Shown here one piece after another: positions 1 through 64,000 of a stretch of DNA of 64,000 nucleotides; the first letter of the stretch is position 1, and the number at the start of each line of letters is the position of its first letter. The notes beneath the pieces were generated by a model. That model made no database searches, was not told the origin of the DNA, and saw nothing but the letters and a program-made list of their open reading frames with translations. The stretch is taken from positions 130,423 through 194,422 of the forward strand of contig CAZLJP010000002.1 in assembly GCA_964559915.1 (NCBI GenBank), written 5' to 3'. Both the position numbers and the translations under genes were made by a program. The DNA comes from an uncultured Candidatus Saccharibacteria bacterium (lineage in GTDB: Bacteria; Patescibacteriota; Saccharimonadia; Saccharimonadales; JALRHH01).

Positions 1-417
1 AGCTCACTAGTTTGACAGGTTTTCCAAATTCTTGAATAATTTTTTTATCCAATTTGGTCATGTATTTTGGTAATAAAAAGACGAATATTCCATCGGTGGG
101 CGGTAATTCCTCGGCCCAAAAGTTACCCCAAACTACCCTTACCAGATGACGATATCGCCATGTTCGAACGCGACAGATTAAGACCAGTACCGGATTGAGC
201 TCGTAGCCTGTAGCCCTATAGCCCCGCCTTGCAGCAGCAATCAATACTTTACCGTCACCGCAGCCCAGCTCGAGCAAATGTTGACCATTTTTAAGATTCA
301 GTAGCTTGAATGCTGCATCCACCTGGGGGCGTAGTGTTGGTACATACGGTGCTCCAAATAACAACACCATACCAAAGAGCAGCACTATAATTGCAGAGCC
401 AAGCAACAGCCAACTCA
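1..417 (-). CDS. class I SAM-dependent methyltransferase with N-terminal membrane anchor (partial; C-terminal part lies beyond the left edge)
   Basis: Absent from the ORF track. A reverse-strand ATG at 415-417 directly follows the xseB stop (418-420), and the frame stays open to base 1 (139 codons). Hand translation: MSWLLLGSAIIVLLFGMVLLFGAPYVPTLRPQVDAAFKLLNLKNGQHLLELGCGDGKVLIAAARRGYRATGYELNPVLV... The N-terminus is hydrophobic, and LELGCGDG matches the glycine-rich SAM-binding motif I. Confidence 0.6.
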
Positions 418-615
418 TTATTTGCCGAGGTCGGCTTTGACCTTGCTAATAGTGTTCTCTGCTTGTTTTAAGTAGGTTTCCAGTTCCTTGGCGATTTTCA
501 CGCCACGTTCGTAAAGCTTTAGTGAAGTATCAATATCCGTCTCGTCACTCTGCAAGCGCTGCAGGATATCATCCAATTCTGTTTGGAGGGCTACATAATC
601 AATAGGTTTTGTCAT
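418..615 (-). CDS. xseB: exodeoxyribonuclease VII small subunit
   Basis: 65-aa helical protein. LQTELDDILQRLQSDETDIDTSLKLYERGVKIAKE fits the XseB pattern. It overlaps the upstream xseA by 4 nt (612-615). Confidence 0.85.
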   Translation of the reverse strand: MTKPIDYVALQTELDDILQRLQSDETDIDTSLKLYERGVKIAKELETYLKQAENTISKVKADLGK

Positions 616-1751
616 TTTTCTATTATAACCTGTTTAATTGTTGCTTCAGCAGAACCGTCATGCAGTTCTAGCATAATAACTTGGTCTTTTGTAAGCTGAG
701 AAACTGAGGTAAGTGGTCCACCAGCTTCGGAACGCAAGATTGTATACCCGCGCGACAAGGCAGCTGTTGGGCTCAAAGCACTCAGCAAACTAGCCGCACT
801 TTCTATGCGCCGTTTCTCGTATTCTAACCTGCTAAGAATTGCATGTTCTAAATCTTGCATGTGCCGAACGAGCTGCTGTCGACCAGCAGCAATACGACTT
901 GATAATGCTCGTAGCATATCCTCGGGATATGCTCGAAGCAGTGCTATCTCTTGTTTCTTGTCTGGTACAAGCAGCTCTGCTGCATTGCTTGGCGTGCTTG
1001 CTCGTTGGTCAGCTGCAAGCTCAGCTAGACTAATATCTACTTCGTGACCGATAGCAACTAGTGTAGGGATGCGGCTACCAGCTACGGCCCGCGTGACTTG
1101 CTCGGTACTAAACGCGGCCAGGTCTTCTGCACTGCCACCGCCACGAGTCATGACAATAACATCAACTGGTTCAGCCTGGCTATTAAAGTAATGGAGTGCC
1201 GCCTCAATTTGTGGCACCGCAGCCTCGCCTTGGACCTGGACATCGGCTAACTCAACCTGCAGCCCACCCCACCGTGCATTAATAATTTTTACAAAATCAT
1301 GGTATGCCGCCGATTCGCCCGATGTGATAAGTCCAATACGCTGCGGCAGTTGTGGTAAGAGTCTTTTGCGCTCAGGAGCGAATAAGCCTTCGGCTCGTAG
1401 TTTGGCTTCCAGTAATGCAGCTGCCTTTTTGATAGAGCCCTCACCCGCTGGCTGTATTGATGCAATATTCACACTAAAACCAAATTGCTGATGAAGTCGT
1501 GGTACGCCGCGCACCTTCAACAACATGCCGTCTTCCAACGGCCCGCTCAGCTGATAGACAGTGCCGAAGCATTTAACACTCGACGTCTCATCCTTCAAAT
1601 CAAAATACACCCACCTGTTTTTACTAATTCGAAAGTTTGCCAACTCACCCTGAATAACCACGCTGGGATAGGCGTATTCCAAAGTCTGATTCAGTGACGC
1701 AACAAAATCAGAGACAGACCATATGATTTCTAACTCAGAGTCTAGGTTCAT
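612..1751 (-). CDS. xseA: exodeoxyribonuclease VII large subunit
   Basis: 379 aa. It has an N-terminal OB-fold-like segment (VVIQGELANFRISKNRWVYFDLKDE) and core segments GLITSGESAAYHDF, VIVMTRGGGSAEDL and IPTLVAIGHEVD typical of XseA. It is translationally coupled to xseB. Confidence 0.9.
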   Translation of the reverse strand: MNLDSELEIIWSVSDFVASLNQTLEYAYPSVVIQGELANFRISKNRWVYFDLKDETSSVKCFGTVYQLSGPLEDGMLLKVRGVPRLHQQFGFSVNIASIQPAGEGSIKKAAALLEAKLRAEGLFAPERKRLLPQLPQRIGLITSGESAAYHDFVKIINARWGGLQVELADVQVQGEAAVPQIEAALHYFNSQAEPVDVIVMTRGGGSAEDLAAFSTEQVTRAVAGSRIPTLVAIGHEVDISLAELAADQRASTPSNAAELLVPDKKQEIALLRAYPEDMLRALSSRIAAGRQQLVRHMQDLEHAILSRLEYEKRRIESAASLLSALSPTAALSRGYTILRSEAGGPLTSVSQLTKDQVIMLELHDGSAEATIKQVIIEK

Positions 1752-2794
1752 AGCAGTGGTTTAACTGGCTTACCATGCAACGCTCGGTAGTACAGATAGG
1801 CGCCCTGCGGCAGAGCAATCAGCATATTCAGCACACGGTACATAATCGTCACAGGTATACTGACGCTCGCTGGCACACCCGCAGCCACAAGCACACCAGT
1901 CATCAATGCTTCGTATATACCAATACCACCTGGCAATACCGATATAATGCCGGCAAAATTAGCCACTGCATAGGCCAATATGATTGCTCCCGGGTTCACT
2001 AGGTGACCAAAGGCAATATAGACTGTAAAGATAGATAAAATCTCAAATACGCTGAAGCCCAAAGCGAATATAAATGGGCGCTTGAGCTGCGCTAGGTTAC
2101 GGCGTATCAGCAAGAAATTCTCATGTAGTTCAAGAAATCCAGCTTGCGCCTTAGCAATATTAATCGTCTCTGGGTGCTTGGGCCGCACAAGATGAATAAT
2201 GCGATTGAGCGCCTTGGTCACAAATGTAAAGAATGCGTTGATGCGTGTCTTGTTGCCAATGATATAAGCCAGTAGTATTGAACCGACCAATAGTAAGGTA
2301 GTGAGCGAACTGGCGACCAGAATGGTCAGATTATTCACACGTCCATGCAGTGACAGCATAATGACGCCCAACAGTAATAACACCTGAAAGCCACAGAATA
2401 TCAGCATAAAACGCATGAGCTGTACCAATGTAGCCTTGCCCGTCTTTACGCCCTCTTCCCGAAGTCGGAATGGTAGATACGAAAAGCCACTGACTCCCCC
2501 ACTTGGGAATACATTATTAATAAAGTTCAGTTCCAGGCTGAGCCGATACATTGATTTGGTTCGGAAACGCTCACCCAAGACGCGCAAAATACCCTGATAC
2601 AACTTTGCCTGGCTGTAATAGCTGCCGATGTGTAGCGGAATCAGCAAAAGCAGCACAAAGGCATTTACCTTGGTCAGGTTTTGCAGAGTTTCCAGTATCT
2701 GTGCACGCAGGATGTAGGCCAGCCCCACCATAGCCGTAATAGTCAGCCATGTGAAGAGTATTCGCGCTCGGCGCTTACGTTGATATTCGGTCAT
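1748..2794 (-). CDS. flippase-like integral membrane protein (UPF0104 / lysyl-phosphatidylglycerol-synthase TM-region family)
   Basis: 348 aa with about 8 hydrophobic segments and a basic N-terminus (KRRAR). Segments such as IGSYYSQAKLYQGIL and FPSGGVSGFSYLPFRL resemble this family. The assignment is from memory of the family pattern only. Confidence 0.5.
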   Translation of the reverse strand: MTEYQRKRRARILFTWLTITAMVGLAYILRAQILETLQNLTKVNAFVLLLLIPLHIGSYYSQAKLYQGILRVLGERFRTKSMYRLSLELNFINNVFPSGGVSGFSYLPFRLREEGVKTGKATLVQLMRFMLIFCGFQVLLLLGVIMLSLHGRVNNLTILVASSLTTLLLVGSILLAYIIGNKTRINAFFTFVTKALNRIIHLVRPKHPETINIAKAQAGFLELHENFLLIRRNLAQLKRPFIFALGFSVFEILSIFTVYIAFGHLVNPGAIILAYAVANFAGIISVLPGGIGIYEALMTGVLVAAGVPASVSIPVTIMYRVLNMLIALPQGAYLYYRALHGKPVKPLL

Positions 2795-2822
2795 TGCTGC
2801 CTATTATCGTATAATCCTAGTA

Positions 2823-3992
2823 ATGTCGCAATCTGTTTTAATACTAGGTCGCCAGCCAGCCCTTGGTATGGCCGAAGCCGAGAGTCTTTTTGGTGCGGAA
2901 AAACTCACACCAATTGGCCTACAGTCAGTAGTGGTAGATATACCGTCGAGCGATGTCCCGTTTACCCGGCTTGGTGGCTCCACGCGTGTTGCCAAACTCC
3001 TGACCTATCTGCCGACGACCAAGTGGGATGATATAGAGAAATACATCGTGGCCGAGCTACCGAAGCACACCTGCTGCCTGCCCGAAGGCAAAATTAAAAT
3101 TGGTATTAGCACATACGGCCTACAAGTAAATATTCGTCGCCTAAATGCCAGTGGTCTGACATTTAAAAAAGCCGTCAAGGCAGATGGTCGCTCCGTACGT
3201 ATTGTGCCCAACAAAGAATTAGAGCTTAACACCGCTCAAGTGCAGCACAATCAGCTCACCAGCCCTCTCGGCATGGAATTACTACTTATTCGTGATGGCG
3301 AGCGCACGGCTCTGGCCCAAACAGTGCACGTCCAAAATATAGAAGCATACGCCGCCCGTGATCAAGCGCGCCCAGCGCGTGATGCCAGAGTGGGCATGCT
3401 GCCACCAAAACTCGCCCAAATTATTGTTAACCTCGGAGTTACTGCTGAAACCAAAGCCGTACTCGATCCATTCTGCGGCACCGGAGTGGTGCTGCAGGAG
3501 GCTATGTTGATGGGCTACGACGCCTATGGCACAGATTTAGAAGACCGCATGATTGATTATTCCAAGAAAAATCTTGAGTGGCTGGCCGAAAAGCACGATT
3601 TTGATGGCCAAACTTTATTACTAGAGGCCGGTGACGCCACAAATTATCAGTGGCAAAATTTTGATACTATTGCTGGTGAAACCTACCTAGGTCGCCCTTT
3701 CTCATCTGAGCCAAAGCCAGATGTGCTGCAAGAAGTAATGCGCGATGTCGATACAATCCACCGCAAATTCCTAAAAAACGTAGCCAAACAAACTCAAGCT
3801 GGCTTTCGGATGACTATTGCCGTACCCGCCTGGAAAACAAAACAAGGCTTCAAACACTTGGCAACGCTTGATTCTCTCGAGGAATTAGGCTATAATCGGG
3901 TGAGTTTTGTCCATGCGGACACACGGGATTTGATTTATCATCGGGAAAACCAGATAGTCGGCCGTGAATTAGTAACACTGATAAGGAAGTAA
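2823..3992 (+). CDS. SAM-dependent RNA methyltransferase (UPF0020 / Trm11-RlmL-like)
   Basis: 389 aa. The motif I region LDPFCGTGVVLQEAMLMGYDAYGTDLE matches the DPFCGSGT signature of this family. An N-terminal non-catalytic domain precedes it. The catalytic (D/N)PPY motif is not obvious (ETYLGRPF). Confidence 0.55.
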   Translation: MSQSVLILGRQPALGMAEAESLFGAEKLTPIGLQSVVVDIPSSDVPFTRLGGSTRVAKLLTYLPTTKWDDIEKYIVAELPKHTCCLPEGKIKIGISTYGLQVNIRRLNASGLTFKKAVKADGRSVRIVPNKELELNTAQVQHNQLTSPLGMELLLIRDGERTALAQTVHVQNIEAYAARDQARPARDARVGMLPPKLAQIIVNLGVTAETKAVLDPFCGTGVVLQEAMLMGYDAYGTDLEDRMIDYSKKNLEWLAEKHDFDGQTLLLEAGDATNYQWQNFDTIAGETYLGRPFSSEPKPDVLQEVMRDVDTIHRKFLKNVAKQTQAGFRMTIAVPAWKTKQGFKHLATLDSLEELGYNRVSFVHADTRDLIYHRENQIVGRELVTLIRK

Positions 3993-3993
3993 G

Positions 3994-4266
3994 ATGTCAA
4001 AAGTTAAAGCTGGTGGATCCAGTAAAAACGTCCATGATAGTCCCGGCCAGCGGCTCGGCGTCAAAATTTTTGGTGGCGAAAAAGTTCGCACCGGTCAAGT
4101 TATCATCCGTCAGACTGGTCTGACCAAGCGTGCTGGTGACGGTACCTTTGTATCACGCAACTTTACAATTCACGCTGCCAAAGATGGCATCGTAACCTAC
4201 GCAAAGCGACGGTACCGCCTCTTTAGCGGTAAAACCGTCCAACGCACCGAAGTTACCGTTAAGTAA
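3994..4266 (+). CDS. rpmA: 50S ribosomal protein L27
   Basis: 90 aa. KAGGSSKNVHDSPGQRLGVKIFGGEKVRTGQVIIRQTG matches the L27 N-terminal consensus (KAGGST.NGRDS..K.LGVK.FGG). Confidence 0.92.
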   Translation: MSKVKAGGSSKNVHDSPGQRLGVKIFGGEKVRTGQVIIRQTGLTKRAGDGTFVSRNFTIHAAKDGIVTYAKRRYRLFSGKTVQRTEVTVK

Positions 4267-4280
4267 ACGGGATGGTGCAT

Positions 4281-4314
4281 AATACAAAACCGCTCAACCG
4301 AGCGGTTTTGTATT
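4281..4314. terminator. bidirectional intrinsic terminator between convergent rpmA and the HEXXH gene
   Basis: Perfect 15-bp stem: AATACAAAACCGCTC (4281-4295), loop AACC, GAGCGGTTTTGTATT (4300-4314). The A/T runs inside the arms give a U-tract on either strand. Confidence 0.8.
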
Positions 4315-5746
4315 ATGCGGCTTTATCGCTGGACTTTTGCAATTGCTTGACCCGCTCAACCAACTTTTCGGTCATAAATTCATGACCACTCGTGGTTCGA
4401 TAGTTCCTGAACATTTGCAATGAACCAGGGTTTTCCCTCTCTCGTTCCAATAAGAAGTTGGCGTACTCATCAAGTCGTTTGTCTAATGTTTCAGTATCAG
4501 TCCCCACCTGGGCATCATATAGACGTTTCAGAACACCATCAAAACCACCAAGGTGGTTGTATGCTTCGCGGCTAAAGGGGTTGCCCTGGTTTTCTATATA
4601 AGCCTTAGGAGTGGCCATCATGACTTCAAGCATATTCGATAAGCCAACATGGTTGGCAACTGCACCAAATATCTCAACCGTAGTTCCACCCTTCACATGG
4701 GACTCCATTTCTTCTACCAGAGAGTGGCCTGTGATAATTCTGTAATACTGGAAAAAGGCTTTCACGTCTTGATATCCATGATTATCGCCAGAAAAGTGCT
4801 CTGCACGCACCTCTTCAGCATTGATACCAAACGATAACTCGTTATCGACACTGATACCTCCTTGTGTGTGCGTGTATTCATGACTAAGTGCGGTTAAATC
4901 CCCTTTTAAGTATTCATCGGTATACCAATCTGTATTCTGGATAACGGTAGGGTCACGTAATTTCTCTGCCAATGCCATCGATATACACAGCGTACGAGTA
5001 CCGTTTAAATCCGTTACCCATGCTGGCGCAAGTGAACCATCAAACCCGAGCTCCTTAGCAAACTGTCCGGCGCGAACCTGCAGCCCCATTTTCCACGCCC
5101 GAACGTCACTACTCAAATTCTGTTGGGTGGCCAGCTCTGGGTCATCATATGGTAGCGAGTAGTCTGGTACAGCCACATCTAGCCCATGGAGCTGTGTTTG
5201 ATCTGCGATACTTAAGACTCTAATTTCGTATGGGTCTTCGTTGTCTGGTGTTATGCCCAGTTTGGTTTTAGCAGCATCAAGAAATCCGTTATGAATTATG
5301 TCGCTAACTTCTTTGGAAAGCTGCTTATCGGTATACTTTTCGTATACAGCTTGCTCGGCCTGGACATCATACCCTTTTTCGGCCTCAATCATAACAGATG
5401 CATCATGAAACATATCGCTATGTTTATGCGCCAAAAGCGCCATCGTATCAGTTATGAAAAGTTTTTCTTTGTATGCTTTGTGGTCCTTCTCGTCTTCGAC
5501 TCCTGCCCACCGCGAGGCAATACCTGCAAACACCAGCGAGCGACCTTCGTCATCAAACAACGACGGCTTGATGCCAAATTCCGCAATCAGATTTTTACCT
5601 GCTTCAGCGATTTCGGGACGAGCAGCAATCTCTGGAATATTTTGTGTCAATTCCGCCATAGACTGTTCAAAACGAATTGAACTCTCTTGCAGCATCTGCT
5701 GCTCTAAAGCAAGCTCTTCTTCGGGGGGTTTTGGAATTTCTGGCAT
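4313..5746 (-). CDS. hypothetical protein with HEXXH zinc-metallopeptidase motif (family not recognised)
   Basis: 477-aa ORF. H289-E-Y-T-H293 is encoded at 4868-4882, followed by E311/E312 (INAEEVRAEHF), a thermolysin-like spacing. It has no N-terminal signal peptide or TM segment. It has its own promoter-like and terminator elements. Confidence 0.6.
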   Translation of the reverse strand: MPEIPKPPEEELALEQQMLQESSIRFEQSMAELTQNIPEIAARPEIAEAGKNLIAEFGIKPSLFDDEGRSLVFAGIASRWAGVEDEKDHKAYKEKLFITDTMALLAHKHSDMFHDASVMIEAEKGYDVQAEQAVYEKYTDKQLSKEVSDIIHNGFLDAAKTKLGITPDNEDPYEIRVLSIADQTQLHGLDVAVPDYSLPYDDPELATQQNLSSDVRAWKMGLQVRAGQFAKELGFDGSLAPAWVTDLNGTRTLCISMALAEKLRDPTVIQNTDWYTDEYLKGDLTALSHEYTHTQGGISVDNELSFGINAEEVRAEHFSGDNHGYQDVKAFFQYYRIITGHSLVEEMESHVKGGTTVEIFGAVANHVGLSNMLEVMMATPKAYIENQGNPFSREAYNHLGGFDGVLKRLYDAQVGTDTETLDKRLDEYANFLLERERENPGSLQMFRNYRTTSGHEFMTEKLVERVKQLQKSSDKAA

Positions 5747-5775
5747 GGTTTTTGTTTTAGAGTTTTACATCTATA

Positions 5776-5804
5776 AATGTAGCATTTTTTGGCCATTTTG
5801 TCAA
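5776..5804 (-). promoter_or_regulatory. sigma-70-like promoter for the HEXXH gene
   Basis: On the minus strand: TTGACA (5799-5804), a 17-nt spacer, then TACATT (5776-5781). This lies about 30 nt upstream of the ATG at 5746. Confidence 0.4.
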
Positions 5805-5811
5805 TGTTATG

Positions 5812-5837
5812 AAATACAAAACCACCCTGTTGGGTGG
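5812..5837 (-). terminator. intrinsic terminator after the response-regulator gene
   Basis: On the minus strand: CCACCC-AACA-GGGTGG (5822-5837) followed by UUUUGUAUUU (5812-5821). It begins 24 nt downstream of the stop at 5861. Confidence 0.55.
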
Positions 5838-5860
5838 CTTTAAGAATATCGTACTATTAT

Positions 5861-6268
5861 CTAAGCTATGCCGAGGTGGGCTTTGATGCGAGCTACCACA
5901 TCAGCGATAACAACTTGAGATTTGACCAGGTATTCATCTACGCCCAGGCCAATGGCACGTTCGCGGTCGCTTTCCTGGCTCAACGCGGTCAGCATGATAA
6001 TTTTGACGTTGGTTGTCTCTGGCGTGTTGCGCAGAATATCCAATACGTCAAAACCACTAACCTTGGGCATCATAACGTCCAGAATGATGAGATCAGGCTT
6101 ATATTCAATAGCGGCAGCGAGGGCTTCTTCACCGTTGGCAACACGACGTGTGTTCAGGCCTTCTGCCTCAAGGCGAGTCTGATACACGCTCGCAAGTGCA
6201 TCATCGTCTTCTACGAGGAGAATTTTTTTGTTACTTGCTGCGGGAGGTGGGGTTTGTTGTGGATCCAT
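5861..6268 (-). CDS. single-domain response regulator (CheY-like receiver only)
   Basis: Receiver-domain hallmarks are present: KKILLVEDDD, DLIILDVMMP (phospho-acceptor Asp), IIMLTA and DEYLVKS. I trimmed the track ORF (to 6400) to the ATG at 6266-6268 (MDPQQTPPPAASNKK...), because the longer form overlaps the pyrG 3' end. Confidence 0.8.
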   Translation of the reverse strand: MDPQQTPPPAASNKKILLVEDDDALASVYQTRLEAEGLNTRRVANGEEALAAAIEYKPDLIILDVMMPKVSGFDVLDILRNTPETTNVKIIMLTALSQESDRERAIGLGVDEYLVKSQVVIADVVARIKAHLGIA

Positions 6269-6287
6269 ACCGTTAATGCTACATGAT

Positions 6288-7889
6288 TTAGCTGATTGCC
6301 GCAATAAAGCCAGCAAACAGTGGGTGTGGACGATTGGGTCGGGATTTGAATTCTGGGTGTGCCTGTGTGGCGATAAAGTACGGGTGCTCGGTGGCCTCAA
6401 TTATCTCGACTAAATGCCCATCTGGGCTCGTACCGCTGGCTTTAATGCCCCATGATTCGTACTGATCCCTGTAGGCATTGTTGCATTCGTAGCGATGACG
6501 ATGGCGCTCTATGATTTTGGTGCTGCCGTATACTTTTTCTGCTAGACTACCCTTTTCTATCGTACAAGTATAATCACCAAGACGCATGGTCCCACCGGTG
6601 TTTTCTTTGCCTTTTTGGTCAGCCATGGTGCTAATCAGCAGCGTATCACTATCTGGGTTAAGTTCTTCGCTAGTAGCTGTTGCTAAGCCACCGTTGCGCG
6701 CCGCTGCAATCACACCCATCTGTAGGCCCAAACACAGCCCAAGGTATGGTGTTTTGTGCTTGAGCGCATACTGTGCGGCCCTAATCTTGCCTTCCAGCGC
6801 ACGCTGCCCAAAACCGCCAGGTACGATAATGCCATCGCAGTCTTTAATGATTTCGCCTATTGCATCCTCATCAGCACCGTCCAGTGCCTCAGCATCAATC
6901 CAGTCAACATGCAGATCAACCTTTGCCTGCCAGGCAGCTGCCGACAAGGCCTCTGTCACCGACATGTATGTATCGTGATTGTCCATGTATTTAGCAATCA
7001 TGCCGACCTTGACCTTCTTAGTTGGGATGCTGAGTGCTCGGTCAACCATAGCCCGCCACTCAGCGTGTTCTGGTGTTTTGCTACGAATACCAAGGCGAGT
7101 GCACAACACGTCAGCAATGCCCATATCTTCGAGTGTTAGGGGCACTTGGTAAATCGTCTTGGCATTGGGCAGCAGTGCGATAGCCTCTGGCGCAACACCA
7201 GAATAGAGGCTGAGTTTTTCTAGTATTCGCTTAGGTGCTTTGGTTTCGGTACGCACCATCAGGGCATCAGGCACGATACCAAGACCACGCAAATCACGCA
7301 CCGCGTTCTGTGCGGGTTTAGTCTTGAACTCGTGACTGGCGCCAAGATATGGCATGTACACCACATGCACAAAGGCGCTGTTTTCGCGGCCAACCTTCAG
7401 TGATAATTCACGAATAGCCTCAATAAAGCTGAGGCCTTCGTAGTCACCAACCGTACCGCCAATCTCCACAATCTGGATATCAAACCCCTGGCTAGCCTGC
7501 AGAATTTCTTCCTGCATCGCATTGGTAACATGTGGAATAAACTGAACTGTTTTACCACCGTATTTGCCATTACGTTCATTCTCGAACACTTTGCGCAGTA
7601 CACGGCCGCTCATTACTGAGCTGCTCTGCGTCAGCTCTTCATCAATAAATCGTTCGTAGTGACCAAGGTCCAGATCAGTTTCTGCGCCGTCTTTAGTCAC
7701 AAAACACTCACCATGCTCTGCAGGGTTCAGTAGACCAGCATCAATATTCAGATACGGGTCGAGTTTTTGGATGTTTACTTTGAGCCCGCGGGCTTTGAAG
7801 AGATTTCCGAGTGAGGCGGCGGTGATACCCTTTCCTAATCCGGAAAGCACACCACCTGTTACAAATACAAACTTAGTAGCTTGTGCCAC
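6288..7889 (-). CDS. pyrG: CTP synthase
   Basis: 533 aa. It has the N-terminal KFVFVTGGVLSGLGKGITAASLG synthetase motif and the C-terminal glutamine amidotransferase region (LGLCLGLQ, HRHRYE). Confidence 0.95.
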   Translation of the reverse strand: MAQATKFVFVTGGVLSGLGKGITAASLGNLFKARGLKVNIQKLDPYLNIDAGLLNPAEHGECFVTKDGAETDLDLGHYERFIDEELTQSSSVMSGRVLRKVFENERNGKYGGKTVQFIPHVTNAMQEEILQASQGFDIQIVEIGGTVGDYEGLSFIEAIRELSLKVGRENSAFVHVVYMPYLGASHEFKTKPAQNAVRDLRGLGIVPDALMVRTETKAPKRILEKLSLYSGVAPEAIALLPNAKTIYQVPLTLEDMGIADVLCTRLGIRSKTPEHAEWRAMVDRALSIPTKKVKVGMIAKYMDNHDTYMSVTEALSAAAWQAKVDLHVDWIDAEALDGADEDAIGEIIKDCDGIIVPGGFGQRALEGKIRAAQYALKHKTPYLGLCLGLQMGVIAAARNGGLATATSEELNPDSDTLLISTMADQKGKENTGGTMRLGDYTCTIEKGSLAEKVYGSTKIIERHRHRYECNNAYRDQYESWGIKASGTSPDGHLVEIIEATEHPYFIATQAHPEFKSRPNRPHPLFAGFIAAIS

Positions 7890-7995
7890 TCATCCTCCTC
7901 ATGTACTTGCGGTAATACTACCACAGATAGAAATTGCGTTCAAACCTAAAGGCTTGACCACCTTCATTTCAAAGCCTGAAAGGATTTATCTGAAA

Positions 7996-9219
7996 CTATT
8001 TATTCAAGGACTGGATAGCTGCGTCTTTTTGGGGGTCGCGGTTGTTCTTATAATCGTCGTCAGAGCGCTCGATTTTTTGGTCGGGTTCAATACCAATCTT
8101 GTCGATACCATTACCTTTTGGTGTAAACCAGTGAGCACTTGTTACCTTCAGTAAACTACCGTCTTGGAGGCGCTCTAACTGCTGTACGCTCCCCTTGCCA
8201 TAGCTCTTGGTGCCAATCAGGCTAGCCGAGCCGTTGTCTTTCAGGGCGCCAGCGGTGATTTCACTAGCCGAGGCACTACCTTCATTAATTAACACTACTG
8301 TTTTGATACCCTTTAGGACTGGGTTACCACTTGCCTTGAATGTCTTTACTACACGACCATCTTGTTTTTCTAATAGCACTGTCTGACTTGGGTCAAGCCA
8401 CAGGCTGGATACGCTGACAGCCGCATCCAACAAACCACCCGGGTCGCCGCGCAAATCCAGAATCACACCCTTCACATTGGCTGCTTTGAATGAGCTTGCT
8501 GCTTCGCGGGACAATTGAGCTGTATCTGGGCCAAAGCGACTAATAGTCATTAGGCCAATGTTACCTGGCAGAATTTCAGACTTTACACTAGGGATGGTGA
8601 TTTGTGTGCGTTTAATCTCGAGGTTTAACTCCTGACCACCACGTACAATCTTGAGTTTCACCGTGGTATTGGCCTCGCCCCGAATCTTATTTACCGCCTC
8701 GCTGATGCTCAAACCAGACGTACTCTTGTCGTCAACTTCTACGATTAAATCCTTAGCCTTGATACCGGCTTTCTCTGCGGGGAAACCGGCTATTGGCGAA
8801 ATCACTTGGATGTTACCATTAGCGTCCTTGCCTAGTTCGGCACCGATACCTGTGAATGAACCATTTAGTTCGTTATCAAACTCTTTGGCATCTTTGGCGT
8901 TAAAGAATTCGGTGTATGGGTCGCCTGTAGCTTGCGCCAAGCCTTGTTTCAGGCCATCAAGCAGCCGCCCATTATCCAAATCACCATCATATGAGTCACG
9001 TAATTTGTCGTAGATGGCTTCGACTGAGCTGTAATCAAGATTAGCGGGCAACGAAGCGTGTTGTGCGTTGTTCTTGGTCAATGAGGCCAGCAATGTGCCG
9101 TTACCTACCCCGATACCGAGTATAAATATCACTATAGCCGCAAAACTGCGGAATATGGTGCGCTTGAATCTGTTTGATTTTGGCTGTTTGGCTTTTGAAA
9201 TGTCTGCAAATGAAGTCAC
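7996..9219 (-). CDS. ctp: S41 family C-terminal processing peptidase with PDZ domain
   Basis: 407 aa with an N-terminal TM anchor, a PDZ-like segment (GIGAELG...ISPIAGFPAEKAGIKAKDLIVEVD), the catalytic-region GSASASEI motif and DLRGDPGG. Confidence 0.85.
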   Translation of the reverse strand: MTSFADISKAKQPKSNRFKRTIFRSFAAIVIFILGIGVGNGTLLASLTKNNAQHASLPANLDYSSVEAIYDKLRDSYDGDLDNGRLLDGLKQGLAQATGDPYTEFFNAKDAKEFDNELNGSFTGIGAELGKDANGNIQVISPIAGFPAEKAGIKAKDLIVEVDDKSTSGLSISEAVNKIRGEANTTVKLKIVRGGQELNLEIKRTQITIPSVKSEILPGNIGLMTISRFGPDTAQLSREAASSFKAANVKGVILDLRGDPGGLLDAAVSVSSLWLDPSQTVLLEKQDGRVVKTFKASGNPVLKGIKTVVLINEGSASASEITAGALKDNGSASLIGTKSYGKGSVQQLERLQDGSLLKVTSAHWFTPKGNGIDKIGIEPDQKIERSDDDYKNNRDPQKDAAIQSLNK

Positions 9220-9295
9220 TGTGTGTTATATCCCCCGTCAATTTGAACCACCTCATTATACATGCACAAGCATGATGTTCGCCATTATTGTGGGA

Positions 9296-10444
9296 TTAAT
9301 ATGAGCGGGTTTGGTAGGAAAGCTGGCCGTTGAGATACGTGTTGTACTCTGATGTCCTAAAAGTATTGCCAGAGACACTTTCTACATACATGGCGTGGCC
9401 CCAATAACCAGAGGTGCTGATGGCGACGTCGCCTGCTTGCGGTGTACGGTAAACCTCTACATCACCAGGGTGGCGATACGCGGCTGCGACCCAATCCTTG
9501 GCATTGCCGTAGTAACGTGGAGCGTTGCGACCAGAGGCCTCAACTGCCCAAGCAGCATATGATACACACTGGCGAGTACAGTAACCCCATGGGTCAGGAC
9601 CATCATTGTCCACACAGCCAGGGCCAGGGCTCATACCGAAGCCGGCATTACGATACGGATAGCTACCTGGGTTAACAGCTTGGGCAGTACCGCTAAAGCG
9701 CAGGAAGTAGTAACCACCATCAACAGAGAAGTTAGCACGGCGCTGTGCTGCTATAAGCTCGTCAATACGCTTGCGGTTCTGGGATGTCTTGGCGTTAAAC
9801 GCATCACGCTGCGCCTGGTTATAGTTCAAAAGACTCTGCTGTTCGTACAGATTAGCATTCAACTGGGCTTGCTGAGCAGCTTGTTCCTTGAGCAACTGAT
9901 CAACTGCCTGTTTTTGAGCACCAAGCTGTAGTTTGAGGGCAGTAATTTTATCAAGTGTTGTCTTGATTTTGTCCTTAACGGTGTTGCGATACTGCTGCTT
10001 ATCAACAAAATCACTAATATCATTACTACTGGCAAGCATTTCAAGGGTGCTGATGTCGCCTTCTAGATACATTGCCTTGATATTTTGGCCCAATAATGAG
10101 CGTTGCTTGGCAAGTTCAGCCTCGGCTTCAGCAATTTGCTGTGCCAGACGCTGTTGTTGAGCAGTATTATCATTGATTTTAGCTTGCAGCGCACTCACGC
10201 TGGCAGCCAAGGCATTGATTGCACCTTCGTAGCTTGTAGCTTGTTCAGCTAGTGATTGTACGGCTTTATTATTTTGGGCATTCTCTGCCTGAAGGCGCGC
10301 AATTTCCTGGGTAGAAGTCTCTGCGTTCGCAAACGGAGACACAATGAAGCCAAGCCCGACTACTACGGCGAGCAAAAATAAGATTATTCGGTTGTCTTTA
10401 AGCGCTTTTGTTTTCATTTTTGTGTCATTAGAATAGACATTCAT
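9296..10444 (-). CDS. secreted coiled-coil + CHAP-domain peptidoglycan hydrolase (PcsB-like architecture)
   Basis: A signal/TM segment (KDNRIILFLLAVVVGLGFIVSPFANA) is followed by about 230 aa of Q/A/L-rich coiled coil. The C-terminal CHAP-like domain contains CTRQCVSYAAWAV ... GHAMYVESV. The start was chosen at ATG 10442-10444; ATG 10415-10417 (MKTKALK) is equally possible. The track start at 10528 adds an unlikely extension. Confidence 0.75.
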   Translation of the reverse strand: MNVYSNDTKMKTKALKDNRIILFLLAVVVGLGFIVSPFANAETSTQEIARLQAENAQNNKAVQSLAEQATSYEGAINALAASVSALQAKINDNTAQQQRLAQQIAEAEAELAKQRSLLGQNIKAMYLEGDISTLEMLASSNDISDFVDKQQYRNTVKDKIKTTLDKITALKLQLGAQKQAVDQLLKEQAAQQAQLNANLYEQQSLLNYNQAQRDAFNAKTSQNRKRIDELIAAQRRANFSVDGGYYFLRFSGTAQAVNPGSYPYRNAGFGMSPGPGCVDNDGPDPWGYCTRQCVSYAAWAVEASGRNAPRYYGNAKDWVAAAYRHPGDVEVYRTPQAGDVAISTSGYWGHAMYVESVSGNTFRTSEYNTYLNGQLSYQTRSY

Positions 10445-10586
10445 ATGATACCACAGCTTATGCTTAATTTCAACCTCAAGCTTGAGGTTCCCGTGTATTG
10501 GGCTAGGCCAGAATACACCAACCAACACACTGAAAAAGAGAGATATTTAACATAACCACGATTATCCCTGCCTCGGTTTCAGAAAT

Positions 10587-11549
10587 TTATTTGGGCGCTT
10601 TGAATTTAAGATAGCGACGTGTAGCGATAACTGATGAAATTGCACCAATCAGAATACCAACTGCCAACTGAAGCCCCAAGATAACCCAGAAATGGCCGGT
10701 AAAATAGCGACTCGCAAACTGGATATCCAATAGCCCAAAGCTACTGGCGCCGAGCGTAGACGACGAAACCACAAATAGAAAATGACAGATAGTTACCGAC
10801 AGCAGCGAGGCAATGATACCGTAGGTTACGGTCTCTACCACAAACGGCCCGCGAATAAACCACGTGCTGGCACCCAATAGGCGCATAATCTGCAGCTCAT
10901 CCCGACGGTTAAAGATAGCCATTCGAATGGTGTTAAAGATTATGAGCATCGACACCATAGCAAATACCACTACCCCTGCAACGCCGGCCTTCTGGAAAAA
11001 GCTTGTAGCACTAGTAATATTATCAATCGCCTCTTTACGCTCACCAGAATATGAGGTTGCATCAGACTGCAGGGCTTTTACATCAGGACTTTCTATAAAT
11101 GTTCTAATTTCCTCAATTTTATTTGGGTCCTTAGGCTTAACCCTCAGGGAAGCCGGTAGTGGGTTATCAGTTTGCGAGATTGCAGCCAATAAATCGGGTT
11201 TATCTTGGTTTGCCTTCTTGTAATCCTCGAGTGCTTGGTCTTTTGATACCAACTCTACAGATTTCACATTCGTTAGCTGCTCAAATTGCTTAATCAGCTC
11301 ATCACGCCTGGTAGCGGCAACGTCATCCTTGAGATAAACCGATATATCAATCTTATCTGTAATCTGCTGAATCGTATTATCGAAGGTGGCGCTGGTAATG
11401 ACCGAGAATAAGATAATGGTCAGCGTAATTACCATCACGGCAATAGCCGCAATAGCTAGCGTAAGGTTGCGAACAAAGTTTTGCAGACCTGTCTTGATAA
11501 TACGCCACTGCGTTATCGTCCAGTGATTACCCGGAGCCTTGGCGCTCAT
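10587..11549 (-). CDS. ftsX: cell-division ABC transporter permease-like protein FtsX
   Basis: 320 aa. It has a TM1, large extracellular loop and 3 C-terminal TM layout. It overlaps ftsE by 4 nt. Confidence 0.85.
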   Translation of the reverse strand: MSAKAPGNHWTITQWRIIKTGLQNFVRNLTLAIAAIAVMVITLTIILFSVITSATFDNTIQQITDKIDISVYLKDDVAATRRDELIKQFEQLTNVKSVELVSKDQALEDYKKANQDKPDLLAAISQTDNPLPASLRVKPKDPNKIEEIRTFIESPDVKALQSDATSYSGERKEAIDNITSATSFFQKAGVAGVVVFAMVSMLIIFNTIRMAIFNRRDELQIMRLLGASTWFIRGPFVVETVTYGIIASLLSVTICHFLFVVSSSTLGASSFGLLDIQFASRYFTGHFWVILGLQLAVGILIGAISSVIATRRYLKFKAPK

Positions 11550-12238
11550 AAACTGCCCGCCTCTTTGTATTCCGCATTGGCACGGTCACTTACTACACGA
11601 CCATCTTCGATAGTTATAACGCGGCGCTTCAGCTTGTTGACGATTTCTATATTATGCGTGGTAAGCAGCACCGTGGTGCCATACCTATTAATCTTCTCTA
11701 GAATCTTGATGATATCCCAGGCGTGCTTGGGGTCAAGGTTACCTGTCGGCTCATCGGCAATCAGGATTTTGGGTTGGCGCACAATTGCACGAGCAATTGC
11801 CACACGCTGGCGCTCACCACCAGACAGTTCCTGCGGCATGCGCTTTTCTTTACCCTTAAGACCAACTATATCCAATACACGAGGTACGGTGTGTTCAATC
11901 TCTTTATTGCCAAAGCCCACAATCTCTAGCGCAAACGCCACGTTTTCATACACATTACGATTACGCAGCAGCTTAAAATCTTGGAACACCACACCAATCT
12001 TGCGACGCAGCAGTGGAATATCTTTATCCTTGAGCTTGTCGTAGTCGATACCACCAATCACGATTTTGCCACTGGTTTGGCGCTCTTCCCTAGTCAAAAG
12101 TTTAAGCAGTGTGGATTTACCCGCACCCGATTTACCGATAATAATGACAAATTCCTTGGGCTCCACGTGCAAACTCACGCGGTCCAACGCGGCGTTACTG
12201 CTATTGTAGCTTTTTGTTACCCTATCTAATAAGATCAT
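11546..12238 (-). CDS. ftsE: cell-division ATP-binding protein FtsE
   Basis: 230 aa with Walker A GKSGAGKST, ABC signature LSGGERQR and Walker B ILIADEPTGNLD. Confidence 0.9.
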   Translation of the reverse strand: MILLDRVTKSYNSSNAALDRVSLHVEPKEFVIIIGKSGAGKSTLLKLLTREERQTSGKIVIGGIDYDKLKDKDIPLLRRKIGVVFQDFKLLRNRNVYENVAFALEIVGFGNKEIEHTVPRVLDIVGLKGKEKRMPQELSGGERQRVAIARAIVRQPKILIADEPTGNLDPKHAWDIIKILEKINRYGTTVLLTTHNIEIVNKLKRRVITIEDGRVVSDRANAEYKEAGSL

Positions 12239-12263
12239 TACTGCTTATTTTAACATAAACGGC

Positions 12264-13349
12264 TTAGCTGGTCAGTGTATGTTCGAGGTACGCATCAATG
12301 AAGTCGTTGAGCTTGCCGTCAAGGACGGCGTCGGGGTCGGAGGTTTCGTGACGAGTGCGAAGGTCTTTAACCTGTTTATAAGGATGGAGCACATAGCTGC
12401 GGATTTGATTACCCCAGGCAGCTTGTTCATTGGGACCCTTTAGTTCGCGAATGTTTTCTTGGTGCTGTTCTAACTGAAGCTGCGCCAGCTTACCACGCAA
12501 GATACTCATGGCAGTTTCTTTATTCTGTAGCTGGCTACGTTCGTTCTGAATTGCCACTACGATATTGGTTGGTATGTGAGTAATACGCACAGCAGAGTCA
12601 GTCGTGTTTACTGATTGACCGCCATGGCCACCACTGCGATATACGTCAATTTTAAGGTCCTTATCGTCTATTTGTACTGCATCAGGTTTATCAACCTTGG
12701 GCACTACTTCTACTTTCGCAAAGCTAGTTTGACGTAAATTATCGCTGTTAAATGGGCTTAATCGCACCAGTCGGTGTACACCGTGTTCGCTCTTGAGTTT
12801 GCCATAGGCATGCGGACCAGACAGCTCAATTGTCACACTTTTAATACCAGCTTCCTCACCAGTCGATTCATCATCAATCTGTGTCTTGATGCCATTTTGC
12901 TCTGCCCAACGTAGATACATCCTAAGCAACATCGCTGCCCAATCCTGCGCGTCAGTACCACCTGCTCCAGCGTGAATACTCAAAACAGCATCCATGTCAT
13001 CATAAGGACCGTTGTATCTAAGGTCTTGTTTCAAAATTGCCAATTGTTGCTCTGCATCAGTTAACTGGATACTGAGTTCGTTCATCAGACTGATATCGCC
13101 AAGCTCAGCTAGTTCTGAGACTTCAGCAAGCTTAGCTTTGAGCGCCTGCCACGGCTCGGTTGCTGTTTGTAACTTAGATTGTTGTTTAGATAGCTCCTGC
13201 GCTTTAGTCCTATCCTGCCAAACTTCGGGATTTGCTAGCTGAATATTGAGCTGGTCAAGGTCGGTAATCTTGCTATCCAACGACAAAGCCGCCCATACGG
13301 CACTAAGCTCATTGAGTACTATTTGTGCTCGTTTTGTGATGTCGTTCAT
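12264..13349 (-). CDS. prfB: peptide chain release factor 2 (single uninterrupted frame)
   Basis: 361 aa. The SPF tripeptide (RLVRLSPFNS) marks RF2, and the GGQ motif is present ([20 protein letters not shown]). The N-terminal region is in the same frame, so no +1 frameshift site is needed. Confidence 0.9.
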   Translation of the reverse strand: MNDITKRAQIVLNELSAVWAALSLDSKITDLDQLNIQLANPEVWQDRTKAQELSKQQSKLQTATEPWQALKAKLAEVSELAELGDISLMNELSIQLTDAEQQLAILKQDLRYNGPYDDMDAVLSIHAGAGGTDAQDWAAMLLRMYLRWAEQNGIKTQIDDESTGEEAGIKSVTIELSGPHAYGKLKSEHGVHRLVRLSPFNSDNLRQTSFAKVEVVPKVDKPDAVQIDDKDLKIDVYRSGGHGGQSVNTTDSAVRITHIPTNIVVAIQNERSQLQNKETAMSILRGKLAQLQLEQHQENIRELKGPNEQAAWGNQIRSYVLHPYKQVKDLRTRHETSDPDAVLDGKLNDFIDAYLEHTLTS

Positions 13350-13380
13350 AGTTCTATATTACCCCTGTTAAAAGAGCGTT

Positions 13381-14715
13381 TCAGCTGTTTTGTTTAGCCA
13401 AAACTGGCCGTGTACTGGGCTCATGAGCTGCGTCCCAAAGTGGTGAAACCTGTGCGTGTAGCTTGTCTACAAACTCATCGCCCAAGCTACCTAGACAACC
13501 AAAACCCCAAACATTGTCTGCAAACATACTCCTCGAAATTGATACGATTGATTCTTTGGTCACCGCATCAATACGGTTTGGAATATCATAATAATCTTCA
13601 ACCGTCTCATCAAAGAAATAACGGTTGCTGTAACCTGCTGCAATATTGCTGACCGTCTGACCACCGCGTTGGTAGCGACCAAGGGCATATTGCTTTGCGG
13701 CAGTTACATCAGCATCGTCGAGTTTAGCCTCAAAGACCGCTTCAAGCTCCTTCTTTATGATGGCAAATAGTTTGTCGGCGTTCTTGGGCATAACCTGGGC
13801 TCCAAACCACCAGTTGCTGCTATGCGCCGTCTGGCCAAAGCCAGAGCTCATGCTGTATACCAAACCATGTTCACGAGCAGTTCCTAAGATACGTGAGTAC
13901 AGTGTTTCTGTGAGCATGGTATTGATTAACCCAAGCGCATCGGCCTCTGGGTCGGTCATGCGGGAACGACGGAAGCTATCGAGATAGAAATAGACATTAT
14001 CTATGGTGTCATTATGGATATAGAGCGGTTTTGTGAGACGCTTGGGCTTCTCGAGCGGCAAAGCGAGTCGACCATTGCCCGGCTCTAGTTCAAGGTTTTT
14101 TAGTAAATCTTCTAAGACCTTCTGGCGGTCAGGCGTAATATTACCCGCAATGACAAAACGGAGATTACTTGCGGTATGTGTGCGGTTATAATGCTCGATA
14201 ATGTCTTGTAATTGCACGTTGTCCATCAGCTGCACACGTTCTTGGTCTGTCATAACCTTAAACCCGTAGGCATTACGTAGTGCGAGACTGAGGTGGCGGA
14301 AATGATTATTGCCGCGGGACGTCAGCTCTTCACGGACATTACCAAACTCGGCTGTGAACTCTTCCTCTAGGAACAATGGCTTCGTGACCGCAACCAGTAA
14401 TAAATCAGCAATTCTATCCCACTCAAAATCGGCACACTCCGCTTCGTACGTAATGTCATATGTACCGGTACTGGCATTGCAGTAGGCGCCATTTTTCTCG
14501 AACTCTGCCTGGAATAAACGGGCTTTTGGAATCAGCTCGTTCGCGCCCAGCAGCACATGCTCCATGAGGTGTGGCGTCTCCCATTTGTCTTTTTCTACCA
14601 GGTATTCACCTGCTCGAAAGTTGAGCTCAAACGTCATGACGCTAGCATCAGGAATATGAACAAATAGTCCCTTAACACCATTACTCAAACCGACCTCAGT
14701 AGTGATATGCTTCAC
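13381..14715 (-). CDS. M16 family (pitrilysin/insulinase-like) zinc peptidase
   Basis: 444 aa with the inverted zinc motif HXXEH in PHLMEHVLLG. It has the two-lobed length typical of M16. Confidence 0.75.
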   Translation of the reverse strand: MKHITTEVGLSNGVKGLFVHIPDASVMTFELNFRAGEYLVEKDKWETPHLMEHVLLGANELIPKARLFQAEFEKNGAYCNASTGTYDITYEAECADFEWDRIADLLLVAVTKPLFLEEEFTAEFGNVREELTSRGNNHFRHLSLALRNAYGFKVMTDQERVQLMDNVQLQDIIEHYNRTHTASNLRFVIAGNITPDRQKVLEDLLKNLELEPGNGRLALPLEKPKRLTKPLYIHNDTIDNVYFYLDSFRRSRMTDPEADALGLINTMLTETLYSRILGTAREHGLVYSMSSGFGQTAHSSNWWFGAQVMPKNADKLFAIIKKELEAVFEAKLDDADVTAAKQYALGRYQRGGQTVSNIAAGYSNRYFFDETVEDYYDIPNRIDAVTKESIVSISRSMFADNVWGFGCLGSLGDEFVDKLHAQVSPLWDAAHEPSTRPVLAKQNS

Positions 14716-14718
14716 TGA

Positions 14719-17313
14719 TTACTTCTTGCGGCGCTTGGCGACGGTCTTACGTTTGCGTTCTTGTTTGCGGGCTTTTTTGCGGCGGTCATTGGCCTGAGTT
14801 TGCGCTGCTGCCTCAACTTTACCAGGTGTAAAGTCAACTTCGTGGAACTCCTCACCTTCGATAATGCGATCGGCATTATCGACTGAATTACGTGCCGCCT
14901 TGGTTAACTCTGTCTCTACGTGCTCTTCCAAATTTGCTGGTTGTGCATGGAATAGTGTCTTTACGACTTCATGGCGCATAGTCTGCTGCATTTCATCAAA
15001 GATAATCTGTGACTGACGGCGGTATTCAACCAATGGGTCACGCTGACCAACACTCATCCAATAGATGCCTTCACGCAGATGGTGCATATTCTCAAGGTGC
15101 TGCATCCACAGATTGTCCAAAATCTGCAGGAACACATCACGCTCAACTTTGCGCATGATTTCAGGGGTGAATGCTGCTTCCTGGCTGTTATATAACTCGA
15201 CAGCTTCGGATTGCAGCACCTCACCAAACTTGTTGGCATCGGCATCAAATAGACGGTCTAGCACTGCATCATCAAATGGAAAACTATGTGTAATGACCTC
15301 TTCTAATTTGTCTGTCAGCAACTCTGGAGAAGTAGCAATCGCTTTGGCCTCATCCTCGATATACAGCTTGATGCGCTTCTGGATATCAGGCTGCGTCAGT
15401 ACTTCACGGCGCATGGCATATACAGCCTTACGGTGGCGGTTCATGACGTCGTCGAACTTAACTACATCTTTTCGGGAGTCAAAATGGTAGCCTTCCACCT
15501 TCTTTTGAGCACCCTCTAGACTACGGCTGATAATACGGTTCTCAATAGGTGTTTCGTCGTCCACGCCCAGGCGGTTCATAACGTTACCAATACGGTCACC
15601 ACCAAAGATACGCATCAAATCGTCTTCGGTACTGACGTAGAATTGTGTAATACCAGGGTCACCCTGACGTCCGGAACGGCCACGGAACTGATTATCAACA
15701 CGGCGTGATTCATTACGTTCTGTGCCAATCACATACAGACCACCGAGCTTCTTAGTAGTATCATCCAAAACAATGTCAGTACCACGACCAGCGATGTTAG
15801 TGGCCAGCGTTACAGCACCTTTTTGGCCTGCATTGGCGACAATTGCAGCTTCGCGCTCGTTGTTCTTGGCATTAAGCATTTGGTGCTTGATTTTGGCCTT
15901 GGTGAGCAATTCAGACAATACTTCGTTTTTCTCGATTGAGTTAGTACCAATAAGGACAGGCTGGCCCTTCACATTTAGTGCCTTAACTTCGTTAATAATA
16001 GCCTTGAACTTGCCCTTTTCTGACTTGTAAATACGGTCTTGTAGGTCCTGACGAGCCAGCTTGCGGTTTGGTGGGATAATAATCACATCTAGTTTGTAGA
16101 TTTGGTGGAATTCCTCGGCTTCGGTTTCGGCGGTACCGGTCATGCCAGATAGCTTGTCGTACAAACGGAAGTAATTCTGGAATGAAATAGTTGCCAGTGT
16201 CATAGATTCTTCCTGAACTTCAACACCTTCTTTGGCCTCAATTGCCTGGTGTAGACCCTCGTTGTAGCGACGGCCCGGTAGTAAACGACCGGTGTGCTCG
16301 TCCACAATCACTACTTCACCATCACGTGTAACCACGTAATCTTTATCACGTTTGAACATAGTCTCTGCCTTAAGAGCTTGCTCCAAGTGATAGATAGTGC
16401 GGATATTACCAGCTGCGTAGAGGTTATCGATACCAAGAATTTTCTCAACATGGGCGATACCCTTGTCGGTTAGTATCACCGTTTTTCGTTTTTCGTCTTT
16501 CTCGTAGTCGGTCTCTTTGAGCTGACGAGTTATCTTGGCAAACTGAGAATATGCGTTACCGCTTGTAACTGACGGTGCAGAGATAATTAACGGCGTGCGA
16601 GCTTCATCAATGAGAATAGAGTCGACTTCGTCAACGATTGCAAAGTTGAGCTCACGCTGGCGCAGCTGCTCTACTTCACGCACCATATTGTCACGCAGGT
16701 AGTCAAAACCGAATTCGTTGTTAGTACCGTAAGTAATATCAGCGTTATACGCTTCCTGACGAGTAGCTGGCCGCAGCTTGCGCATACGTGGGTCATCGTG
16801 GTCTTTGTTGTCGTAGTTAGCATCAAATACAAATGATTGGTCGGTCACAATAACTCCGGTAGAAAGACCCAAGAAGTCATACATCTGACCCATCCAGCCA
16901 GCATCACGCTGTGCCAAATATTCGTTGACGGTCACCACGTGCACACCCTTGCCGGTCAAGGCGTTGAGATACACCGGCAATACTGCCACCTGAGTCTTAC
17001 CTTCACCAGTTTTCATTTCGGCCACGTTGCCTTCATGCAGCGCCATGCCGCCTATCAACTGCACGTCATAGTGACGCTGGCCAATAACACGACGTGTTGC
17101 TTCACGGGCAACCGCAAAGGCATCAGGCAAAATCTTGTCCAGTGATTCTTTTTCGAGCCGCTTCTTTAGCTCGGCTGTTTGAGTCTTGAGTTTGGCATCG
17201 CTCAGTTTCTTATACTGGGACTCTAAATCATTGATGGCCTTAACACGTTTTTTAAGACGCTTGAGCGTCTTAATCTGTGGATCACCAAGTACACGTTTAA
17301 TAACTTTCTTCAT
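14719..17313 (-). CDS. secA: preprotein translocase ATPase SecA
   Basis: 864 aa. DEAD-like motor motifs are present (MKTGEGKTQVA, DEVDSILIDEARTPLIIS, TNIAGRGTDI). The C-terminus is a Lys/Arg tail (RRKKARKQERKRKTVAKRRKK) rather than a Cys/His zinc finger. Confidence 0.95.
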   Translation of the reverse strand: MKKVIKRVLGDPQIKTLKRLKKRVKAINDLESQYKKLSDAKLKTQTAELKKRLEKESLDKILPDAFAVAREATRRVIGQRHYDVQLIGGMALHEGNVAEMKTGEGKTQVAVLPVYLNALTGKGVHVVTVNEYLAQRDAGWMGQMYDFLGLSTGVIVTDQSFVFDANYDNKDHDDPRMRKLRPATRQEAYNADITYGTNNEFGFDYLRDNMVREVEQLRQRELNFAIVDEVDSILIDEARTPLIISAPSVTSGNAYSQFAKITRQLKETDYEKDEKRKTVILTDKGIAHVEKILGIDNLYAAGNIRTIYHLEQALKAETMFKRDKDYVVTRDGEVVIVDEHTGRLLPGRRYNEGLHQAIEAKEGVEVQEESMTLATISFQNYFRLYDKLSGMTGTAETEAEEFHQIYKLDVIIIPPNRKLARQDLQDRIYKSEKGKFKAIINEVKALNVKGQPVLIGTNSIEKNEVLSELLTKAKIKHQMLNAKNNEREAAIVANAGQKGAVTLATNIAGRGTDIVLDDTTKKLGGLYVIGTERNESRRVDNQFRGRSGRQGDPGITQFYVSTEDDLMRIFGGDRIGNVMNRLGVDDETPIENRIISRSLEGAQKKVEGYHFDSRKDVVKFDDVMNRHRKAVYAMRREVLTQPDIQKRIKLYIEDEAKAIATSPELLTDKLEEVITHSFPFDDAVLDRLFDADANKFGEVLQSEAVELYNSQEAAFTPEIMRKVERDVFLQILDNLWMQHLENMHHLREGIYWMSVGQRDPLVEYRRQSQIIFDEMQQTMRHEVVKTLFHAQPANLEEHVETELTKAARNSVDNADRIIEGEEFHEVDFTPGKVEAAAQTQANDRRKKARKQERKRKTVAKRRKK

Positions 17314-17533
17314 CAGTTTCTCCCTCTTCGGTCAATCAGCAAGATTAACAGTCAATGCATCTATTGTACTATGAGCCGAGTGAAATGGTTGCTTGCAAGC
17401 ATTTCCGAGCGAAGACGTACAACAGTTACTCGTCACTATTGTACCTCAAGAGCCACAGAGATAGAAGATACTTTTCCAACAATGTTTCACCTGCCCGCTT
17501 CGCTGGGTAAAGCCCGAAGGGGTTTAGACGAAA

Positions 17534-17896
17534 TTATGCTTCGCTGCGACGCAAACGAAGTAATACACGACGGTGGATACGGTGGGCGTTGTGAGTATCT
17601 TTGTACTTTTTTAGCTGGTTTTTTAGCTTGGCTTCCACGATATCAACGGCGGCAAACATATTGATAGTTGCCTCCTTGGTCATCATAGTACTACTTGGGA
17701 GATGTAGCACCACTTCACACACATTCTGTTTCTTACCCTTAACACTGAGTTCTTTCACAAATATTTCTGCATGAGCAGACTCGCGGGCATGGCGTGGCAT
17801 GTAGCGGTCAAGTTTGCCGATTTTTTTGGTAATGTACTTCTTCAAATCATCTGTTAGGACTGTGTGTACACCGTTGATTTCGAGTTTCTGAATCAT
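17534..17896 (-). CDS. hpf: ribosome hibernation promoting factor (HPF/RaiA family, short form)
   Basis: 120 aa. The N-terminal pattern INGVHTVLTDDLKKYITKKIGKLDRY is typical of the sigma-54-modulation/RaiA family. A strong SD (GGAGG, complement of 17903-17907) lies 6 nt upstream of the ATG. Confidence 0.85.
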   Translation of the reverse strand: MIQKLEINGVHTVLTDDLKKYITKKIGKLDRYMPRHARESAHAEIFVKELSVKGKKQNVCEVVLHLPSSTMMTKEATINMFAAVDIVEAKLKNQLKKYKDTHNAHRIHRRVLLRLRRSEA

Positions 17897-17935
17897 GTGA
17901 AACCTCCTGTTATATTCTATTTTGTTAAGCGAGCG

Positions 17936-18025
17936 ACTCTTCGGACCTATGTACCGGTCATCAGGTGAGAAGATGTATGAATATACATCGACGAGCGGTA
18001 TGGCTGGTACATGGGTTCGAAGAGT
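17936..18025. promoter_or_regulatory. 90-nt extended hairpin in the hpf 5' leader / serS 3' region (candidate cis-regulatory or small RNA)
   Basis: ACTCTTCGGACCTATGTACC (17936-17955) pairs with GGTACATGGGTTCGAAGAGT (18006-18025). That gives 20 positions, 18 Watson-Crick plus 2 that are G-U only in the plus sense. The inner hairpin is GATGTAT-GAAT-ATACATC. Confidence 0.4.
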
Positions 18026-18098
18026 TTCGAGGCTGAAATAGAATGTGACATGAGGTTACCCCCTCTTTTAGTACTTCTATTATATCCCGGCACGCAAA

Positions 18099-19340
18099 TT
18101 ATTGCTTGATGGGCCAGTATGGCTTGAGGACTTCAGGGATAATAATGTCTGCGCCATCTTTGGTTTGGTGGTGCTCGATAATCGCAATAAGTGCGCGTGC
18201 CAGTGATATGGCAGTGCCGTTGAGCGTATGCAGCACTTCCACAGTTCCGTCCTTTCGTCGCACACGAATGTTTAGATTACGAGCTTGGAAATCGGTGCAG
18301 TTTGAACAACTGGTGAGCTCACGGTATTTGCCGTCTACGCTAGACCAGTATTCGATATCGTATTTCTTGGCGGCTGGTGCACCCAAATCACCAGAAGCGA
18401 TATTTATCACATGGTATGGAATATCAAGTGATTGCCAGAGTTCTTCCTCTATCGCCAAAATGCGTTCGTGCATTTCCGCGCTCTGCTCTGGGGTGGTAAA
18501 GGCATACATTTCTAGCTTATTGAACTGGTGGACACGGAATAAACCACGGGCGTGCTTGCCATAGGTACCCGCTTCGCGGCGGTAACATGGACTAAGCCCA
18601 ACATACAGTAGTGGGAGCTGGGCCTCATCAATTATTTCATCCGCATGGTAGCCTGTCAGTGGCGCTTCGGCTGTGCCAATAAGCGTTAAATCTTCACCCT
18701 CTATAAAATATTCGTTGCCCTCGTCATCACCCTTTGGTGCAAAACCAGCACCAGCGGCCGTCTGACTATTTACCATATGCGGCACCGTCAGGTACGTAAA
18801 ACCACGCTTTGCTGCAAAATCGATACCGTACTGAATCAAGGCTTGTTCTAGCAGAGCCAAATCACCCTTCAGATAGTAGAACTTGGCTCCAGCAACCTTG
18901 GCTCCACGCTCAAAATCAACCCAATCTTTGTCTGTTGCAAGGTCCAGATGGTCACGTGCACCGGTTGGCTGGCCACCAACTTGTTTAATCTCTACACTGT
19001 CTGCTTCACCGCCCACTGGCACATCATCAAATGTCAGGTTGGGCACGTGGTTCAGTAGCACCTGGTACTCTTGTTCGATACTACTGAGTCGATGCTCGAG
19101 GTCGACGAGCTGGTCTTTGATTGCTTTGCCTTTGGCAATCATGTCTTCAGATGGCTTGCCGCCTTTCATGCTAGAAGCAATCTCGTTGCGCTGTGCACGC
19201 AGAGCGTCAACCTGCTGTTGCAACTCACGGCGCTGCGTATCAAAGCCCAGAATCTGGTCTACATCAATTTTGTAACCTTTTTCCTGGCTCTTCTTTGCTA
19301 CAAGTTCGGGCTTATCGCGCAATATCTGAATATCTATCAT
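18099..19340 (-). CDS. serS: serine--tRNA ligase
   Basis: 413 aa with an N-terminal coiled-coil arm and a class II core (FRVHQFNKLEMY, TLNGTAISLARALIAIIE). Confidence 0.95.
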   Translation of the reverse strand: MIDIQILRDKPELVAKKSQEKGYKIDVDQILGFDTQRRELQQQVDALRAQRNEIASSMKGGKPSEDMIAKGKAIKDQLVDLEHRLSSIEQEYQVLLNHVPNLTFDDVPVGGEADSVEIKQVGGQPTGARDHLDLATDKDWVDFERGAKVAGAKFYYLKGDLALLEQALIQYGIDFAAKRGFTYLTVPHMVNSQTAAGAGFAPKGDDEGNEYFIEGEDLTLIGTAEAPLTGYHADEIIDEAQLPLLYVGLSPCYRREAGTYGKHARGLFRVHQFNKLEMYAFTTPEQSAEMHERILAIEEELWQSLDIPYHVINIASGDLGAPAAKKYDIEYWSSVDGKYRELTSCSNCTDFQARNLNIRVRRKDGTVEVLHTLNGTAISLARALIAIIEHHQTKDGADIIIPEVLKPYWPIKQ

Positions 19341-19355
19341 AAATGTAAGTATACC

Positions 19356-20147
19356 CTACTTTTTACTCTGTAATGCCTTGATTGTCAGCTCGGTACGCGC
19401 CCGCGCATAGCTACAAAATTCACATGGCCCGCCCATTGCCGCTGTACCAATTGGCGGCATCTCGTCACTATCCATGCAGGTCTTCATATCTAGCAATGTC
19501 TGCTCTACCCAATCACTCTTCCCATGATGCGGGAAGACAAAGGTATCAAAATCTACTCTATTAAAGAACCCATCACGGTCTTGCGTACCCGTTGCATACA
19601 CAAAGTAGCCAGTATCACTGACCTTGAAACCGTTTTGTTTGAGTAACCACTGATAGACTTCCATCTGGCGACGATACATATCATGCCAAGTGCCTTCAGG
19701 ACCGAGTGCAGTGACTGGCTTTGCTTTGGCGGTAGCTTTGTAATCCACCACTATCAGCTCACCGTCATCATTAACCCAAATATCATCCACCGCACCAAAA
19801 ACGTGTAGATTAGTAGGCTCGTGTACTGTGGTAATACCCGTAAAGTTGTAGCGCCAGGTATCAAGATCGTTGTGCTGATATGGAATCGCCTTGATTTGAT
19901 TATCTGTCATTAGTGGGTGTGGCTGCTGCTTAATACGATAGTTATCAAACTCTTTCTTAAATAACTCGTCGATTGCCTTATTGATGTTGAATGGTGGGCT
20001 ACTCGGCCGCGTAATCTTGAGCCGTACATCCAGCCAAAAACAGCGAGGACACTGCATAAACAGCTCAATTTTACTGCGGCTAACCTTAAACGGAGCTGTT
20101 TGCCCCGGTTGATACGGTTGTGATCGTTCTCTGCTATACCCTGCCAT
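19356..20147 (-). CDS. PD-(D/E)XK nuclease family protein (Cas4/RecB-like, four-cysteine type)
   Basis: 263 aa. The nuclease core reads GAVDD...LIVVDYKATAK (D...D/E-x-K). Cys pairs occur at both ends (FMQCPRCFWL; GGPCEFCSY), as in Fe-S or Zn-bearing Cas4/AddB-type nucleases. Confidence 0.7.
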   Translation of the reverse strand: MAGYSRERSQPYQPGQTAPFKVSRSKIELFMQCPRCFWLDVRLKITRPSSPPFNINKAIDELFKKEFDNYRIKQQPHPLMTDNQIKAIPYQHNDLDTWRYNFTGITTVHEPTNLHVFGAVDDIWVNDDGELIVVDYKATAKAKPVTALGPEGTWHDMYRRQMEVYQWLLKQNGFKVSDTGYFVYATGTQDRDGFFNRVDFDTFVFPHHGKSDWVEQTLLDMKTCMDSDEMPPIGTAAMGGPCEFCSYARARTELTIKALQSKK

Positions 20148-20279
20148 GTGTTACACATATTGTAACAGCAAAACCTCGGGCTGCTGAGCTGGATATCTTT
20201 GTCTTGGCTGGGTCAGCAAGCGCCACGGGCTGGCCGCAGGTCACCCGTAAAGCGCCCTGCTAAGATAAAGATGCTTAGG

Positions 20280-20972
20280 TCAGCCAAGCGTGATACTAGC
20301 TGCTGTAACGGCGGCGGTTTCGGCACGGAGAGTAAAGTTGCCGAGGCCGAGTGCTGGCAACTGATGCTCTGCAAACAATGCAAGTTCGGCTTCACTCCAA
20401 CCACCTTCTGGACCTATTAATAGACCAAAACTATCTTGGTTTAGAGTCTCTGGTCGGGCGCCACCCATTTGACAAATAATCAGGGGTGTCTTCTCGCCCA
20501 TGTGCTCTACTGCCGTACGAACCAGCATTGGCTCACGTAGCGTTGGGATATCACTACGGCCGCATTGTTCCACGGCCTCGATAACTATTTTCTGAGCACG
20601 CTGTTCATCAAAGCCAGTTTTCTCTGACCTATCGGCCAAGAGCGGAATGAAGTGACTGACCCCTAGCTCGGTTGCCTTTTGCAAAATCCAATCGTTCTTA
20701 TCTTTTTTAAGTAATGAAAAGAAGAGGTACACCTCTTTAGATGGTAGCTGACGTTCAAAGTCCGTCACCAACATCAGGTGTGCCTCTGTTTCTTTAAGTT
20801 CAACAATTTTATATAAGCGCTCTGTTTCTACGCCATCAAATAGCACGACTTCTTGCCCTGATTGATAACGCAAGACACTGCGCCACTGGCGAATCAACGC
20901 CAAATCGTGCAGCCAGAAACTGTGTTTCAGCTGCACGGTATGTGGTGCGATATAGAAGCGATGCAGACGCAT
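20280..20972 (-). CDS. rsmE: 16S rRNA (uracil1498-N3)-methyltransferase
   Basis: 230 aa. It has the MRLHRFYI start typical of RsmE and a C-terminal SPOUT knot region (LLIGPEGGWSEAEL ... LGNFTLRAETA). Confidence 0.8.
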   Translation of the reverse strand: MRLHRFYIAPHTVQLKHSFWLHDLALIRQWRSVLRYQSGQEVVLFDGVETERLYKIVELKETEAHLMLVTDFERQLPSKEVYLFFSLLKKDKNDWILQKATELGVSHFIPLLADRSEKTGFDEQRAQKIVIEAVEQCGRSDIPTLREPMLVRTAVEHMGEKTPLIICQMGGARPETLNQDSFGLLIGPEGGWSEAELALFAEHQLPALGLGNFTLRAETAAVTAASITLG

Positions 20973-20981
20973 AGCTATAGT

Positions 20982-21233
20982 TTACAGGACAACGACGTGA
21001 CTATTACGCTGTAGTTCTTGCTGCGCTGCTACTTGCTTGGCGTGTGACAGTGATGCATACACACCAACCGTCAATGTAATAGCAACGACTGCCGCTCCGG
21101 CTGTAGCGATAATTTGCTTGTTCAACACGCGAGCTGGCTGAGGCATAACAGCTTCAACTGCTACGGTATTTAGGTCGGCTGAAAGACTACCCTGTGCTAA
21201 CACAGGATTAGCCAATGGATCAAACTGATTCAT
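20982..21233 (-). CDS. small hypothetical single-pass membrane protein
   Basis: 83-aa ORF with one hydrophobic segment (IIATAGAAVVAITLTVGVYASL). An AAGGAAA sequence precedes the ATG and a promoter-like element lies upstream. No recognisable family. Confidence 0.4.
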   Translation of the reverse strand: MNQFDPLANPVLAQGSLSADLNTVAVEAVMPQPARVLNKQIIATAGAAVVAITLTVGVYASLSHAKQVAAQQELQRNSHVVVL

Positions 21234-21289
21234 GGTTTCCTTTTGTTTTAACTAATTTTTATTGTTTGGTTCGAGTCACCTTAAATAGT

Positions 21290-21318
21290 ACTATAGCATA
21301 AGCTTTATAAAATTACAA
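21290..21318 (-). promoter_or_regulatory. sigma-70-like promoter in an AT-rich spacer
   Basis: On the minus strand: TTGTAA (21313-21318), a 17-nt spacer, then TATAGT (21290-21295). The spacer is AT-rich, so a chance match is possible. Confidence 0.35.
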
Positions 21319-21372
21319 GTCTAATCACACTTATTTTGTATTTTGTCTATAAATACTCATAGTAATCTTTAT

Positions 21373-22626
21373 TTATCTCAACTCAAGGATAGCCAAAGAT
21401 TCTATATGCGGGGTTTTAGGAAAGAAGTTGTACCCCGTAATACTAGCAATGTTGTATTTCCCTTGCAGTAATGCCAAATCACGAGCCTGCGTGATGGGAT
21501 TACAGCTCAGGTATATGAGTTTGGGTGGCAGAACCTCCAGGATTCTATCTGTTACCTTGCCGTGTAAGCCCGCTCTGGGTGGGTCTACGACCAAGACATG
21601 CTCACCGTCTATGTACTCCAACGCCTGTTCGGCTGGGGCTTCAATAATTTGTATGTTGGTACTGTCGCTATTTTGCCTAGCCATGGCACAGTTATGTACA
21701 TCTGATTCTATAAGTAGCCCTGCGCCACCAATCCCCAGACCAATTGTACCCACGCCACTATACATATCGATATATGCCGCCTCACCTACAGCCCGCTTAA
21801 TAGCGCCGAGTGCTTGATTAAATATCTCTACATTAACCTGAAAAAACGAGTGCACATCGTAATGAATCAACTTATCGCCAATGGTATCACCTAGTGATGT
21901 ATCACCGTAGTTATACAGCTCACGGGTCAGAACACTTGCCGGGCTTTTGGGGTTGGAATAGCACACAACTACGCCCTGGGCGGTGGCCTCTAGCTCTTCT
22001 AGCTTAGGAAATGATTCATCTTTGACGAATAAAGCCGCAACCGTTTGGCCAGCTTGGTTTGAACGTACGACCACCGTTTTGAGCTGCGAACCACGAATCC
22101 CGTGTTTGTTGAGGACCGCTACGATTTGATTGGCAGTTGTATCGACAGCCGAGAGCGCGATACTACTACCTGGTACGATGATTTTGCCATGCGTTCCTCT
22201 GTTGAATAACGCCAAATGAAGACCGTTATCATCTGCCCAAAAACTATATTCCATTTTGTTGCGGTAATGCCACTCTTGTTGGCCGGCCACCATTGGAATA
22301 TCGCCGCTGTAATCAACATGTTCGCGCCGCATGGTTTCGGTTAGGATTTCTTGCTTGTAAGTGTTTTCTGACTCAAAGGTAGTAATTTGCCAGGGGCTGG
22401 TACTCAGATACGCCTCGTCCCTGGGTACTTGTCTGTCGGGGCTGGGCTTGAGGATTTCCTCTGCCACACCCTCGATATGGCTTGATTTTGATTTGGTGAC
22501 ACGCAAGTTAACCGTTTCGCCTGGTAACGCATTCCATACAAAAGCACGCCGACCATCAGTCAGCGTGCCTATTGCTTGTCCACCATGAACAAGTTTTTCA
22601 ATGGTAAGGGTTTGGGTTGGTAGCAT
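21373..22626 (-). CDS. TRAM-domain RNA (uracil-5)-methyltransferase, TrmA/RlmD family
   Basis: 417 aa with an N-terminal TRAM-like beta barrel (IEKLVHGGQAIG...GETVNLRVTK). The C-terminal class I MTase region carries FFQVN, DMYSGVGTIG, VVDPPRAGL and YLSCNP motifs. The Fe-S cysteine cluster of RlmD is not evident. Confidence 0.8.
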   Translation of the reverse strand: MLPTQTLTIEKLVHGGQAIGTLTDGRRAFVWNALPGETVNLRVTKSKSSHIEGVAEEILKPSPDRQVPRDEAYLSTSPWQITTFESENTYKQEILTETMRREHVDYSGDIPMVAGQQEWHYRNKMEYSFWADDNGLHLALFNRGTHGKIIVPGSSIALSAVDTTANQIVAVLNKHGIRGSQLKTVVVRSNQAGQTVAALFVKDESFPKLEELEATAQGVVVCYSNPKSPASVLTRELYNYGDTSLGDTIGDKLIHYDVHSFFQVNVEIFNQALGAIKRAVGEAAYIDMYSGVGTIGLGIGGAGLLIESDVHNCAMARQNSDSTNIQIIEAPAEQALEYIDGEHVLVVDPPRAGLHGKVTDRILEVLPPKLIYLSCNPITQARDLALLQGKYNIASITGYNFFPKTPHIESLAILELR

Positions 22627-22629
22627 CTG

Positions 22630-23571
22630 CTACTTGTACAAACCAACAATCAAAACTACGGCAAGTGCTACTTTAGAAACAACACTTAGTAGATTGTATT
22701 TCTTATCGAGAGCAGCGTAGTTGAGAGCCTTGCCTTGTGCGCCAAGTGCAGTCCACTGCAAGCGTACAGTTCTAATCAATGTAACGGCTACGACTGCCGC
22801 TGCGGTGTATGCCCACCACGGAGAGCGAACAATGCCGTACACATAGCTAGCGTAGATAGTAGACGCCAGGATAGCCAATGGTAGCAATACTGCTAAAAGG
22901 CTAATGACATATAGAGACTTGCTGGGCTTGCCAGTGACAGCGTTCTCGCGCTCAAAGAGCCATGATGTCACAGCTGCAAGAACAATAAATACCATACCGA
23001 ACTTCAAAGCTGCTGCATCTTGCAGGCCGTTTAGAAGTGCAGCAATTTCAAATGCCAACGCACCGCTGACCGCAAAATCAATCCAACGAAGTGGTTGCAC
23101 GCCGGCCTTGATACCAGCGTCGTCTTTAGCCTTGAGGCGAGTGCCACGCAGCACAGAAAATACTGCCGCAAATGCCAGTAGTGCAACTAATACCCAACGA
23201 ATTTCTACTTCATAGAGTATGTGCGCGGCTGGTGCTAATACAGTAGTTGTGCGGCTTGCGAGCTCATCCTTAGCGAGATGGCCCAGCAACACTTGTGCTG
23301 AAAAATTATTCATAAGCACGCCGGCCAAAATAGCAGCAACAGCGAATACGCCGCCAAATGCCACATGTGGACGCTTAAGAAATGCTAACTTACCGGTTGT
23401 TGCCGGTTTGGTGGCCTTAGCAGTCGCCTTAACTGCCGGCTTCTTTGCCTTGGTTGTTTTTGCTGCCGTTGTGGCAACTGATTTCTTAGTTGTTTTTGCA
23501 GCCGCACGAGCAGCTGGCTTCTTTTTTGTAGTTTTGGTCTTTGCCTTGGTTGTAGGTTTAGATGTAGCCAT
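22630..23571 (-). CDS. heliorhodopsin-like seven-transmembrane protein with basic low-complexity N-terminal extension
   Basis: 313 aa. Residues 1-62 are almost only K/A/T/P, followed by seven hydrophobic segments. LRWIDFAVSGAL (helix 3) and YNLLSVVSKVALAVV (helix 7, K300) parallel the FRWVEYSLSSSVM and YIVLSLVAKSALAW segments I recall from heliorhodopsin 48C12. This has not been verified with a profile search. Confidence 0.6.
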   Translation of the reverse strand: MATSKPTTKAKTKTTKKKPAARAAAKTTKKSVATTAAKTTKAKKPAVKATAKATKPATTGKLAFLKRPHVAFGGVFAVAAILAGVLMNNFSAQVLLGHLAKDELASRTTTVLAPAAHILYEVEIRWVLVALLAFAAVFSVLRGTRLKAKDDAGIKAGVQPLRWIDFAVSGALAFEIAALLNGLQDAAALKFGMVFIVLAAVTSWLFERENAVTGKPSKSLYVISLLAVLLPLAILASTIYASYVYGIVRSPWWAYTAAAVVAVTLIRTVRLQWTALGAQGKALNYAALDKKYNLLSVVSKVALAVVLIVGLYK

Positions 23572-23617
23572 GCGAACAGTGTATCACATCTCTTGCCAGA
23601 GAGGAGTACCCCTACAT

Positions 23618-24100
23618 TTAGTCTAAGTTTTTATAGGGAATGTGGCACATGCCACGGCCAGTTCGCTCTGCAAATTTTTGATGATAGTCTTCTGCAGAAT
23701 AGAAAGTTTCTGCTGCTACAATCTGCGTAACAATTGGCTGATTGTATGTAGGCTGTAGTTCGTCTCGTACCTTTTCGGCCGTTTGTTTTTGGTCATCATC
23801 TACGTAAAAAATAGCTGAACGATATTGGTCACCGACATCAGGCCCCTGCCTGTTTAATTGAGTCGGGTCATGCAAACGGAAAAAGTGCCGAACCAAAACT
23901 TCATATGTCACCCGCTCTGAGTCAAACTCTAGATCCACCGCCTCGGCGTGGCCGGTGCCATGGCCGCAGACAGCTTCGTAAGTAGGGTTTTCTGTGTGAC
24001 CACCTATATACCCAACAGTACTTTTAGTGACTCCAGGTACCTGGTCAAGATAGTACTGTACACCCCAGAAGCAGCCAGCGGCAAAAATAGCTTTTTGCAT
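23618..24100 (-). CDS. msrA: peptide-methionine (S)-S-oxide reductase
   Basis: 160 aa with the catalytic AAGCFWGVQ motif at the N-terminus and conserved GHAEAV and YHQ segments. Confidence 0.92.
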   Translation of the reverse strand: MQKAIFAAGCFWGVQYYLDQVPGVTKSTVGYIGGHTENPTYEAVCGHGTGHAEAVDLEFDSERVTYEVLVRHFFRLHDPTQLNRQGPDVGDQYRSAIFYVDDDQKQTAEKVRDELQPTYNQPIVTQIVAAETFYSAEDYHQKFAERTGRGMCHIPYKNLD

Positions 24101-24102
24101 AC

Positions 24103-24405
24103 CTATTCCTGTACTTGTACGTCACGCCAGAACGCAACGTAATTGGTAAAATCTTTTTTGACTTGTTCGATAGCTGTTGGTAGTGGCTCTGGATATGCCC
24201 AAGCATTGTCCTGGCTGGTATTTGTACCATCAGTTACATTGAAATACTGGCAGACACCCTTCCACGGACAGGTATATGGAGTGTCGCTCTTGATTAGGAA
24301 GTCTTGGTTTACGCTGGTGGGCGGAAAGTACCAATTACCCTCTATATAAATAAGGTCTTCTTTAGGTGATTCGGCAATAACCGTGCCGTTCCAGATTGCT
24401 TTCAT
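24103..24405 (-). CDS. DUF427 domain protein
   Basis: 100 aa. AIWNGTVIAES...IEGNWYFP...CPWKGVCQYF...AWAYPEP follows the DUF427 pattern. It overlaps the upstream FMN reductase gene by 4 nt. Confidence 0.75.
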   Translation of the reverse strand: MKAIWNGTVIAESPKEDLIYIEGNWYFPPTSVNQDFLIKSDTPYTCPWKGVCQYFNVTDGTNTSQDNAWAYPEPLPTAIEQVKKDFTNYVAFWRDVQVQE

Positions 24406-24959
24406 GATTGATGCTCCTTTGTTTGTTTAAGTGTGCGTGCAAACCAAACTAACTCATCGTACAGAGCAGCTAGATTTTTCTGGTAGCGCTCACTCTGCTC
24501 TGGCTGTATCTCACCAGCCTCGTTGAACAACTCTTTGATGTGTGGAAAGTATAGCTCGGTATGGATATTAACCAAGCCCAGCCGATGACAAACGGGCAGC
24601 AACGCCTCACAGACGCGTACGCCACCCCACGAACCACCACTAACCCCGGCTATGGCCACTGGTTTGTGTAAATAATTGTCGTATTCGCTGTCTAACATAC
24701 GCTTGAGGCTACTTGGAATGCTGTGGTTGTATTCTGGCGTAACAATAATAAAAGCATCTGCTCGGGCAGTAATGTCAGAATAAACTGGGTCTTTTACATC
24801 CTCGCCTTCATCAAGTAAATGCAGTGTTTGTGGGTCTACCAAAACAAGCTCAATGTCTGGATAGTTTTTGGCAAAATCGGCTACATAATGTGCAGCCTTA
24901 ATGGACTCACGCTTGGCACGCACCGTCCCCACTAACAAAGCAATTGTAATGTCACTCAT
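24402..24959 (-). CDS. NAD(P)H-dependent FMN reductase family oxidoreductase
   Basis: 185 aa with a flavodoxin-like fold pattern: ITIALLVGTVR..., FIIVTPEYNHSIPSSLKRMLD. Confidence 0.8.
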   Translation of the reverse strand: MSDITIALLVGTVRAKRESIKAAHYVADFAKNYPDIELVLVDPQTLHLLDEGEDVKDPVYSDITARADAFIIVTPEYNHSIPSSLKRMLDSEYDNYLHKPVAIAGVSGGSWGGVRVCEALLPVCHRLGLVNIHTELYFPHIKELFNEAGEIQPEQSERYQKNLAALYDELVWFARTLKQTKEHQS

Positions 24960-24988
24960 TAGCTATAGTTTAGCATAAGCGAGCTAAC

Positions 24989-26518
24989 TCACTTCTCTAG
25001 ACGAAGGCGAGATAATAACCAATCACGTGGCAAAATACTAAGGAACCAGCCGGCACGCGGACCCGATGTCTGACCGATGGTCAAACGATACAAGGCCTGG
25101 AACAAGTCCTTTGGCCCAAGCTCATCTGATTTGAAATCATAAATCGCAAGGTGAAACCAGCCACCATCTGCATCGTCAGGAGCTTCAGCGATTTTGTCTG
25201 CCAGGCCGACAAAGAAGGCTTTTTCAGTATCAGTGAAAGCAGCCGCATCAATGGTATCCTGTAATGCAAACTTCACATCATCGGGTGCGTAATCTTGCAG
25301 CCATGCATCAATAAATTGCAGCTCACGTCGAATAATATCAGCTTCTTCTCGGGCTACGTCTGCATACTCCGTACGAGCTATAACTTCAATTGTTTTATCC
25401 GCGTCTTTCAGGGCAGCCTGATAACTGGCGACGAGATGCGTGAATGGTATGCGACTAACGGTTGGCGTATCAATGCCCTCTAGGCAGATAGCGAGCATCT
25501 GTTGCTCACTAGGTGTCTTTTCCGGCTTAGCCAGAAGTTCGCTAAACTCATCAAACAGCTTGATTAGACTGATGTCGGTATCAAAAAATAACTGTTTTGA
25601 TGGACTGTATCGCACCATAAAAAACCACACCAGCTCAGGCGGGAAAACACGTGTCAAATCAACGGCCGTGATTGTATCACCACCACTTTTACTCATCTTC
25701 TTAGTATTACCGGTCTTGTTTATGAAGTCATATGGGATAGGATACGGCGCATCAACACCATATACCTGCTTAGCAATTTCCAGGCCCGTATCATAAGAGC
25801 CGCCTTTGGTAGCATGATCACGACCAAATGGCTCCGCTTGTACATGTAGCAGCGACCAGCGCGCCGGCCAGTCTATGCGCCAGTTTAGTGTAACTTCACC
25901 GTGAGCATAGTTGGCATTTCGTGGCTGGCCATTCTTATCTTCATATGTGATTTCCTGGGTATCTTTTTGGATACTTATGAATCGGCGATTTTTCAGATAA
26001 CCGTCTTCTATAACTTGTATCGGTGACCACTGCTGATCGAGTTTGCGGCCTGAAACGTCTTCTAGAATATGCTTGATGGTGTCGATGTTGCCTAATGCCT
26101 GTTCTATGACTGATACAAAATAACCACTGCGATATTTTTCGTGAGCTCTGATGATTTCCATGTTAACCTTTAGAGTCTGAGCAACTTCAGGCAATTCTGC
26201 AACATAGTAATCAGCGTAGCTTTGATTAGAACCATCTGGCGCTGGGATATCACAAAGTGGCTTCCCTAGATATTGGCTATAACTTTCGTCCAAACCAACA
26301 GGGACTTTTCGGAATACATCAATATCATCCGATACATGAATATGAGGAGCGACTCGGCCACGGCGACGTAATTCGCGCGCAACCAATTCAGCTGTTAATA
26401 CCTCACGCAGTGTTCCTACATGATAAGCCCCAGAGGGCGAAACGCCCGAAGACACTACAATATCGCCCTCAGGATGTCGGGCGATGAGTGCATCTACGAT
26501 AGTATTAAGCCACTGCAT
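24989..26518 (-). CDS. lysK: lysine--tRNA ligase, class I
   Basis: 509 aa with a Rossmann-type class I signature: SPSGAYHVGTLREV (HIGH-like) and KMSKSGG (KMSKS). The length and layout match archaeal/spirochaete-type LysRS. Confidence 0.85.
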   Translation of the reverse strand: MQWLNTIVDALIARHPEGDIVVSSGVSPSGAYHVGTLREVLTAELVARELRRRGRVAPHIHVSDDIDVFRKVPVGLDESYSQYLGKPLCDIPAPDGSNQSYADYYVAELPEVAQTLKVNMEIIRAHEKYRSGYFVSVIEQALGNIDTIKHILEDVSGRKLDQQWSPIQVIEDGYLKNRRFISIQKDTQEITYEDKNGQPRNANYAHGEVTLNWRIDWPARWSLLHVQAEPFGRDHATKGGSYDTGLEIAKQVYGVDAPYPIPYDFINKTGNTKKMSKSGGDTITAVDLTRVFPPELVWFFMVRYSPSKQLFFDTDISLIKLFDEFSELLAKPEKTPSEQQMLAICLEGIDTPTVSRIPFTHLVASYQAALKDADKTIEVIARTEYADVAREEADIIRRELQFIDAWLQDYAPDDVKFALQDTIDAAAFTDTEKAFFVGLADKIAEAPDDADGGWFHLAIYDFKSDELGPKDLFQALYRLTIGQTSGPRAGWFLSILPRDWLLSRLRLEK

Positions 26519-26566
26519 TTGGATGTAGTATACAGCAAACTACCTCTGTTAGGAAGTAATTATAAT

Positions 26567-27025
26567 CTAAGAGATGTCAGTGATTTTATAAGCTGTAGTA
26601 TCGGCAGGAGTTTTGATTTCTACAGTATCGCCGACTGCTTTGCCTAGCAATGCCTGACCGATTGGTGATTCGTCAGAAATTTTGCCGCTGAGTGGATCGG
26701 CTTCAACGGTGCCTACAACCTGAAATTCTTTAGTCTTGCCGTCGCCCTTGAGCTTTACGGTTGAGCCTAAATGGACTTTGCTATCGCCTTTTGGTTTCTT
26801 GATAACTTCTACGTTATTGAGGATGTGTTCAACCTCTGAAATACGGGCTTCGAGCTTTTCTTGCTCTTGGCGTGCAGTTTGGTATTCAGCATTCTCTGAA
26901 AGATCACCAAACTCACGGGCGGTCTTAATTTTGTCGGCTACAACACTACGGTGGCCTATGAGCTCAGCAAGCTCTTTCTCTAGTTCATCAACACCAGTCT
27001 TGGTCAGATTAAATTTCTTGTTCAT
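26567..27025 (-). CDS. greA: transcription elongation factor GreA
   Basis: 152 aa with an N-terminal coiled coil carrying the acidic tip (REFGDLSENAEYQTARQEQ) and a C-terminal FKBP-like domain (VGDTVEIKTP). Confidence 0.92.
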   Translation of the reverse strand: MNKKFNLTKTGVDELEKELAELIGHRSVVADKIKTAREFGDLSENAEYQTARQEQEKLEARISEVEHILNNVEVIKKPKGDSKVHLGSTVKLKGDGKTKEFQVVGTVEADPLSGKISDESPIGQALLGKAVGDTVEIKTPADTTAYKITDIS

Positions 27026-27108
27026 ATATACTCCCCTACGTCCTTTGGTATTTAAGGACTTACTCTCTGTTTCAAATTCATAGTCATTTTATAGCAAGTT
27101 GCTTGTGC

Positions 27109-28359
27109 CTACAACAGTGTTCTGTGTAATTCGTCCTGACTCAGCATTTGTGCCTCATCGGCTGTTCGTGCTTTCAGCTCATACTTGCCGCTTACTACCG
27201 TCTTGTCACTCACCACGAGCCTGTATGGGATACCGAGCAAGTCAGCATCTGCAAACTTCTCCCCTGGACGAATATCACGGTCATCATATAGTACCGTAAT
27301 ACCTGCCTCAGTCAAGCTATCATAGAGCTTGTCGGCAGCGGATACCGTATCTGGCGTATTACCCAGCAGCGCTAGATAGACTTTGAATGGCGCAATGTTT
27401 TCTGGCCAGACGAGGCCCTTATCATCAGAAAAGTGTTCGGCAATCATGCCGATAAGACGGCTCACACCGATACCATAGCAGCCCGCAATTATTGATTGCT
27501 GCTCGCCATTCTCATCAGTGTAATACACGCCAAGTGCATCAGTATATTTAGACTCTAGCGGAAAGATATTACCCACTTCTACCGCACGCTTTTCAACGAG
27601 GTCTTCCTTTTTCAGATTCATTTTCTTCAGGTTTTCGTCTGTGTAGACCTCTTTGTTAACAGCGAGCCGTTTAGCCTCATCAACATATATCGTATCTTCG
27701 CCAACGTCACTCAAAGTCTGATACTCGTGGCTAAACTGTGAGGTAAAAATACCGCCATCAGCATAGGTTCTGTAGGTAAAATCACCAAGACCCAGTCGGT
27801 CAAAGACCTTGGTGTAGGCTATTGCAATCTGCTCATAGATTTCCTGATGTTCTGCTTGATTACGGGCAAAACTATACATATCCTTCATGAGAAATTCACG
27901 ACCACGTAGCAAGCCGCTTTTAGCACGCAGTTCGTTGCGGAATTTAGTTTGAATCTGATAGACAGACATTGGTAGGTCTTTATAGGAATTGATAAAGTCG
28001 CTGATGGCATCCACAATTGGCTCTTCGTGAGTAAGCCCCATCCCGAGTTCAGTACCATTAGCTAATTTAGTCTTGAACCAATTATCAACCTTGGCATCAT
28101 CCCAACGGTCTGTTTTCTCAAATATCTCTTTAGGCTGCAAAGTTGTCATCTGTAGTTCTTGGCCACCGACTGCATTCATTTCTTCACGGATAATATGAGA
28201 AATATTATCAAGTACACGTTTGCCAAGCGGCAAAAATGCATAAACGCCAGACATTTCCTTGTGAATAAAACCAGCTCGAATCAAAAGCTGGGCATTTCTA
28301 GCCGTTTCATCAGCTGGCGCTTCTTTACGTGTTTTGGTGAATAATTGTGTTCGTCTCAT
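27109..28359 (-). CDS. proS: proline--tRNA ligase, bacterial type without INS editing domain
   Basis: 416 aa. The bacterial ProRS N-terminus (MRRTQLFTKTRKEAPADETARNAQLLIRAGFI) and class II motifs (FRNELRAKSGLLRGREFLMKD; GCYGIGVSRLI) are present. Only about 60 residues lie between motifs 2 and 3, where the ~180-aa INS domain normally sits. Confidence 0.88.
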   Translation of the reverse strand: MRRTQLFTKTRKEAPADETARNAQLLIRAGFIHKEMSGVYAFLPLGKRVLDNISHIIREEMNAVGGQELQMTTLQPKEIFEKTDRWDDAKVDNWFKTKLANGTELGMGLTHEEPIVDAISDFINSYKDLPMSVYQIQTKFRNELRAKSGLLRGREFLMKDMYSFARNQAEHQEIYEQIAIAYTKVFDRLGLGDFTYRTYADGGIFTSQFSHEYQTLSDVGEDTIYVDEAKRLAVNKEVYTDENLKKMNLKKEDLVEKRAVEVGNIFPLESKYTDALGVYYTDENGEQQSIIAGCYGIGVSRLIGMIAEHFSDDKGLVWPENIAPFKVYLALLGNTPDTVSAADKLYDSLTEAGITVLYDDRDIRPGEKFADADLLGIPYRLVVSDKTVVSGKYELKARTADEAQMLSQDELHRTLL

Positions 28360-28375
28360 CTGGACCTTATTCTAG

Positions 28376-28497
28376 CAAGGTTCATATTCGAGTACTAGGT
28401 GTAATTTATCTCTGAGAAACGAAGCAAGCTATACATACTCGTACAGTGCGCGAGTATCGCAAGAGAAAATTGCGCATAGTGCCGAATATGAGCCTTG
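28376..28497 (-). promoter_or_regulatory. 122-nt multi-hairpin element closed by a 15-bp helix, upstream of proS
   Basis: CAAGGTTCATATTCG (28376-28390) pairs with CGAATATGAGCCTTG (28483-28497) at 14 of 15 positions. Inner hairpins are ATACTCG/CGAGTAT (28435-28457) and, on the minus strand, CGCAA/TTGCG. The element fills almost the entire CPBP-proS spacer. Confidence 0.4.
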
Positions 28498-29322
28498 TTA
28501 TGTGACCTTAAAGATAAAGAGGGCCAGAAACGCTATGCCATTCTTTATAAAGTGCAATCCAATGCCAGGCCAGAGACTGCCCGTACGATAGCGCAGATAG
28601 ACTAATACCATAGACAGTACAAAAGTATCCGCTGCTGCTGTCCACAGTAGCGGCTTACCACTACCCCACTGCAGATGTGCCGAAGCAAACACCAAGCTCG
28701 TTACCAACGCCGCGGGCAATAATGCCATGCGTGCTTTTAGCCCGGTGAACAGAAAGCCTCGTACAAGTATCTCTTCGACTAATGGCGGCAAGATGACTAA
28801 TGCCAAAAAGACATAGACCAGGTTTATACCACCAGTGCTAGCGCTAAACCCCAGCTCCTGCGTCTGATTGGTGTCAATCTGTGGCAAAAAAGTTTTTATC
28901 AGACTATACACAATCAATATATATGTCACAAAATAGACACCAAAGCCTGCCACAGCGTAGAGAGCGTCCTTGGGCTTAGGGCGAATCCAGCCAATCGAAC
29001 GCCACGATGTTTTGCGACGTCGCATAAACCAATACAAGATGGCTATACTCACTGCTTCTACAATTAGGATAAAGAAGAACTGGAAACCAGCCGATGTATC
29101 CAGCTTCTGTGTTAATTCAGCAGAGCTCATGCCAGCAAGACTGCCCGCCAGCCCAATACCAAAACCGGCGATAATTTGGCTGACAAAGTATATGAATAAG
29201 GTAATCGCTATTGCTTCTAGCGGGGTCCAGTTGACTGCTTTGCTAACTTTTTTACGCCGTTCAAAATAGTGCACGAATCCATAGAAACCCAGTGCCCCGA
29301 GGATTATTAGCACAATGTTCAT
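28498..29322 (-). CDS. CPBP family intramembrane glutamic endopeptidase (CAAX-protease-like)
   Basis: 274 aa, polytopic. Family motifs are EEILVRGFLF, FASAHL and GLHFIKNG. Confidence 0.8.
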   Translation of the reverse strand: MNIVLIILGALGFYGFVHYFERRKKVSKAVNWTPLEAIAITLFIYFVSQIIAGFGIGLAGSLAGMSSAELTQKLDTSAGFQFFFILIVEAVSIAILYWFMRRRKTSWRSIGWIRPKPKDALYAVAGFGVYFVTYILIVYSLIKTFLPQIDTNQTQELGFSASTGGINLVYVFLALVILPPLVEEILVRGFLFTGLKARMALLPAALVTSLVFASAHLQWGSGKPLLWTAAADTFVLSMVLVYLRYRTGSLWPGIGLHFIKNGIAFLALFIFKVT

Positions 29323-30450
29323 TTAGAAAAACCGCTTTACATCAACAATGGTTATCAGCACAAAGAGCAACATCAACAACGCAAAGCCGCTGCCGTGGAT
29401 AGTGTCTTCCGTATTCTTAGTCAGCGGCTTTTTGATAGCTCTAAATAGCAATGTAACAAACAGTCTGCCGCCGTCTAGCGCTGGTATTGGCAAGACATTC
29501 ATAATCGCCAACGACAAAGATATGACTGCAATAATCATCAGCACAAACTGAATGCCCAAATCACTGCCCTGCTGCAAAATAACATAGACACCAACCGGGC
29601 CAGATACCTGTTCTGAAGCCTTTTTGGTATCGCCCTTAAACAGGTTAAACAGCGCTGTGCCGAGGCCCTTAAAGGTCAGTTCCGTAAACTGCTTAATAAG
29701 ACCACCCGCCACGACTGGCGCCGACCAAGTATAGCGGCTTACTTCATATTGGCCCGGAGCAACACCTAGGTAGCCTTTTGGTTCTGAGGTATTTTTACTG
29801 GCCTCGACTTCTGCGGCTGTGCGTAGCTGCACATTGGTGCGCTGCAGCTCGCCGTTACGACGGTATTGTAGTTCGACTGTCTGGCCAGCATATTGCTTGG
29901 TAGTATCGGGAAATTGTTCAAGCACTTTAGTTGTATGTTGCGGTCCATCCACGGGCCCTATACTTGCCAAAATATCATGTGACTGCAGACCCGCCTTGGC
30001 AGCCGGAGAATCAGGCTCGATATACCCCGCAAACAAATCCTGGCGGATAAGCGTCTCGTTACTCTGTACCGTAAACTGATTGTCTATCAGCTTAGGCATG
30101 CCAATCAGCGCCAATAATATCAACATCAGATAGGCCACCAGCAGATTCATACCAACACCGGCTGTCATAATCTTAATTTTTGTACTCAGTGGCGCGGCAC
30201 CATAGCTGCCGGGTGTTGTATCGGCATCATGTTCACCCTTTAATCGGACAAAGCCGCCAAGCGGGAGCCAGTTCAGTGTGTACTCGGTTCCGTTTTTGCG
30301 AGCTAGTGTTTTGGCCTTAGGGGGAAAGCCAACACCAAACTCTTCTACATCAACACCGCCACGCCTCGCCATAATAAAATGCCCCCACTCGTGCACCACC
30401 ACCAGGCCAACAAACAACACCAACCCCAAAATCAATAAGAGTATACTCAT
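29323..30450 (-). CDS. rseP: RIP metalloprotease RseP (site-2 protease, M50)
   Basis: 375 aa with HEWGHFIMA (HEXXH in TM1), a central PDZ-like segment and NVLPIPALDGG (LDG motif). Confidence 0.88.
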   Translation of the reverse strand: MSILLLILGLVLFVGLVVVHEWGHFIMARRGGVDVEEFGVGFPPKAKTLARKNGTEYTLNWLPLGGFVRLKGEHDADTTPGSYGAAPLSTKIKIMTAGVGMNLLVAYLMLILLALIGMPKLIDNQFTVQSNETLIRQDLFAGYIEPDSPAAKAGLQSHDILASIGPVDGPQHTTKVLEQFPDTTKQYAGQTVELQYRRNGELQRTNVQLRTAAEVEASKNTSEPKGYLGVAPGQYEVSRYTWSAPVVAGGLIKQFTELTFKGLGTALFNLFKGDTKKASEQVSGPVGVYVILQQGSDLGIQFVLMIIAVISLSLAIMNVLPIPALDGGRLFVTLLFRAIKKPLTKNTEDTIHGSGFALLMLLFVLITIVDVKRFF

Positions 30451-30523
30451 TTACTTAAGTATACCATTCGGTTACGATGTTGTGCTCGTAAAACATAAGC
30501 AAGCTTCTGTTTTAGGGCAATGA

Positions 30524-31219
30524 TTATTTACCAAAGCGGCGTTTGCGGCTGGTATATTCGATGAGTGCTTTGTCGAGCTCTGATTCATCAAAGTCAGGCC
30601 ACATAATCTCCGTAAAATATAGTTCTGCATAGTCAGAGCGAAAGAGCATGTAACCACTTGTCCTTTGCTCTCCCGATGTACGAATCAACAAATCAACGCC
30701 CGGCACCTCTGGATGATAGAGTACCTTTTCGAGCATCTCAGAAGTTACATCCTTGGCAGCAACGCCTGTTGTAACCAATTGTTTTACCGCATCTACAAGC
30801 TCTGGTTTACCACCGTAGTTTACACAGATAGCCAGCGTGCCACGAGTATTATCTCTGGTTTTGAGCTCTGTTTTTTCTAAAGCTTTGTGCACATCATTGG
30901 GCAGTTCATCTAAGCGGCCCAACATTACAATCCGAACCCCTGCTTTATGAAACGTATCAAGATGCTTTTCTACAGCCTTGATAAACAGACGCATAAGGTA
31001 GCCTACTTCCTCCTCGGTACGCTGCCAATTCTCGGTAGAAAACGCGTAGGCGCTGACGTATTCAATACCCCTGTCAAAAGCCGCTAGGGCAACTTCCCTA
31101 AACGCCTCTGCCCCCTGGCGATGCCCTTCAAGCGTAGGTACACCATTCTGCTCAGCCCAACGACGATTACCATCTAGAATCAACCCCAGATGTCGCGGAA
31201 CAGTAGTATCTTTACCCAT
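30524..31219 (-). CDS. uppS: isoprenyl transferase (undecaprenyl-diphosphate synthase)
   Basis: 231 aa. HLGLILDGNRRWA, FSTENWQR and RTSGEQRTSGYMLF are cis-prenyltransferase signatures. Confidence 0.92.
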   Translation of the reverse strand: MGKDTTVPRHLGLILDGNRRWAEQNGVPTLEGHRQGAEAFREVALAAFDRGIEYVSAYAFSTENWQRTEEEVGYLMRLFIKAVEKHLDTFHKAGVRIVMLGRLDELPNDVHKALEKTELKTRDNTRGTLAICVNYGGKPELVDAVKQLVTTGVAAKDVTSEMLEKVLYHPEVPGVDLLIRTSGEQRTSGYMLFRSDYAELYFTEIMWPDFDESELDKALIEYTSRKRRFGK

Positions 31220-31221
31220 AT

Positions 31222-31785
31222 TTAAACTGTGAGAATCTCTGCTTCTTTGGTCTTGGCAGCTGCTTCGGCCTTCGTCTTATATTGAGCCATGTTATCGTCA
31301 GTCTGTTTTTGAAGCCGCTTAGCCTCATCTTCGCCAATTTCCTTAGCCTTTTTACCTGCATCGACAGCATCCATTGCCTCACGGCGAATATTGCGCAGCG
31401 CAACCATACAGTCTTCGAGCTTGCCACCCACTACCCTTACGTATTCACGACGACGCTCTTCATTAAGCGGTGGGATTGGCACACGCACTACGCGGCCGTC
31501 ATCTGATGGGTTGAGACCCAGTGATGGATTATCACGAATAGCGCTGGTAATAGCCTGGATATTAGTTGGGTCAAAAGGAGTAATCTGCAGTAGCTGCCCT
31601 TCCGGTGCAGATACATTGCCCACCTGGTTGAGTGGCATTTCTACGCCATAGGCAGACACCACAATGCTATCAAGCATGCTCGGATGGGCACGACCTGTGC
31701 GCACCTTTTTGAGGTCTTCTTCAAAATGGCTGATTGCGGCCTGGAATTTACTATCTGCGTCGTTTACTGCCTGTACGGGGTTCAT
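31222..31785 (-). CDS. frr: ribosome recycling factor
   Basis: 187 aa with the typical Frr pattern (LKKVRTGRAHPSMLDSIVV, IPIPPLNEERRRE). Confidence 0.93.
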   Translation of the reverse strand: MNPVQAVNDADSKFQAAISHFEEDLKKVRTGRAHPSMLDSIVVSAYGVEMPLNQVGNVSAPEGQLLQITPFDPTNIQAITSAIRDNPSLGLNPSDDGRVVRVPIPPLNEERRREYVRVVGGKLEDCMVALRNIRREAMDAVDAGKKAKEIGEDEAKRLQKQTDDNMAQYKTKAEAAAKTKEAEILTV

Positions 31786-31851
31786 GGTACTCCTTAATCT
31801 ATTACATAATAGTATAGCAAGTCTTGGTGGCTATAACATAGCATTCCACCC

Positions 31852-31880
31852 TTGTCATTTTGTACTATTTGTGCTATTGT
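31852..31880 (+). promoter_or_regulatory. sigma-70-like promoter (extended -10) for the PL7 gene
   Basis: TTGTCA (31852-31857), a 17-nt spacer, then TGC-TATTGT (-10 at 31875-31880, preceded by TG). It lies 27 nt upstream of the ATG at 31907. Confidence 0.4.
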
Positions 31881-31906
31881 TTAACCAATCTAAACGAAAA
31901 ACAAAA

Positions 31907-34159
31907 ATGGCAACAAATCAAACAGAACAAGATCAAAACCTCTCAGAAAACCAAGTACTAGACGAAATTATTGGGCAAAAGCACGGTGGCGCCTACCATA
32001 ACAGTTACGATACCTATGGCTACGAAGGCCAGAGTCTTTTCCAGCGCTATATTTCTGCCCTGGGGTCGCGACAGCCTGTGGCAATTGCAATCACCCTCGT
32101 ACCCGTTGCAGTCATTATATTAAGCCTAGCGTTAGCGAGTGGTGGCAAACGCTCCAACACAGAAGAAACTCCAACCGACACGCCACTTTCTAGTGCAGCA
32201 TCAACTGACAGCAGTGATTTTACCCAAATCACACGAATAAATGATGGTTTTGGTAATACAGAAAGTAGCTCAGACACCACCAGCAGCTCTGGTAGCACTA
32301 CAACCGAGACTACACTCATCAACACCCCGTCGACGAGTACATCTGGTAGTTCGACACCGACGAGTACGTCCACTACACCCACAAGTACTCCAACAACGAA
32401 TACAAACCAGAATACATCTTCTAATCCTCCTCAAAACACCGTTACCGTCCCCCCTATTAAAGATGTAATTCCGAATGTGCCAGCCATCCCAATTATCAAG
32501 CAACTGAAGCTCGGTAAACTATGTAGTATTACTGGTGCCGGGCTCAATGAAGCCAGCGGACTCGCCTCAAGCATGAAGCACCCCGGAGTGGTATATACGC
32601 ACAATGATGAAGCCGGAGATGTTCTTGCGGTCCGAACCAGTGATTGTAAGGTTGTTGCCAGAATCACCATCAGTAAATTCCGCGGTGGCAAGCTTGCCGA
32701 CCCAGAAGCTATCAGTATCGACCACAAGACCGGCAAGGTATGGCTTGGCGATATCGGCAACGGACACCCAGGCCAAACAAAGGCTATGACCGATAAAGAC
32801 CTGGCTCTTAAAGACCCTGGTGCTGCTGCTCGAATCATTACCTTTGACGAACCCAGCAAGCTAAGTGGAAAAATTAAGGCCCCTAACGAGAAGAGCTACG
32901 ACATTACCTACCAAGGCGGCATGCAGAACTCTGAAGCACTACTTGTTAACCCAAAGACCGGCCAAGGCTATCTTATTAACAAGCAGCCCACCAGCACCGT
33001 TTACAAGCTTCCTAACCCGCTCAAGGCTGGCGAGGCAAAGAATACTAACGTAAAGATTTCTGGCTACGTCACTGACGCAACCTTTACGAGCGACGGTAAA
33101 TATATATTGGTACGCTACAGGACCGAGAAAGACCCTGCGCCTAAAATCGTCTATGTCTATGACGCTAACTGGAAACAAGTTGGCAAGATTACAGTTCCCA
33201 AAGTAAAACAAGGCGAATCAATAACAGCCGACACAGAGCGTGCCTCGTTTGTAATCGGCAGTGAGGGCGAAAACTCACCACTGGTTCGTATTGCACTTCC
33301 TTCTAAGTTTGGCGGCGGACAACTGGCTACGGCAGTAAAAGATGTATGTAAGAACATGGCTGGTACTCAAACCTCAGTGCCATCAGGATATACACAGAAT
33401 AGTGCCGGTAGCTGCGTAAAGAAGGCTACTACTTCAACACCAGGAGCACCCGCTACTACTACTGTTGGTGCAGTTAACCTAAAGAATTGGAAACTCACCT
33501 TGCCTGTCGGTAAGTCAGGTGACCCAACAGAGATTAAAAATACAAACTTGGCAACCTACAAAAACGCGCCGTGGTACAGCAGACTCAGCGATGGTCAAAC
33601 CATCTTCTATGTTGATTCTAAACGAGCTACTGCGACTACTTCTAACTCCGACAACCCTCGCAGTGAGCTACGTGAGATGAGCGGCAGCAAAGAAGCATCA
33701 TGGAGCTCAACCAGCGGCACACACCAGCTACTCACCAGACTGAAGGTTACTCAGCTGCAAGGTACGAGTGCGGGTGGTAAAACATTCGGCGTTGTAATTT
33801 CACAGATTCATGATGCCAATGACGACGTAACCGTGTTTAGGCTTGAGGGCAAGAAACTATGGGTTACCAAGGGAGACGAGCCCCACGGTTATCTAGTGGA
33901 TGGCAACGTCAAGATTGGCCAGATTATTACTGTGGGCTTCAAAGTAGAAAAGGGAGTAACCCGTTACTACTACAGCAACACTGGCTCAATGAGTCCATCA
34001 TTAATTAGCTATTCCCTAAAACAGAGTTACAGTGGTGGCTATTTCAAGGCGGGTAACTACTGTCAGTGTGGTGGTGGCCGCACTGGCAAGACCAAGATAG
34101 TGATTAGCGGTCTGGGCGTTACGCATAATGGCAAACTACCAGATATTGGCGGCAACTAG
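31907..34159 (+). CDS. membrane-anchored surface protein: Ser/Thr-rich linker, beta-propeller-like middle domain, C-terminal polysaccharide lyase family 7 (alginate-lyase-like) domain
   Basis: Start trimmed to ATG 31907 (MATNQTEQ...), because the track start at 31664 overlaps frr. It has a TM segment (VAIAITLVPVAVIILSLALA) and an S/T/P linker (TTSSSGSTTTETT...TPTSTSTTPTSTPTT). The C-terminal ~230 aa carry PL7 signatures NPRSELRE, VISQIHD and GGYFKAGNYCQ. Confidence 0.7.
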   Translation: MATNQTEQDQNLSENQVLDEIIGQKHGGAYHNSYDTYGYEGQSLFQRYISALGSRQPVAIAITLVPVAVIILSLALASGGKRSNTEETPTDTPLSSAASTDSSDFTQITRINDGFGNTESSSDTTSSSGSTTTETTLINTPSTSTSGSSTPTSTSTTPTSTPTTNTNQNTSSNPPQNTVTVPPIKDVIPNVPAIPIIKQLKLGKLCSITGAGLNEASGLASSMKHPGVVYTHNDEAGDVLAVRTSDCKVVARITISKFRGGKLADPEAISIDHKTGKVWLGDIGNGHPGQTKAMTDKDLALKDPGAAARIITFDEPSKLSGKIKAPNEKSYDITYQGGMQNSEALLVNPKTGQGYLINKQPTSTVYKLPNPLKAGEAKNTNVKISGYVTDATFTSDGKYILVRYRTEKDPAPKIVYVYDANWKQVGKITVPKVKQGESITADTERASFVIGSEGENSPLVRIALPSKFGGGQLATAVKDVCKNMAGTQTSVPSGYTQNSAGSCVKKATTSTPGAPATTTVGAVNLKNWKLTLPVGKSGDPTEIKNTNLATYKNAPWYSRLSDGQTIFYVDSKRATATTSNSDNPRSELREMSGSKEASWSSTSGTHQLLTRLKVTQLQGTSAGGKTFGVVISQIHDANDDVTVFRLEGKKLWVTKGDEPHGYLVDGNVKIGQIITVGFKVEKGVTRYYYSNTGSMSPSLISYSLKQSYSGGYFKAGNYCQCGGGRTGKTKIVISGLGVTHNGKLPDIGGN

Positions 34160-34179
34160 CCTACTCTTCTAGCTACATT

Positions 34180-34207
34180 AAAATAGCCCCGTAATCGGGG
34201 CTATTTT
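34180..34207. terminator. bidirectional intrinsic terminator between the convergent PL7 gene and tsf
   Basis: Perfect 12-bp stem AAAATAGCCCCG / CGGGGCTATTTT with loop TAAT. The A-run and T-run are built into the arms. Confidence 0.8.
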
Positions 34208-34233
34208 AATTATCGGGGCTGGAGGGGTTGCCT

Positions 34234-34833
34234 TTAGGCGACTTCACCCAACGCGATACGGTTGAAACGACGTACTACGACATTTTCGTTCATCAATGCA
34301 GCTTGCTGTTTTACATAATCGGCCACAGTCTGGTCTGGATTCTTGATATATGGCTGGTCAAGCAGACAAAGCTCTGCAAAATATTTCTTGAGCTGCCCTT
34401 CTACAATCTTGTCAGCCATATCTGCTGGCTTGCCTTTGAGTGCATCACCGGCAAGCAATTCCTGCTTTTTTGCCTCACGAACATCCGCAGGAATATCGTC
34501 AGATGAAACGTAGGCCGGTGCTGATGCAGCAATATGCATTGCAACATCCTTTACTAGCCCGCCAAAGATTTCGCCACGAGCCACAAAGTCGGTCTCGCAG
34601 TTAACCTCTACCAATACGCCAATGCGACCGTCGTGATTGTAGGTGCCGATTACGCCTTCGCGTACTTCGCGTTCACCACGCTTTTCGGCCTTGGTAAGTC
34701 CCTTTTTACGCATAGCTTCTAGCGCCTTGTCGAAGTCGCCTTCAGCCTCTACTAGCGCAGCCTTAGCATCAGTGATACCAACACCCGTTAACTCGCGTAA
34801 TCGCTTAATTTCTTCAATACTTATCTCTGCCAT
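34234..34833 (-). CDS. tsf: translation elongation factor Ts (short form)
   Basis: 199 aa with the N-terminal UBA-like IKRLRELTGVGITDAKAALVEAEGDFDKALEAMRKKG. Its start overlaps the rpsB stop by 1 nt. Confidence 0.9.
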   Translation of the reverse strand: MAEISIEEIKRLRELTGVGITDAKAALVEAEGDFDKALEAMRKKGLTKAEKRGEREVREGVIGTYNHDGRIGVLVEVNCETDFVARGEIFGGLVKDVAMHIAASAPAYVSSDDIPADVREAKKQELLAGDALKGKPADMADKIVEGQLKKYFAELCLLDQPYIKNPDQTVADYVKQQAALMNENVVVRRFNRIALGEVA

Positions 34834-35564
34834 TACTTCTCTTCCTTGTCTGTTTCTGGCTGCTTCTTAGCATAGCTCGCAGTACCAGCTGATAATGCGC
34901 TGCCAACATAGTCTGCAATCAGTTGCAGGGTCTTGATTGCGTCATCATTACAGGGCACGGGATATGCAACCTGACTTGGGTCAGCATTGCTATCTACCAG
35001 GGCAACTACTGGTATACCCAGCTTGTTAGCCTCACGGACTGCATTTACATCGTGGATGATATCGAATACAAAGACTGCACCTGGCTTAGCGGCAAGGTCT
35101 TTGATACCACCGTAGATGTGGTTCATTTCATCAATTTCTTCCTGGAAACGCTGAACCTCAAGCTTGTTGTACTTGCTTGCCAACTGACCAGTTTCCATCT
35201 TGGATTCTAGGTCCTTGAGGTGCTTGATACGGCCACCGATAGTGTTACGGTTGGTCATCATACCACCGAGCCAACGCTCCACCACGTATGGTTGGTTGTT
35301 GTCTTCGGCGACTTTCTTAGCAATGCCATGGACTTGGCGCTTAGTACCAACAATCAGTACTTGCTTGCCAGCGGCTGCTGTTTCCTGCAAGAACTCTAGA
35401 GCAATTTCTAAGCTACTGACCGTCTTAGTTAGGTCAATAATGTGGCTGCCACCGCGTTTGCTGTGGATGTACTGAGCCATCTTAGGGTGCCAGCGGCTGG
35501 TCTTGTGACCAAAGTGCGCGCCCGCTTCTAATAGTTTTTTAATATCAACATCAACTGATGCCAT
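34833..35564 (-). CDS. rpsB: 30S ribosomal protein S2
   Basis: LLEAGAHFGHKTSRWHPKM is the S2 signature. The start is trimmed to ATG 35562-35564 (MASVDVDIKKLL), because the 29-aa track extension has no S2 counterpart. Confidence 0.93.
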   Translation of the reverse strand: MASVDVDIKKLLEAGAHFGHKTSRWHPKMAQYIHSKRGGSHIIDLTKTVSSLEIALEFLQETAAAGKQVLIVGTKRQVHGIAKKVAEDNNQPYVVERWLGGMMTNRNTIGGRIKHLKDLESKMETGQLASKYNKLEVQRFQEEIDEMNHIYGGIKDLAAKPGAVFVFDIIHDVNAVREANKLGIPVVALVDSNADPSQVAYPVPCNDDAIKTLQLIADYVGSALSAGTASYAKKQPETDKEEK

Positions 35565-35703
35565 AAGTAGAACCTTTCTTGAATCCTTGACCTTCGGATG
35601 GATACCGATACGGCGCTCAAGCGAGCGACTCGTACAGAGGATTCTCTCCAACCTGCTTACTTTATTACCGAAATATAGTAACAGATACCTAACAGATTGA
35701 CAA

Positions 35704-36375
35704 CTACTGGTTCTCTAAGCCTTCGATGACCGCCAGGTATTCTACATTGTCACTTGGGCTCGCTGTATCATAATAAGCGCGTAGCACTAAATCTTCAGAG
35801 TCATTGTCATAGTAGACTTTTGCGGAAACACCTTTTATATCTTCCGTCGAGGCGATGTACACATTGAGGTTGTCGGTATTCAAGTTATCACGATTAATGT
35901 GCTGCAACACCGTGTCATCGTATTTTGCTTTCTCGGTGGTCGTTGTCCCCGGTGTAGGTACTAGGCTTATGCCTCTGCCTAATGGCAGCATAAACAACCC
36001 GCCAGAACTACGTTTATGAGTCTTCTCCGTATCAACAGTAAATGTCTCTTCCTTGATTACACTCGAAGAGTCTGCATTGGGCTCATAGACCATATGAGCA
36101 GCTGCAACCTGCTCGTCTGTAAAGTCCAGCCCCTTGATTGTTACTCTCTCGCCTGATGCAAGAGTCAGATGCGTGCCTTGCTTCTTTAGCATGTCCTTTG
36201 TTTCAAGACGAATTTCTTGAGCCTGGTGGTTGTCTTCTATCTTTTCATGGATTCCAGCGCCAGCAAGGCCCGCCACCATTAGTCCAAGAGCCGCCAATCG
36301 GCCGGAAGCCCTTGGCTCTCTTGCTTGAGATGTATTATTTTTTTCAAAAGTTTCGTGATTATTTTTGCTACGCAC
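35704..36375 (-). CDS. hypothetical N-terminally anchored exported protein
   Basis: 223-aa ORF with one TM segment (LAALGLMVAGLAGAGI). The remainder is hydrophilic with no motif I recognise. Confidence 0.45.
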   Translation of the reverse strand: MRSKNNHETFEKNNTSQAREPRASGRLAALGLMVAGLAGAGIHEKIEDNHQAQEIRLETKDMLKKQGTHLTLASGERVTIKGLDFTDEQVAAAHMVYEPNADSSSVIKEETFTVDTEKTHKRSSGGLFMLPLGRGISLVPTPGTTTTEKAKYDDTVLQHINRDNLNTDNLNVYIASTEDIKGVSAKVYYDNDSEDLVLRAYYDTASPSDNVEYLAVIEGLENQ

Positions 36376-36431
36376 AATACTTAATATATTAGCATAATAT
36401 CATTTAAAAGTCAATGTTTGGAGCTATTGTA

Positions 36432-36460
36432 TTGACCTAGGCCAACAGAGGTGATAGAAT
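36432..36460 (+). promoter_or_regulatory. sigma-70-like promoter (extended -10) for rpmE-prfA-prmC
   Basis: TTGACC (36432-36437), a 17-nt spacer, then TGA-TAGAAT (-10 at 36455-36460). It lies about 75 nt upstream of the rpmE ATG. Confidence 0.55.
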
Positions 36461-36535
36461 TGTTTGGTTAAACATCGACTGCAGTGAGGCTCGCTGCTAA
36501 CCGATGGCAATCATTAATGAGCTAGGATTTATATA

Positions 36536-36871
36536 ATGAAAAAAGATTTGCATCCTACAGACTACCGCCCCGTAGTATTTCAGGACCTCAACGACAAGAC
36601 CACCTTCCTGACTCGTTCAGTTGTAGCCACCGATGAAACCATCAAGCTTGATGGCGTAGAGTACCCACTTGTTAAAGTACACATCAGCAGCGCGACTCAC
36701 CCGTTCTTTACCGGCCAAGAAAAGCTAGTAGACATCGAAGGCCGCGTTGACAAGTTCAAGGCACGCCAAGAAGCTGCTGCATCTCGTGCAGACGCACTCA
36801 AGAAGGCTGCTACCAAGACTCGTACCAAGAGCCTCAAGTTAGACGAAACCACAAAACTCGGCTCAAAGTAG
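36536..36871 (+). CDS. rpmE: 50S ribosomal protein L31, type B (no zinc-binding cysteines), with basic C-terminal extension
   Basis: [17 protein letters not shown]...[24 protein letters not shown] matches type-B L31, and no CxxC motif is present. About 30 extra K/A/T-rich residues sit at the C-terminus. Confidence 0.88.
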
Positions 36872-36883
36872 CTATATATACCC

Positions 36884-36914
36884 AAAACCACCCATCCCTG
36901 AGATAGGTGGTTTT
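36884..36914 (+). terminator. intrinsic terminator or attenuator after rpmE
   Basis: AAAACCACC (36884-36892) pairs with GGTGGTTTT (36906-36914) across a 13-nt loop, followed by GTTTTG. Confidence 0.55.
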
Positions 36915-36943
36915 GTTTTGTACATATATACTAGAGAGAACTT

Positions 36944-38005
36944 ATGGAAGCTAAAGAACAAGCCCTACGAGCCGAATACGACGAACTAAAAACTCGATTA
37001 CAAGACCCGAGTATTTTTAGTTCGCCCGAATACCCTAAGCTGGCCAAGCGCCAAAGCAAATTGGAAGTTGTTATTAGTCTATTTGATGAATATCATCAAC
37101 TAACAGAGGCAAAACAACAGGCGCAAGAGCTTTTAGCTAGTGGTGATAACGAGATGAGTGAACTGGCCCAGGCCGAACTTGCAGAGCTTGAACCAAAAAT
37201 TACAGAGAACAACGATAAACTTGCGGAAGAGCTCACGCCGAAAGACCCCAATGACGAAAAGGACATTGTCATGGAAATTCGCGCCGCAGCTGGTGGTGAC
37301 GAATCGGCAATCTTTGGTGGCGAATTATATCGTATGTACATTCGTTGGGCAGAAGACCACGGCTTCAAGACCGAGCTTATTAGTGAAAGTGTCTCAGAAA
37401 ACGGTGGTTTTAAGGAAATTATCTTTGAGATCCACGGCGAAGATGCCTATCGTATGCTCAAGTTTGAAGCCGGTGTCCACCGCGTACAACGCGTACCGGC
37501 CACAGAGAGCCAGGGCCGTATTCATACCAGTACGGTAACCGTTGCAGTTATGCCTGTGGCGGAAGAAACTGATATAGAAATCAGTCCGAATGATTTGCGT
37601 ATAGATGTATTCCGTAGTGGCGGTCACGGTGGCCAATCAGTCAATACTACAGACTCTGCCGTCCGTATCACCCACCTACCCTCTGGTATGGTAGTGACGA
37701 ACCAAGACGAAAAATCACAGATTAAAAACAAAGAGAAAGCCATGGGTATTCTCCGCTCCCGCCTGCTCCAGCAAAAAATTGATGCCGAACAAACCAAGCT
37801 ATCCGACGCCCGCAAAAAACTCATTGGCTCTGGCGACCGTTCAGAGAAAATTCGCACCTACAACTTCCCGCAAGACCGTATTACCGACCATCGTATTGGC
37901 TACAGCCGCAGCAGCATGCCGGCAGTTCTCAGTGGTGACATCGACGACATAATTGAAAAGCTTCATGAATACGAACGCCAACTCATCAATGAGGAACCCT
38001 CATGA
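36944..38005 (+). CDS. prfA: peptide chain release factor 1
   Basis: 353 aa. The RF1-type tripeptide region is [13 protein letters not shown] (PxT), with the GGQ motif in [20 protein letters not shown]. Confidence 0.93.
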
Positions 38006-38090
38006 GACAAACCCTAGGGGGTTTTTCTCATCGCGCCGCGTGCGGAATAAATCCGCGTCTCGGGCTGCTCTTTTCCCTACACAAGCAATT

Positions 38091-38903
38091 ATGAAAACGA
38101 TATCTCAATGGTTGAAAGAAACTCAGCTCCGGCTGGAACAAGCAGGCATCGGCACGACCCGTCTGGATGCTCTGGTGCTACTTGAGGATGTTCTAGCAAA
38201 AGACCGATCTTGGCTATTGGCCAATCCGGCTTTTCACGTTGATGACAAAAGTTTTCACAAATTAGAGGAGTTAACTACCCGTCGTGAAAATCACGAGCCC
38301 TTGGCATATATCCGTGAAAGGTCAGAATTTTATGGCCGTGAGTTCTATATAAACCACTCTGTACTAGTACCACGCCCAGAGACAGAGACTATGATTGAGC
38401 TACTCAAGCAGCTCCCCTTGCCACCCAAGCCCACTATTGCAGATGTCGGTAGCGGTAGTGGCGCAATTGGAATCACTGTGGCACACGAATTACCAGAAGC
38501 AACAATAGACTTAATAGAGCTGGACAGTAATGCTCTAGAAATAAGCCAAAAGAACGCGCTATCTCACAACGTAACCGTCTCGTGCATACAAAGTAACTTA
38601 TTAGAAGATGTCCAGGCACGTTATGACGCCGTATTGGCAAATCTGCCCTATGTACCAGAAGATTACGAGATTAACCAGGCAGCCGAACACGAACCTGCGA
38701 TGGCACTGTTTGGGGGTTTTGACGGGCTAGATTTGTATCACACTATGTTTGGACAACTTGCCGAACATATCAATGACAACGGCTTCGTACTCACCGAGTC
38801 CCTGTTATTTCAGCATCTTAAGCTAGAAAAACTAGCAAAAACCTTCGACTTTGAGCTATACCAGACCGAAGGCCTTATCCAGGTTTTCCAGAAAAACTCC
38901 TAG
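38091..38903 (+). CDS. prmC: release-factor glutamine N5-methyltransferase
   Basis: Start trimmed to ATG 38091 (MKTISQWLKE...). It has the PrmC pattern EPLAYIRERSEFYG, VLVPRPETE and DVGSGSGAIG. The catalytic tetrapeptide reads NLPY instead of the canonical NPPY. Confidence 0.8.
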   Translation: MKTISQWLKETQLRLEQAGIGTTRLDALVLLEDVLAKDRSWLLANPAFHVDDKSFHKLEELTTRRENHEPLAYIRERSEFYGREFYINHSVLVPRPETETMIELLKQLPLPPKPTIADVGSGSGAIGITVAHELPEATIDLIELDSNALEISQKNALSHNVTVSCIQSNLLEDVQARYDAVLANLPYVPEDYEINQAAEHEPAMALFGGFDGLDLYHTMFGQLAEHINDNGFVLTESLLFQHLKLEKLAKTFDFELYQTEGLIQVFQKNS

Positions 38904-38954
38904 CCCCCATAACTCACTTATCTGAGTGCAGTTTGGTTCAAAAAGGAGCACAGC

Positions 38955-38977
38955 AAATAAGCCGTACTGAGGTACGG
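38955..38977 (-). terminator. possible intrinsic terminator after htrA
   Basis: On the minus strand: CCGTAC-CTCA-GTACGG (38962-38977) followed by CUUAUUUG. The stem is short and the U-tract imperfect. Confidence 0.35.
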
Positions 38978-39025
38978 TGCGTGCGGAGCACATCTTTTGG
39001 GGCCGAAATGTGCCAGATATGTGAG

Positions 39026-40219
39026 TTATTGCTTGTAAGATTCGAGGGTAACAGCAATCTTTTGTTCTTTGCCGCCACGAACAATTGTCAGTTCAATTTT
39101 TTCGCCAACAGCATGCTTGCTAACAAGCGAAACGAGGCTATTTTTCTCGTCAATTGCGGTACCGTTGACCCTGATAATGATATCTTTTTCTTTGAGACCG
39201 GCCTTGGCTGCGGGACTATCGGCAATCACAGCATTAGCTTGTGGTGCAATGTAGGCACCTCGCTTAACATTCAGATTGAACTGATAGGCATACTCGTCGG
39301 TCAGAGTGACGTACCGTACGCCGAGGTACGGTCGCTCAAGCTTGCCAGTTGTCATAACACTCTTAATCAGACCCTGCACATCATTTATCGGTATGGCAAA
39401 GCCAATATTTTCGGCTGTGCCCCCTGCAATTGCTGTATTGATACCGATTACCTCACCACTAATGTTAACAAGTGGCCCACCAGAATTGCCTTCGTTTATA
39501 GCCGTATCCGTCTGGAAGAGGTTTTGCAGTGTCTCCGCATCATTGCCAGCCTCATTTCCTGCCTGAATACTGCGACCGTAGCCAGAAATAATACCCGAGG
39601 TCACTGTGTTTTGGAACTGACCCAGTGCGTTACCAATAGCCACTACTTTGTCACCAACCTGTACCTTGGATGAATCACCCAGCTTGGCAGCTGTTAGTTT
39701 CTTGCCCTTGGCATCTTTTATCTTAAGGAACGCTACGTCCAGCGTGTCACTATCAGTGGTACGACCCACTACCTCGACATTATCTAGCAGCGTACCATCA
39801 GATAACGTAACACTTACCTTGGTTGCATTGGCAGGCACAACATGACGATTAGTCACAATGTAGCCACTATCGCTGATAATAATACCGGTGCCGGCGCTCT
39901 GCTGTTCAACAGATTGGCCACGGCCAAAGAAATCAACTCGCTGCGAACTACTCGTTACATCTACTGATACCACGCTCGGGCCAACCGTCTTAGCTATATC
40001 GCTAATAAGCTGACTTTCGTTGAGCACTACCTTCTGGTCGGCTTTAGAAATACTAGGGTTCGCTTGGTTTTGCTTGGCAGTACTGCCCAGCCAACCGCCC
40101 AAAAAACCCAATGATACTACGGCAATCAATAAAAAAACCACGCTCAGAATTTTCGTACGTTGTACGTGAGAAATATGTTTCAAATCCACCATGTCTTCAG
40201 TTTTCTTTTCCTGACTCAT
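39026..40219 (-). CDS. htrA: HtrA/DegP-family serine protease with one PDZ domain
   Basis: 397 aa with an N-terminal TM anchor. The trypsin-like triad context is present (TNRHVV; D in DVAFLKI; GNSGGPLVN). A C-terminal PDZ follows (SPAAKAGLKEKDIIIRVNG). Confidence 0.88.
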   Translation of the reverse strand: MSQEKKTEDMVDLKHISHVQRTKILSVVFLLIAVVSLGFLGGWLGSTAKQNQANPSISKADQKVVLNESQLISDIAKTVGPSVVSVDVTSSSQRVDFFGRGQSVEQQSAGTGIIISDSGYIVTNRHVVPANATKVSVTLSDGTLLDNVEVVGRTTDSDTLDVAFLKIKDAKGKKLTAAKLGDSSKVQVGDKVVAIGNALGQFQNTVTSGIISGYGRSIQAGNEAGNDAETLQNLFQTDTAINEGNSGGPLVNISGEVIGINTAIAGGTAENIGFAIPINDVQGLIKSVMTTGKLERPYLGVRYVTLTDEYAYQFNLNVKRGAYIAPQANAVIADSPAAKAGLKEKDIIIRVNGTAIDEKNSLVSLVSKHAVGEKIELTIVRGGKEQKIAVTLESYKQ

Positions 40220-40245
40220 CTAACACCCCTTTGCTGAGAATAGGC

Positions 40246-41013
40246 TTATACTGTTTTGTCACCCCAGTCAGAGAAGACCAGGATTACCACAATCACAGCA
40301 AACATAATGAACATCACTTGCCGCTTTACCAAATCAGTCAGACGGTCTGACTCATCCAGATAGTACATGCCGGCAATGCTAAAACCCAGAACTGATGAAA
40401 GTAACGCTGGCTGTGGAATAACACCGTAGAACAACAGCCAATGGCTGAGTAGCCAAGCCAGGGCGGCATTAAAATAGGCCCAGACTTGCGCATACAGCGG
40501 CCCGTATTCATCCTCAAAGCTCGTAAAGAAGTGACGCGCCGAAACATAGGCAATCAACCAGCTGCCCAAGACAATGCCAAAGATTGGTGCCTCCGTCCAG
40601 GCAATATACAGTGCCACTAGACCAAGTGCCTGGCTGATACATGCCTGTACAGAAACAGACAACACGCTGGAACCGGGCTTAATAAAGACTAGCCACACGC
40701 TGTAAGCTGCTGCCCACAGCAGCTGATACATGCCGTTGGTGGTATGATCCATAAAGACAACGACCGATACGCCAACAATAATATCAACTGCGTTAGCAGT
40801 AATATTTGTCAGCCAGTAGCGAGGGCGGACTGCAAACATACGCCACTTGCTTAGGAGAATTAACGCGATTGCCGCTTGTACAAAACCACCTTCTAATCGC
40901 ACTAAGACATAGACAATAACCGGCAAGAAAGTGGTTAACCCTATGTGGAAATAATGCGAATAGCCCTGGGCTGGCTTTATCTTGGTATGAAGTTTACTGG
41001 CTAGTGCTCTCAT
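40246..41013 (-). CDS. hypothetical polytopic membrane protein
   Basis: 255 aa with about 8 hydrophobic segments. It overlaps the upstream LCP gene by 20 nt. No family recognised. Confidence 0.5.
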   Translation of the reverse strand: MRALASKLHTKIKPAQGYSHYFHIGLTTFLPVIVYVLVRLEGGFVQAAIALILLSKWRMFAVRPRYWLTNITANAVDIIVGVSVVVFMDHTTNGMYQLLWAAAYSVWLVFIKPGSSVLSVSVQACISQALGLVALYIAWTEAPIFGIVLGSWLIAYVSARHFFTSFEDEYGPLYAQVWAYFNAALAWLLSHWLLFYGVIPQPALLSSVLGFSIAGMYYLDESDRLTDLVKRQVMFIMFAVIVVILVFSDWGDKTV

Positions 41014-42646
41014 TTTGACCTAGGATTATGACGAACTCAGCACCGTTAGGGTTAATACCATCAGGGAGTTTAGTGGTGGTGGTGACTTTCAATCGCTGCT
41101 CGAGATAGTGTTGGGTGTACTTCTTCTTACCACCCGTCAAATCAACTAACATTGTTTGACTGTAGTTTTTGGTCGGAGCATTTGCAACCGTCGTAATGTT
41201 ATAACCATATGATTTCAAATCATCGGCGCGCCTAGCTGCAAGACCAACAATAGTTGAGCCGTTAAAGACTGCGATAGAAGCATTTTCATTATTAATATAG
41301 CCGTCTTTCAGGGTGTTGCGGACAAAACTATTAATCTGACTGTAATCGAACAGCCCGGCAGCTGGTTGCTGCGTAGACAATCCGTTTATATTACCGCTCT
41401 TAATAAGTACGTTTGGTGGTGTCACCAAATCAAGTGAGCCAATCTTTGTTGAATCAATGCCCTTCATAATATCGTAGACACGCAGGACTTCACCGGTAGA
41501 AAAATTAGATCGTACGTGTGACCCAAATTCATTAACCAGTTGATTAATCTTAACAGGGTTACTGTAAGTTCCGGCGGACATGACTTTGTTCTTGAGCGCT
41601 ATAATAACCGCGCGCTGTCGTTCTGAACGGTCGAAGTCACCACGAGCACTGGTATGACGAGAACGGGCATAGAAGAGTGCACGCTGGCCATCAAAATGAT
41701 TAGGACCTTGTTTTACATCAAGTACATATGGCTTGCCACGGGTTGTGTCGTATAGTCGTTCATAGACCACGCCATTTTTATCAACATTTATATCAATACC
41801 GCCGACAGTGTTAATGGCTTTCTCGAAGGCCGCAAAATCAATCATCACATTATAGTGAATCGGTATACCCGCAACTTCTTCAATCTTTGATTCAATCGCC
41901 GCCAGACCAGCTTGTTCAGCTCGTTCATTGATATCAGAGGTTTTTTTGCCATTTAGTACCTTGTATTTGGCGTTAGCGTAGACCGCATTAATTTTTGATT
42001 GGCCACCATCTGATTTGACCCAGAGGTCACGCGGTATACTCAGCATAGAAGCATTCTTTTGAATGGGATCAATACTTAGTATCAGGATTGTATCTGTTAG
42101 GTCGGCGCCGTCATGGCCAGCACCGCCCTTACCAAGCATCAATACATTCACACGACCGTCACCTTCACCCTTGAGCTTGGTTGGGTCAACATTTGCGTTG
42201 AGGGCTGGTGCACCACCGCCGCCACCGAATATCTTGCGGGCTTTTAGGAAGGCGTTACCAAACATGAAACCGCCGACAAGAACGAACGCGAGGAATATAA
42301 GTGCAACACTCTTAATGATGCGCTTTTTCTTGCGTCGATTTTTGACACCCTTGCGAGCTGATGCAGCTGGCAAATCAAGCTTCATGGCGGCGCCCTCAGT
42401 GGCAGCCATATGAGAAGCTACTGTCTGGGGCACAGGAGTACCTTCTGCCCGTAGCTTGGCTTGGGCATTGGGACGAAAGCCATCTGCTCCCTTGAAACTA
42501 TCAAGCCGTCCGCTGGAATCATGAGCACGCCCAATAGATACCCCCCGATTGGCTCGCGCCTTGGCCTGGCCAGTACCGACAAATCCATCAACCGCCCCAC
42601 TGCGCGGCGTTCTTTGGGACGCCTTAAACTTACGAAAATTATCCAT
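40994..42646 (-). CDS. LytR-CpsA-Psr (LCP) family cell-wall glycopolymer ligase with C-terminal LytR_C-like domain
   Basis: 550 aa with a long basic cytoplasmic N-terminus and one TM segment. The LCP core reads VNVLMLG...DTILILSIDP...ASMLSIPRDLWV...FARSRH...DFDRSERQ. Confidence 0.85.
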   Translation of the reverse strand: MDNFRKFKASQRTPRSGAVDGFVGTGQAKARANRGVSIGRAHDSSGRLDSFKGADGFRPNAQAKLRAEGTPVPQTVASHMAATEGAAMKLDLPAASARKGVKNRRKKKRIIKSVALIFLAFVLVGGFMFGNAFLKARKIFGGGGGAPALNANVDPTKLKGEGDGRVNVLMLGKGGAGHDGADLTDTILILSIDPIQKNASMLSIPRDLWVKSDGGQSKINAVYANAKYKVLNGKKTSDINERAEQAGLAAIESKIEEVAGIPIHYNVMIDFAAFEKAINTVGGIDINVDKNGVVYERLYDTTRGKPYVLDVKQGPNHFDGQRALFYARSRHTSARGDFDRSERQRAVIIALKNKVMSAGTYSNPVKINQLVNEFGSHVRSNFSTGEVLRVYDIMKGIDSTKIGSLDLVTPPNVLIKSGNINGLSTQQPAAGLFDYSQINSFVRNTLKDGYINNENASIAVFNGSTIVGLAARRADDLKSYGYNITTVANAPTKNYSQTMLVDLTGGKKKYTQHYLEQRLKVTTTTKLPDGINPNGAEFVIILGQNESTSQ

Positions 42647-42739
42647 ATTACTGTCGTATAGTATAGCCCGAATCGGCTTTTTTTAAAACTGCCTATGCTA
42701 GCGTATGCGTAGTAAATCCTATATAGTTAATGACCGAGT

Positions 42740-43387
42740 ATGGAATCAATTAACCCCATTACATCTGATACGCAGCCAGAACCTGAGATTTCACGCCCAA
42801 ACAGGGGTAGTGATGATGCCAAAAGTGTTCTATCAACCATCAGTATCATTATATCGGCTGTTGTATTTGCGCTTTTGCTGACTGCTTTTGTGTTTCAGTC
42901 ATATGAGGTTGATGGCCAAAGTATGCAGTCTACCCTGCAAAACCGTGACCGCCTAATAGTCGCCAAGCTACCCAAGACTTGGGCGCGACTAACGGGGCAC
43001 GACTATATACCCAACCGCGGCGATGTAATTGTCTTTAATACCACCGCTGTACGTGATGGTGCAGCTGATACCGGTACAAAGCAACTCATTAAGCGCGTTA
43101 TCGGCCTACCTGGAGAGCGCGTAGTCGTTAAAGACGACGTTATTACAGTCTATAATAATGAATTCCCTGAGGGCTTTAACCCGGACAAAACTGGCGGCTG
43201 GGGAGATGTTATCCACGGCACCAGTGGTAATGTAGACCTCGTTGTTGGTAAAGGCGAAGTTTTCGTCTGTGGCGACAACCGATCAAACTCATATGATTCA
43301 CGTGAACTCGGTGCAATTCCAAGCAAAGATATTGTCGGCAAACTATTGCTTCGTATCTATCCGTTATCTACAGCTGAAGTTTTCTAA
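42740..43387 (+). CDS. lepB: signal peptidase I
   Basis: 215 aa with a TM anchor, the catalytic Ser box GQSMQSTL, the Lys box IKRVIGLPGE and GDNRSNSYDSR. Confidence 0.9.
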   Translation: MESINPITSDTQPEPEISRPNRGSDDAKSVLSTISIIISAVVFALLLTAFVFQSYEVDGQSMQSTLQNRDRLIVAKLPKTWARLTGHDYIPNRGDVIVFNTTAVRDGAADTGTKQLIKRVIGLPGERVVVKDDVITVYNNEFPEGFNPDKTGGWGDVIHGTSGNVDLVVGKGEVFVCGDNRSNSYDSRELGAIPSKDIVGKLLLRIYPLSTAEVF

Positions 43388-43395
43388 GACAGTTC

Positions 43396-44256
43396 TTATA
43401 GAGTATCGAGTCGGTCTAGTAGCTGCTGGAGGTCTTGTTCTGTCTTAAAGTGAAGTTCGATACGCCCACCCTTGGCTGTTCGCCTAATACTGACTGGTGT
43501 CCCGAGCTGTTTCGTTAGCTTCTTGGTCTCTGGGGTCTCTACGGCCATCCGTTCCTTGACTGCTTGCTCGGTTTGAACACCTTGCTTCTGTGTTGTAGCA
43601 AACTGCTCTGCCTGGCGTACCGACCACCCATGCTTCAGAATAGAGGCAAGTAGTTCATCTTGTTTGCCAGGTACTGTCTTAAGAGAAAGGATTGCCCGGG
43701 CATGACCTTCACTTATTTTGCCCTGACTCAGCGCATCACGAGCATTTTCTGGTAGTTGTAGTAGTCGAACCAGATTACTGACAGTAGTCTCGGCTTTAGC
43801 CAAACGTGCTGCAATGTCTTTATAGCTCAGGTTAAATTGCTGGTGTAATCGTTCAATTGAAATAGCCTGTTCGAGTGGTGATAAATCTACACGCTGCACA
43901 TTTTCTATAAGTGCAATTTCCAGTTCCTGCAATTGGGCTGGCTCGCGAATGATGGCTGGGATTTCTGTCAGGCCAGCCAGTTGAGCAGCCCGCCAGCGGC
44001 GCTCACCAGCTACAATACGGTAAGCATTGCCACTATCTTGCGGTACGACAATCAGTGGCTGCAATACACCAAACTGCTGAATCGACTCGGCAAGCTCGTT
44101 TAGGGCCTGTTGGTCAAAGTGACGACGAGGCTGGTCTGGATTAGGATTAATCCGTGTAATGAACAATTTTTGTATTCGGTCTTTACTGTCAATTAACAGA
44201 GACGGGTCAAAATCCGTTGGTATTAATGCGTCAAATCCTCTGCCTAGTCCACTCAT
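43396..44256 (-). CDS. parB: chromosome partitioning protein ParB
   Basis: 286 aa. MSGLGRGFDALIP, NPNPDQPRR, the arginine-patch region VAGERRWRAAQLAG and an HTH segment are present. It overlaps parA by 4 nt. Confidence 0.9.
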   Translation of the reverse strand: MSGLGRGFDALIPTDFDPSLLIDSKDRIQKLFITRINPNPDQPRRHFDQQALNELAESIQQFGVLQPLIVVPQDSGNAYRIVAGERRWRAAQLAGLTEIPAIIREPAQLQELEIALIENVQRVDLSPLEQAISIERLHQQFNLSYKDIAARLAKAETTVSNLVRLLQLPENARDALSQGKISEGHARAILSLKTVPGKQDELLASILKHGWSVRQAEQFATTQKQGVQTEQAVKERMAVETPETKKLTKQLGTPVSIRRTAKGGRIELHFKTEQDLQQLLDRLDTL

Positions 44257-45011
44257 GCTATTCTCCCTAACAATTCCTTACTTAAAGCCCTATACGCCCG
44301 TGCACCCTTTGACCATTTATCATGGTCAGATATTGCCTTGCCGTGACTCGGTGCTTCTGCCAAACGAACGTTGCGCGGGATGATAGTCTTTAGCACCTTA
44401 TCGCCAAAATGCTTTGTTAGTTCTGCATAGACTTGCTCTGATAAGCTAGTGCGGCTGTCATACATAGTCACTACTACTCCCAGCAAATCAAGGCTCGGAT
44501 TCAGGCCGGCACGTACGCGCTGCACCACACTGAGTAATTGACTGAGACCTTCTAATGCATAATATTCTGCTTGGACGGGTATCAGCAAGTGATGCGCAGC
44601 AGTCAGGGCATTAACCGTTAGTAAGCCTAGTGATGGCGGACAATCAATGATAATAATGTCGTACGAAAGTGATGCTAAGGCCTCTTTTAGGATTTGCTCG
44701 CGCTGCATCTCACCTACCAACTCAACCTCAGCTGCGGCGAGCTGCGGATTAGCTGGCAACACGAATAGTCCATCCACGTTAGTTTCCTGTACCGCGTGTT
44801 CGGCACCAGTCTTCTTGAACAAGACATCGTAGATTGTTGCCTGCAAGCTATGCTTGTCTATACCAAGACCGCTAGTGCTGTTGCCTTGTGGATCAAAATC
44901 AACCAACAGTACCGACTTGCCTGCCTTTGCAAAATAGGCACTCAAATTAATAGCCGTGGTGGTTTTGCCCACGCCGCCCTTTTGATTCAAAATGGCAATA
45001 ACTTGACTCAT
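44253..45011 (-). CDS. parA: chromosome partitioning ATPase ParA/Soj
   Basis: 252 aa with the deviant Walker A NQKGGVGKTTT, plus IIIDCPPSLG. Confidence 0.92.
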   Translation of the reverse strand: MSQVIAILNQKGGVGKTTTAINLSAYFAKAGKSVLLVDFDPQGNSTSGLGIDKHSLQATIYDVLFKKTGAEHAVQETNVDGLFVLPANPQLAAAEVELVGEMQREQILKEALASLSYDIIIIDCPPSLGLLTVNALTAAHHLLIPVQAEYYALEGLSQLLSVVQRVRAGLNPSLDLLGVVVTMYDSRTSLSEQVYAELTKHFGDKVLKTIIPRNVRLAEAPSHGKAISDHDKWSKGARAYRALSKELLGRIA

Positions 45012-45053
45012 ATCTGTTAGCCTCTGTCCCTATCTACCATAAGCGTATCATAC

Positions 45054-45081
45054 TTTTCACGAGTTTTCACAGAGTTTTCAC
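45054..45081. repeat. three helically phased direct repeats TTTTCAC in the parA upstream region
   Basis: TTTTCAC occurs at 45054-45060, 45064-45070 and 45075-45081 (spacing 10 and 11 bp). The extended unit is GAGTTTTCAC(A/G). The repeats lie 43-70 bp upstream of the parA ATG. Confidence 0.5.
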
Positions 45082-45105
45082 GACTTTTTATACTGTTATT
45101 ACTCA

Positions 45106-48100
45106 TTACCGTACCTGCATCCTTACGCTGTTAATTTGCATAGTAGTGATGGTATTACCATCCTTACAGACCAGACGTACTAGTACCTCGGCTTTAGCAT
45201 CGTTTTCTATCTGGAACCAGTCACTCTTCAGAGCGCCCGTCCTGTCAGTGGCCAGGTTGCCAGTGGCGGTCAGGTCTTGCCAGCTCGGGTTGTTATCGGT
45301 CAGAGCATATTGCAACTTGCAGCTCGCACCTTGTGGTGCGGCAGTACTGATATTTGCCAAGAGCCTTACCTGGTTCGCATTACCCAGATCAACCCATGTA
45401 CGGTGTTCACCTGGCAGCTCAGTCTCATTGGCTGGTTGCTGCCAAGCCAAGGTTTCGCTCGCCAAGCTGTATTCGCTAAAGGCCGTTTGTAGACAATCTT
45501 GCCACTTGTCGTTCTGATAGCAGCGGAACTTATTCATCTTGCTGTTGTAGTACTGCGCACCATTGACTCCGGCTGGATCACCGTCACTGCTCTTGGTATC
45601 CAGGACAAATAGCACTGTTTTGCCATTGTTGCCAGCGCCAATCTTAACCTTGCCAGTGAGAGTATCAACATTAAGCGCGTTATCGCCGTTAGCTGACTTC
45701 ACTGCCAGAGCGTTGGTACTATCGAGTTTCAACTCCAGAGCACCAGAGTTGAACACGGTGAATACACCATTGCCGTCCTTGGTGAGTGTCAGGAGATTTG
45801 CATTGCCGGTGGCGGTCAGGCTGATGGACTGTGCGCCGATTGATGTCACGCCGCTCAGAGCGCCAACACCAGTTATGCCGCCGTTATTGTTACTTAATCC
45901 ACCGACTATTGATGCGCCACCAGAAGTCATGTTCAGGCCAGTTATATTCTGCAGTACACCGGTATTTGTTAGTCGTAGGTCGCCGCCAGTTGTAACACTG
46001 CTGAGTACTGCGTTGCCCTGGCTATCCAGTTTCTTAGCAATCTCGGATGTAGCTTTAAGCGTGTAGATGTTCAAAGCATCGTACCTCACGTGCCAGTAGC
46101 CGTACTCGTCCTGATAAGTTAGTTCTGGGAAGACGGAGCCCAGCTGCTGAGCCAATACACCGGTCTGGTGTTCGGTGTCACAAGAGGTATTTGACTGCTG
46201 GAAGTATGCGTTGTCACAAGCAAAATCGAAGGTTACAGTTTCAATATCTTTAATCTTATCAAGTACGTTGTCGTCGAGTGACAAGATGTTTGTCTTGAGC
46301 CGCTGGTCAGATAGACCAACACCCGAACAAGCACTGTAGCCAGTGATAATACCACCACTCACCACCGCCTGGTTGAGATACTGGTTGTTGCCACAAGTTA
46401 CGGTAATACCACTTACGCCATTTCGCTGGTACACACCAGTGGTGTTGATGTTACCTGATGCCGAGATTGTAGTGATGCCGCTCAGAGCACCAGCCGAGCT
46501 AACATCAAGCCCAGTCGAACTGATTGAGAAGGCATTACTGCCGCCGCCAAGAGTAATCGCTCCTGTACTTGTACCTGTGTTGATATTGACCGCGTTGTTG
46601 GCATTGGTGTTGAAGTTAATAGCACCGACTGCTGTTAGCCCGCCAGTTAGCGATGTTAGACCATTGCTAACGGTCAGCGTATTTGTACCGGTTATAGTTG
46701 TTGCACCGTTCAGAGATATAGCGCCTGTACCGGTACCGAAGGTGCCCGTACCACTGATAGAGAAGTTACCACTGCTCTGTGTAAATCCAGTTATTCCACT
46801 AAGCGCACCACTGTTGATGATTAGGCCGTTGATGGTATTTGTAGCTGTTGCACCGGTGATGGCGCCAGATAAGCTCAACGTTGTTACGCCGCTCAGAGCA
46901 CCAGCAGATGAAACATCAAATGCGGTTGAGTCTATCGTCAGGGCATTGCTGCCACCACCGATTGTAATAGCACCAGTACCTGTTACAGAATGGGCACCAC
47001 TTGTTTGGCTAAATCCTGTGATGCCACTCAAGCTGCCGCTATTGACGCTCAAACCGTTGATAGTATTGGTTGTGTTGGCACTGATGGTACCACTTGCGGT
47101 AACACTGGTGATTCCTGATAGTGCACCAGCAGATGAAACATCGAAGTTGGTCGAATCAATGGTCAGTGCGTTGCTGCCACCACCAAGCGTGATAGCACCG
47201 GTGCCAGTCACCGAGAAGGCACCACTTGTTTGGCTGAAGCCGGTGACAGCGCTCAGACTACCGGCATTGATAATCAGGCCGTTAATGGTGTTGCTGGCAG
47301 TCGGAGCAGAAATAGCACCACTAGCAGATATCGTAGTTGCGCCTGTAATTGCTCCGCTTAGGCCGAGTGAAGTACCGCTAATCGAACCAGCGCCAGTGAT
47401 GTTACCACCGCCGAGCGCCAAGTTGCCACTACTGAAAGTGATGCCCGTCACACCACTTAGTGCACCGCTATTGATGCTGAGGCCGTTAATCGTATTGCTG
47501 GTAGAAGCCGTTATGGAGCCAGAGGCGGTTATAGAAGTTACCCCAGCTAATGAGCCAGCATTGATTATGCCGCCATTTGCCAAGTTCAAGCTGCCGCTCG
47601 TAAATGTCAGGCCAGTGACCCCCGTAATTGTTCCAGCACCAGTGATGCCGCCGCCATTATTCGTGATGCCACCGTTACTAACTATCAGGCCACCGCCGGC
47701 AGTGATTGTTTGAGCGGCAGATGTTTGCAAATTGCCCAATATATTAACAGTTGAAGACGCGTTACCAATACTCAGCGTTGTTGCTGCACCACCAATGTTA
47801 AGCGTAGTCACATTTGTATTGAGCAGGTCAAAGCTGGTAAGGCTCGTTTCTATGCTGTTTTCGTTGTAATAGGTGGTGCCGTTACCGGTTGCGACGCCCG
47901 CAATGAAGTAGCCTCGCCCAAAACGATTTGTCAGTGTCGAACCAGTGTCAGTGCCACCAATCTCGGGGATGTAATACTCTGTCAAGCTTGCACCGTTAGA
48001 CCAAGTCAGATTTGGCGTGATGCTCAGAGCAGAGGCAGTTTTGCTCGTGATTTTGGCATACGTTCCATTAACCAGAACGTAGTTTCCTACATCAAAGTTG

Positions 48101-50427
48101 GCAGTATTGCCCGAACCGACTTGTATAGTGCCTGGCGCCAAGCCACTACCACTAGTGGCGGTTGCAGAGCCATCAAGCTGACGGAAAGTAGTTGTGAGAC
48201 TGCCGTTAGCGTCTATCTTCAACGCATCATTGGTCCCGATGGTAAGCGTGCCGCTCACATCTAAGTCACCACTGAGATTCACGTTATCAAGCAATTCAAT
48301 CGTGCTACCAGCATCCAGTCGAATCTGGCCTGTGCCGGTGAGCGAGATATTGTTATTACTGCCTGTAGTCGTTATCTGTAGTGTGCCACCGTTCGTGACA
48401 AGTGGGGTTGTGACTGAGGTAGCAAAGCTAACAGCAGCCTTGGTATCTAGTGCGTTACAAGTGCCGCCGCTGCCCAGCGTGATAGCATTGCCGGTGCCGC
48501 TCAGGTTGCCCGTGCCACTTGGACATGTGAGCGTTGTATCACCACGAACTGCAGACGTACTTGATGAACCATAGTTGACCGCAAGACCAATACTGCCTGC
48601 GCCATTGGTAATGGTAAGACCGCCACTGTTTGTCAGCCCAGCTAATGTATAGCCCGAACCGTTGCCAATCAGTAACTGGCCGTTTGCAGCTGCGGAACCA
48701 TTTACCCCTGTACCGCCACGAGCCACCCCAAGTGTACCGGTGGTGATAATCGCAGCATCGAGTGAGGTGGTGCCGGCAACCGTTAAGCGACCTTGGGCAT
48801 CAACAGTGAAGGTCGGAATTGTGGTAGTTGAGCCGTAACTACCTGGCGAAACAGCTGTGTTAGCCAGGCCAAGCACGCCAGCATTGTTTGTTAGACCAGT
48901 GCCGGTTAAGTCAGTAAAGCCTTCGCCGTTAATCGTTAGCGTATCGCCTGCGCCAAAGGTAATCCCGCCGTTGGCCGTGATAAGACCTGCTACACCAAGC
49001 GTACCGGTCAGGTTCGCGGTATTACTGATAGTCTGGCCGTTGATTGCACCAGAGGTGGTGAGGGTTGTGAAACTCGGATTAGCACTGAAGTTAATGTTCA
49101 GTGTTCCACCCAGTGCCACACTGCCATCACCGCTCAGATTACTACCATAGTTCAGGTTGATTGAACTGTTCTGCAAAGCAGCATTGGCCAGATTACTAAT
49201 GGCTACGTTGCCGGCAGCTGTCAGGCGACCTTGGGCATCAACCGTAAAGCTCGGTACAGATGTGCTCGAACCATAGCTACCTGCCGAAACAGCGGTATTT
49301 GCTAAACCAAGCACTCCAGCATTATTCACTAGACCGGTACCCGTCAAATCAGTAAAGTTCTCGCCATTGAAGGTGAAGGTGTCACCTGCCTCAAGTGTGA
49401 GACCACCGTTGAGCGTAGTCAGACCAGTTACCGTTAGAGTACCAGTCAGGTTGGCCGTTGCGTCTATGTCCTGGCCGTTGATTGCACCAGATGTGATAGT
49501 GCCGCTGGTGCTCAAATTACCACTGGCATCGATTTGTAGTGCGTCACTTGTGCCGACGGTGAAGAGCGCGGCTGGGGTGGTATCACCCACGCCTATATTG
49601 CCATTGGCCAGTATGGTGAATTTCTCGGTGTTATTGGTTATAAACCGTAGGGCGTAATTATCGGTGGTACCGAGGACACCGTCAGCACCAAAGGTACTAC
49701 CGTTCTGCATGAACGCCAAACCACCACCGCTACAAGTGGTTGTCAAACAGATGGTGCCAGAGGCATCCGGAAGTGTATACGTTCGGTTGTTCGTCAGTGT
49801 GCCAAAGTCCAGCGTACCAGTAAAGCCACCGACTGTTTTTTGTAAATTGGTCGCGGTGGTGGCTATACCGGCCCTCAGCGCATACGGCACCGCCGTTAGC
49901 TTGATACGTGGTGTCATTTCACCGTCACCATTGACGTTCATGGTCAGCCACTTTTCCTGCGACCAATCGATGGTGCCAGAGAACGGTGTCACACTGCCCA
50001 GATTGGCACTGAAGTAACCGTTCTTGACGCTGACCGTCTCTGTTTCGGTCCATTCGTTGGTGCCACTAGTGACTGCGTCGTACAGCTTGAACTGGATACT
50101 GTAACTGCCGTCATCAACCAGTGAACCACCACTGTTCAGCAGACGACCCTGGAAGTTGAGCGTGCTCGATGTAGCCGCATATACGCGCGCACTCTCGCCC
50201 GCGCGCGTATATGAATATACAGTCGCTAACAGGGGTGAAACGACCAAAACAAAAATGACTCCAACCAACCATTGTGTAATGGTGTTTGGAGTCGAGCGTC
50301 TGCGTACTCGCGTATACGCAAAACGTGGCCGTTTATGGCCAAAAATAAGGTCAGTCACCTTGTATTTTTGTTTGTTTTGTTTTTGGTTGTTAGTCGAAGC
50401 AGTAGCCTTTTTGACTATCGTTTCCAC
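45106..50427 (-). CDS. giant membrane-anchored tail-fibre-like surface protein with internal peptidase-S74 (intramolecular chaperone/autoprotease) domain
   Basis: 1773 aa with a basic N-terminus plus TM segment (WLVGVIFVLVVSPLLATV). The N-terminal domain reads LNFQGRLLNSGGSLVDDGSYSIQFKLYDA...TPRIKLTAVPYALRAG, as seen in tail-fibre-domain proteins. Long G/T/S/N-rich beta-repeat arrays follow. The S74 signature GLSDQRLKTNILSL...VTFDF...GVLAQQL is at residues ~1371-1470. Confidence 0.8.
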   Translation of the reverse strand: METIVKKATASTNNQKQNKQKYKVTDLIFGHKRPRFAYTRVRRRSTPNTITQWLVGVIFVLVVSPLLATVYSYTRAGESARVYAATSSTLNFQGRLLNSGGSLVDDGSYSIQFKLYDAVTSGTNEWTETETVSVKNGYFSANLGSVTPFSGTIDWSQEKWLTMNVNGDGEMTPRIKLTAVPYALRAGIATTATNLQKTVGGFTGTLDFGTLTNNRTYTLPDASGTICLTTTCSGGGLAFMQNGSTFGADGVLGTTDNYALRFITNNTEKFTILANGNIGVGDTTPAALFTVGTSDALQIDASGNLSTSGTITSGAINGQDIDATANLTGTLTVTGLTTLNGGLTLEAGDTFTFNGENFTDLTGTGLVNNAGVLGLANTAVSAGSYGSSTSVPSFTVDAQGRLTAAGNVAISNLANAALQNSSINLNYGSNLSGDGSVALGGTLNINFSANPSFTTLTTSGAINGQTISNTANLTGTLGVAGLITANGGITFGAGDTLTINGEGFTDLTGTGLTNNAGVLGLANTAVSPGSYGSTTTIPTFTVDAQGRLTVAGTTSLDAAIITTGTLGVARGGTGVNGSAAANGQLLIGNGSGYTLAGLTNSGGLTITNGAGSIGLAVNYGSSSTSAVRGDTTLTCPSGTGNLSGTGNAITLGSGGTCNALDTKAAVSFATSVTTPLVTNGGTLQITTTGSNNNISLTGTGQIRLDAGSTIELLDNVNLSGDLDVSGTLTIGTNDALKIDANGSLTTTFRQLDGSATATSGSGLAPGTIQVGSGNTANFDVGNYVLVNGTYAKITSKTASALSITPNLTWSNGASLTEYYIPEIGGTDTGSTLTNRFGRGYFIAGVATGNGTTYYNENSIETSLTSFDLLNTNVTTLNIGGAATTLSIGNASSTVNILGNLQTSAAQTITAGGGLIVSNGGITNNGGGITGAGTITGVTGLTFTSGSLNLANGGIINAGSLAGVTSITASGSITASTSNTINGLSINSGALSGVTGITFSSGNLALGGGNITGAGSISGTSLGLSGAITGATTISASGAISAPTASNTINGLIINAGSLSAVTGFSQTSGAFSVTGTGAITLGGGSNALTIDSTNFDVSSAGALSGITSVTASGTISANTTNTINGLSVNSGSLSGITGFSQTSGAHSVTGTGAITIGGGSNALTIDSTAFDVSSAGALSGVTTLSLSGAITGATATNTINGLIINSGALSGITGFTQSSGNFSISGTGTFGTGTGAISLNGATTITGTNTLTVSNGLTSLTGGLTAVGAINFNTNANNAVNINTGTSTGAITLGGGSNAFSISSTGLDVSSAGALSGITTISASGNINTTGVYQRNGVSGITVTCGNNQYLNQAVVSGGIITGYSACSGVGLSDQRLKTNILSLDDNVLDKIKDIETVTFDFACDNAYFQQSNTSCDTEHQTGVLAQQLGSVFPELTYQDEYGYWHVRYDALNIYTLKATSEIAKKLDSQGNAVLSSVTTGGDLRLTNTGVLQNITGLNMTSGGASIVGGLSNNNGGITGVGALSGVTSIGAQSISLTATGNANLLTLTKDGNGVFTVFNSGALELKLDSTNALAVKSANGDNALNVDTLTGKVKIGAGNNGKTVLFVLDTKSSDGDPAGVNGAQYYNSKMNKFRCYQNDKWQDCLQTAFSEYSLASETLAWQQPANETELPGEHRTWVDLGNANQVRLLANISTAAPQGASCKLQYALTDNNPSWQDLTATGNLATDRTGALKSDWFQIENDAKAEVLVRLVCKDGNTITTMQINSVRMQVR
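46480..47700 (-). repeat. in-frame tandem coding repeats (~68-76 aa TINGL units) inside the 1773-aa gene
   Basis: The DNA motif ATTGA...CCGTT(G/A)AT recurs with CCGTT at 46826, 47054, 47279 and 47483 (periods 228, 225 and 204 bp). CCAGCAGATGAAACATC recurs at 46901 and 47126. The protein unit is TNTINGLxxNSGxLSxxTGFSQTSGAxSVTGTGAITxGGGSNALTIDSTxFDVSSAGALSG. Outer boundaries are approximate. Confidence 0.6.
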
Positions 50428-50711
50428 AGAATACCCTATCAGTCACTACGCTAAGGTACTATGCAGAAAACTCACTTCGATTTTGATCTGGCGTTTTTGT
50501 TTTGGTTTTTTGTTTTGTCAGATCTGTCGTTATTGTACCTCTGTGCGAACAGATATGTAAATAGTAATGTTTACTATTCCTGTGCATAACTCCAGGTCAC
50601 TGCACCGGCGCAGCAGACCTGCAAACCCCGGAAGTCAAAATAGTACTAAAGTACCAGCCTTTTAGTACTAGCTATCTCTGTTATAAACACGTCAAAATGT
50701 ACGACATATCA

Positions 50712-50733
50712 CTATGCCCAGTAGTGGGCATAG
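50712..50733 (-). terminator. hairpin just downstream of the 253-aa ORF (possible terminator or processing site)
   Basis: CTATGCCCA-GTAG-TGGGCATAG forms a perfect 9-bp stem. No clear U-tract follows on the minus strand, so function is uncertain. Confidence 0.3.
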
Positions 50734-50745
50734 AATTACGTAGAA

Positions 50746-51507
50746 TTACTGGAGGTTGGTAATGTATTCTGCCCAATCGTGGTCATCGATTGCCTGGGCA
50801 GACTGTATAAAGACTAGTAGTTTCTTTTTAGAGAATATGACCGTCTGCGGGCCCTTAATTGACGTGCCAATATAGGCCGTAGGGTTGGCTGTTGCTAAAA
50901 CCTTGGTAGCACTAAAGTCTTCTGCGGTCTTTTTTACCTTGGCCTCCGTGTCTGTCTCAAACCCTGCGGGTAGTGGCTGCTGGCTGATAGTTATCTCTAC
51001 CCCACCGATGGTATCTTTGTAATTCACTACCTTGCGCGTGCTGTCGTAGCGGACAGGGGCATCAAGCGCCTCTTTGCCACCCTTTGGTAATGAGTAGTCA
51101 AAATCTGCTGTTTCCGTCTGTTGGCTGAGCACCTCTGGCTTGCCCTGCTTGCTATCTGGCCACACCGTCACAATTCCTACTCCTACAATAACCACTGCCA
51201 CAGCAGCACTGACACCAATAAATCGCTTATCAGCATAAGGAATCTTATCTTTTAGTTCTGACCACTGTATATTTGGCTTTTTGAACTTTGGCAAAGAGAT
51301 ATGTACAGATATAGTTTGATTATTCTTATCCAAAGGCTGTGCGTGGGGGTGAGGCGCCGGTTTAGCCTGAGCACGCGGCGCATATTGATTGGCGTCCTCA
51401 ACAGCTTTTGCCCGCATTTTACTGCGCATACTGGCTGGGACTGGGTCGTCTGCCAGCCAATCCAACCACTCTTTGTCCTTCTTGGACTTAAAATTTATAC
51501 CAGCCAT
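50746..51507 (-). CDS. hypothetical bitopic membrane protein (cytoplasmic N-domain, TM, extracellular C-domain)
   Basis: 253-aa ORF with one central TM segment (FIGVSAAVAVVIVGVGIVTVW). It lies between the giant genes. No confident family assignment. Confidence 0.5.
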   Translation of the reverse strand: MAGINFKSKKDKEWLDWLADDPVPASMRSKMRAKAVEDANQYAPRAQAKPAPHPHAQPLDKNNQTISVHISLPKFKKPNIQWSELKDKIPYADKRFIGVSAAVAVVIVGVGIVTVWPDSKQGKPEVLSQQTETADFDYSLPKGGKEALDAPVRYDSTRKVVNYKDTIGGVEITISQQPLPAGFETDTEAKVKKTAEDFSATKVLATANPTAYIGTSIKGPQTVIFSKKKLLVFIQSAQAIDDHDWAEYITNLQ

Positions 51508-51693
51508 GTTGCCAACCTTGTGTTTATGTGCTGCTGTGTCAGTGAGGCAAAAATTTCATTTCTGAGCAAAGCATATCTGGATACGGTGCGCGAAGAAAGG
51601 TAGTTTTTGACCGCTGACGCACAGCGAGAAATGCTAGACTGGTAATATTGTTGGTATAACCCCATAATTACCCCCTATTGTATCAGATTACAC

Positions 51694-52581
51694 CTAGTGG
51701 CGAATCAGGGGTTGGTATTCTACACTTGGTCGAGAGTACTGAAGGAGTGCCCACATAGCCAGGACGGTACTATGGTCATTCGCCGTTTTACTGCCAATCT
51801 CGGCTGCCCACCCACCATTTGGCATCTGCTCTTTGGCAATTTGGTCTATCCATTCTTGCTTTACGTCACTACGATTACCAGACAGTAGTAAAAACGCAAT
51901 TGCCTCATACCGTAAGTCTGCAATAGTAGCTGAACCTCCTGCGATTGCGAGCATCCCCCTATTTACTTGAGATTCAAGTACCTTGGCACTGTCGGGTATA
52001 TCACAATTATTATCTCTAATAAAACGAAATGCCAGAGCGACGTGTGTCAAATCATACTCACCTCGACCGTAATTATCCTGCATGGTATTCCAAAAGTTTT
52101 TCGGCAAAGAAAGATTATCGCAGTTAGCAGCATATACGTTCGTAAGTGATGTACCTGCAAGTGGTACAGATATTCCATCTTTGAATACCTTTTCAGGAAA
52201 CGCGATACGAGCAAGATAACGCAGTTCTATGGCACTCTGGGTTTGTGCCGTAGGTATATCAAAAGGCGCGTTTGTCACACTTAACTCCGCAGGAAGATTA
52301 TAGCTTCGCTGTAAATAGTCAAACAATAGACGCTGAAATGGGTGTGCCGAAGTTGTCATGGTCATTTGGTAAGTCTCAGCTCTACGTATCGCCTTCTCCG
52401 CCGGGCTCAACGCATCAAAATGCTGCTGGGCAGCCCTTAGCGCTAACTTGTGACGTTCATAAGTTAGCTTCTTGGTACTAATAGTTATTGTGGCGAACAT
52501 TAGGTAAAGCGCGAACACTGTGGCAATTATCGTCAGCAAGCTTTTCTGGGTGAAGAAAGATTTACGTAGAAAATATCTCAT
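51694..52581 (-). CDS. hypothetical N-terminally anchored protein, weakly alpha/alpha-toroid (prenyltransferase/terpene-cyclase-repeat)-like
   Basis: 295-aa ORF with an N-terminal TM segment (LLTIIATVFALYLMFATITI). The C-terminal NGGWAAEIGSKTANDHSTVLAMWALL resembles the QW/GGW repeat of that fold. The resemblance is weak. It is separated from the Kelch gene by 4 nt. Confidence 0.45.
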   Translation of the reverse strand: MRYFLRKSFFTQKSLLTIIATVFALYLMFATITISTKKLTYERHKLALRAAQQHFDALSPAEKAIRRAETYQMTMTTSAHPFQRLLFDYLQRSYNLPAELSVTNAPFDIPTAQTQSAIELRYLARIAFPEKVFKDGISVPLAGTSLTNVYAANCDNLSLPKNFWNTMQDNYGRGEYDLTHVALAFRFIRDNNCDIPDSAKVLESQVNRGMLAIAGGSATIADLRYEAIAFLLLSGNRSDVKQEWIDQIAKEQMPNGGWAAEIGSKTANDHSTVLAMWALLQYSRPSVEYQPLIRH

Positions 52582-52585
52582 CTTA

Positions 52586-55500
52586 CTAGGGCTGAGTATC
52601 CAGTGGTTGCTGAATACCTTCAGTAAAGGTCTTGCCGTGGATTAGTCGCCGTCCCGGGTTACTATTATAAAAGAGTGTCAGGTTATCCAGTGTTGGACCA
52701 CGACCAATATCGTCGGGGTAACCATAGGTCTGTGACGCATCCACACTAATGGTCATAAAGAAGTAGCGCCCACAACCAATGTTTGTGCCACCACTATTTT
52801 TAACCGTATATACACCTACGGTACCGAGAGTTACGTCACCCACATTAGTAGCTTGACCATAGGCAGACATAGCCGAACCGCCACAAGCCTTAGCAACGTC
52901 GGTTATGAGCGGGTCATTCATTGAACGATATTTAAGTTGCCATCGAGCACCAATAGAGTTATCGGTACCATTCATAAGCCACTTGGTTGGGAATACGTCA
53001 CTACCAGCATCAATTTGTCGAGAATAGGTGGCAACTTGCGGCTGCGATAGGAAGCCCGTCTGAGTAACACGAGAACTAGATGGATACGCTATAGTATTGT
53101 CACCATTTGCAACAACATAGACATCTTCTAGGGCAAAACTATCCGTCGTAGTACCGTTGTTTCCAAATTCATACCAACGTATGCTGGCCGTAGTATTCGC
53201 GGCTATGCTTACGGCCAACGGTTGTAAGGGTTCAAACTGCGCATAGTTATACGTAGCTAGGTTGTTGTAGGCACCACCGTTATAAGACACCTGTAGGATA
53301 ACCCTGTCGGGGTTAAGCCCGAGAAAGCTGTTTTCGCCAGTATAACAAGTACCGGCACCAGTCGTGATATCACTTGTCGGCATATAGAGCTTGAAGTACA
53401 GAGTACCCCCAGAAGCAATACCAAATGTCTTTGTGGTTGCTACCGCACCCGCAGCAGTACCCGCGGCCGTACTCGCAGTAGTACCACTGAGGGTTTTAGT
53501 TATGGAGGTAGATTGACATTTTGTGTCTGCCGTCATATTGGTTATAGAAGCCCATTGACTGGCGTCATAGTATGGAGAGCCTGTATCATCAAAATCATCT
53601 TGCATTACAATTCCTTGGCAACCGCCGCCAAGCAGATACGACTTGCCCTGGTAGTACGTGGCGGCTACGCCATAACGTCCACCGTCAAAATTACGGTTTG
53701 TCTGATACCACTCACCGATTCCTGACGGATTGTTACCTGTTGCAATAGTACTGTTGGCACTGATTGGCGCAACCAGAGTACGAGCTGCGCAGTCGTTAGT
53801 TGATGACCGTCCGCCAAAGATATACATGTAGCCATTTACGGCAAACCCATCTGCCTGGCGAATTGGTGACGGCATGTTAGTGGTGTATGTCCATGTGCCG
53901 AGGCTTACTGTCCCACCGCTTTCAGTAATTTTGTTGTACTGTACGTCACTGAGGTAGTTGGTGCCATCGTATCCGCCCAATATGTAGATATTATTAGCAT
54001 ACGTAATCACTACATGGCCACTGCGAGCGACGTTAAAACCAGTCAATGAGGTCCAACTATCCACGGCAATATTACCACCAGCGCTCAGAGATGGGCTTAC
54101 GAATATGGTTGTTTGCACCGCAGAACTATCGTTATAACCACCGGTTATATAGATACGATTATTCCATACAGATGCACTAAACTGCGTACGCTTAACCGCC
54201 GCTCCGCCGCTCGTATCACCAATTGCACCAGATGCATTACTCCATGAAGCAATGTTGCCCGAACCATCAGGGGCAGCATAGTATATGGTATCTTGTGCCG
54301 TGTTCAAGTTACTGCCAGTCTGTCCACCGATAAAGTAGAGCGTTCCGCCTACGACTTCTAGCTGACCAAAGCCACGTTTGGCGGGTAACGCAGCTATGCT
54401 ACCTGCAGTCCAGGCAGTAATTGATCCATTTGGATCTATGGTGCCTTTTTGAACGTTTGTAGTAGTGTCGGCACATTCCGTAGAACCCGTACAACCACCC
54501 GCTATGTATATATATCCATTATAAACTGCTGCCGAGGCACCAAGTCTGTCAGTGGAGCCCGAATTATCGTACAAGGTAGATGAAACAGAATACTTAGCTG
54601 GTGCGCCGCTATCGTTGTTATAAATCTGGAATGTCTGCACGGTATTATCTAATCCGGTGGACGCACAGTTTGGAGGTGTACCACTATTACAACCACCTAT
54701 AACGTAAGCATAGGAATTTGATACTGCCAGACCAAGCCCCCAACGTTGGTTAATAGTAACGATAGAAGTGTCGAACGAATCTATGTCACCCGTACCAACA
54801 TTTATCTTCGCAAACTGAATGTCTCGCAGTGTACTAGCAATACCGCTGTTATAGCCGCCTACTACATAGAGATACCCATTATAGCCAAACGCAGACCCCC
54901 GGCCGCGACCAATGGAAAGTGCGTTGGAGGTTAAGGTCCAGCCACTCCCTACAGTTACTACATTATTACTATTATCAAACTTCGCATAACGCACCTGTGT
55001 AAGGTCAGATGTGCCAGGCGCATTGCCACCCACAAGATAAATATAGTTGGCATAGACCGCACCGGCGTGTTGACCCAAACCCACACCGGAAGCGCCCGTC
55101 ACGGTACCAATCTGTAGCTGTCCACTGGTACTACATCTGTTATCAGCGCCTCCGCCCGCTCCATCAACACCAAGACTACCATTAGCCATGACGTTACACT
55201 TCCATACATTCTGCGTATAGGTACTGCAGTTACCGCTACTTAATGCCATGCAGCCACCAAATATATAGAGATTGCCGGGTATTGTTGCTGCGCTGGAAGG
55301 ATTGGCGCGCGCGTAAGCATAGGTATAGGTGACCTGTGTGTTTGAGGGCCAGCCAAGTGTATTAGTGAGTAATGCAGTGGTCATACGCTGCTCTATCCAG
55401 GAACCGGTCCAACTACCATCCGCATTTGCTTGATTCCTATACACTGCATTCTTTAGTGTGCCGTTACCCTGATGGCCGCCAATTATATAGACAAAGCCAC

Positions 55501-58500
55501 CGAATACAGCAGTAGCAGCACCGCCAACGCCATTAATTGCTGCATTGCCATTACTATCTATTGTATTGGTATCATCTATACACCAAGTACCGTTAGTAGC
55601 ACCAGCACATGTTGGCGGGCTTTTAAGGCGACCATTACTATCAATTGCTGCGTAGGCAGTATTGTCAGACATAGAAGTACACTGGTAGGTTATGCAGCCA
55701 CCTACCACATATATGAAACCATTAAGAATGGCTGTTGATACCAGCATCTGACCTGCTTGGCCACTACCGGATCCCCCTGGCGGCAGGCTGCAGTCGTAGG
55801 GGTCAGGATCCTGACAATTACCGTTACCCGGATCCTGCGATACGCTTACCGTTGAAGCATCGCCATCGGCATTAATAGGGCCATATTGAATATCTTTGTG
55901 GGTCGCGTAACAATCACCCGAGCCGTTTTGCCGCGAACAACCGCCAAACCGATATAATACATCTTGCCATGCAATGAATGATGCACCGATGCGCTGATGG
56001 TTTACGTAAGCCATAGTATTCCAGACATCTAGCGTACCGTCAGAATTAATGCTAGCGATTTGGACGTCATTGTTAATCGCCGTTGTTCCCGAACAATAAC
56101 CGCTGGTAATAGTATTACAACCGCCTGCCGCGTAGAGATAACCTCCCCATATGCCCGTCATGACACCACCCATGGATGCACGAGCAAAAGCCATCTCATC
56201 AACCCCGTCGGCAGCAGCTGTCTGCCAGGAGTTCATCGTACCATCACTATTGAGCCTACTAAATTGAACCGTCTTGAGCGGAGTGCCGTTAGTATTGCCA
56301 CCTATAATATAGAGGTAATCATTGTAAGCCTGTACTGAGGTAGCATAACGAGCAGTGCTCAGAGCTTGGCCATTCGACCAGCTCCCTAGTGTACCATTTG
56401 GTAAAATATCCGCTACTTCTACGGCAGTCGTAGCACCAGATGTATTGGTCAAGCTATCTGTATCGCCACCAAGCACGTACATCTTGCCTTTATAGGCATA
56501 GGCCGAGTGATACGCCCGTGCCCCTGTGCCAATGGTAGCTGTGCTCATACCCGTATCTTTATACCAATAGACCCAGTCAGGTTGATCTGGGTCAGTTGGA
56601 TGCCAGAGTTGTGGTTCCCCGTTTGCCCCAAGCTTGGCTATATATACTGTTTTCTTCAGGTTAGTACCATCATAGCCCCCCGTGTAGTAAAGATAGCCGT
56701 TGTATGCTACCAACGATGCGCCCACATTACCTGCCCCATCAGCAGTTCCTGAACCTGTTGGCAGATTATATGCGCTATTGGTACACCAGCCAGTACATGG
56801 CACTGCGTTACTGCCTGGCGCAGGACTTTCGAGCGACAAGTTAGAGTTATTAATATGTGACCACTGTAGCGTCTGGTTATACGCTGCTGTCGTCGTGTTG
56901 CCATTTACTACGATACTTACCGAGTACCACGTATCACTCACACCAGCACTGGTAGGTAGCGAGGCCGTGCCGGTGCTAGTACTGGAATTAGGTGGTGAAT
57001 CTATCTGCGAAGATACAAATCCCACGCCCGTACCAGCCACACCAGAGCTATGACCACTAGCGATATCAGTGTAATTATAAGTACCGTTGGCTGGTGCGAG
57101 TGGTGAAAAGCCTTGGGCAACTGGGGGGTCATTTGTAAAACTGGATGCACTGATGATGAGGGAACCATTGGTCGTTGGTGTTATGGCCGGGAAGCTTGGT
57201 GTATTGGTGCCATTAGAGTTTGTGGCTGCGGCAGCAATTAAATAGTTACTGGCAGCAAATTCTTTTACCCGCATAATAACACCGCTATTGAGCTGACTGG
57301 TTGATGTTGTCCAGTTGTATGATGCCGCCTCATTGCCGCCACTAATATTTGCACCTATCTTGTAAGAAACGGCTATTCTGGTGTTTGCGTAATACGACGT
57401 CCAACCTGCCGGCGCTGTGATAGTTGCATTTTGCGTAGCAACAATAGCTATATATAAATCACCAGAGGGCCGAGTATCCGGCATATTCATCGTGAAGGTG
57501 GTATCGGAGGTGGCGTCGGTACTAATCTTTTTATCGGCAATGTAAGGCATTATTTGGCCACTGCGGCCACCAGCACGATATAGATAACCGCTGGCTGCAG
57601 CCACACTCTGATCGTATGTTGCGTCGTTCATAGCGCCGTTTTCGGTCCACTTATTAATACGGGCGCCAGTAGTAAAGCCTTTTTTGAACTGCTCTGTTGC
57701 AATATCAAATGCAACGTTAGTCTCGTTATTACCGTACATCAGCTGGGCGGCTGATTGGATATAGATACTTGGGTCAATGGATAGTGGATAGCTGGCTTGC
57801 TTGAGGTTTTCTGCAACTAATGTCAGTTTGTTGCCATTGAGTTCGTACCGTACCTGAACTGATGACTGGTCATTGTCTTTCTCCTTGACTACCGGAGCGG
57901 GAATGCCAAATAAGAACTTGTCCTTATCTGCGTTTTGCTTAGCCTTTTGTAATAGTTGAGCATCATTGTCAGAGCCCGTAGAAACATTGCCATACAGTGG
58001 TAGGCTAGACCCATAAATACCGATTGACCCATCGGCTTCGAGCTTTGCCTCTACGCCATCAGGTAGTGAAAGCTCGTATTCGAACTTCATTTTGTCCTTG
58101 CCCCGTGACTGTAGTAATATATCCTCTTTTACTGAGGCGACTTGGGCCGTATATACTAAGAATCCGTCAGAACCAGACAGCGGATACACTATCTGGTTAG
58201 CATCCTGTTTGCCCTGAGCCAGTCCAAAAAGTGGCTTCATAGTTACATCTACGTTGTTAACCACATCCGTGACAGTTGCGCCCTGCTTAGGGTCTTTGGC
58301 GAAGCTGGCGGTGATGCGTGGGTCGCCATTGCCAGTCTTAAAGGTAGTAGCTGTTGCTGGGGCTGGCTTGTAACCCTCGTTATATACAAACTTTTGGTCT
58401 TTGGTGTTGAGTTTCAGCATTGTGCCCAGATGGGCATTAGTGTTTGGGATTACGCTACGGCTTGCGCTGGTAATTTTGTACGACACGTTATCCAGGAACG

Positions 58501-58792
58501 GCTGCAAAACAGCAGCAATGGTAGAAAATATAAATAAGCCGGCCACCGCCCCGGCATACACACGATTCCAAATGTTCTTATCCGGCCACTGTGCAAAGCT
58601 GGTTTTGCGGAATCGGTTCCAGAGTGTTTCTCTGTAATCTGCCGCTACTTTACCAAGAGAGCGAACCAGCCAGTACTTCTCGCCAGGGTGACGTTCATGA
58701 GTGGTATGTCGGCCATGACTCGCACCATGAATAGAAGGCCGTATATGCGGCCGTTCATCACGATTACCCCTACCCGGTTTTAGTCCGTCCAT
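52586..58792 (-). CDS. giant membrane-anchored surface protein with 18 Kelch-like beta-propeller blades
   Basis: 2068 aa with a His/Arg-rich cytoplasmic N-terminus and a TM segment (VYAGAVAGLFIFSTIAAVL). There are eighteen occurrences of the blade signature hydrophobic-Y/F-x-x-GG (for example YNGYLYYTGGY, YKGKMYVLGGD, YNDYLYIIGGN, YANNIYILGGY). Confidence 0.8.
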   Translation of the reverse strand: MDGLKPGRGNRDERPHIRPSIHGASHGRHTTHERHPGEKYWLVRSLGKVAADYRETLWNRFRKTSFAQWPDKNIWNRVYAGAVAGLFIFSTIAAVLQPFLDNVSYKITSASRSVIPNTNAHLGTMLKLNTKDQKFVYNEGYKPAPATATTFKTGNGDPRITASFAKDPKQGATVTDVVNNVDVTMKPLFGLAQGKQDANQIVYPLSGSDGFLVYTAQVASVKEDILLQSRGKDKMKFEYELSLPDGVEAKLEADGSIGIYGSSLPLYGNVSTGSDNDAQLLQKAKQNADKDKFLFGIPAPVVKEKDNDQSSVQVRYELNGNKLTLVAENLKQASYPLSIDPSIYIQSAAQLMYGNNETNVAFDIATEQFKKGFTTGARINKWTENGAMNDATYDQSVAAASGYLYRAGGRSGQIMPYIADKKISTDATSDTTFTMNMPDTRPSGDLYIAIVATQNATITAPAGWTSYYANTRIAVSYKIGANISGGNEAASYNWTTSTSQLNSGVIMRVKEFAASNYLIAAAATNSNGTNTPSFPAITPTTNGSLIISASSFTNDPPVAQGFSPLAPANGTYNYTDIASGHSSGVAGTGVGFVSSQIDSPPNSSTSTGTASLPTSAGVSDTWYSVSIVVNGNTTTAAYNQTLQWSHINNSNLSLESPAPGSNAVPCTGWCTNSAYNLPTGSGTADGAGNVGASLVAYNGYLYYTGGYDGTNLKKTVYIAKLGANGEPQLWHPTDPDQPDWVYWYKDTGMSTATIGTGARAYHSAYAYKGKMYVLGGDTDSLTNTSGATTAVEVADILPNGTLGSWSNGQALSTARYATSVQAYNDYLYIIGGNTNGTPLKTVQFSRLNSDGTMNSWQTAAADGVDEMAFARASMGGVMTGIWGGYLYAAGGCNTITSGYCSGTTAINNDVQIASINSDGTLDVWNTMAYVNHQRIGASFIAWQDVLYRFGGCSRQNGSGDCYATHKDIQYGPINADGDASTVSVSQDPGNGNCQDPDPYDCSLPPGGSGSGQAGQMLVSTAILNGFIYVVGGCITYQCTSMSDNTAYAAIDSNGRLKSPPTCAGATNGTWCIDDTNTIDSNGNAAINGVGGAATAVFGGFVYIIGGHQGNGTLKNAVYRNQANADGSWTGSWIEQRMTTALLTNTLGWPSNTQVTYTYAYARANPSSAATIPGNLYIFGGCMALSSGNCSTYTQNVWKCNVMANGSLGVDGAGGGADNRCSTSGQLQIGTVTGASGVGLGQHAGAVYANYIYLVGGNAPGTSDLTQVRYAKFDNSNNVVTVGSGWTLTSNALSIGRGRGSAFGYNGYLYVVGGYNSGIASTLRDIQFAKINVGTGDIDSFDTSIVTINQRWGLGLAVSNSYAYVIGGCNSGTPPNCASTGLDNTVQTFQIYNNDSGAPAKYSVSSTLYDNSGSTDRLGASAAVYNGYIYIAGGCTGSTECADTTTNVQKGTIDPNGSITAWTAGSIAALPAKRGFGQLEVVGGTLYFIGGQTGSNLNTAQDTIYYAAPDGSGNIASWSNASGAIGDTSGGAAVKRTQFSASVWNNRIYITGGYNDSSAVQTTIFVSPSLSAGGNIAVDSWTSLTGFNVARSGHVVITYANNIYILGGYDGTNYLSDVQYNKITESGGTVSLGTWTYTTNMPSPIRQADGFAVNGYMYIFGGRSSTNDCAARTLVAPISANSTIATGNNPSGIGEWYQTNRNFDGGRYGVAATYYQGKSYLLGGGCQGIVMQDDFDDTGSPYYDASQWASITNMTADTKCQSTSITKTLSGTTASTAAGTAAGAVATTKTFGIASGGTLYFKLYMPTSDITTGAGTCYTGENSFLGLNPDRVILQVSYNGGAYNNLATYNYAQFEPLQPLAVSIAANTTASIRWYEFGNNGTTTDSFALEDVYVVANGDNTIAYPSSSRVTQTGFLSQPQVATYSRQIDAGSDVFPTKWLMNGTDNSIGARWQLKYRSMNDPLITDVAKACGGSAMSAYGQATNVGDVTLGTVGVYTVKNSGGTNIGCGRYFFMTISVDASQTYGYPDDIGRGPTLDNLTLFYNSNPGRRLIHGKTFTEGIQQPLDTQP

Positions 58793-58941
58793 TGCTGTGT
58801 GTATTGACCCTCAAAACCCTCACATTTATTGCAAGAATTCTTATGCTTTTAGTATAGCGAGTCCGCCCCTGTTTTGGAAGCAATATATATAAGAATAGAA
58901 AAGACTTGTGGATGCCTTGAATATCAGAAACAAGTCAAAAG

Positions 58942-58972
58942 AAAAAGAGAGGTGGGATATTCCTCTCTTTTT
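58942..58972. terminator. bidirectional intrinsic terminator between the third giant gene and the Kelch gene
   Basis: AAAAAGAGAGG (58942-58952), loop TGGGATATT, CCTCTCTTTTT (58962-58972). This is a perfect 11-bp stem with built-in A and T runs. Confidence 0.7.
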
Positions 58973-59263
58973 CGATACTCAGCGTGCGCAATTCTACTGT
59001 TTGTCGTTTTATTTTTGGTCCGAGAGTGTCAAGAACTCGGAGGAAAAATGTTTGTTTTACGGGCTAATCTAGGGACGTAGATGTCAAGGCCACACTAGAT
59101 TGTGCACGCAGTTGTATCTGTTATTTAGTTAGTTTTGGTGTCTATGGTCCGTGTGTCATACCCTGCCCTTTTTGGTTAGATTTGCAGCCCGGAATAGGCA
59201 ACCATACGGTTGGCTGTTTTGGTTTCTTTTGGTGAGTTAATAAGTTATTCATGTCATTGCTCC

Positions 59264-62200
59264 TTAATTGTTGTTGTACACAAAGTCGAGGTTTTCGACA
59301 TATATGTTCCCGTTACTCTTGGACTTCATATCAATCTTGAAGATGATGTTGTCGCCCGCAGCAAAGCTACAGGCTCGTTCATCACCGCCAAACGATGTCT
59401 GTTCCCAAGTACCTGTTGTCGAGTTAATGGTCGTGGCAGAGCCACAGGAAGCAATATTCTGTGCCGTGGTTGGTGGCTTTCGGAAGACCTGTAGAGTGGC
59501 GATGGCATTAGATGTACTGTCCGTGAGTGCCGTTAGCTTGATGGTGTTGCTGTCATTAAATTCTTTAAACGTACTAGGAAGTTTGTAGGTGACGTAGATG
59601 CTATAGACCTGTTCTGTTGCCTGTGGTGATGTCCAGTGGTAGTAATTTCGTGCTTCGTGGGTTGCACAGAGAGTACCAAGCGTCAGAACGCCAGACTCGG
59701 TAGAACAGAATTCTGAAGTCATGACACCGATACCAGCAGAGTTGCCATTGCCTGGGCCACCCAACACCGCACCTGCATATTCAGGCGTCAGGGTTATTAT
59801 GTTATCTGGTGATGAACCACAAGCACCCCAGCCGTCAGCCTCGTAACACTGGATACGGCCCGTGGTTGTGTCGTAGTACATAGAGCCAAGGTAAGCATCA
59901 TTATTAGCAGCAATCGGTGCACTAGCAGCGCGATCAAGCGTCAGTAGCGTGATTGGCCCACCCTTATTAACACCACCTACCTGTACATTATTAGAGTTGT
60001 TAGTGTTCAGTGTGATGGTCAGAGCATCTATGTAGAGAGTTCGTGTAGTCGCGTCTGTCTGGTATATAACCAAGTCTGGGTCAGAAATACCAGAACTTGA
60101 GGTTGTCACAATACACGTAACGCGCTGCCATCCAGTTGATGGAATACTCTGAGTATTGTAGTCAACACACTGCTGTGCGGCGGCTGGCGCGCCGTTTCCG
60201 CCAGCTGGTAAGAATCCAGCAGCGATTGTAGCGGTACCCGTTGATGCTTTTGCGTAGAAGGTGACGAGATACTGGGTACTGGCTGCAGGCGTAACAGCCA
60301 TATTGTTTCGAACACCCTGAGTTGCTCCTGTAACACCTACCGATACAGCGTATTGGCCATCGTAGACAGTACTTGATTGAGATGCGGGTGCAGCGCCATT
60401 GTAAGTGCCCCAGTTGCTGCCAAGAGAGCTACTGACGCTACCGTCAGCCGCAAAGGTCATATTGGCGTTAACTTGTACGCTCAGGTTATCAATGTAGAAC
60501 ACACGCGTTGTGCCATCAGTCTGACGAATGAAGACAGAGTTATTGCTCGTGATTGAGCCTGATGCGATAAAGGTACAAGAGATACGAGACCAGTTAGCCT
60601 TGGTGACAGTCTGACCGCTCGCACAAGTTACCGTGCCTGTATTAGTGCCGTCTGGAGAGTACACAATCTGCAGACCCGAGAAGCCGCTGTAAGCAGCGTC
60701 TGTCTTAGCCGTGAAGGATACTGCATAACTCACACCAGAGGATAGTGCCGTTGAAAGGATGTTGCGGGCACCATGATTAGTGGCAGAGGTACTGACACTT
60801 ACGGATGACTGACCAGTAGCATAGTTACTTACATCACGACCTACTGAGCCGCCACTTGGGGTTGCCTGCCAGTTAGTGCTAAACCCTGTTGATGTCTCTG
60901 CGCCGCCGTTGACCGCATATTCTGTAGCGTTGTTATTTACGCTGAGGAGGTTGCTGCCAGTGGAGCTCTGGACTTCTAGTAGACCACCGACAATTGGAGT
61001 AGTACCGTTGTTGCGGATAGTAAAGCCATCTGCGTTACCGCCAACTGGGTTAAGCAGGATTTCTGCGCCACCAGCACTCGTCAGTGTGTTGTTGTAGGCA
61101 GACTGAAGGTCAGTAGAGCTAGATGCACCAGCAGCAGTCCAGTCAGTACCGTTCCATATAAGTGTAGCAGTGCTGTTCTGCTTCATAGCGATATCAATTG
61201 GCGTACGGCTAGCATTCATGCGGATAGTGAAGTCGCTGGAGCCACTGCGGCCAGCAACGTACACGATACGACCGATAACATTCTGGGCTGGGTCGGGTAT
61301 GCTAATTATGACCCCCGTTGTGCTAGCACTGACAGGAATCGTACTGTATGCATTGATGATGCTATTGTCTGGATTATTGAAGCCCTGTACGCCTGGGCTA
61401 CCGAATGTCTGTACTAGAGAGGTGCTGAAAGCGGTCGTTGAAAGATTAACCAGACCCTGTGTGCCAGTACCGAAGCCAGCACCACCAGCGATTGTAACGG
61501 CACCACCGTTGGCATTGCCGGCTGTCGCCGCACCACCCTGGAGAGTTAGTGCGCCGCCAGCTACGCCGGAGTTAGTTGAATTGCCTACTTTGATTGTTAG
61601 ACTACTGCCAGCCCCAGAAGCAGCTGTATTAATATCACCTGTTGAGGTCTGGCTACCAGCTAGGGTTAGTACTCCCGCGGTTGATAAATCAAAGTTAGTG
61701 CCATCTATGGCGATAGTACCGCCGTTGTGGCCGATGCTTATATTAGTAGCATTGCTAGTACCGATACCCAGCGCTACTGCTGTAGCAGTGTCAAACAGTG
61801 GTGAGTACAGTGCTGTGCCTGCAATACCTGTGCCGGATACATTAAAGTTACCTGTTTGCGCTGTACCAGGAGTAGTTGACTGCAATTGGATAGAATCACC
61901 GCCGCTTGAGCCAATGATACGCCAGCGGCTTGATGCACTGTCGTAGGCCAGTTGTATAGAGCCATTAGCAGGCATAATACTGTTTAGACCGCTGCCTGTA
62001 ATAATGCGATTAGCAGCAGTGCCGCCGCTATCATTCTGGATTGTCAGAGTACTGCCGCTGGCGTTCATCAGAGTGATGATGCGACCATCTGCGCCACCAG
62101 TTAGACCAGTCAGGATTGGAGTAGAAGTAGCGCTTGTGACACGGTGGAGCACACCAGTACCAAGAGTTATTTCCTGGGTGCCAGTGACTGTGTAACTCGT

Positions 62201-64000
62201 GGTGTTTCGCTGGAAGGCTACATTGCCGGTGTTGGCAACAGTCAGATTAGAGGTAAAGCCGGCAGCCTCATCTACTGTTAATGTACCGTAGATTCTTGTA
62301 TTTACGCCTGTACGAGAGATTGAAACAGCTGTTGAGTTGGTATCTGTCCCGATACTCAATGTACCGCTGCTAGCGCGACCAACCAGTGGTGATAATACGC
62401 TGGTATCAGCATATAACGTTCGCCAACCATTGCCACCGGTAGCCCCAAGGTCAAGACCACTTGTGCCAACCAATAGCGAAGTGTTCACTGCGACTGTACC
62501 ACTGAGGTTGCTGAGTTGCTGGTTAGCACCACCACCTGCTACTGCAGTGCCGCCAATGACACGCCAGACACTTGATGCGCTGTCGTATGCTAACTGCACA
62601 CTTGAGCCAGCAGGTACGGACAAAGTACCGCCCGTACCGGTAACGACATGGTTTGCCGGAGTAGCGCTGGTGCTATTGCCTATAGATACTGCGTTAGCAC
62701 TGGCATTTACCAGAGTGATGACACGGCCGTCTGCCCCGCCTGCTATGCCATTAATAGTAAGAGCAGATGCGCTAGTGATGCGGAACAGTACACCAGTGCC
62801 AAAGTTGATACTATCTTGTGTGCCAGTTGCAGTGTAGTCGGTAGTGTTGCGCTGGAAGGCTACATTGCCAGTGTTGGCGACCGTAAAATTGCCCGTCACA
62901 GACACCGTATCATTAAGACTTATAGTACCTGTGCCGTTAGCCTGCAAGGTTAGGTTCTGATTCGCTTGGGTGGTAATATCGCTGGTCTGGCCGCCGATTA
63001 GGGTGAGAACCCCTGCCGTTGACAGGTCAAAGTTAGTGGCATCAATAGCAAGCGTCCCCGCATTGTGGCCGATGCTTATATTAGTAGCATTGGCGGTGCC
63101 AAGGCTGAGTGCAGCAGCGGTTGGAGTATCAAAAGCTGGCGCCTGCAGAGAGGTGTCGGCGCGACCAGTGCCAGAAATCCAGAAATTACCAGATTGCTGC
63201 GCAGCGTTCTGGTTATTAATAGATGTGCCGTCAGCACCAGCAAAGGTCCAGACACTGCCGTTCCACATCAAGGTAGCGGTCGCACCAGCGTTGAGCGTCG
63301 ACCCCAACATGCCAAAGCTCGCGCTGCCAATGTTGGCTATATATATGATGCGGCCAGCAGCTGTATTAGTTGGGCTGGGCAACGTAATGGTCTGGCTAGC
63401 TGAAGTTTGGTTAATCGTAAAGCTGGTGTAGATATCAACCGACTGGGCGGCGGTCAGTGGCGTGCCAGGCGTGCCACCCAGTGCACCACCATCAGAGTCA
63501 TTAAGCACAGCCTTAACGGTATTGAGTGTTGCGCCATTGTTGGTGAAGGTCGTACCGGAGCCGGCTGATGCACCAACCGTTAGGTTGCCGTTGTTGGTAG
63601 TTGCAACCCCTACTTTACCAATAGTGATACCAGAAGTATTGGCTGTACCAATAGAAATTGTGCCCGTTGTTCCCGAGCCCGACTTAGTACCTGTATCAAT
63701 CGTAAGGTTGCCCGAGCTGTTATTGCTAGCAGTAGCATCACCTGTTTTGATGGTTATAGCACCTGAGGTGTTGCCACTGCCAGAGCTGACGTCACCGCTC
63801 TTGACAGTCAAGTCGAGACTATTAGATGAGCCGCTTACAACATCTGCGGTCTTTAGAGACGGTGATATGAGGCCTGTGTCTGCGCGGCCCGTGCCACTAA
63901 TCCAGAAGTTGGCAGTTGTCTGTGCGCTGCCACTTTGGTTCAGAATATAGCTGGCCGAACCACTGTCAACGCCAGCGTTGGTCCACGCTGTACCACTCCA
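59264..64000 (-). CDS. giant surface protein with duplicated beta-repeat modules and two CBM4/9-like jelly-roll modules (N-terminus beyond the right edge)
   Basis: The track lists 59264-63811 starting at a TTG. I translated 63812-64000 in the same frame and found no stop (…WSGTAWTNAGVDSGSASYILNQSGSAQTTANFWISGTGRADTGLISPSLKTADVVSGSSNSLD-). The gene is therefore open at the window edge, at least 1578 codons. Confidence 0.8.
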   Translation of the reverse strand, partial: WSGTAWTNAGVDSGSASYILNQSGSAQTTANFWISGTGRADTGLISPSLKTADVVSGSSNSLDLTVKSGDVSSGSGNTSGAITIKTGDATASNNSSGNLTIDTGTKSGSGTTGTISIGTANTSGITIGKVGVATTNNGNLTVGASAGSGTTFTNNGATLNTVKAVLNDSDGGALGGTPGTPLTAAQSVDIYTSFTINQTSASQTITLPSPTNTAAGRIIYIANIGSASFGMLGSTLNAGATATLMWNGSVWTFAGADGTSINNQNAAQQSGNFWISGTGRADTSLQAPAFDTPTAAALSLGTANATNISIGHNAGTLAIDATNFDLSTAGVLTLIGGQTSDITTQANQNLTLQANGTGTISLNDTVSVTGNFTVANTGNVAFQRNTTDYTATGTQDSINFGTGVLFRITSASALTINGIAGGADGRVITLVNASANAVSIGNSTSATPANHVVTGTGGTLSVPAGSSVQLAYDSASSVWRVIGGTAVAGGGANQQLSNLSGTVAVNTSLLVGTSGLDLGATGGNGWRTLYADTSVLSPLVGRASSGTLSIGTDTNSTAVSISRTGVNTRIYGTLTVDEAAGFTSNLTVANTGNVAFQRNTTSYTVTGTQEITLGTGVLHRVTSATSTPILTGLTGGADGRIITLMNASGSTLTIQNDSGGTAANRIITGSGLNSIMPANGSIQLAYDSASSRWRIIGSSGGDSIQLQSTTPGTAQTGNFNVSGTGIAGTALYSPLFDTATAVALGIGTSNATNISIGHNGGTIAIDGTNFDLSTAGVLTLAGSQTSTGDINTAASGAGSSLTIKVGNSTNSGVAGGALTLQGGAATAGNANGGAVTIAGGAGFGTGTQGLVNLSTTAFSTSLVQTFGSPGVQGFNNPDNSIINAYSTIPVSASTTGVIISIPDPAQNVIGRIVYVAGRSGSSDFTIRMNASRTPIDIAMKQNSTATLIWNGTDWTAAGASSSTDLQSAYNNTLTSAGGAEILLNPVGGNADGFTIRNNGTTPIVGGLLEVQSSTGSNLLSVNNNATEYAVNGGAETSTGFSTNWQATPSGGSVGRDVSNYATGQSSVSVSTSATNHGARNILSTALSSGVSYAVSFTAKTDAAYSGFSGLQIVYSPDGTNTGTVTCASGQTVTKANWSRISCTFIASGSITSNNSVFIRQTDGTTRVFYIDNLSVQVNANMTFAADGSVSSSLGSNWGTYNGAAPASQSSTVYDGQYAVSVGVTGATQGVRNNMAVTPAASTQYLVTFYAKASTGTATIAAGFLPAGGNGAPAAAQQCVDYNTQSIPSTGWQRVTCIVTTSSSGISDPDLVIYQTDATTRTLYIDALTITLNTNNSNNVQVGGVNKGGPITLLTLDRAASAPIAANNDAYLGSMYYDTTTGRIQCYEADGWGACGSSPDNIITLTPEYAGAVLGGPGNGNSAGIGVMTSEFCSTESGVLTLGTLCATHEARNYYHWTSPQATEQVYSIYVTYKLPSTFKEFNDSNTIKLTALTDSTSNAIATLQVFRKPPTTAQNIASCGSATTINSTTGTWEQTSFGGDERACSFAAGDNIIFKIDMKSKSNGNIYVENLDFVYNNN
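61690..63130 (-). repeat. large in-frame internal duplications within the third giant gene
   Basis: CGCTGGAAGGCTACATTGCC occurs at 62208 and 62850 (642 bp = 214 aa apart). GTGGCCGATGCTTATATTAGTAGCATTG occurs at 61727 and 63065 (1338 bp = 446 aa apart). The protein modules VAFQRNTTxYTxTGTQ...GGADGRxITLxNAS...QLAYDSASSxWRxIG and GNFxxSGTG...FDTxTAxALxxGTxNATNISIGHNxGTxAIDxTNFDLSTAGVLTL each occur twice. Confidence 0.65.

Follow-up and report, generated by a model that had tools for sequence, protein, structure and literature searches.

We find that a 313-residue protein encoded in a 64-kb stretch of Saccharibacteria DNA (the window, meaning the whole stretch analysed) is a genuine, highly divergent heliorhodopsin (HeR), an assignment confirmed by sequence profiles and a predicted structure, and that it represents a subfamily that looks new. 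This subfamily is large and undescribed, is without both of the histidines held to be conserved among HeRs, has Asp as its majority counterion, and carries an ancestral polybasic tail. The protein most likely functions as a retinal-dependent light sensor that uses host-derived retinal, with a putative role for the tail. The presence of heliorhodopsins in Saccharibacteria has already been reported, and the family assignment is not in itself new. The gene and its two parts are laid out as follows.

22630 to 23571, minus strand: complete HeR coding sequence, ATG start, 313 amino acids plus stop (open reading frame listing, translation and Pfam PF18761).
22633 to 23376, minus strand: seven-transmembrane (7-TM) heliorhodopsin domain, residues 66-313, with a beta-hairpin in ECL1 (AF2 and Foldseek).
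23377 to 23571, minus strand: tail, residues 1-65, disordered, polybasic, rich in Lys, Thr and Ala, and predicted to be cytoplasmic (AF2 and composition).

A sequence-only reading had already taken this protein for a heliorhodopsin. The reading frame and translation it quoted match the gene exactly, its codon positions for D165 and K300 are correct, and the four HeR 48C12 segments it quoted all appear when HMMER aligns the protein to solved chains of 48C12, so its comparison was accurate. The family assignment itself is upheld by a significant profile match, seven helices, the placement of K300 at the Schiff-base lysine and superposition on TaHeR. The Pfam Heliorhodopsin profile, PF18761, has positions 4-239 of its 242 matched by residues 68-309 and scores 55.7 bits, well over the gathering threshold of 26.7 (E=6e-15), phmmer aligns the protein to TaHeR chains at E=1e-10, and the highest-scoring solved chain in both phmmer and Foldseek is the TaHeR E108D mutant, 7CLJ. 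The Pfam search of the 313-residue protein gave no match to the Bac_rhodopsin profile at E<=10, which together with poor superposition on type-1 structures rules out a type-1 rhodopsin identity. The NCBIfam equivalog named 'HeR' (NF038020) scores 62.7 bits (E=3.5e-17), below its cut-off of 100 bits, and thus the protein is homologous yet too divergent for automatic naming. Public databases attach no name to it, and the identical protein is present on further public contigs.

The AF2 model (overall pLDDT 86.9, with the TM domain above 90) renders the seven hydrophobic segments of the earlier reading as seven TM helices, at residues 68-86, 124-143, 160-180, 186-213, 218-245, 252-282 and 285-312, and the ECL1 beta-hairpin is formed by strands 91-101 and 112-123. 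Foldseek superposes the model on TaHeR 6IS6 with a TM-score of 0.86 and an rmsd of 2.2 A (E=1.5e-11), and K300 aligns with the TaHeR Schiff-base lysine. The best 10 Foldseek matches are heliorhodopsins only; type-1 rhodopsin structures appear at E>=5e-3 with an rmsd above 7 A. By the helix boundaries of the model, 31 Lys and Arg residues would face the cytoplasm versus 4 outside, and with the tail left out the tally is 10 versus 4. This agrees, as a prediction, with the N-in topology and cytoplasmic tail proposed from the sequence, and the protein is predicted to have a cytoplasmic N-terminus and an external C-terminus, the inverted topology of heliorhodopsins.

The subfamily is deep-branching and comprises 391 cluster representatives. 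Identity to canonical HeRs over the TM domain is only 20-22%, while the two canonical references share 46% with one another. Our data place it in Saccharibacteria, and it is probably the Patescibacteria-dominated HeR cluster of the literature. Published Patescibacteria/Saccharimonadia HeRs include cluster C17 of Bulzu et al. 2021 (PMC8612252) and the 80 Saccharimonadia HeRs of Chiriac et al. 2022 (PMC9166423). Our scan of genome contigs with the full protein was swamped by low-complexity KTKTTKKK candidates and returned one true locus, and a TM-only alignment scan of metagenome contigs returned 6 loci.

The polybasic tail is a shared feature of this subfamily. It is carried by all 74 full-length members of the close clade and by most of the 391 representatives, ranges from 40 to 110 aa in length, is still recovered when the TM domain alone is the query, and is placed as ancestral to the subfamily by a rough NJ tree. 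The sequence-only reading had called both the tail and the Asp counterion unusual, which is true relative to canonical HeRs and untrue of the protein's own clade, where Asp is found in 56 of 74 members. Its description of the tail as made almost only of K, A, T and P is accurate (residues 1-62 hold 18 K, 16 A, 16 T and 4 P, or 87%). Residues 1-67 contain 21 Lys and Arg with no Asp or Glu, and AF2 gives the tail a pLDDT of 46-65 and no secondary structure. No comparable K/T/A stretch occurs in other ORFs of the 64-kb window and 144 kb of related loci, and as the sole such stretch in 208 kb the tail is not explained by genome-wide compositional bias. Its composition comes from codon positions 1-2; third positions show no enrichment for A or C, which argues for selection at the protein level, and beyond codon 20 the Lys codons AAA and AAG stand at 1:1, the same as in the TM domain.

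What the tail resembles is a separate question. Lys/Ala-rich, H1-like tails are known from bacteria in mycobacterial HupB, chlamydial Hc1 and AlgP. The HeR tail shares with these and with the histone H1 C-terminal domain its Lys/Ala-richness, lack of acidic residues, disorder and cationic character, whereas it is Thr-rich (26%) and Pro-poor (6%) and is fused to a 7-TM photoreceptor instead of a DNA-binding fold. The label 'histone-H1-like' therefore holds for composition and not beyond it: the S/TPKK motif is absent from the tail, and residues 1-65 have no significant match in Pfam, NCBIfam or the PDB, histone and DNA-binding profiles included, the weak and non-significant matches being an H2B-H2A chimera (E=0.25) and DUF6465 (E=0.83). 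With profile match and motif both absent, nothing links the tail to nucleic acid in particular, and the nucleic-acid or ribosome binding suggested in the sequence-only reading is putative. A tail-only homology search gave 155 word-sharing candidates, none of them scorable; with a low-complexity query and so large a database, such a search is uninformative. Part of what looks like conservation of a peptide motif is constraint on the nucleotides: the best-conserved tail segment, one of two features at the 5' end of the gene, is constrained as RNA, which weakens the argument for such a motif.

23578 to 23586, minus strand: putative extended -10 promoter element, TG-A-TACACT, ending 6 nt before the ATG (from comparison of loci only).
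23531 to 23547, minus strand: AAGGCAAAGACCAAAAC, codons 9-14 (K-A-K-T-K-T), a linear motif constrained at synonymous sites (from codon comparison).

A TGn plus TAnnnT element stands 6 nt from the ATG (7 nt in one locus) in 13 of 13 tail-bearing orthologous loci, and these 13 loci have no Shine-Dalgarno sequence; in L012, a relative lacking the tail, the leader is 13 nt long and contains AAGGA. The mRNAs of tailed HeR genes are probably leaderless. A generic sigma-70 scan round the start codon found no -35/-10 pair because the -35 box is absent. In the AAGGCAAAGACCAAAAC region codons are fixed (GCA 12/12, AAA 12/12, AAG 11/11), as against a top codon in at most 7 of 12 sequences across 24 invariant amino-acid columns of the TM domain. 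Each locus has the 17-nt motif once, and without exception at the 5' end of HeR; its 23 matches in viral contigs each lie in an unrelated context. Synonymous constraint is confined to about the first 15 codons, with codons 9-13 frozen. RNAalifold predicted zero pairs as conserved structure in the first 90 nt, and a single-sequence z-score of -2.07 was rejected as a sign of RNA structure, since it stems from hairpins of GC-rich Ala codons, which lack conservation. We also rejected a programmed -1 frameshift at A_AAA_AAG in codons 15-17 (the heptamer is missing in L004, L005 and L006, and alternative frames hit stops), and likewise a downstream true start using AAGG as Shine-Dalgarno (no in-frame ATG, GTG or TTG lies upstream of M87).

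Such features could mean that the tail serves chiefly in biogenesis or expression, acting as an extreme positive-inside determinant that fixes the N-in orientation, as an unstructured A/C-rich 5' region for leaderless translation, or as both, with its expansion merely tolerated. In E. coli, leaderless mRNAs are translated better when the downstream region is CA-rich, and the tail-coding RNA here is 67% A+C. The leaderless appearance of every tailed gene next to the Shine-Dalgarno leader of L012, the frozen codons, the lack of conserved 5' structure and the highly variable length of the tail all fit such a device. However, the synonymous constraint ends long before the tail does, and past codon 20 neither third positions nor Lys codons show the expected bias. 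The loops alone already give a 10 versus 4 charge bias, canonical HeRs are N-in with no such tail, and 40-110 residues far exceeds what initiation or topogenesis would need. We regard this account as rather unlikely. Whether the 7-TM domain binds retinal turns on a second set of features.

22672 to 22686, minus strand: S296-V-V-S-K300, the TM7 SxxxK motif, with the presumed Schiff-base lysine at 22672-22674 (three alignments).
23083 to 23088, minus strand: R162-W163, the equivalent of R104-W105 of 48C12 (same mapping in three independent alignments).
23077 to 23079, minus strand: D165, Asp at the counterion position, that of E107 in 48C12 and E108 in TaHeR (alignments).
23065 to 23067, minus strand: S169, at the position reported to compensate for an Asp counterion, that of S111 in 48C12 and S112 in TaHeR (alignments).

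The earlier claims that the helix-7 lysine is kept and that Asp stands for Glu at the counterion both hold. K300 aligns with K241 of 48C12 and K238 of TaHeR in three alignments, S296 aligns with S237 and S234, and D165 aligns with E107 and E108; from the alignment together with the superposition we infer the spatial relation of K300 to D165. The TM3 Arg-Trp pair is invariant in 100 of 100 word-seeded matches, and in a combined family alignment of 224 sequences the R162 column is Arg in 216 and the W163 column Trp in 220. Within the close clade, Lys occupies the Schiff-base column in 70 of 74 members and Arg in the other 4, the counterion is acidic in all 74 (56 D, 18 E), and the TM7 motif reads SVVSK, SVVTK or AVVSK. 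Engineered E107D in 48C12 and E108D in TaHeR retain the pigment with an unchanged spectrum, and S112 of TaHeR has been reported to compensate for the Asp counterion (bioRxiv 10.1101/2020.06.24.168591 for TaHeR). Given that these mutants keep their chromophore and that S169 lies at the compensating position here, a column that is Thr in 71 of 74 close-clade members, the Asp counterion is a conservative replacement compatible with pigment formation.

The rest of the pocket is conserved unevenly. The Schiff-base core is retained (K300, S296, D165 as counterion, S169, R162 and W163), and so are the polar residues clustered on the cytoplasmic side (E207, Y285 and D289, the equivalents of E149, Y226 and E230). 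The extracellular half is hydrophobic like that of other HeRs, W246 and Q247 having V305 and V306 as their counterparts. Among mapped pocket positions, A200 and W163 are kept in 74 of 74 clade members and L265 in 66 of 74. His23 and His80, which line the Schiff-base cavity and were described as 'highly conserved within all HeRs' (PMC7049168), are absent: F76 or A77, and S139, stand at those positions, and the clade has F/Y/L and A. Residues replaced relative to canonical HeRs are S76, Y92, N101, M115, M141, I142, W173, F206 and W246, and the changes on the beta-ionone side amount to heavy remodelling (M115, M141 and I142 all become A, W173 and F206 become L). With this remodelling and the absence of both histidines, retinal binding is not assured.

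It is conceivable, then, that the protein is a retinal-independent, opsin-like scaffold, which would have kept the HeR fold, would act through its tail and cytoplasmic face, and would leave the lysine unused for a Schiff base. Judged from alignments, the Schiff-base lysine has been lost repeatedly across the subfamily: 30 of 147 top representatives have R, L, V, T, A, Q, I, Y or S in that column, and 46 of 150 have G/S/Y/F/L/V/A/T/N/K/I/M/Q in place of an acidic counterion. Orthologues with Arg for Lys persist with gene and tail intact and the syntenic slot unchanged, so at least some of the function would be independent of retinal. The remodelled pocket, the missing histidines and the lack of retinal-synthesis genes in the window point in the same direction. 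Against this stand the near-constant lysine and fully acidic counterion of the protein's own clade, whose sole lysine-less members also fill the pocket with Phe. The one K300R orthologue subclade examined shows the bulky gains A173F, V261F, V297F and V269Q, and because such filling alongside loss of the lysine is expected only where a pocket is normally occupied, the retinal pocket is probably occupied in Lys-bearing members. As the sequence-only reading had noted, retinal-synthesis genes are absent from the window: among its ORFs we found neither a Pfam domain for carotenoid or retinal synthesis nor another rhodopsin, six of them having no Pfam match of any kind. But the rhodopsin-encoding Saccharibacteria examined in published work are reported to lack retinal synthesis too, and their type-1 rhodopsins take up and function on exogenous retinal (PMC9296517), so absent synthesis genes are no argument against binding. 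Taken with that published work, their absence from the window is consistent with host-derived retinal. We consider the scaffold quite unlikely.

The gene lies in a conserved setting between two neighbours, given here as context only.

23618 to 24100, minus strand: upstream neighbour, MsrA (peptide methionine sulfoxide reductase; PF01625).
21373 to 22626, minus strand: downstream neighbour, RlmD/RumA-type RNA (uracil-5-)methyltransferase (PF01938 and PF05958).

MsrA directly adjoins HeR in window/L001, L002, L004, L005, L014, L015 (where it is divergent) and L016, lies one or two genes away in L003 and L006, and is absent from the examined part of L013. The methyltransferase gene begins 3 nt past the HeR stop in the window; the gap is 3-12 nt in window/L001, L003, L004, L013 and L014, and 160-190 nt in L005 and L016. 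HeR and the methyltransferase are probably co-transcribed, while the adjacency of MsrA and RlmD may simply reflect strong synteny of the entire block. FMN reductase and NUDIX genes also lie next to HeR. In support of the lineage, the neighbouring genes are 71-80% identical to, and collinear with, those of a named Candidatus Saccharibacteria MAG. Neither an Rfam nor a tRNA scan found anything in the 64-kb window.

Two further readings fare poorly. A light-driven or light-gated ion transporter, akin to type-1 pumps or to the proton-transporting viral heliorhodopsins, would suit the rhodopsin fold, lysine and acidic counterion, and a Saccharibacteria type-1 rhodopsin does serve as a proton pump (PMC9296517). 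We hold it to be very unlikely all the same, given the profile and structural distance from type-1 proteins, a TM7 motif that is SxxxK and not DxxxK, the hydrophobic extracellular half with its two valines, and the lack of ion transport in characterised prokaryotic HeRs (PMC7049168). That the tail is an annotation artefact, with the true start downstream and the K/T/A stretch untranslated, is extremely improbable: the ATG at 23571 has no Shine-Dalgarno and the sequence is of low complexity, but at least 65 stop-free codons in each orthologue and a next in-frame Met (M87) inside TM1 mean that the tail must be translated, the frame is open for 40-110 codons in well over 100 diverged homologues that each start M-A, stops interrupt both other sense-strand frames along the tail in all orthologues, and the extended -10 box keeps its fixed 6-7 nt from the ATG.

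Comparison with known systems places the protein among, and apart from, its relatives. The canonical HeRs TaHeR (6IS6) and HeR-48C12 (6SU3, 6UH3) have the same fold, N-in topology and ECL1 hairpin, and share with it the TM3 Arg-Trp, the TM7 SxxxK lysine and a single acidic TM3 counterion, whereas our protein has Asp for Glu, is missing His23 and His80, and adds a 65-aa polybasic tail. TaHeR E108D (7CLJ) shares both the Asp counterion and the compensating Ser, but there the Asp was engineered into a Glu-type HeR by point mutation, while Asp is the natural majority in the clade. Published Patescibacteria/Saccharimonadia HeRs share family and host lineage with the protein. The commonest TM7 motifs in those papers are SLVAK, SLIAK and SFVAK (PMC8612252, PMC9166423), whereas the clade described here never has SLVAK. 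The polybasic tail, Asp counterion, missing histidines and lysine losses go undescribed in the main text of both papers. An oxidative-stress role is proposed there for published HeRs, and the neighbours here include MsrA, FMN reductase and NUDIX genes.

Fusions and host-supplied chromophores also have precedents. Bulzu et al. 2021 (PMC8612252) count ten HeR N-terminal variants, ntv1-10, including Znf-HeR (ntv1), and the polybasic-tail HeR may belong among ntv2-10, which were left undescribed. Znf-HeR and MORN-HeR likewise have a cytoplasmic N-terminal extension, taken there as a hint of downstream signalling, but theirs are small folded domains in narrow lineages (6 and 36 sequences), whereas the tail described here is disordered, acid-free and ancestral to its whole subfamily. 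SacR (Jaffe et al. 2022, PMC9296517) comes from the same phylum, is encoded without retinal biosynthesis and uses exogenous, probably host, retinal; it differs in being a type-1 rhodopsin with a DTS motif, an outward proton pump and of opposite topology.

On balance we favor an explanation in which a HeR-fold photoreceptor works with exogenous all-trans retinal and its tail serves as a polyanion tether or effector arm. The retinal would be bound but not made by the cell, being taken from the host or surroundings, and the protein would be a light sensor or regulator that cycles slowly, not a pump. Its 65-residue acid-free tail would lie in the cytoplasm and be retained for its composition, most plausibly as an electrostatic arm touching a polyanion such as nucleic acid, the ribosome or anionic lipid, and light-driven changes at the cytoplasmic face may be relayed to that partner. 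The gene would be vertically inherited within a conserved housekeeping block, with its own extended -10 promoter positioned for a leaderless mRNA and the downstream RNA methyltransferase probably co-transcribed.

A bolder form of this idea is speculative and we think it improbable: that the protein is a photoreceptor and effector in one, a 7-TM sensor whose ancestral, disordered polycationic arm would hold nucleic acid or ribosomes at the membrane in a reversible way, in a subfamily that is probably CPR-wide. If so, light or host retinal would act directly on the nucleoid or on translation, in a cell that has hardly any regulatory machinery; lysine-less lineages would keep the tethering constitutively, and heliorhodopsins would gain a concrete output.

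Heliorhodopsins are abundant, and prior clues to their physiological output come from rare fusions (Zn-ribbon, MORN) and gene neighbourhoods. The polybasic arm is a far more widespread fusion, ancestral to hundreds of clusters and specific to the HeR gene, and it offers polyanions as a testable class of partner. The subfamily also contradicts statements that the Glu counterion, His23 and His80 are conserved in all HeRs, and its natural Lys-to-Arg orthologues with filled pockets are ready controls for separating retinal-dependent from retinal-independent functions. The gene, which is probably leaderless, is in addition a clear case of synonymous constraint on a motif at the 5' end of a coding region. 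For CPR biology, this HeR would be a second retinal-dependent protein reliant on a host-supplied chromophore.

The gene under study lies on the minus strand of the window:

Window 22630-23571, minus strand: heliorhodopsin (HeR) ORF, ATG start, 313 codons

The sequence-only reading had called its product heliorhodopsin-like, and every test that we could compute supports this assignment. The protein matches the Pfam Heliorhodopsin family (PF18761, E=6e-15, 55.7 bits with a gathering threshold of 26.7; residues 68-309 align to positions 4-239 of the 242-position model) and no type-1 rhodopsin family in Pfam, even at E<=10. Against PDB chains, phmmer finds heliorhodopsins only, led by the E108D mutant of TaHeR (7clj, 1.1e-10) and followed by wild-type TaHeR (4e-10) and 48C12 (about 5e-3). 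An AlphaFold2 model built from 49 homologues (pLDDT 86.9, pTM 0.78) superposes on TaHeR with a TM-score of 0.86 (Foldseek, E=1.5e-11, rmsd 2.2 Å over 243 columns); the first ten PDB chains are all heliorhodopsins, and type-1 rhodopsins come after them, at E=5e-3 or worse and an rmsd of more than 7 Å. The earlier translation is identical to ours, its codon positions for D165 (23077-23079) and K300 (22672-22674) are correct, and all four 48C12 segments that it quoted are found where HMMER aligns the protein with the solved chains of 48C12. The NCBIfam HeR equivalog gives 62.7 bits, under its cut-off of 100, which is probably why the protein is nameless in public sources. HeRs in Saccharibacteria have already been published, so the basic identity of the gene is not new.

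The seven hydrophobic segments previously marked in residues 66-313 appear in the model as seven transmembrane (TM) helices (68-86, 124-143, 160-180, 186-213, 218-245, 252-282 and 285-312), with the beta-hairpin typical of HeRs in extracellular loop 1 (strands 91-101 and 112-123) and about 60 disordered residues at the N-terminus. By these helix boundaries, 31 Lys and Arg residues fall on the cytoplasmic side and 4 on the extracellular side (10 and 4 without the N-terminal tail, residues 1-65). This distribution fits a predicted N-in topology, the defining one for heliorhodopsins, and agrees with the cytoplasmic tail deduced earlier from the positive-inside rule. The tail is, as described, made almost wholly of K/A/T/P (87% of residues 1-62: K18, A16, T16, P4), and residues 1-67 hold 21 Lys and Arg and no acidic residue. 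Its likeness to histone H1 holds for composition alone: the tail is Thr-rich and Pro-poor, contains no S/TPKK motif, and has no profile match in Pfam or by phmmer against PDB chains.

Residues were mapped by phmmer to 48C12, by phmmer to TaHeR, and in a 226-sequence MAFFT alignment with both references; the three agree save for a one-residue shift in TM1. The residues compared are those listed by Kovalev et al. (PMC7049168) as highly conserved in all HeRs.

Table. Conserved residues of 48C12, their counterparts in the window HeR, and outcome
R104: R162, kept
W105: W163, kept
E107 (counterion): D165, conservative change
S111: S169, kept
E149: E207, kept
Q213: Q272, kept
Y226: Y285, kept
E230: D289, conservative change
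S237: S296, kept
K241 (Schiff base): K300, kept
H23: F76 or A77, replaced
H80: S139, replaced
S76: A135, replaced
Y92: D150, replaced
N101: Q159, replaced
M115: A173, replaced
M141: A199, replaced
I142: A200, replaced
W173: L232, replaced
F206: L265, replaced
W246: V305, replaced

The Schiff-base core is thus intact, including the helix-7 lysine and the Asp-for-Glu counterion first picked out from the sequence alone; the two histidines are replaced and the pocket is remodelled on its beta-ionone side. Asp as counterion is compatible with a pigment, going by the E107D (48C12) and E108D (TaHeR) mutants, which show wild-type-like absorption with S112 compensating (bioRxiv 10.1101/2020.06.24.168591); by alignment, the S112 equivalent here is S169.

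The best-supported reading, which we favour with moderate confidence, is a retinal-binding, N-in HeR that would act as a slow light sensor or regulator, as in characterised prokaryotic HeRs. Exogenous all-trans retinal would bind at K300, D165 and S169 would stabilise the protonated Schiff base, and the acid-free polybasic tail would serve as a cytoplasmic electrostatic arm touching a polyanionic partner. Pfam annotation of the remaining window finds no carotenoid- or retinal-synthesis domain, as the sequence-only reading had held for retinal synthesis, and no second rhodopsin; six ORFs of 150-477 aa are without a match at E<=1e-5:

Window 4313-5746, 5834-6286, 35704-36375, 40246-41013, 50746-51507 and 51694-52581: ORFs without a Pfam match

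The rhodopsin-encoding Saccharibacteria studied are without retinal synthesis, and type-1 rhodopsins there load exogenous retinal within seconds (PMC9296517).

Two elements mark the 5' end of the gene:

Window 23578-23586, minus strand: putative extended -10, TG-A-TACACT, from comparison of orthologous loci
Window 23531-23547, minus strand: 17-nt motif AAGGCAAAGACCAAAAC, codons 9-14, frozen at synonymous sites

In all 13 tail-bearing orthologous loci (L002-L010, L013-L016), a TGn+TAnnnT element ends 6 nt before the ATG (7 nt in one), and no Shine-Dalgarno precedes the HeR ATG in these loci or in the window. This geometry would place the transcription start at the start codon, and the mRNA is probably leaderless. 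In L012 (1278-2030), a tail-less relative of 32% identity, a 13-nt leader that contains the Shine-Dalgarno AAGGA comes after the -10 box; the tail accompanies the leaderless arrangement in the loci sampled. An inverted repeat, CTCTCTGGCAAGAGA (window 23591-23605, minus strand), sits after the MsrA stop and ahead of the HeR promoter. It has no T-run, is not conserved in L003-L006, and may be a weak terminator or operator.

The 12 non-redundant orthologues compared all use GCA for Ala10 (12/12) and AAA for Lys13 (12/12), and Lys9 is AAG in 11/11. At 24 invariant amino-acid columns of the TM domain, by contrast, the top codon reaches at most 7/12; synonymous sites there are saturated, unlike codons 9-14. 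The motif occurs once per locus, always at these HeR codons, with no conserved RNA structure found at it. Such freezing means that what looks like a conserved peptide motif is, in part at least, a signal at the level of RNA or DNA. A viral 106-aa open frame (L039, IMGVR_UViG_3300048575_000449, around 11075, minus strand) contains MAKTSKAKTKTSQKRK, encoded by the identical 17-nt motif and followed by an unrelated domain, probably by coincidence. That the tail is a biogenesis or translation device is conceivable if somewhat unlikely, and would be compatible with the light-sensor reading; beyond codon 20, third-position Ala and Thr codon usage and the Lys AAA:AAG ratio are those of the TM domain, so selection for K/T/A in that part acts on the protein.

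The TM domain alone, a query without bias toward tails, returned 391 cluster representatives at E<=1e-3 in an exhaustive HMMER search. With 48C12 and TaHeR, which are themselves 46% identical, the window TM domain shares 20-22% identity. In its own clade of 74 full-length members the counterion is Asp in 56 and Glu in 18; the same column in the wider family also holds G, S, Y, F, L, V, A, T and N. Loss of the Schiff-base lysine has recurred: of the 147 top representatives aligned at its column, 30 have R, L, V, T, A, Q, I, Y or S instead. The close clade's four K300R proteins (P0046, P0041, P0042, P0050) form a single subclade that also gains A173F, V261F, V297F and V269Q at mapped pocket positions, and P0046 (L005 8001-8957) occupies the same syntenic slot as the window HeR. 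This looks like pocket filling after natural chromophore loss, with the tail retained. It argues that lysine-bearing members, the window HeR included, keep an occupied pocket, and the K300R orthologues argue that the protein also has a retinal-independent role; a retinal-independent scaffold as such we consider unlikely. An ion transporter is very improbable, given that characterised prokaryotic HeRs transport no ions (PMC7049168).

In a separate clade (P0196, P0204, P0233 and relatives; 22 of the 391 representatives), the counterion is Y, F, A, V or L and the TM7 lysine is present in 22/22; a Schiff base there would need an anion or different chemistry. The close-clade TM7 motif is SVVSK, SVVTK or AVVSK, never the SLVAK type, which PMC9166423 gives as commonest in HeRs of CPR genomes, along with 98 CPR rhodopsins inferred as HeRs and 80 HeR occurrences in Saccharimonadia. 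Bulzu et al. (PMC8612252) report a Patescibacteria-dominated HeR cluster, C17. The subfamily is a distinct variant departing from several "universal" HeR features, and the portions of the literature searched contain no description of its divergence, tail, counterion, lysine losses or TM7 motif.

One match was confirmed in a species-level genome collection, a "Candidatus Saccharibacteria" MAG in which the genes next to HeR are collinear with those of the window, at 71-80% identity. Nine further related loci on public contigs (L003-L006, L013-L016, and L001, identical to the window) place the gene in a conserved housekeeping block: GreA, LysRS, (FMN reductase), DUF427, MsrA, HeR, an RlmD-type RNA methyltransferase, RsmE, a trypsin-like protease, PD-(D/E)XK, SerRS, a hibernation factor and SecA. 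MsrA directly adjoins HeR in the window/L001, L002, L004, L005, L014, L015 (divergent) and L016. In L003 and L006 it lies one or two genes away; the stretch of L013 covered does not contain it. The methyltransferase follows HeR by 3-12 nt in most loci and would be co-transcribed with it. This housekeeping setting makes HeR a vertically inherited core gene, and its neighbours are weak evidence for function. HeR is 51-63% identical between genomes, against mostly 72-83% for MsrA, GreA and LysRS (LysRS 56% in L004), and thus evolves faster than these neighbours (window 23618-27025).

The LysRS slot upstream holds a class I enzyme (PF01921) in the window (24989-26518, minus strand), L001, L003, L004, L013 and L015, whereas four other Saccharibacteria loci, L005 (3938-5455), L006 (1-1396), L014 (1-1074) and L016 (1-744), have there a synthetase of class II type, about 503 aa long (PF00152+PF01336), which looks like in-place displacement of synthetase class. 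Elsewhere in the window, three giant minus-strand ORFs, with a Peptidase_S74 chaperone domain (1773 aa, 45106-50427), Kelch repeats (2068 aa, 52586-58792) and a CBM_4_9 domain (1515 aa, 59264-63811), probably encode surface or attachment proteins of the episymbiont.

The tail is ancestral to the subfamily and specific to the HeR gene. It is present in 74/74 full-length close-clade members. Of the top 150 representatives, about two thirds have a tail of at least 35 residues (mostly 40-110, the longest about 130) that is rich in K/T/A/S and begins MA(T/K)...KAKTKTTKK; tails appear from base to crown of a rough NJ tree rooted on 48C12 and TaHeR. No other ORF in the 64-kb window or 144 kb of related loci carries such a stretch. 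In well over 100 homologues, all starting M-A, 40-110 codons of the tail frame are free of stops; the next Met (M87) lies inside TM1, and the two other sense-strand frames hold stops in every orthologue. The tail is therefore translated, and a mis-called start codon is scarcely credible. This N-terminal fusion, whose spread far exceeds that of the Zn-ribbon and MORN fusions, is not described in the portions of the literature searched; the undescribed variants ntv2-10 of Bulzu et al. may include the tailed form. The tail offers a concrete, testable lead on what heliorhodopsins signal to.

Follow-up and report, generated by a model that had tools for sequence, protein, structure and literature searches.

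The analysed window, 64,000 nucleotides of a contig from an uncultured Candidatus Saccharibacteria bacterium, carries between tsf and frr a single + strand gene, here called gene X, that is set among the following features:

31222–31785, − strand: frr (ribosome recycling factor), the left neighbour; PF01765, 43% identical to E. coli Frr
31852–31880, + strand: promoter found by consensus scan; −35 TTGTCA at 31852–31857, 17-nt spacer, extended −10 TGcTATTGT at 31872–31880
31907–34159, + strand: coding sequence of gene X; a 751-codon open reading frame (ORF), that is, 750 aa and a stop
34177–34210, no strand assigned: hairpin between the convergent gene X and tsf; arms 34177–34191 and 34196–34210
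34234–34833, − strand: tsf (EF-Ts, 199 aa), the right neighbour; PF00889
34833–35564: rpsB, next after tsf; PF00318

The ORF map and the annotation both bore out the claim, made in the original prediction, that no other + strand gene lies between tsf and frr. A longer mechanical ORF of gene X opens at 31664 and overlaps frr; the ATG at 31907 is nevertheless the true start, because the 750-aa product is identical to a database protein (P0001), because its N-terminus lines up with those of its relatives, and because the conserved promoter at 31852–31880 falls within the longer ORF. P0001 is found on three contigs and belongs to one 90%-identity cluster, and the identical protein is present in the NCBI assembly and in an independent Logan assembly. 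The GC content of gene X (0.482) was compared with that of the window genes (0.474 ± 0.015), and the codon-usage distance of the segment encoding its C-terminal PL7 domain (0.162) with that of size-matched chunks (0.158 ± 0.028); in both respects the composition is native.

A promoter consensus match taken alone occurs at chance frequency. The −35 element, the extended −10 element and AAAACAAAnATG upstream of gene X are kept in all three genomes compared, the orthologous loci L006 and L002 preserving CTTG(T/C)CA at the −35 position, TGCTAnnnT and AAAACAAA(A/C)ATG, so that the promoter-like element suspected in the window is a conserved one. At the other end of the gene, the hairpin arms ATTAAAATAGCCCCG and CGGGGCTATTTTAAT form a 15-bp, 100% complementary stem around a 4-nt loop, flanked by an A-run on one side and a T-run on the other, with folding z-scores of −7.1 on the + strand and −4.0 on the − strand. 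The perfect bidirectional terminator that had been proposed agrees with these features, and the hairpin is terminator-like in both directions, as judged from the sequence. Scans of the window for Rfam RNA families and for tRNA genes returned none.

The product of gene X is modular. Profile searches, structural models and hydropathy analysis agree with the domain order first proposed, namely an N-terminal tail, a transmembrane (TM) helix, an S/T/P linker, a β-propeller of about 285 aa, a Cys-bounded module and the PL7 domain, all encoded on the + strand:

31907–32074, + strand: N-terminal tail, residues 1–56; acidic, predicted cytoplasmic, 35–42% identical to P0002–P0004
32075–32143, + strand: TM segment, residues 57–79; the sole Kyte-Doolittle peak, maximum 2.85
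32144–32488, + strand: S/T/P-rich low-complexity linker of about 115 residues, residues 80–194
32489–33340, + strand: β-propeller, residues 195–478; all-β AlphaFold2 model, pLDDT 89.8, pTM 0.89
33347–33415, + strand: Cys-bounded mini-module CKNMAGTQTSVPSGYTQNSAGSC, residues 481–503, similar to a module of P0002
33416–33472, + strand: short Thr/Pro-rich linker, residues 504–522, read from the translation
33473–34126, + strand: PL7 polysaccharide lyase domain, residues 523–740; from PF08787, 1uai and an AlphaFold2 model
33659–33676, + strand: RSELRE motif; its R585 corresponds to Arg146 in alginate lyase A1-II'
33803–33814, + strand: QIHD motif; its Q633 and H635 correspond to Gln189 and His191 in A1-II'
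34040–34066, + strand: YFKAGNYCQ motif; its Y718 corresponds to Tyr284 in A1-II'

Homology searches were run per domain, and exhaustively for the propeller; a full-length query gave 5 matches only, because words from the low-complexity linker filled the candidate list. The N-terminal tail, in which the alignment shows the motifs (N/E)(D/Q)VL(D/N)..I and L.QRY to be common to gene X and its orthologues, would lie inside the cell. The single hydrophobic segment at residues 57–79, which accords with the TM anchor originally described, is flanked by charges of +2 on its N side and +2/−3 on its C side, a weak bias that, together with the nature of the downstream domains, would suggest a signal anchor in an N-in/C-out orientation. 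The S/T/P linker that follows had been given as 60 residues long; the linker is present, but that length fits only its core (residues 118–185, 72% S/T/P), the whole extending over residues 80–194. The Cys-bounded mini-module matches its counterpart in the orthologue P0002 by blastp (54% over 24 aa, E-value 4.5e-5), and P0002 holds the related module in three copies upstream of its propeller.

The PL7 domain matches PF08787 (Alginate_lyase2) over model positions 1–225 of 225 with an E-value of 1e-32 and 114.2 bits, far above the cut-off of 29.7 bits, and its PDB sequence match is ALY-1 (1uai; E-value 2.7e-36). The AlphaFold2 model of the domain (pLDDT 92.8) superimposes on 1uai in Foldseek with TM-scores of 0.80/0.85 and an RMSD of 2.5 Å, and at least the top 40 Foldseek matches are all PL7 lyases. 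A1-II' of Sphingomonas sp. A1 (2CWS, 2ZAA) is one of the PL7 alginate lyases of an alginate-assimilating bacterium and serves as the mechanistic reference for PL7. Its identity to the gene X domain is only about 25%, yet its Arg146, Gln189, His191 and Tyr284 match R585, Q633, H635 and Y718; the PDB entry titles mention H191 and Y284. These four residues are invariant across a 68-sequence PL7 alignment (A5), and the patterns R(S/T/N)ELR, Q(I/V)H and YFKAG(V/N)YxQ are all present. Profile, PDB sequence match, fold and catalytic quartet agree with the PL7 assignment of the original prediction, which had also placed the three hallmark motifs exactly, and by these signatures the domain appears catalytically intact.

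That the PL7 domain instead serves for binding without catalysis, or that an assembly artefact produced the fusion, is in our judgement very improbable. The sole argument for such a reading is a general one: the protein is represented by one 90%-identity cluster, on 3 contigs that may all stem from one sample set. The reading has to contend with the intact, invariant catalytic residues and their flanking motifs, with a propeller-then-PL7 order that recurs in many independent proteins, with a continuous reading frame of native codon usage, and with the identity of the protein between the NCBI and Logan assemblies.

The nearest solved relatives of the domain are ALY-1 and AlgAT5 (5ZQI). ALY-1 (1UAI), a poly-guluronate lyase of Corynebacterium sp., has the same β-jelly-roll fold and is 37% identical to the PL7 domain of gene X, and both enzymes have in common with it the motifs RSELRE, QIH and YFKAGxYxQ and a similar size. 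In contrast to these small, secreted, single-domain proteins, the PL7 of gene X is a C-terminal module of a protein that is predicted to be membrane-tethered and that carries a propeller. The ALY-1-like size and the lack of large lid insertions suggest, by analogy, an open, endolytic cleft. Since PL7 also takes in glucuronan lyases, alginate is not established as the substrate. An accessory module N-terminal to PL7, as in gene X, is known from AlyQ (CBM32, 5XNR) and from Actinomycetota PL7s with F5/8 type C domains; the AlyQ-type accessory is a CBM-type β-sandwich, whereas that of gene X is a propeller of about 285 aa in a membrane-anchored protein.

For the propeller, the confident all-β AlphaFold2 model supports the propeller-like domain of about 280 aa that had been predicted, and the motifs NEASGL, HNDEAGD, DPEAISID and GDIGNG, located at 32546–32764, had been placed correctly. 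The domain probably has five blades, a number deduced from its 20 strand-equivalents and from an inner-strand motif, E/D-[AS]-hydrophobic, that occurs five times. Columns that are invariant or at least 90% conserved in the alignment include an acidic ring of E215, D234, D265, E267, D282, E343, D390, E437 and E453. When the model was searched with Foldseek, the best TM-score belonged to YjiK (3qqz; 0.60/0.70, RMSD 4.2 Å) and the best E-value to Drp35, and the fold test showed that the propeller resembles that of YjiK. The C-terminal propeller of YjiK (SdiA-regulated, PF06977; 3QQZ) and PF13449 ('Phytase-like') have conserved Glu/Asp residues at the blade starts, as does the propeller of gene X, which nevertheless falls below every Pfam threshold and has no match to PF13449 or PF06977 at E ≤ 10. 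Among 99 propeller relatives, 28 match PF13449 at E ≤ 0.01 (best 8e-9) and one matches PF06977; for the orthologue P0003, a score of 15.7 bits falls short of the 27.6 set as cut-off for a Pfam propeller profile. The window propeller would best be described, on these comparisons, as a divergent relative of the PF13449/PF06977 propellers and not as a demonstrable member. We know of no established biochemical function for either PF13449 or PF06977. A PDB sequence search with the propeller alignment matched only designed repeat propellers, which were judged repeat artefacts. Among GTDB species representatives, the alignment matched only three distant Actinomycetota loci; the family as a whole comprises more than 1400 cluster representatives.

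The gene order rpsB-tsf-pyrH-frr is widely conserved, and gene X had been described as inserted where pyrH normally sits. Its place between tsf and frr stood, as did the absence of pyrH: tblastn with E. coli PyrH gave no match in the window, L002 or L006, with matches for the frr and tsf controls. A candidate displaced pyrH in another relative (L023), an AA_kinase gene near frr, proved to be proB, encoding glutamate 5-kinase. The insertion itself did not survive the synteny comparison, as L006 and L002 hold in the same tsf–X–frr slot an orthologous + strand gene encoding a TM segment, linker and propeller. The propellers of these orthologues are 60–67% identical to that of gene X, and their products are without PL7. 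Because orthologues with a conserved promoter occupy the same slot in two relatives, gene X is an old resident of the lineage in a lineage-specific slot, and by the same comparison only its C-terminal Cys module and PL7 domain are specific to the window genome. A recent foreign insertion is also unsupported because the GC content and codon usage of gene X are native, and the direct repeats sought as marks of an insertion were weak matches at chance level only. The flanking housekeeping genes are 75–94% identical in 10 of 11 cases, the exception being proS at 57%; at 67% identity in the propeller and 44% in the N-terminus, gene X evolves faster than most of its neighbours. Such fast evolution and variable architecture are typical of interaction proteins.

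Parsimony over the three genomes suggests that the PL7 domain was gained rather than lost by gene X. In a neighbour-joining (NJ) tree, it is sister to the PL7 domain of P0252 in 99 of 100 bootstraps (65% identity); P0252 is a 1344-aa protein with PL7 at its C-terminus, and its gene belongs to the type IV secretion cluster of one of the two relatives whose gene X orthologue is without PL7. The propeller-associated PL7 domains form a clade (96 of 100) within a larger one that holds a named Saccharibacteria PL7, and the Actinomycetota PL7s fall outside. Circumstantial signs that the organism is a Saccharimonadia-like member of the Patescibacteria are heliorhodopsin, a type IV secretion cluster beside dnaA in a relative, and this named Saccharibacteria PL7 in the same clade. 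Recent horizontal acquisition of the domain from Actinomycetota was rejected in view of the native composition and the nesting within a Saccharibacteria-type clade. Acquisition by homologous exchange with a secretion-cluster paralogue would leave a recombination breakpoint inside the propeller, and none was seen: the syntenic P0002 (67% identical) is the closest propeller in 11 of 13 sliding windows and ties with P0250 in two more, and so is closest along almost the whole domain.

The propeller and PL7 are repeatedly linked, either as fusions (P0250, P0251, P0252, P0253, P0254, P0259 and P0261) or as adjacent genes (L013 and L017), and PL7 is present on 20 of 44 long propeller-family proteins. 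Other partners of the propeller family are M23, Amidase_2, CHAP and LysM, peptidoglycan hydrolases among them. The propeller-then-PL7 order of gene X recurs in three giant proteins, P0252 (1344 aa), P0251 (1625 aa) and P0250 (1535 aa), from loci L010, L015 and L022, whose propellers are 57–61% identical to that of gene X and which have an N-terminal region of about 800–1000 aa, with an EEP nuclease/phosphatase domain in two of them. Their genes lie in or beside type IV secretion clusters, between a VirB4-like ATPase gene and, directly downstream, lysozyme or lysozyme/CHAP genes. The ATPase was seen directly in L010 and L022, where TrbL_3, PrgI, TraC-like and VirB4 genes precede the giant-protein gene; the shorter contig of L015 shows only one cut upstream gene plus dnaN and dnaA. 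Gene X, in contrast, is free-standing between tsf and frr and has its own anchor, stalk and Cys module; the annotated genes of the window include no type IV secretion genes, and gene X lies outside any such cluster.

Most likely, the product of gene X would be a surface-displayed, endo-acting uronate-polymer lyase whose propeller is a targeting or co-catalytic partner. A type-II (N-in, C-out) anchor and the stalk of about 115 S/T/P-rich residues would hold the acid-lined, five-bladed propeller off the membrane, and the propeller would be followed by a small disulfide-type module and then the intact PL7 lyase. Through Arg585, Gln633, His635 and Tyr718, the lyase would cut a uronic-acid-containing polysaccharide outside the cell by β-elimination, most likely endolytically, as its closest solved relative ALY-1 does. 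The propeller may be a dedicated PL7 partner in this lineage whose probable task is recognition of the polymer or of the cell surface, perhaps through bound cations; alternatively, it could carry out a second step on the substrate of PL7. Most likely, the PL7 domain came from among the propeller-associated PL7 domains already present in the lineage and was appended to the C-terminus; the nearest of these so far known is part of a giant protein of a type IV secretion cluster in a relative. The likeliest target would be an anionic glycopolymer on the envelope or in the extracellular polysaccharide (EPS) of the bacterium to which the organism attaches. We place moderate confidence in this explanation as a whole (a tethered propeller-PL7 lyase, a resident gene, an added PL7 and an envelope or EPS target); domain identities, intact catalytic residues, synteny, the recurring propeller-PL7 linkage and native composition are observed, and topology, propeller role, substrate and the gain (not loss) of PL7 are the parts that we infer.

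The proposal that such an enzyme may be a tool for cutting host capsule or EPS is plausible and has indirect support: its sister PL7 domain lies within type IV secretion clusters beside lysozyme/CHAP genes, and peptidoglycan hydrolases are the other partners of the propeller family. For the little sugar catabolism cited along with this proposal, the check covered the 64-kb window, where no genes of uronate catabolism were seen. A cultivated Saccharibacterium cannot grow epibiotically without this type IV secretion system, and it has been proposed that host glycans are the target of essential envelope proteins whose domains bind or degrade glycans (PMC10633639).

The same secretion-cluster and hydrolase evidence fits remodelling of the organism's own envelope, in which the tethered lyase would trim a self-made uronate-containing wall polymer or EPS and so make way through the envelope for pili or a secretion apparatus, or allow daughter cells to separate, by analogy with the wall hydrolases of Gram-positive conjugation systems and with alginate-lyase editing of self-made alginate. 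In monoderm (Gram-positive) conjugation, the wall hydrolases associated with type IV secretion act on the donor's own wall, which favours a self-directed role for PL7 domains in such clusters, and the membrane tether would likewise keep the enzyme at its own surface. The LCP (LytR-CpsA-Psr) family attaches wall glycopolymers, and an LCP gene in the window at 40994–42646 suggests that the organism has such polymers of its own. EPS synthesis genes also matter for growth of a cultivated Saccharibacterium (PMC10633639). On the other hand, two close relatives manage without PL7 on the orthologous gene, so that a core housekeeping role for it is unlikely; gene X evolves faster than most neighbours and varies in architecture; and a stalk of about 115 residues would put the domains past a thin wall. 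On balance, we rate the self-directed reading as possible but unlikely.

A nutritional role, in which environmental alginate-like or glucuronan EPS of biofilms or algae would be cut so that the cell could feed on unsaturated uronates, we consider improbable. PL7 enzymes classically serve alginate assimilation, and beyond the candidate phyla radiation the named proteins most similar to the gene X domain are PL7s of soil Actinomycetota that are joined to carbohydrate-binding modules. Polysaccharide lyases are also frequent in candidate phyla radiation genomes, with 80 of 135 carrying them in one study (PMC10031880). However, neither the 64-kb window nor the examined related loci showed genes for uronate transport or catabolism, genes tied to secretion machinery and peptidoglycan hydrolases do not resemble a catabolic locus, and an endolytic tethered lyase without oligo-uronate lyases would give no usable monomers.

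Returning to the host-directed lyase, PL7 is a well-known lyase family and polysaccharide lyases abound in candidate phyla radiation genomes, and gene X is in this sense a new architectural arrangement of a known enzyme family. What appears to be undescribed is the coupling of PL7 to an uncharacterised, acid-lined propeller as fusions, as adjacent genes and at the C-terminus of giant proteins of the type IV secretion cluster. The literature searched held no mention of this recurrent coupling and nothing specific on Saccharibacteria or the candidate phyla radiation together with alginate lyase, PL7 or teichuronic acid, and a paper on type IV secretion in Patescibacteria mentions neither a lyase nor a propeller (PMC12102498). 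A broader and decidedly tentative proposal, which we think doubtful at present, is that Saccharibacteria-like epibionts use the propeller-PL7 pair as a dedicated means of breaching the host envelope. Deployed on the essential type IV secretion apparatus and also free-standing, as in gene X, the pair would recognise and cut secondary wall polymers of the teichuronic-acid type, which contain uronic acid, or else the capsule of Actinomycetota hosts, and its rapid domain shuffling would be host-range adaptation.

The propeller-PL7 pair offers a lead on how epibionts cut cell-surface sugar polymers. It gives testable candidates for an enzymatic activity and for a class of surface polymer where epibiont and host meet, and a first functional handle on a large propeller family. 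Gene X itself would be a case of a fast-evolving surface gene in a conserved ribosomal-factor cluster that gained a catalytic module.

Gene X, which lies between tsf and frr, runs opposite to the housekeeping genes on either side of it.

Gene X, its product and its neighbours (nucleotide coordinates refer to the window)
31852-31880, plus strand: conserved promoter upstream of gene X
31907-34159, plus strand: gene X, a reading frame of 751 codons with a 750-residue product
34177-34191 and 34196-34210: arms of a perfect 15-bp hairpin between the convergent stops of gene X and tsf
One side of gene X, minus strand: rpsB, tsf
Other side, minus strand, in this order: frr, uppS, rseP, CPBP protease, proS, greA, class-I lysS
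Residues 1-56: acidic N-terminal tail with short motifs common to orthologues
Residues 57-79: sole hydrophobic segment of the protein
Residues 80-194: S/T/P-rich stalk, its core 72% S/T/P
Residues 195-478: beta-propeller
Residues 481-503 (33347-33415, plus strand): Cys-bounded mini-module of about 25 residues, between propeller and PL7
Residues 523-740: complete PL7 domain

The mechanically called reading frame extends upstream to 31664, into frr on the opposite strand. ATG 31907 is the true start, since the resulting 750-residue product is identical to the database protein P0001 (found on three contigs), it can be aligned with relatives right from its N-terminal end, and the conserved promoter falls within the longer frame. 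The promoter-like element of the original prediction is conserved: the window and two related loci, L006 and L002, have in common a -35 element CTTG(T/C)CA, an extended -10 element TGCTAnnnT, and AAAACAAA(A/C)ATG. The hairpin at the predicted terminator has an A-run on one side and a T-run on the other, and on both strands it is far more stable than shuffled sequence (z-scores of -7.1 and -4.0).

The C-terminal domain is an ordinary, well-supported member of the PL7 family. PF08787 matches the protein with 114 bits, well above the cut-off of 29.7 (E-value 1e-32); the sequence match to the poly-guluronate lyase ALY-1 (PDB 1uai) has an E-value of 2.7e-36; and the model of the domain (pLDDT 92.8) superimposes on 1uai with TM-scores of 0.80/0.85 and an RMSD of 2.5 Å, PL7 lyases filling the top of the structure-search hit list. 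The motifs RSELRE (33659-33676), QIHD (33803-33814) and YFKAGNYCQ (34040-34066) are present, and the coordinates given in the original prediction are exact. The expected Arg/Gln/His/Tyr quartet is intact: R585, Q633, H635 and Y718 align with R146, Q189, H191 and Y284 of A1-II′, the Sphingomonas sp. A1 alginate lyase used as the mechanistic reference for PL7, and all four are invariant among 68 homologues.

Modelled with 99 homologues, the domain preceding the Cys module gives a confident all-beta model (pLDDT 89.8, pTM 0.89). A Pfam profile search matched no model to it, and among its relatives PF13449 (“Phytase-like”) matched weakly in 28 of 99 and PF06977 in one of 99. Foldseek returned only propellers, with the top E-value for Drp35 lactonase and the best superposition for the C-terminal domain of YjiK (PDB 3qqz; TM-scores 0.60/0.70). 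Most of the columns that are invariant or conserved to 90% or more are Glu/Asp, and these acidic positions fall at five inner-strand motifs of the form E/D-[AS]-hydrophobic (NEASGL, DPEAISI, NSEALL, TDATFT and QGESIT). From the five motifs and about 20 strand equivalents, we infer that the propeller has five blades and that its central face is acidic and may bind cations. The Cys mini-module (C.N..G.Q...P.GY..N..G.C) occurs once in the window protein, whereas in P0002, the syntenic orthologue from L006, three tandem copies precede the propeller at residues ~195-270; the module resembles a mobile spacer.

The gene had been predicted to be an insertion where pyrH normally sits. In two related genomes, the slot between tsf and frr holds a plus-strand gene with the same N-terminal tail, transmembrane segment, linker and propeller, behind the conserved promoter; the products, P0002 and P0003 (L002, GCA_964428995.1), stop directly after the propeller, without PL7. 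The GC content of gene X is 0.482, and GC content and codon usage of both the whole gene and its PL7 part cannot be told apart from those of the rest of the window, so the composition is native; no meaningful repeats flank the gene. Gene X is not a recent insertion, and its novelty is the PL7 module. Between the window and L006, ten of 11 flanking housekeeping genes are 75-94% identical, compared with 67% for the propeller and 44% for the N-terminus of gene X, which is a fast-evolving resident gene because its identity falls below that of most flanking genes. The remaining flanking gene, proS (27109-28359, minus strand), has a product that shares 57% identity with its counterpart in the close relative L006 and 80% with the one in L002, a more distant relative; its neighbours rank the two loci in the reverse order, which hints that proS was replaced in L006.

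No PyrH-like sequence was found in the window or related loci, where the frr and tsf controls matched; an AA_kinase gene nearby in a further relative was considered as pyrH and rejected, being proB. The window also encodes, on the minus strand, a class-I lysyl-tRNA synthetase (PF01921; 24989-26518) and a CTP synthase (6288-7889); the latter requires UTP, which makes the missing pyrH at its usual slot noteworthy. The content of the slot varies, since L002 has two additional small genes without a Pfam match (6854-7877, minus strand; 167 and 172 residues) that separate frr from the propeller gene. Between rpsB and rpmE, the window has a 223-residue reading frame (35704-36375, minus strand) without a Pfam match; it may be a lineage-specific addition, since the otherwise syntenic L006 and L002 have no counterpart.

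In the database, even the closest relatives of the PL7 domain do not exceed 50% identity, the exception being the C-terminal PL7 of P0252 (65%), which was found only through an exhaustive propeller search. A neighbour-joining tree of 74 PL7 domains makes the window domain and that of P0252 sisters in 99 of 100 bootstraps and groups them in one clade with the PL7 domains of P0250, P0251, P0007 and P0012 in 96 of 100; for four of the window's five partners, P0252, P0250, P0251 and P0007, association with a propeller is shown. The clade is nested in a group holding a PL7 annotated “Candidatus Saccharibacteria bacterium”, and Actinomycetota PL7s fall outside that group. The propeller has a different history: across 13 sliding windows, that of the window protein is nearest to the P0002 propeller in 11 (P0250 tied in two), and nothing points to a recombination breakpoint. 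PL7 may have been ancestral in gene X and lost twice; the more parsimonious reading of the three genomes is that a PL7 from within the lineage was added at the C-terminus, along with the Cys module and a short linker.

Propeller-PL7 pairs in related loci
L010 8001-12035: P0252, 1344 residues, between a VirB4-like ATPase gene and lysozyme+CHAP
L022 8001-12608: P0250, 1535 residues, in the equivalent full type IV secretion cluster of another genome
L015 1167-6044: P0251, 1625 residues, on a shorter contig, with a lysozyme/CHAP gene immediately downstream and dnaN and dnaA nearby
L013 7001-9244 and L017 1395-3697: a TM-propeller gene, then a directly adjacent separate PL7 gene

The genome that encodes the PL7-less P0003 also encodes P0252, whose gene belongs to a type IV secretion cluster that adjoins dnaA and has the order TrbL_3, PrgI, TraC-like, VirB4-type ATPase, P0252, lysozyme+CHAP. 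The giant-protein gene of L022 also lies between VirB4-like ATPase and lysozyme or lysozyme/CHAP genes, and dnaA is near the giant-protein gene in both L010 and L015. All three giants have a long N-terminal region followed by propeller and PL7; P0250 and P0251 also contain an EEP nuclease/phosphatase domain ahead of the propeller. Type IV secretion clusters beside dnaA have been described for Patescibacteria, in a paper that does not mention the giant propeller-PL7 proteins (PMC12102498). In L013 and L017, the propeller and PL7 products share a C-terminal Cys-rich module of ~60 residues (...LDR.VLT..GKKYCA.R...EC..PK.GYAKFTYI...GDYCGYW), which has no Pfam match and may serve both of them for anchoring or docking.

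Among the top 150 members of the propeller family, PF08787 occurs in 20 of the 44 representatives of at least 450 residues; the other catalytic partners in these 44 are M23, Amidase_2 and CHAP, while peptidoglycan-binding LysM is present in a single member. The propeller precedes PL7 in all fusions checked (eight proteins) and in both adjacent-gene cases. This recurrence, fused or adjacent and with peptidoglycan hydrolases as the other partners, is strong Rosetta-stone-type evidence that propeller and PL7 act on one target, a cell-envelope polymer. With its motifs intact and its architecture recurring, the protein is most improbably an artefactual fusion or one with a non-catalytic PL7 domain.

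Other genes of the compactly packed window
9296-12238, minus strand: CHAP-domain protein of 410 residues with ftsX and ftsE directly beside it
22630-23571, minus strand: heliorhodopsin (PF18761), between a tRNA U5-methyltransferase gene and msrA
45106-50427, minus strand: giant reading frame, 1773 residues, with a Peptidase_S74 intramolecular-chaperone domain
52586-58792, minus strand: giant reading frame, 2068 residues, with Kelch repeats and a reelin sub-repeat
59264-63811, minus strand: giant reading frame, 1515 residues, with a CBM_4_9 domain

The three giant reading frames probably encode surface or adhesin proteins; the Peptidase_S74 chaperone domain is as in phage tail spikes. A CHAP gene beside ftsX/ftsE is typical of FtsEX-controlled cell-wall hydrolases. 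Among CPR genomes, heliorhodopsin is found predominantly in Saccharimonadia (PMC9166423). Together with the compact gene packing, the secretion cluster next to dnaA in a relative and the clade to which the PL7 domain belongs, it offers circumstantial evidence that the source is a freshwater, Saccharimonadia-like member of the Patescibacteria.

We consider it reasonably probable that the window protein is a stalk-displayed enzyme, anchored N-in/C-out, whose PL7 domain would cleave a uronate-containing polymer by endolytic beta-elimination and whose propeller would contribute recognition or a second activity. A host-directed role is favoured because the secretion-cluster paralogues adjoin wall hydrolases, because close relatives can do without gene X and it evolves fast, and because type IV secretion is essential for the epibiotic growth of a cultivated Saccharibacterium; the authors of that study speculated that host glycans are the target of essential envelope proteins whose domains bind or degrade glycans (PMC10633639). 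Remodelling of the cell's own envelope, for which the hydrolases of Gram-positive conjugation offer an analogy and to which an LCP gene in the window also points, seems unlikely, and nutritional scavenging, for which the window offers no catabolic context, is more doubtful still. The original prediction of a membrane-anchored PL7 protein is confirmed as an observation; its interpretation as an inserted tool against host capsule or EPS is partly supported, the host-directed role being preferred and the insertion not. Polysaccharide lyases are common in CPR genomes (PMC10031880); judged by the searchable literature, the architecture described here and the repeated coupling of propeller and PL7, including in a Patescibacteria type IV secretion cluster, are new.

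Follow-up and report, generated by a model that had tools for sequence, protein, structure and literature searches.

A giant 18-blade Kelch protein anchored at the surface of Saccharibacteria

The 64,000-nucleotide stretch of Saccharibacteria DNA analyzed here (the window) contains on its minus strand, at positions 52586..58792, an open reading frame (ORF) encoding 2068 aa. A sequence-only reading had singled out this ORF, describing its product as a transmembrane (TM)-anchored protein with 18 Kelch-like blades, enough for three six-bladed propellers, and had suggested Kelch profile searches and AlphaFold modeling as checks. What kind of protein does the ORF encode, and what might it do at the cell surface? 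Its product proved to be genuine: a giant, membrane-anchored protein of the cell surface whose 18 Kelch blades are best read as three six-bladed propellers.

Kelch repeats and their grouping into propellers

All 18 blade motifs named in that reading were located, each of them once (Table 1). Motifs 1 and 2 are separated by 296 aa, and the other 17 motifs lie 54-81 aa apart. The Kelch signature, hydrophobic-Y-x-x-GG with an upstream R/G and a downstream W, is present. Searches with the whole protein against Pfam returned Kelch_KLHDC2 (E=5.6e-34), Kelch_1 (E=9e-28, in nine stretches) and Kelch_6 (E=4e-19), and each third of the repeat region scored separately with Pfam Kelch profiles, in agreement with the claimed repeats. 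With such values for Kelch_KLHDC2 and Kelch_1, and with Kelch in every third, the match is, by profile score, far beyond chance. The matches to Kelch_4 and Kelch_3 ("galactose oxidase central domain") were weak and generically Kelch. A blade hidden Markov model (HMM) built from blades 2-17 detected blades 2-6 with E-values of 1e-15 to 1e-18 and missed the degenerate blade 18, for which AF2 strands are still present at 1710-1714, 1717-1721 and 1728-1732. All but one of 120 homologs have 16-18 detectable blades, and four deeply divergent relatives also carry 16-18; by this count, the number of blades holds across the family.

Two AF2 models were obtained (pLDDT 78.9 and 78.5; pTM 0.68 and 0.69). 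DSSP assigned four short strands to each repeat from blade 2 to blade 17, as in the four-stranded blades of the Kelch superfamily; in blade 1, strands A and B precede an insert and strands C and D come after it, and blade 18 is partial. In Foldseek comparisons of both models with the PDB, six-bladed Kelch propellers, including LZTR1, KLHDC2, KEAP1, KLHL12 and the designed SAKe6, took every place in the top 50 but the first, which went to a multi-Kelch flagellar chain of 4407 aa. These six-bladed matches (target TM 0.72-0.80, rmsd ~4-5 Å, 320-410 columns) suggest that the blades close into six-bladed rings. Seven-bladed galactose oxidase was absent from the top 50 PDB structural matches of either model.

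Propeller 2 aligned over ~400 columns with six-bladed LZTR1 and KLHDC2 (target TM 0.72-0.76, rmsd 4.3-5.2), and propeller 3 over ~350 columns with LZTR1 and the NS1-BP Kelch domain (target TM 0.73-0.75, rmsd 4.0-4.4), lengths that fit blades 7-12 (aa 1011-1410) and 13-18 (aa 1411-1760). The low-confidence linkers of the AF2 models, aa 986-999 and ~1390-1415, coincide exactly with the transitions from blade 6 to 7 and from blade 12 to 13. The number of blades, the pLDDT of the linkers and the lengths of the alignments lead us to infer a 6+6+6 partition (blades 1-6, 7-12 and 13-18), as had been proposed; a blade-versus-blade profile comparison gave no clear period-6 signal.

Table 1. Features of the Kelch protein and of neighboring genes (coordinates refer to the window)
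Feature	Residues	Position (strand)	Remarks
Basic cytoplasmic head	1-77	58562..58792 (-)	6 His; 16 K+R versus 8 D+E
Single TM anchor	~78-100	58493..58561 (-)	No other strongly hydrophobic 19-mer except in propeller strands
Extracellular N-domain	101-340	57773..58492 (-)	Ends in YPLSIDPS; 52% mean family identity
Pre-propeller segment	341-394	57611..57772 (-)	GNNETN, TTGARINKW; 67% identity, many invariant residues
Blade 1, strands A+B	395-412	57557..57610 (-)	SGYLYRAGG; AF2 strands 396-400, 403-407, pLDDT ~88
Nested beta-sandwich domain	413-635	56888..57556 (-)	In B-C loop of blade 1
Blade 1, strands C+D and CxxxC loop	636-684	56741..56887 (-)	AF2 strand 642-647
Propeller 1, blades 2-6	685-985	55838..56740 (-)	Pfam Kelch; four-strand sets (AF2)
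Inter-propeller linker	986-1010	55763..55837 (-)	pLDDT <50 at aa 986-999
Propeller 2, blades 7-12	1011-1410	54563..55762 (-)	Strand positions agree between the two AF2 models
Propeller 3, blades 13-18	1411-1735	53588..54562 (-)	Strongest Pfam Kelch matches at 1479-1665
Hypervariable jelly-roll-like domain	1736-1905	53078..53587 (-)	DDFDD...LYFKLYMP...VILQVSYNGGAY...FALEDVYVV
Conserved C-terminal domain and tail	1906-2068	52589..53077 (-)	SQPQVA.YSR..., GARW, RGPT, RLxHGKTF..QQPLDT
Motif starts, blades 1-9	401, 697, 767, 823, 882, 942, 1023, 1097, 1172		
Motif starts, blades 10-18	1247, 1304, 1358, 1424, 1481, 1543, 1598, 1652, 1714		
Upstream giant protein, 1515-aa ORF		59264..63811 (-)	Pfam CBM_4_9, E=1e-8, 2 stretches
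Downstream 253-aa single-pass membrane protein		50746..51507 (-)	Homolog downstream in 63/80 loci; no Pfam match
TM-anchored fiber-like protein, 1773 aa		45106..50427 (-)	Peptidase_S74 PF13884 (endosialidase intramolecular chaperone), E=9e-12

Anchor, variable modules and cysteines

The claimed membrane anchoring is in line with the single TM segment, and a positive-inside charge bias points to an N-in/C-out orientation. Homologs keep the basic charge of the head and its YWLVRSLGK motif. Their His count varies from 0 to 6, so that the head described as His-rich is so in this protein, as a strain-specific trait. The N-domain had no Pfam match and is also carried by the divergent homologs that lack the insert.

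The N-terminal non-Kelch flank of ~330 aa described earlier is less simple than proposed, since blade 1 holds a nested domain of 223 aa. Blade 1 is a true blade split by this insertion: the blade HMM recovered it at aa 388-432 (E=0.0026), its A/B segment is colinear in alignment with the first blade of homologs that have no insert, and its C/D segment aligns to the C and D strands of that blade. In the AF2 model it is preceded by a W-containing strand (aa 383-387) that may help to close the propeller. The nested domain comprises ~12 long beta strands (AF2), had no Pfam or PDB sequence match, and is missing from the divergent homologs P0190, P0197 and P0206. With a family identity of 40%, it is the second most variable region of the protein.

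The most variable one is the jelly-roll-like domain (27% identity and 36% gaps across the family); relatives lose it or have other domains in the same slot. The region around LYFKLYMP (aa 1798) and VILQVSYNGGAY (aa 1831) is all-beta in the AF2 model, and a fragment matched Pfam Reelin_subrepeat-B at the gathering score (27.0 bits, E=4e-6), which agrees with the jelly-roll assignment made from the sequence. Conversely, the C-terminal domain is the most conserved part of the family (65-78% identity). It had no Pfam or PDB sequence match, and its profile recovered 228 representative proteins in which it always occupies the extreme C terminus. The end of the protein, ...RLIHGKTFTEGIQQPLDTQP, has neither the LPXTG sequence of sortase-anchored adhesins nor a hydrophobic segment; the sole TM-like segment outside the blades is N-terminal. 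Within propeller 3, the blade 17 loop PISAN..I..GNN..G.GEW (aa ~1676-1697) is nearly invariant.

In the propeller region, 22 Cys residues are kept in essentially all 45 homologs. Those of propeller 1 include both residues of the CxxxC loop of blade 1, C666 and C670 (45/45 homologs), and the pairs C892/C900 and C952/C961, which sit in B-C loops; they are followed by the linker pair C993/C1001 (45/45), by 1033/1038, 1062/1071, 1181/1189, 1199/1220 and 1368/1376 in propeller 2, and by 1434/1440, 1668 and 1725 in propeller 3. C1970 and C2007 of the C-terminal domain co-occur in 42 of 45 homologs. Cys pairs co-occur among homologs, and the Cys count is even in 40 of 46 sequences. A Cys directly follows the motif in seven of the 18 blades (5, 6, 7, 9, 12, 13 and 18), which gives the measure of the "many" first reported. 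Because of this conservation and pairing, and of the probable N-in/C-out topology, the suggested disulfide-stabilized extracellular scaffold gains support: the propeller-region Cys residues would form short disulfide staples, mostly of B-C loops.

A Saccharibacteria family in a conserved locus

We found more than 250 homologs, and 116 species-level genomes encode relatives; nearly all of these genomes are from Saccharibacteria, to which the family appears essentially confined on the basis of these searches. Colinear homology extends over the full length, with GNNETN/TTGARI and SQPQ...GARW...RGPT...HGKTF...QPLDT as hallmarks; in 28 homologs the alignment covers 98-100% of the length, at 50-95% identity. 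The propellers are 52-59% identical across the class, a degree of conservation equally compatible with recognition of the host, with an unchanging partner and with a structural role. Some genomes hold two paralogs (L003 and L051 in one metagenome-assembled genome). The architecture had been called unusual, which is correct when the comparison is with characterized bacterial Kelch proteins, but within this large family it is standard. Our search for literature on a multi-Kelch family of Saccharibacteria returned none. Proteins combining a TM segment, the N-domain, multiple Kelch blades and the C-terminal domain form a widespread but undescribed family in these parasitic, ultrasmall bacteria.

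Cultivated Saccharibacteria live attached to host bacteria (PMC10633639, PMC11623550). No Kelch term occurs in the annotation tables of one such strain, the oral S. epibionticum ML1, arguing that the Kelch giant is not universally needed for epibiotic growth.

The Kelch gene lies in a conserved locus with two other genes for giant surface proteins, adjoining parAB (Table 1). Of 80 Saccharibacteria loci, 73 encode a homolog of the CBM_4_9 protein immediately upstream of the Kelch gene; in the closest genome, where the gene order is the same, this counterpart measures 2133 aa. The Peptidase_S74 protein also matched a PHROG tail-fiber family (E=2e-10), and a homologous segment is found in 59 of the 80 loci.

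Proposed function and its alternatives

We somewhat favor a function as a surface scaffold for ligand binding, akin to an adhesin, in N-in/C-out orientation and with specificity set by the variable domains. With type-II anchoring, the N terminus would be inside and the bulk of the protein outside the Saccharibacterium cell, in the order basic head, TM helix, N-domain, 18 blades as three propellers, variable jelly-roll and conserved C-terminal domain. The propellers would provide a rigid platform in which conserved Cys pairs staple short loops, mostly B-C. Kelch propellers of solved structure have their B-C loops along the ligand-binding "top" face. The conserved scaffold would carry two fast-evolving beta-sandwich modules: one lies within the B-C loop of blade 1, the other between propeller 3 and the C-terminal domain. 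The conserved parts, propellers and C-terminal domain, would engage an unvarying partner, leaving the tuning of specificity to these modules. The Kelch protein most likely binds a glycan or protein ligand that belongs to another cell surface or to the envelope, and it probably acts jointly with its CBM-bearing and tail-fiber-like giant neighbors. Such an 18-blade protein may plausibly bind to the host.

A structural role is possible, if doubtful: the protein might be a scaffold or spacer of the envelope (an S-layer-like or wall-spanning platform) whose propellers bind envelope partners of the same cell, such as the neighboring giants. The high conservation of propellers and C-terminal domain across the class would suit such a role, as would the constant terminal location and near invariance of the latter, expected of a domain with a fixed docking partner, and the retention of the gene order with the two giants beside the housekeeping genes parAB, signal peptidase and LytR. 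However, two hypervariable modules and domain swapping in one slot are more typical of determinants of ligand specificity, and the paralogs of some genomes and the lack of a Kelch term for strain ML1 also speak against an envelope scaffold. We consider it unlikely that at least one propeller is catalytic, in the manner of NanM, a six-bladed Kelch mutarotase of sialic acid, or of Kelch copper oxidases such as galactose and glyoxal oxidase, and acts on sugars of the host or of the cell's own wall with the jelly-roll as carbohydrate-binding module. Some homologs are automatically labeled "N-acetylneuraminic acid mutarotase" in JGI, but these labels are generic COG transfers, and no NCBIfam model, NanM or other, matched at E<=0.01. 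Galactose oxidase likewise pairs a jelly-roll carbohydrate-binding module with a Kelch propeller, and the adjacent gene has CBM_4_9 domains; yet the best structural matches are all six-bladed Kelch domains that bind peptides or proteins, and the three propellers have no recognizable catalytic signature.

Descent from a phage or prophage receptor-binding protein, as a tail-fiber module lodged in the chromosome, is very improbable. It would account for the tail-fiber affinities of the Peptidase_S74 neighbor, for the top BFVD matches of the Kelch protein, which are virion proteins of jumbo phages and carry one or two Kelch propellers, and for its weak match to phrog_8229 (E=1e-5), a PHROG of unknown function. 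Against it stand the N-terminal TM anchor, the uniform GC content over the window, and flanks made up of parA, parB, signal peptidase, LytR and HtrA, with no other phage genes nearby. Membership in phage tail fibers is largely refuted by synteny in 80 genomes, the gene order recurring in dozens of divergent Saccharibacteria.

Among known systems, the eukaryotic Kelch proteins (KEAP1, KLHL12, KLHL20, LZTR1 and KLHDC2) and SAKe6 give the best matches in sequence (E down to 1e-15) and in structure, and their blades, too, have four strands and the hYxxGG, W and R signature. Where their structures are solved, the ligand face is built from B-C and D-A loops. Those proteins are single intracellular propellers with BTB/BACK or other adaptors and no disulfides, whereas the protein described here is tandem, TM-anchored and probably extracellular, with putative Cys staples in its loops and a domain nested in a blade. 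Neither the whole protein nor its N-terminal 390 aa had a BTB or BACK match in Pfam, unlike KLHL adaptors. NanM/YjhT is likewise a bacterial, extracytoplasmic, six-bladed Kelch protein. It is a single-propeller periplasmic enzyme of ~40 kDa, in contrast with our 2068-aa, 18-blade protein, in which no catalytic residues were recognized. Enzymes of the galactose oxidase/GlxA type are secreted and unite a Kelch propeller with a carbohydrate-binding jelly-roll and a beta domain at the C terminus, as here. They have a seven-bladed propeller with a copper site of two His and two Tyr and a Tyr-Cys cofactor; the propeller-sized matches among our top 50 in the PDB were all six-bladed, which argues against an AA5 galactose/glyoxal oxidase.

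Tandem Kelch propellers are found in the Chlamydomonas axonemal chain 8glv_DA (4407 aa) and in the jumbo-phage proteins PhiPA3 gp360 and PS119XW (~620-630 aa), the top Foldseek matches when the alignment spans more than one propeller. With an rmsd of 22-30 Å, the relative arrangement of the propellers differs from theirs, and they have no TM anchor, N-domain, insert or C-terminal domain of the Kelch giant. The tandem YWTD propellers of the LRP5/6 and LDLR type, extracellular, membrane-anchored six-bladed arrays, offer an analogy in working principle, with no claim of homology. Disulfide-rich linkers stiffen these arrays, and ligands bind to the top faces of the propellers. They differ in their YWTD rather than Kelch repeats, their EGF spacers and their restriction to eukaryotes. 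Closer in taxonomy, the type IV pili of Saccharibacteria, with a seven-bladed RCC1 propeller in PilX2 at the pilin tip, have been implicated in host attachment (PMC11623550), as have the surface proteins SEML1_0890 and SEML1_0891, with FG-GAP or Ig-like folds and 196 and 566 aa (PMC10633639). The Kelch giant shares with them phylum, surface location and a propeller or lectin-like character, while folds and sizes differ and the proteins are not homologous.

Kelch blades and their probable grouping into propellers

The sequence-only reading had counted 18 Kelch-like blade signatures in the 2068-aa protein, hereafter the Kelch giant, and all of them were located in its 6207-nt open reading frame, each in a single copy. 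Pfam profile searches with the whole protein agreed, detecting Kelch_KLHDC2_KLHL20_DRC7 (E = 5.6e-34) and Kelch_1 (E = 9e-28, nine stretches). When the protein was cut into six pieces, all three repeat-bearing pieces scored as Kelch independently, and the nearest solved sequences are six-bladed Kelch domains, namely the designed SAKe6, KLHL12, KEAP1 and KLHL20. Thus, the repeats are real and belong to the Kelch family.

Features of the Kelch giant and its surroundings (identities are means over the 46-sequence alignment)
Feature	Residues	Window position (strand)	Mean identity
Kelch ORF	1-2068	52586-58792 (-)	
Hydrophobic segment	~78-100		
N-domain	101-340		
Pre-propeller segment (GNNETN, TTGARINKW)	341-394		67%
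Motifs 1-9	401, 697, 767, 823, 882, 942, 1023, 1097, 1172		
Motifs 10-18	1247, 1304, 1358, 1424, 1481, 1543, 1598, 1652, 1714		
Nested domain	413-635		40%
Propellers 1-3			52-59%
Blades 7-12	1011-1410		
Blades 13-18	1411-1760		
Blade 17 loop (PISAN..I..GNN..G.GEW)	1676-1697	~53702-53767 (-)	
Jelly-roll domain	1736-1905		27% (gaps 36%)
C-terminal domain and tail	1906-2068		65-78%
Close Cys pairs	666/670, 892/900, 952/961, 993/1001, 1033/1038, 1062/1071, 1181/1189, 1368/1376, 1434/1440		
Co-occurring Cys pairs	1759/1816, 1970/2007		
Upstream giant, two CBM_4_9 stretches	1515 aa	59264-63811 (-)	
Lineage-specific ORF	295 aa	51694-52581 (-)	
Conserved membrane protein	253 aa	50746-51507 (-)	
Giant with Peptidase_S74 at aa 1373-1436	1773 aa	45106-50427 (-)	
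parA, parB, signal peptidase I, LytR-CpsA-Psr and HtrA-like genes		39026-45011	

Blades 2 to 17 align as full Kelch blades with the pattern R-x-G, h-Y-x-x-GG, V-x-x-x-h, W. Seventeen of the motifs are spaced by 54 to 81 residues, leaving no room for a hidden blade between them; the distance from motif 1 to motif 2 is 296 residues. A blade HMM trained solely on blades 2 to 17 matched blade 1 at residues 388 to 432 (E = 0.0026) but, at E ≤ 0.01, not blade 18. The AF2 strands of blade 18, at 1710-1714, 1717-1721 and 1728-1732, lead directly into the next domain. For blade 1, AF2 placed strand A at 396-400 and strand B at 403-407 (pLDDT ~88), followed by about 12 long β-sandwich strands between 417 and 629 and by a strand at 642-647 before blade 2. 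This 223-aa nested segment is absent from more divergent relatives, and after its deletion the query aligned colinearly with the insert-less proteins over the pre-propeller motif, blade 1 A/B, blade 1 C/D and blade 2, with a score of 128 against 46 ± 7.5 for shuffled sequence. Blade 1 is therefore a true blade whose B-C loop holds an entire nested domain. In the divergent relative P0188, a domain of ~270 residues (aa 675-943) follows blade 5 instead of splitting blade 1, indicating that blade-loop insertions arose more than once in the superfamily.

We infer that the blades form three six-bladed propellers, blades 1 to 6, 7 to 12 and 13 to 18. AF2 was run on two overlapping segments, aa 330-1420 and aa 1000-2068, with alignments of 38 sequences; the resulting models have mean pLDDT 78.9 and 78.5 and pTM 0.68 and 0.69, respectively. 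Among their best 50 Foldseek matches in the PDB, all those of propeller size were six-bladed Kelch propellers, including LZTR1 (9mf0/9mez; TMt 0.73-0.76, rmsd 4.0-4.6), KLHDC2 (6do5; TMt 0.74), KLHL12 (9y8o; TMt 0.73, rmsd 3.7) and SAKe6 (TMt up to 0.80); seven-bladed galactose oxidase was not among these 50 for either model. The low-rmsd alignments spanned ~400 columns in the first model and ~350 in the second, the sizes of blades 7-12 and 13-18, respectively. Inter-blade stretches of low confidence occurred only at 986-999 and ~1390-1415, the boundaries between blades 6 and 7 and between blades 12 and 13. In addition, 119 of 120 close homologs have 16 to 18 detectable blades, as do four deeply divergent relatives. 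The six-bladed rings of the sequence-only reading are thus matched by the predicted folds, and these lines of evidence point to the 6+6+6 assignment. Period-6 internal duplication was dropped as an argument for this partition, as comparing the family profiles of all 18 blades with one another by hhalign placed offset 6 only marginally above the rest (38 versus ~32). The lack of a clear six-blade periodicity argues that the propellers are not recent copies of each other.

Conserved scaffold, variable modules and cysteines

Conservation was mapped on a full-length alignment of 46 sequences (see table). The jelly-roll domain contains the LYFKLYMP and VILQVSYNGGAY segments, described as jelly-roll-like in the sequence-only reading. 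The domain is all-β in the AF2 model, and its fragment reached the gathering score of Pfam Reelin_subrepeat-B (27.0 bits, E = 4e-6). No Pfam family or PDB sequence was matched by the nested domain or by the C-terminal one, including in searches with family profiles and Pfam scans of individual members. Against 1.84 billion representative proteins, the C-terminal domain profile gave 228 matches, 64 of them at E ≤ 1e-30, and the domain was at the extreme C terminus in all 228. A second tier of relatives, of 1400 to 1800 aa, shares the layout of TM segment, N-domain, multiple Kelch repeats and C-terminal domain and lacks both the nested and the jelly-roll domains. In the homolog P0121 (aa ~640-830), the variable slot is filled by a domain resembling the nested one (PGDLLLVLF...GAWT). 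This makes the scaffold old and both β-sandwich modules exchangeable additions to it. Which domain occupies the slot, located after propeller 3 and before the C-terminal domain, differs among relatives, in the manner of cassette exchange, and another homolog, P0040, carries an insertion of ~280 aa within its C-terminal domain.

The only strongly hydrophobic segment outside the blades lies close to the N terminus, and none of the 26 Cys residues is found upstream of it. Across 45 aligned homologs, the 22 Cys of the propeller region are fully or almost fully conserved, and the majority of these Cys form close pairs. The Cys residues of the recurrent GGC sequence open short C...C loops just past strand B, i.e., in the B-C loops. 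The members of two further pairs co-occur or are jointly missing, and the Cys count is even in 40 of 46 sequences. The head preceding the TM segment is basic (16 Lys and Arg versus 8 Asp and Glu). The “His-rich cytoplasmic head” described earlier does have six His residues here, but they are not conserved among homologs, whereas the basic charge is. Together, Cys conservation and pairing, the hydrophobic segment and the basic head support an N-in/C-out signal-anchor topology with an oxidized extracellular ectodomain. They also favor the disulfide-stabilized extracellular scaffold first suggested from the GGC sequences, the bonds being predicted from the Cys pattern.

Distribution and surrounding locus

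A word-indexed search yielded 251 homologs, annotated as “hypothetical protein” or with generic labels. Twenty-eight were colinear over 98 to 100% of the length with 50 to 95% identity, and their source, where named, was Candidatus Saccharibacteria. Scanning one genome per GTDB species revealed relatives in 116 genomes, and nearly all of 80 retrieved loci came from Saccharibacteria/Saccharimonadales MAGs. The closest genome is MAG GCA_964428995.1, whose Kelch protein is 95% identical. Some genomes harbor two paralogs, as in MAG HKST-UBA48 (loci L003 and L051) or on one 832,861-bp contig (P0057 and P0111). The family is not universal in the phylum, since the annotation tables for S. epibionticum ML1, a cultivated oral strain, have no Kelch term. 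A link to the essential adhesins of that species, SEML1_0890/0891, was rejected because these 196- and 566-aa Ig-like and FG-GAP proteins (PMC10633639) are not homologs of the Kelch giant. Full-text literature searches returned nothing relevant on Kelch proteins or large surface proteins in Saccharibacteria, CPR or TM7.

The window is chromosomal, with parA, parB, signal peptidase I, LytR-CpsA-Psr and HtrA-like genes just downstream, uniform GC content and no phage genes; no tRNAs were found in it either. Gene order was scored across the 80 loci. A CBM_4_9-bearing giant is found upstream of the Kelch gene in 73, the 253-aa membrane protein downstream in 63, and a giant fiber-like protein with a Peptidase_S74 chaperone domain in 59, often followed by parAB. 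The juxtaposition of the giant-protein locus with the parA-to-HtrA genes recurs in distant Saccharibacteria genomes, which suggests that the locus may be close to the replication origin.

The upstream CBM giant starts with TTG and has no N-terminal TM segment. In the closest genome, the corresponding protein has 2133 aa, so that near the window end the ORF may have lost its N terminus, carry a frameshift or have been assigned the wrong start. Only 4 nt separate the Kelch gene from the 295-aa ORF that follows it, whose product has a TM segment at its N terminus and matched nothing in Pfam, NCBIfam or PHROG. This ORF, between the Kelch and 253-aa genes, occurs in just 3 of 80 loci, besides a 291-aa gene in the closest genome, and thus represents a lineage-specific addition. 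The 253-aa protein, single-pass and without family match, could be a partner or assembly factor. The TM-anchored 1773-aa protein, whose S74 domain is an endosialidase-type intramolecular chaperone, matches a PHROG tail-fiber family, yet it lies in a non-phage chromosomal context and is kept in many Saccharibacteria loci; these features suggest a trimeric, self-cleaving surface fiber. The Kelch C-terminal domain was not detected by hhalign in either neighboring giant.

Possible roles at the cell surface

The Kelch giant is best pictured as a TM-anchored, disulfide-stabilized surface scaffold of three six-bladed propellers, to which a conserved terminal domain and two variable β-sandwich modules are added. 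The ligand-binding face of Kelch domains of solved structure is made up of B-C and D-A loops. The B-C loops are those predicted to be stapled by Cys residues in the Kelch giant, and that of blade 1 bears an entire extra domain. Cultivated Saccharibacteria are attached to host bacteria and depend on surface adhesins (PMC10633639, PMC11623550). Given these features and the CBM- and fiber-bearing neighbors, a ligand-binding or adhesin role appears the most likely reading, at slightly better than even chances. A purely structural role in the envelope, favored by the high conservation of the propellers and terminal domain, seems rather unlikely. We consider an enzymatic role like that of NanM or galactose oxidase quite improbable, as the protein has no NCBIfam match and the propellers that it matches in structure have six blades instead of seven. 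A phage-derived origin, highly improbable, was rejected on the basis of the genomic context and conserved synteny. An extension of the ligand-binding reading, unlikely as a whole, is that the parAB-adjoining locus of CBM giant, triple-Kelch giant, small membrane protein and S74 fiber giant might encode an apparatus for host recognition that is specific to Saccharibacteria, with the triple-propeller protein as its core receptor-binding platform. The hypervariable jelly-roll cassette and the nested domain would then set to which host bacteria an epibiont can attach.

The Kelch fold is already well known, and structure matches showed that an axonemal protein of Chlamydomonas and proteins of jumbo phages also have Kelch propellers in tandem. 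Three features set the Kelch giant apart from characterized bacterial Kelch proteins: its three predicted six-bladed propellers per chain, the insertion of an entire domain into a blade loop and its new, conserved C-terminal domain. The combination of a TM anchor, three predicted six-bladed Kelch rings with conserved putative loop disulfides, a blade-nested domain, a hypervariable jelly-roll and this terminal domain appears to be undescribed. Type IV pili and a few small adhesins are the only host-recognizing molecules that we know of in Saccharibacteria and other Patescibacteria, which live attached to host bacteria. The Kelch family is large, conserved, predicted to be surface-exposed and essentially limited to the Saccharibacteria lineage. 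This restriction, the conserved stapled scaffold with two fast-evolving domains and the giant-protein locus make the protein a testable candidate for host or envelope binding. It is a solid structural curiosity and a good candidate for the epibiont-host interface. If it were only a structural coat protein, it would still be a useful lineage marker, of modest general interest.

The nearly invariant loop of blade 17 is a candidate functional or partner-contact site; its residues 1680-1689 have an AF2 pLDDT below 50, though the loop is among the most conserved stretches.
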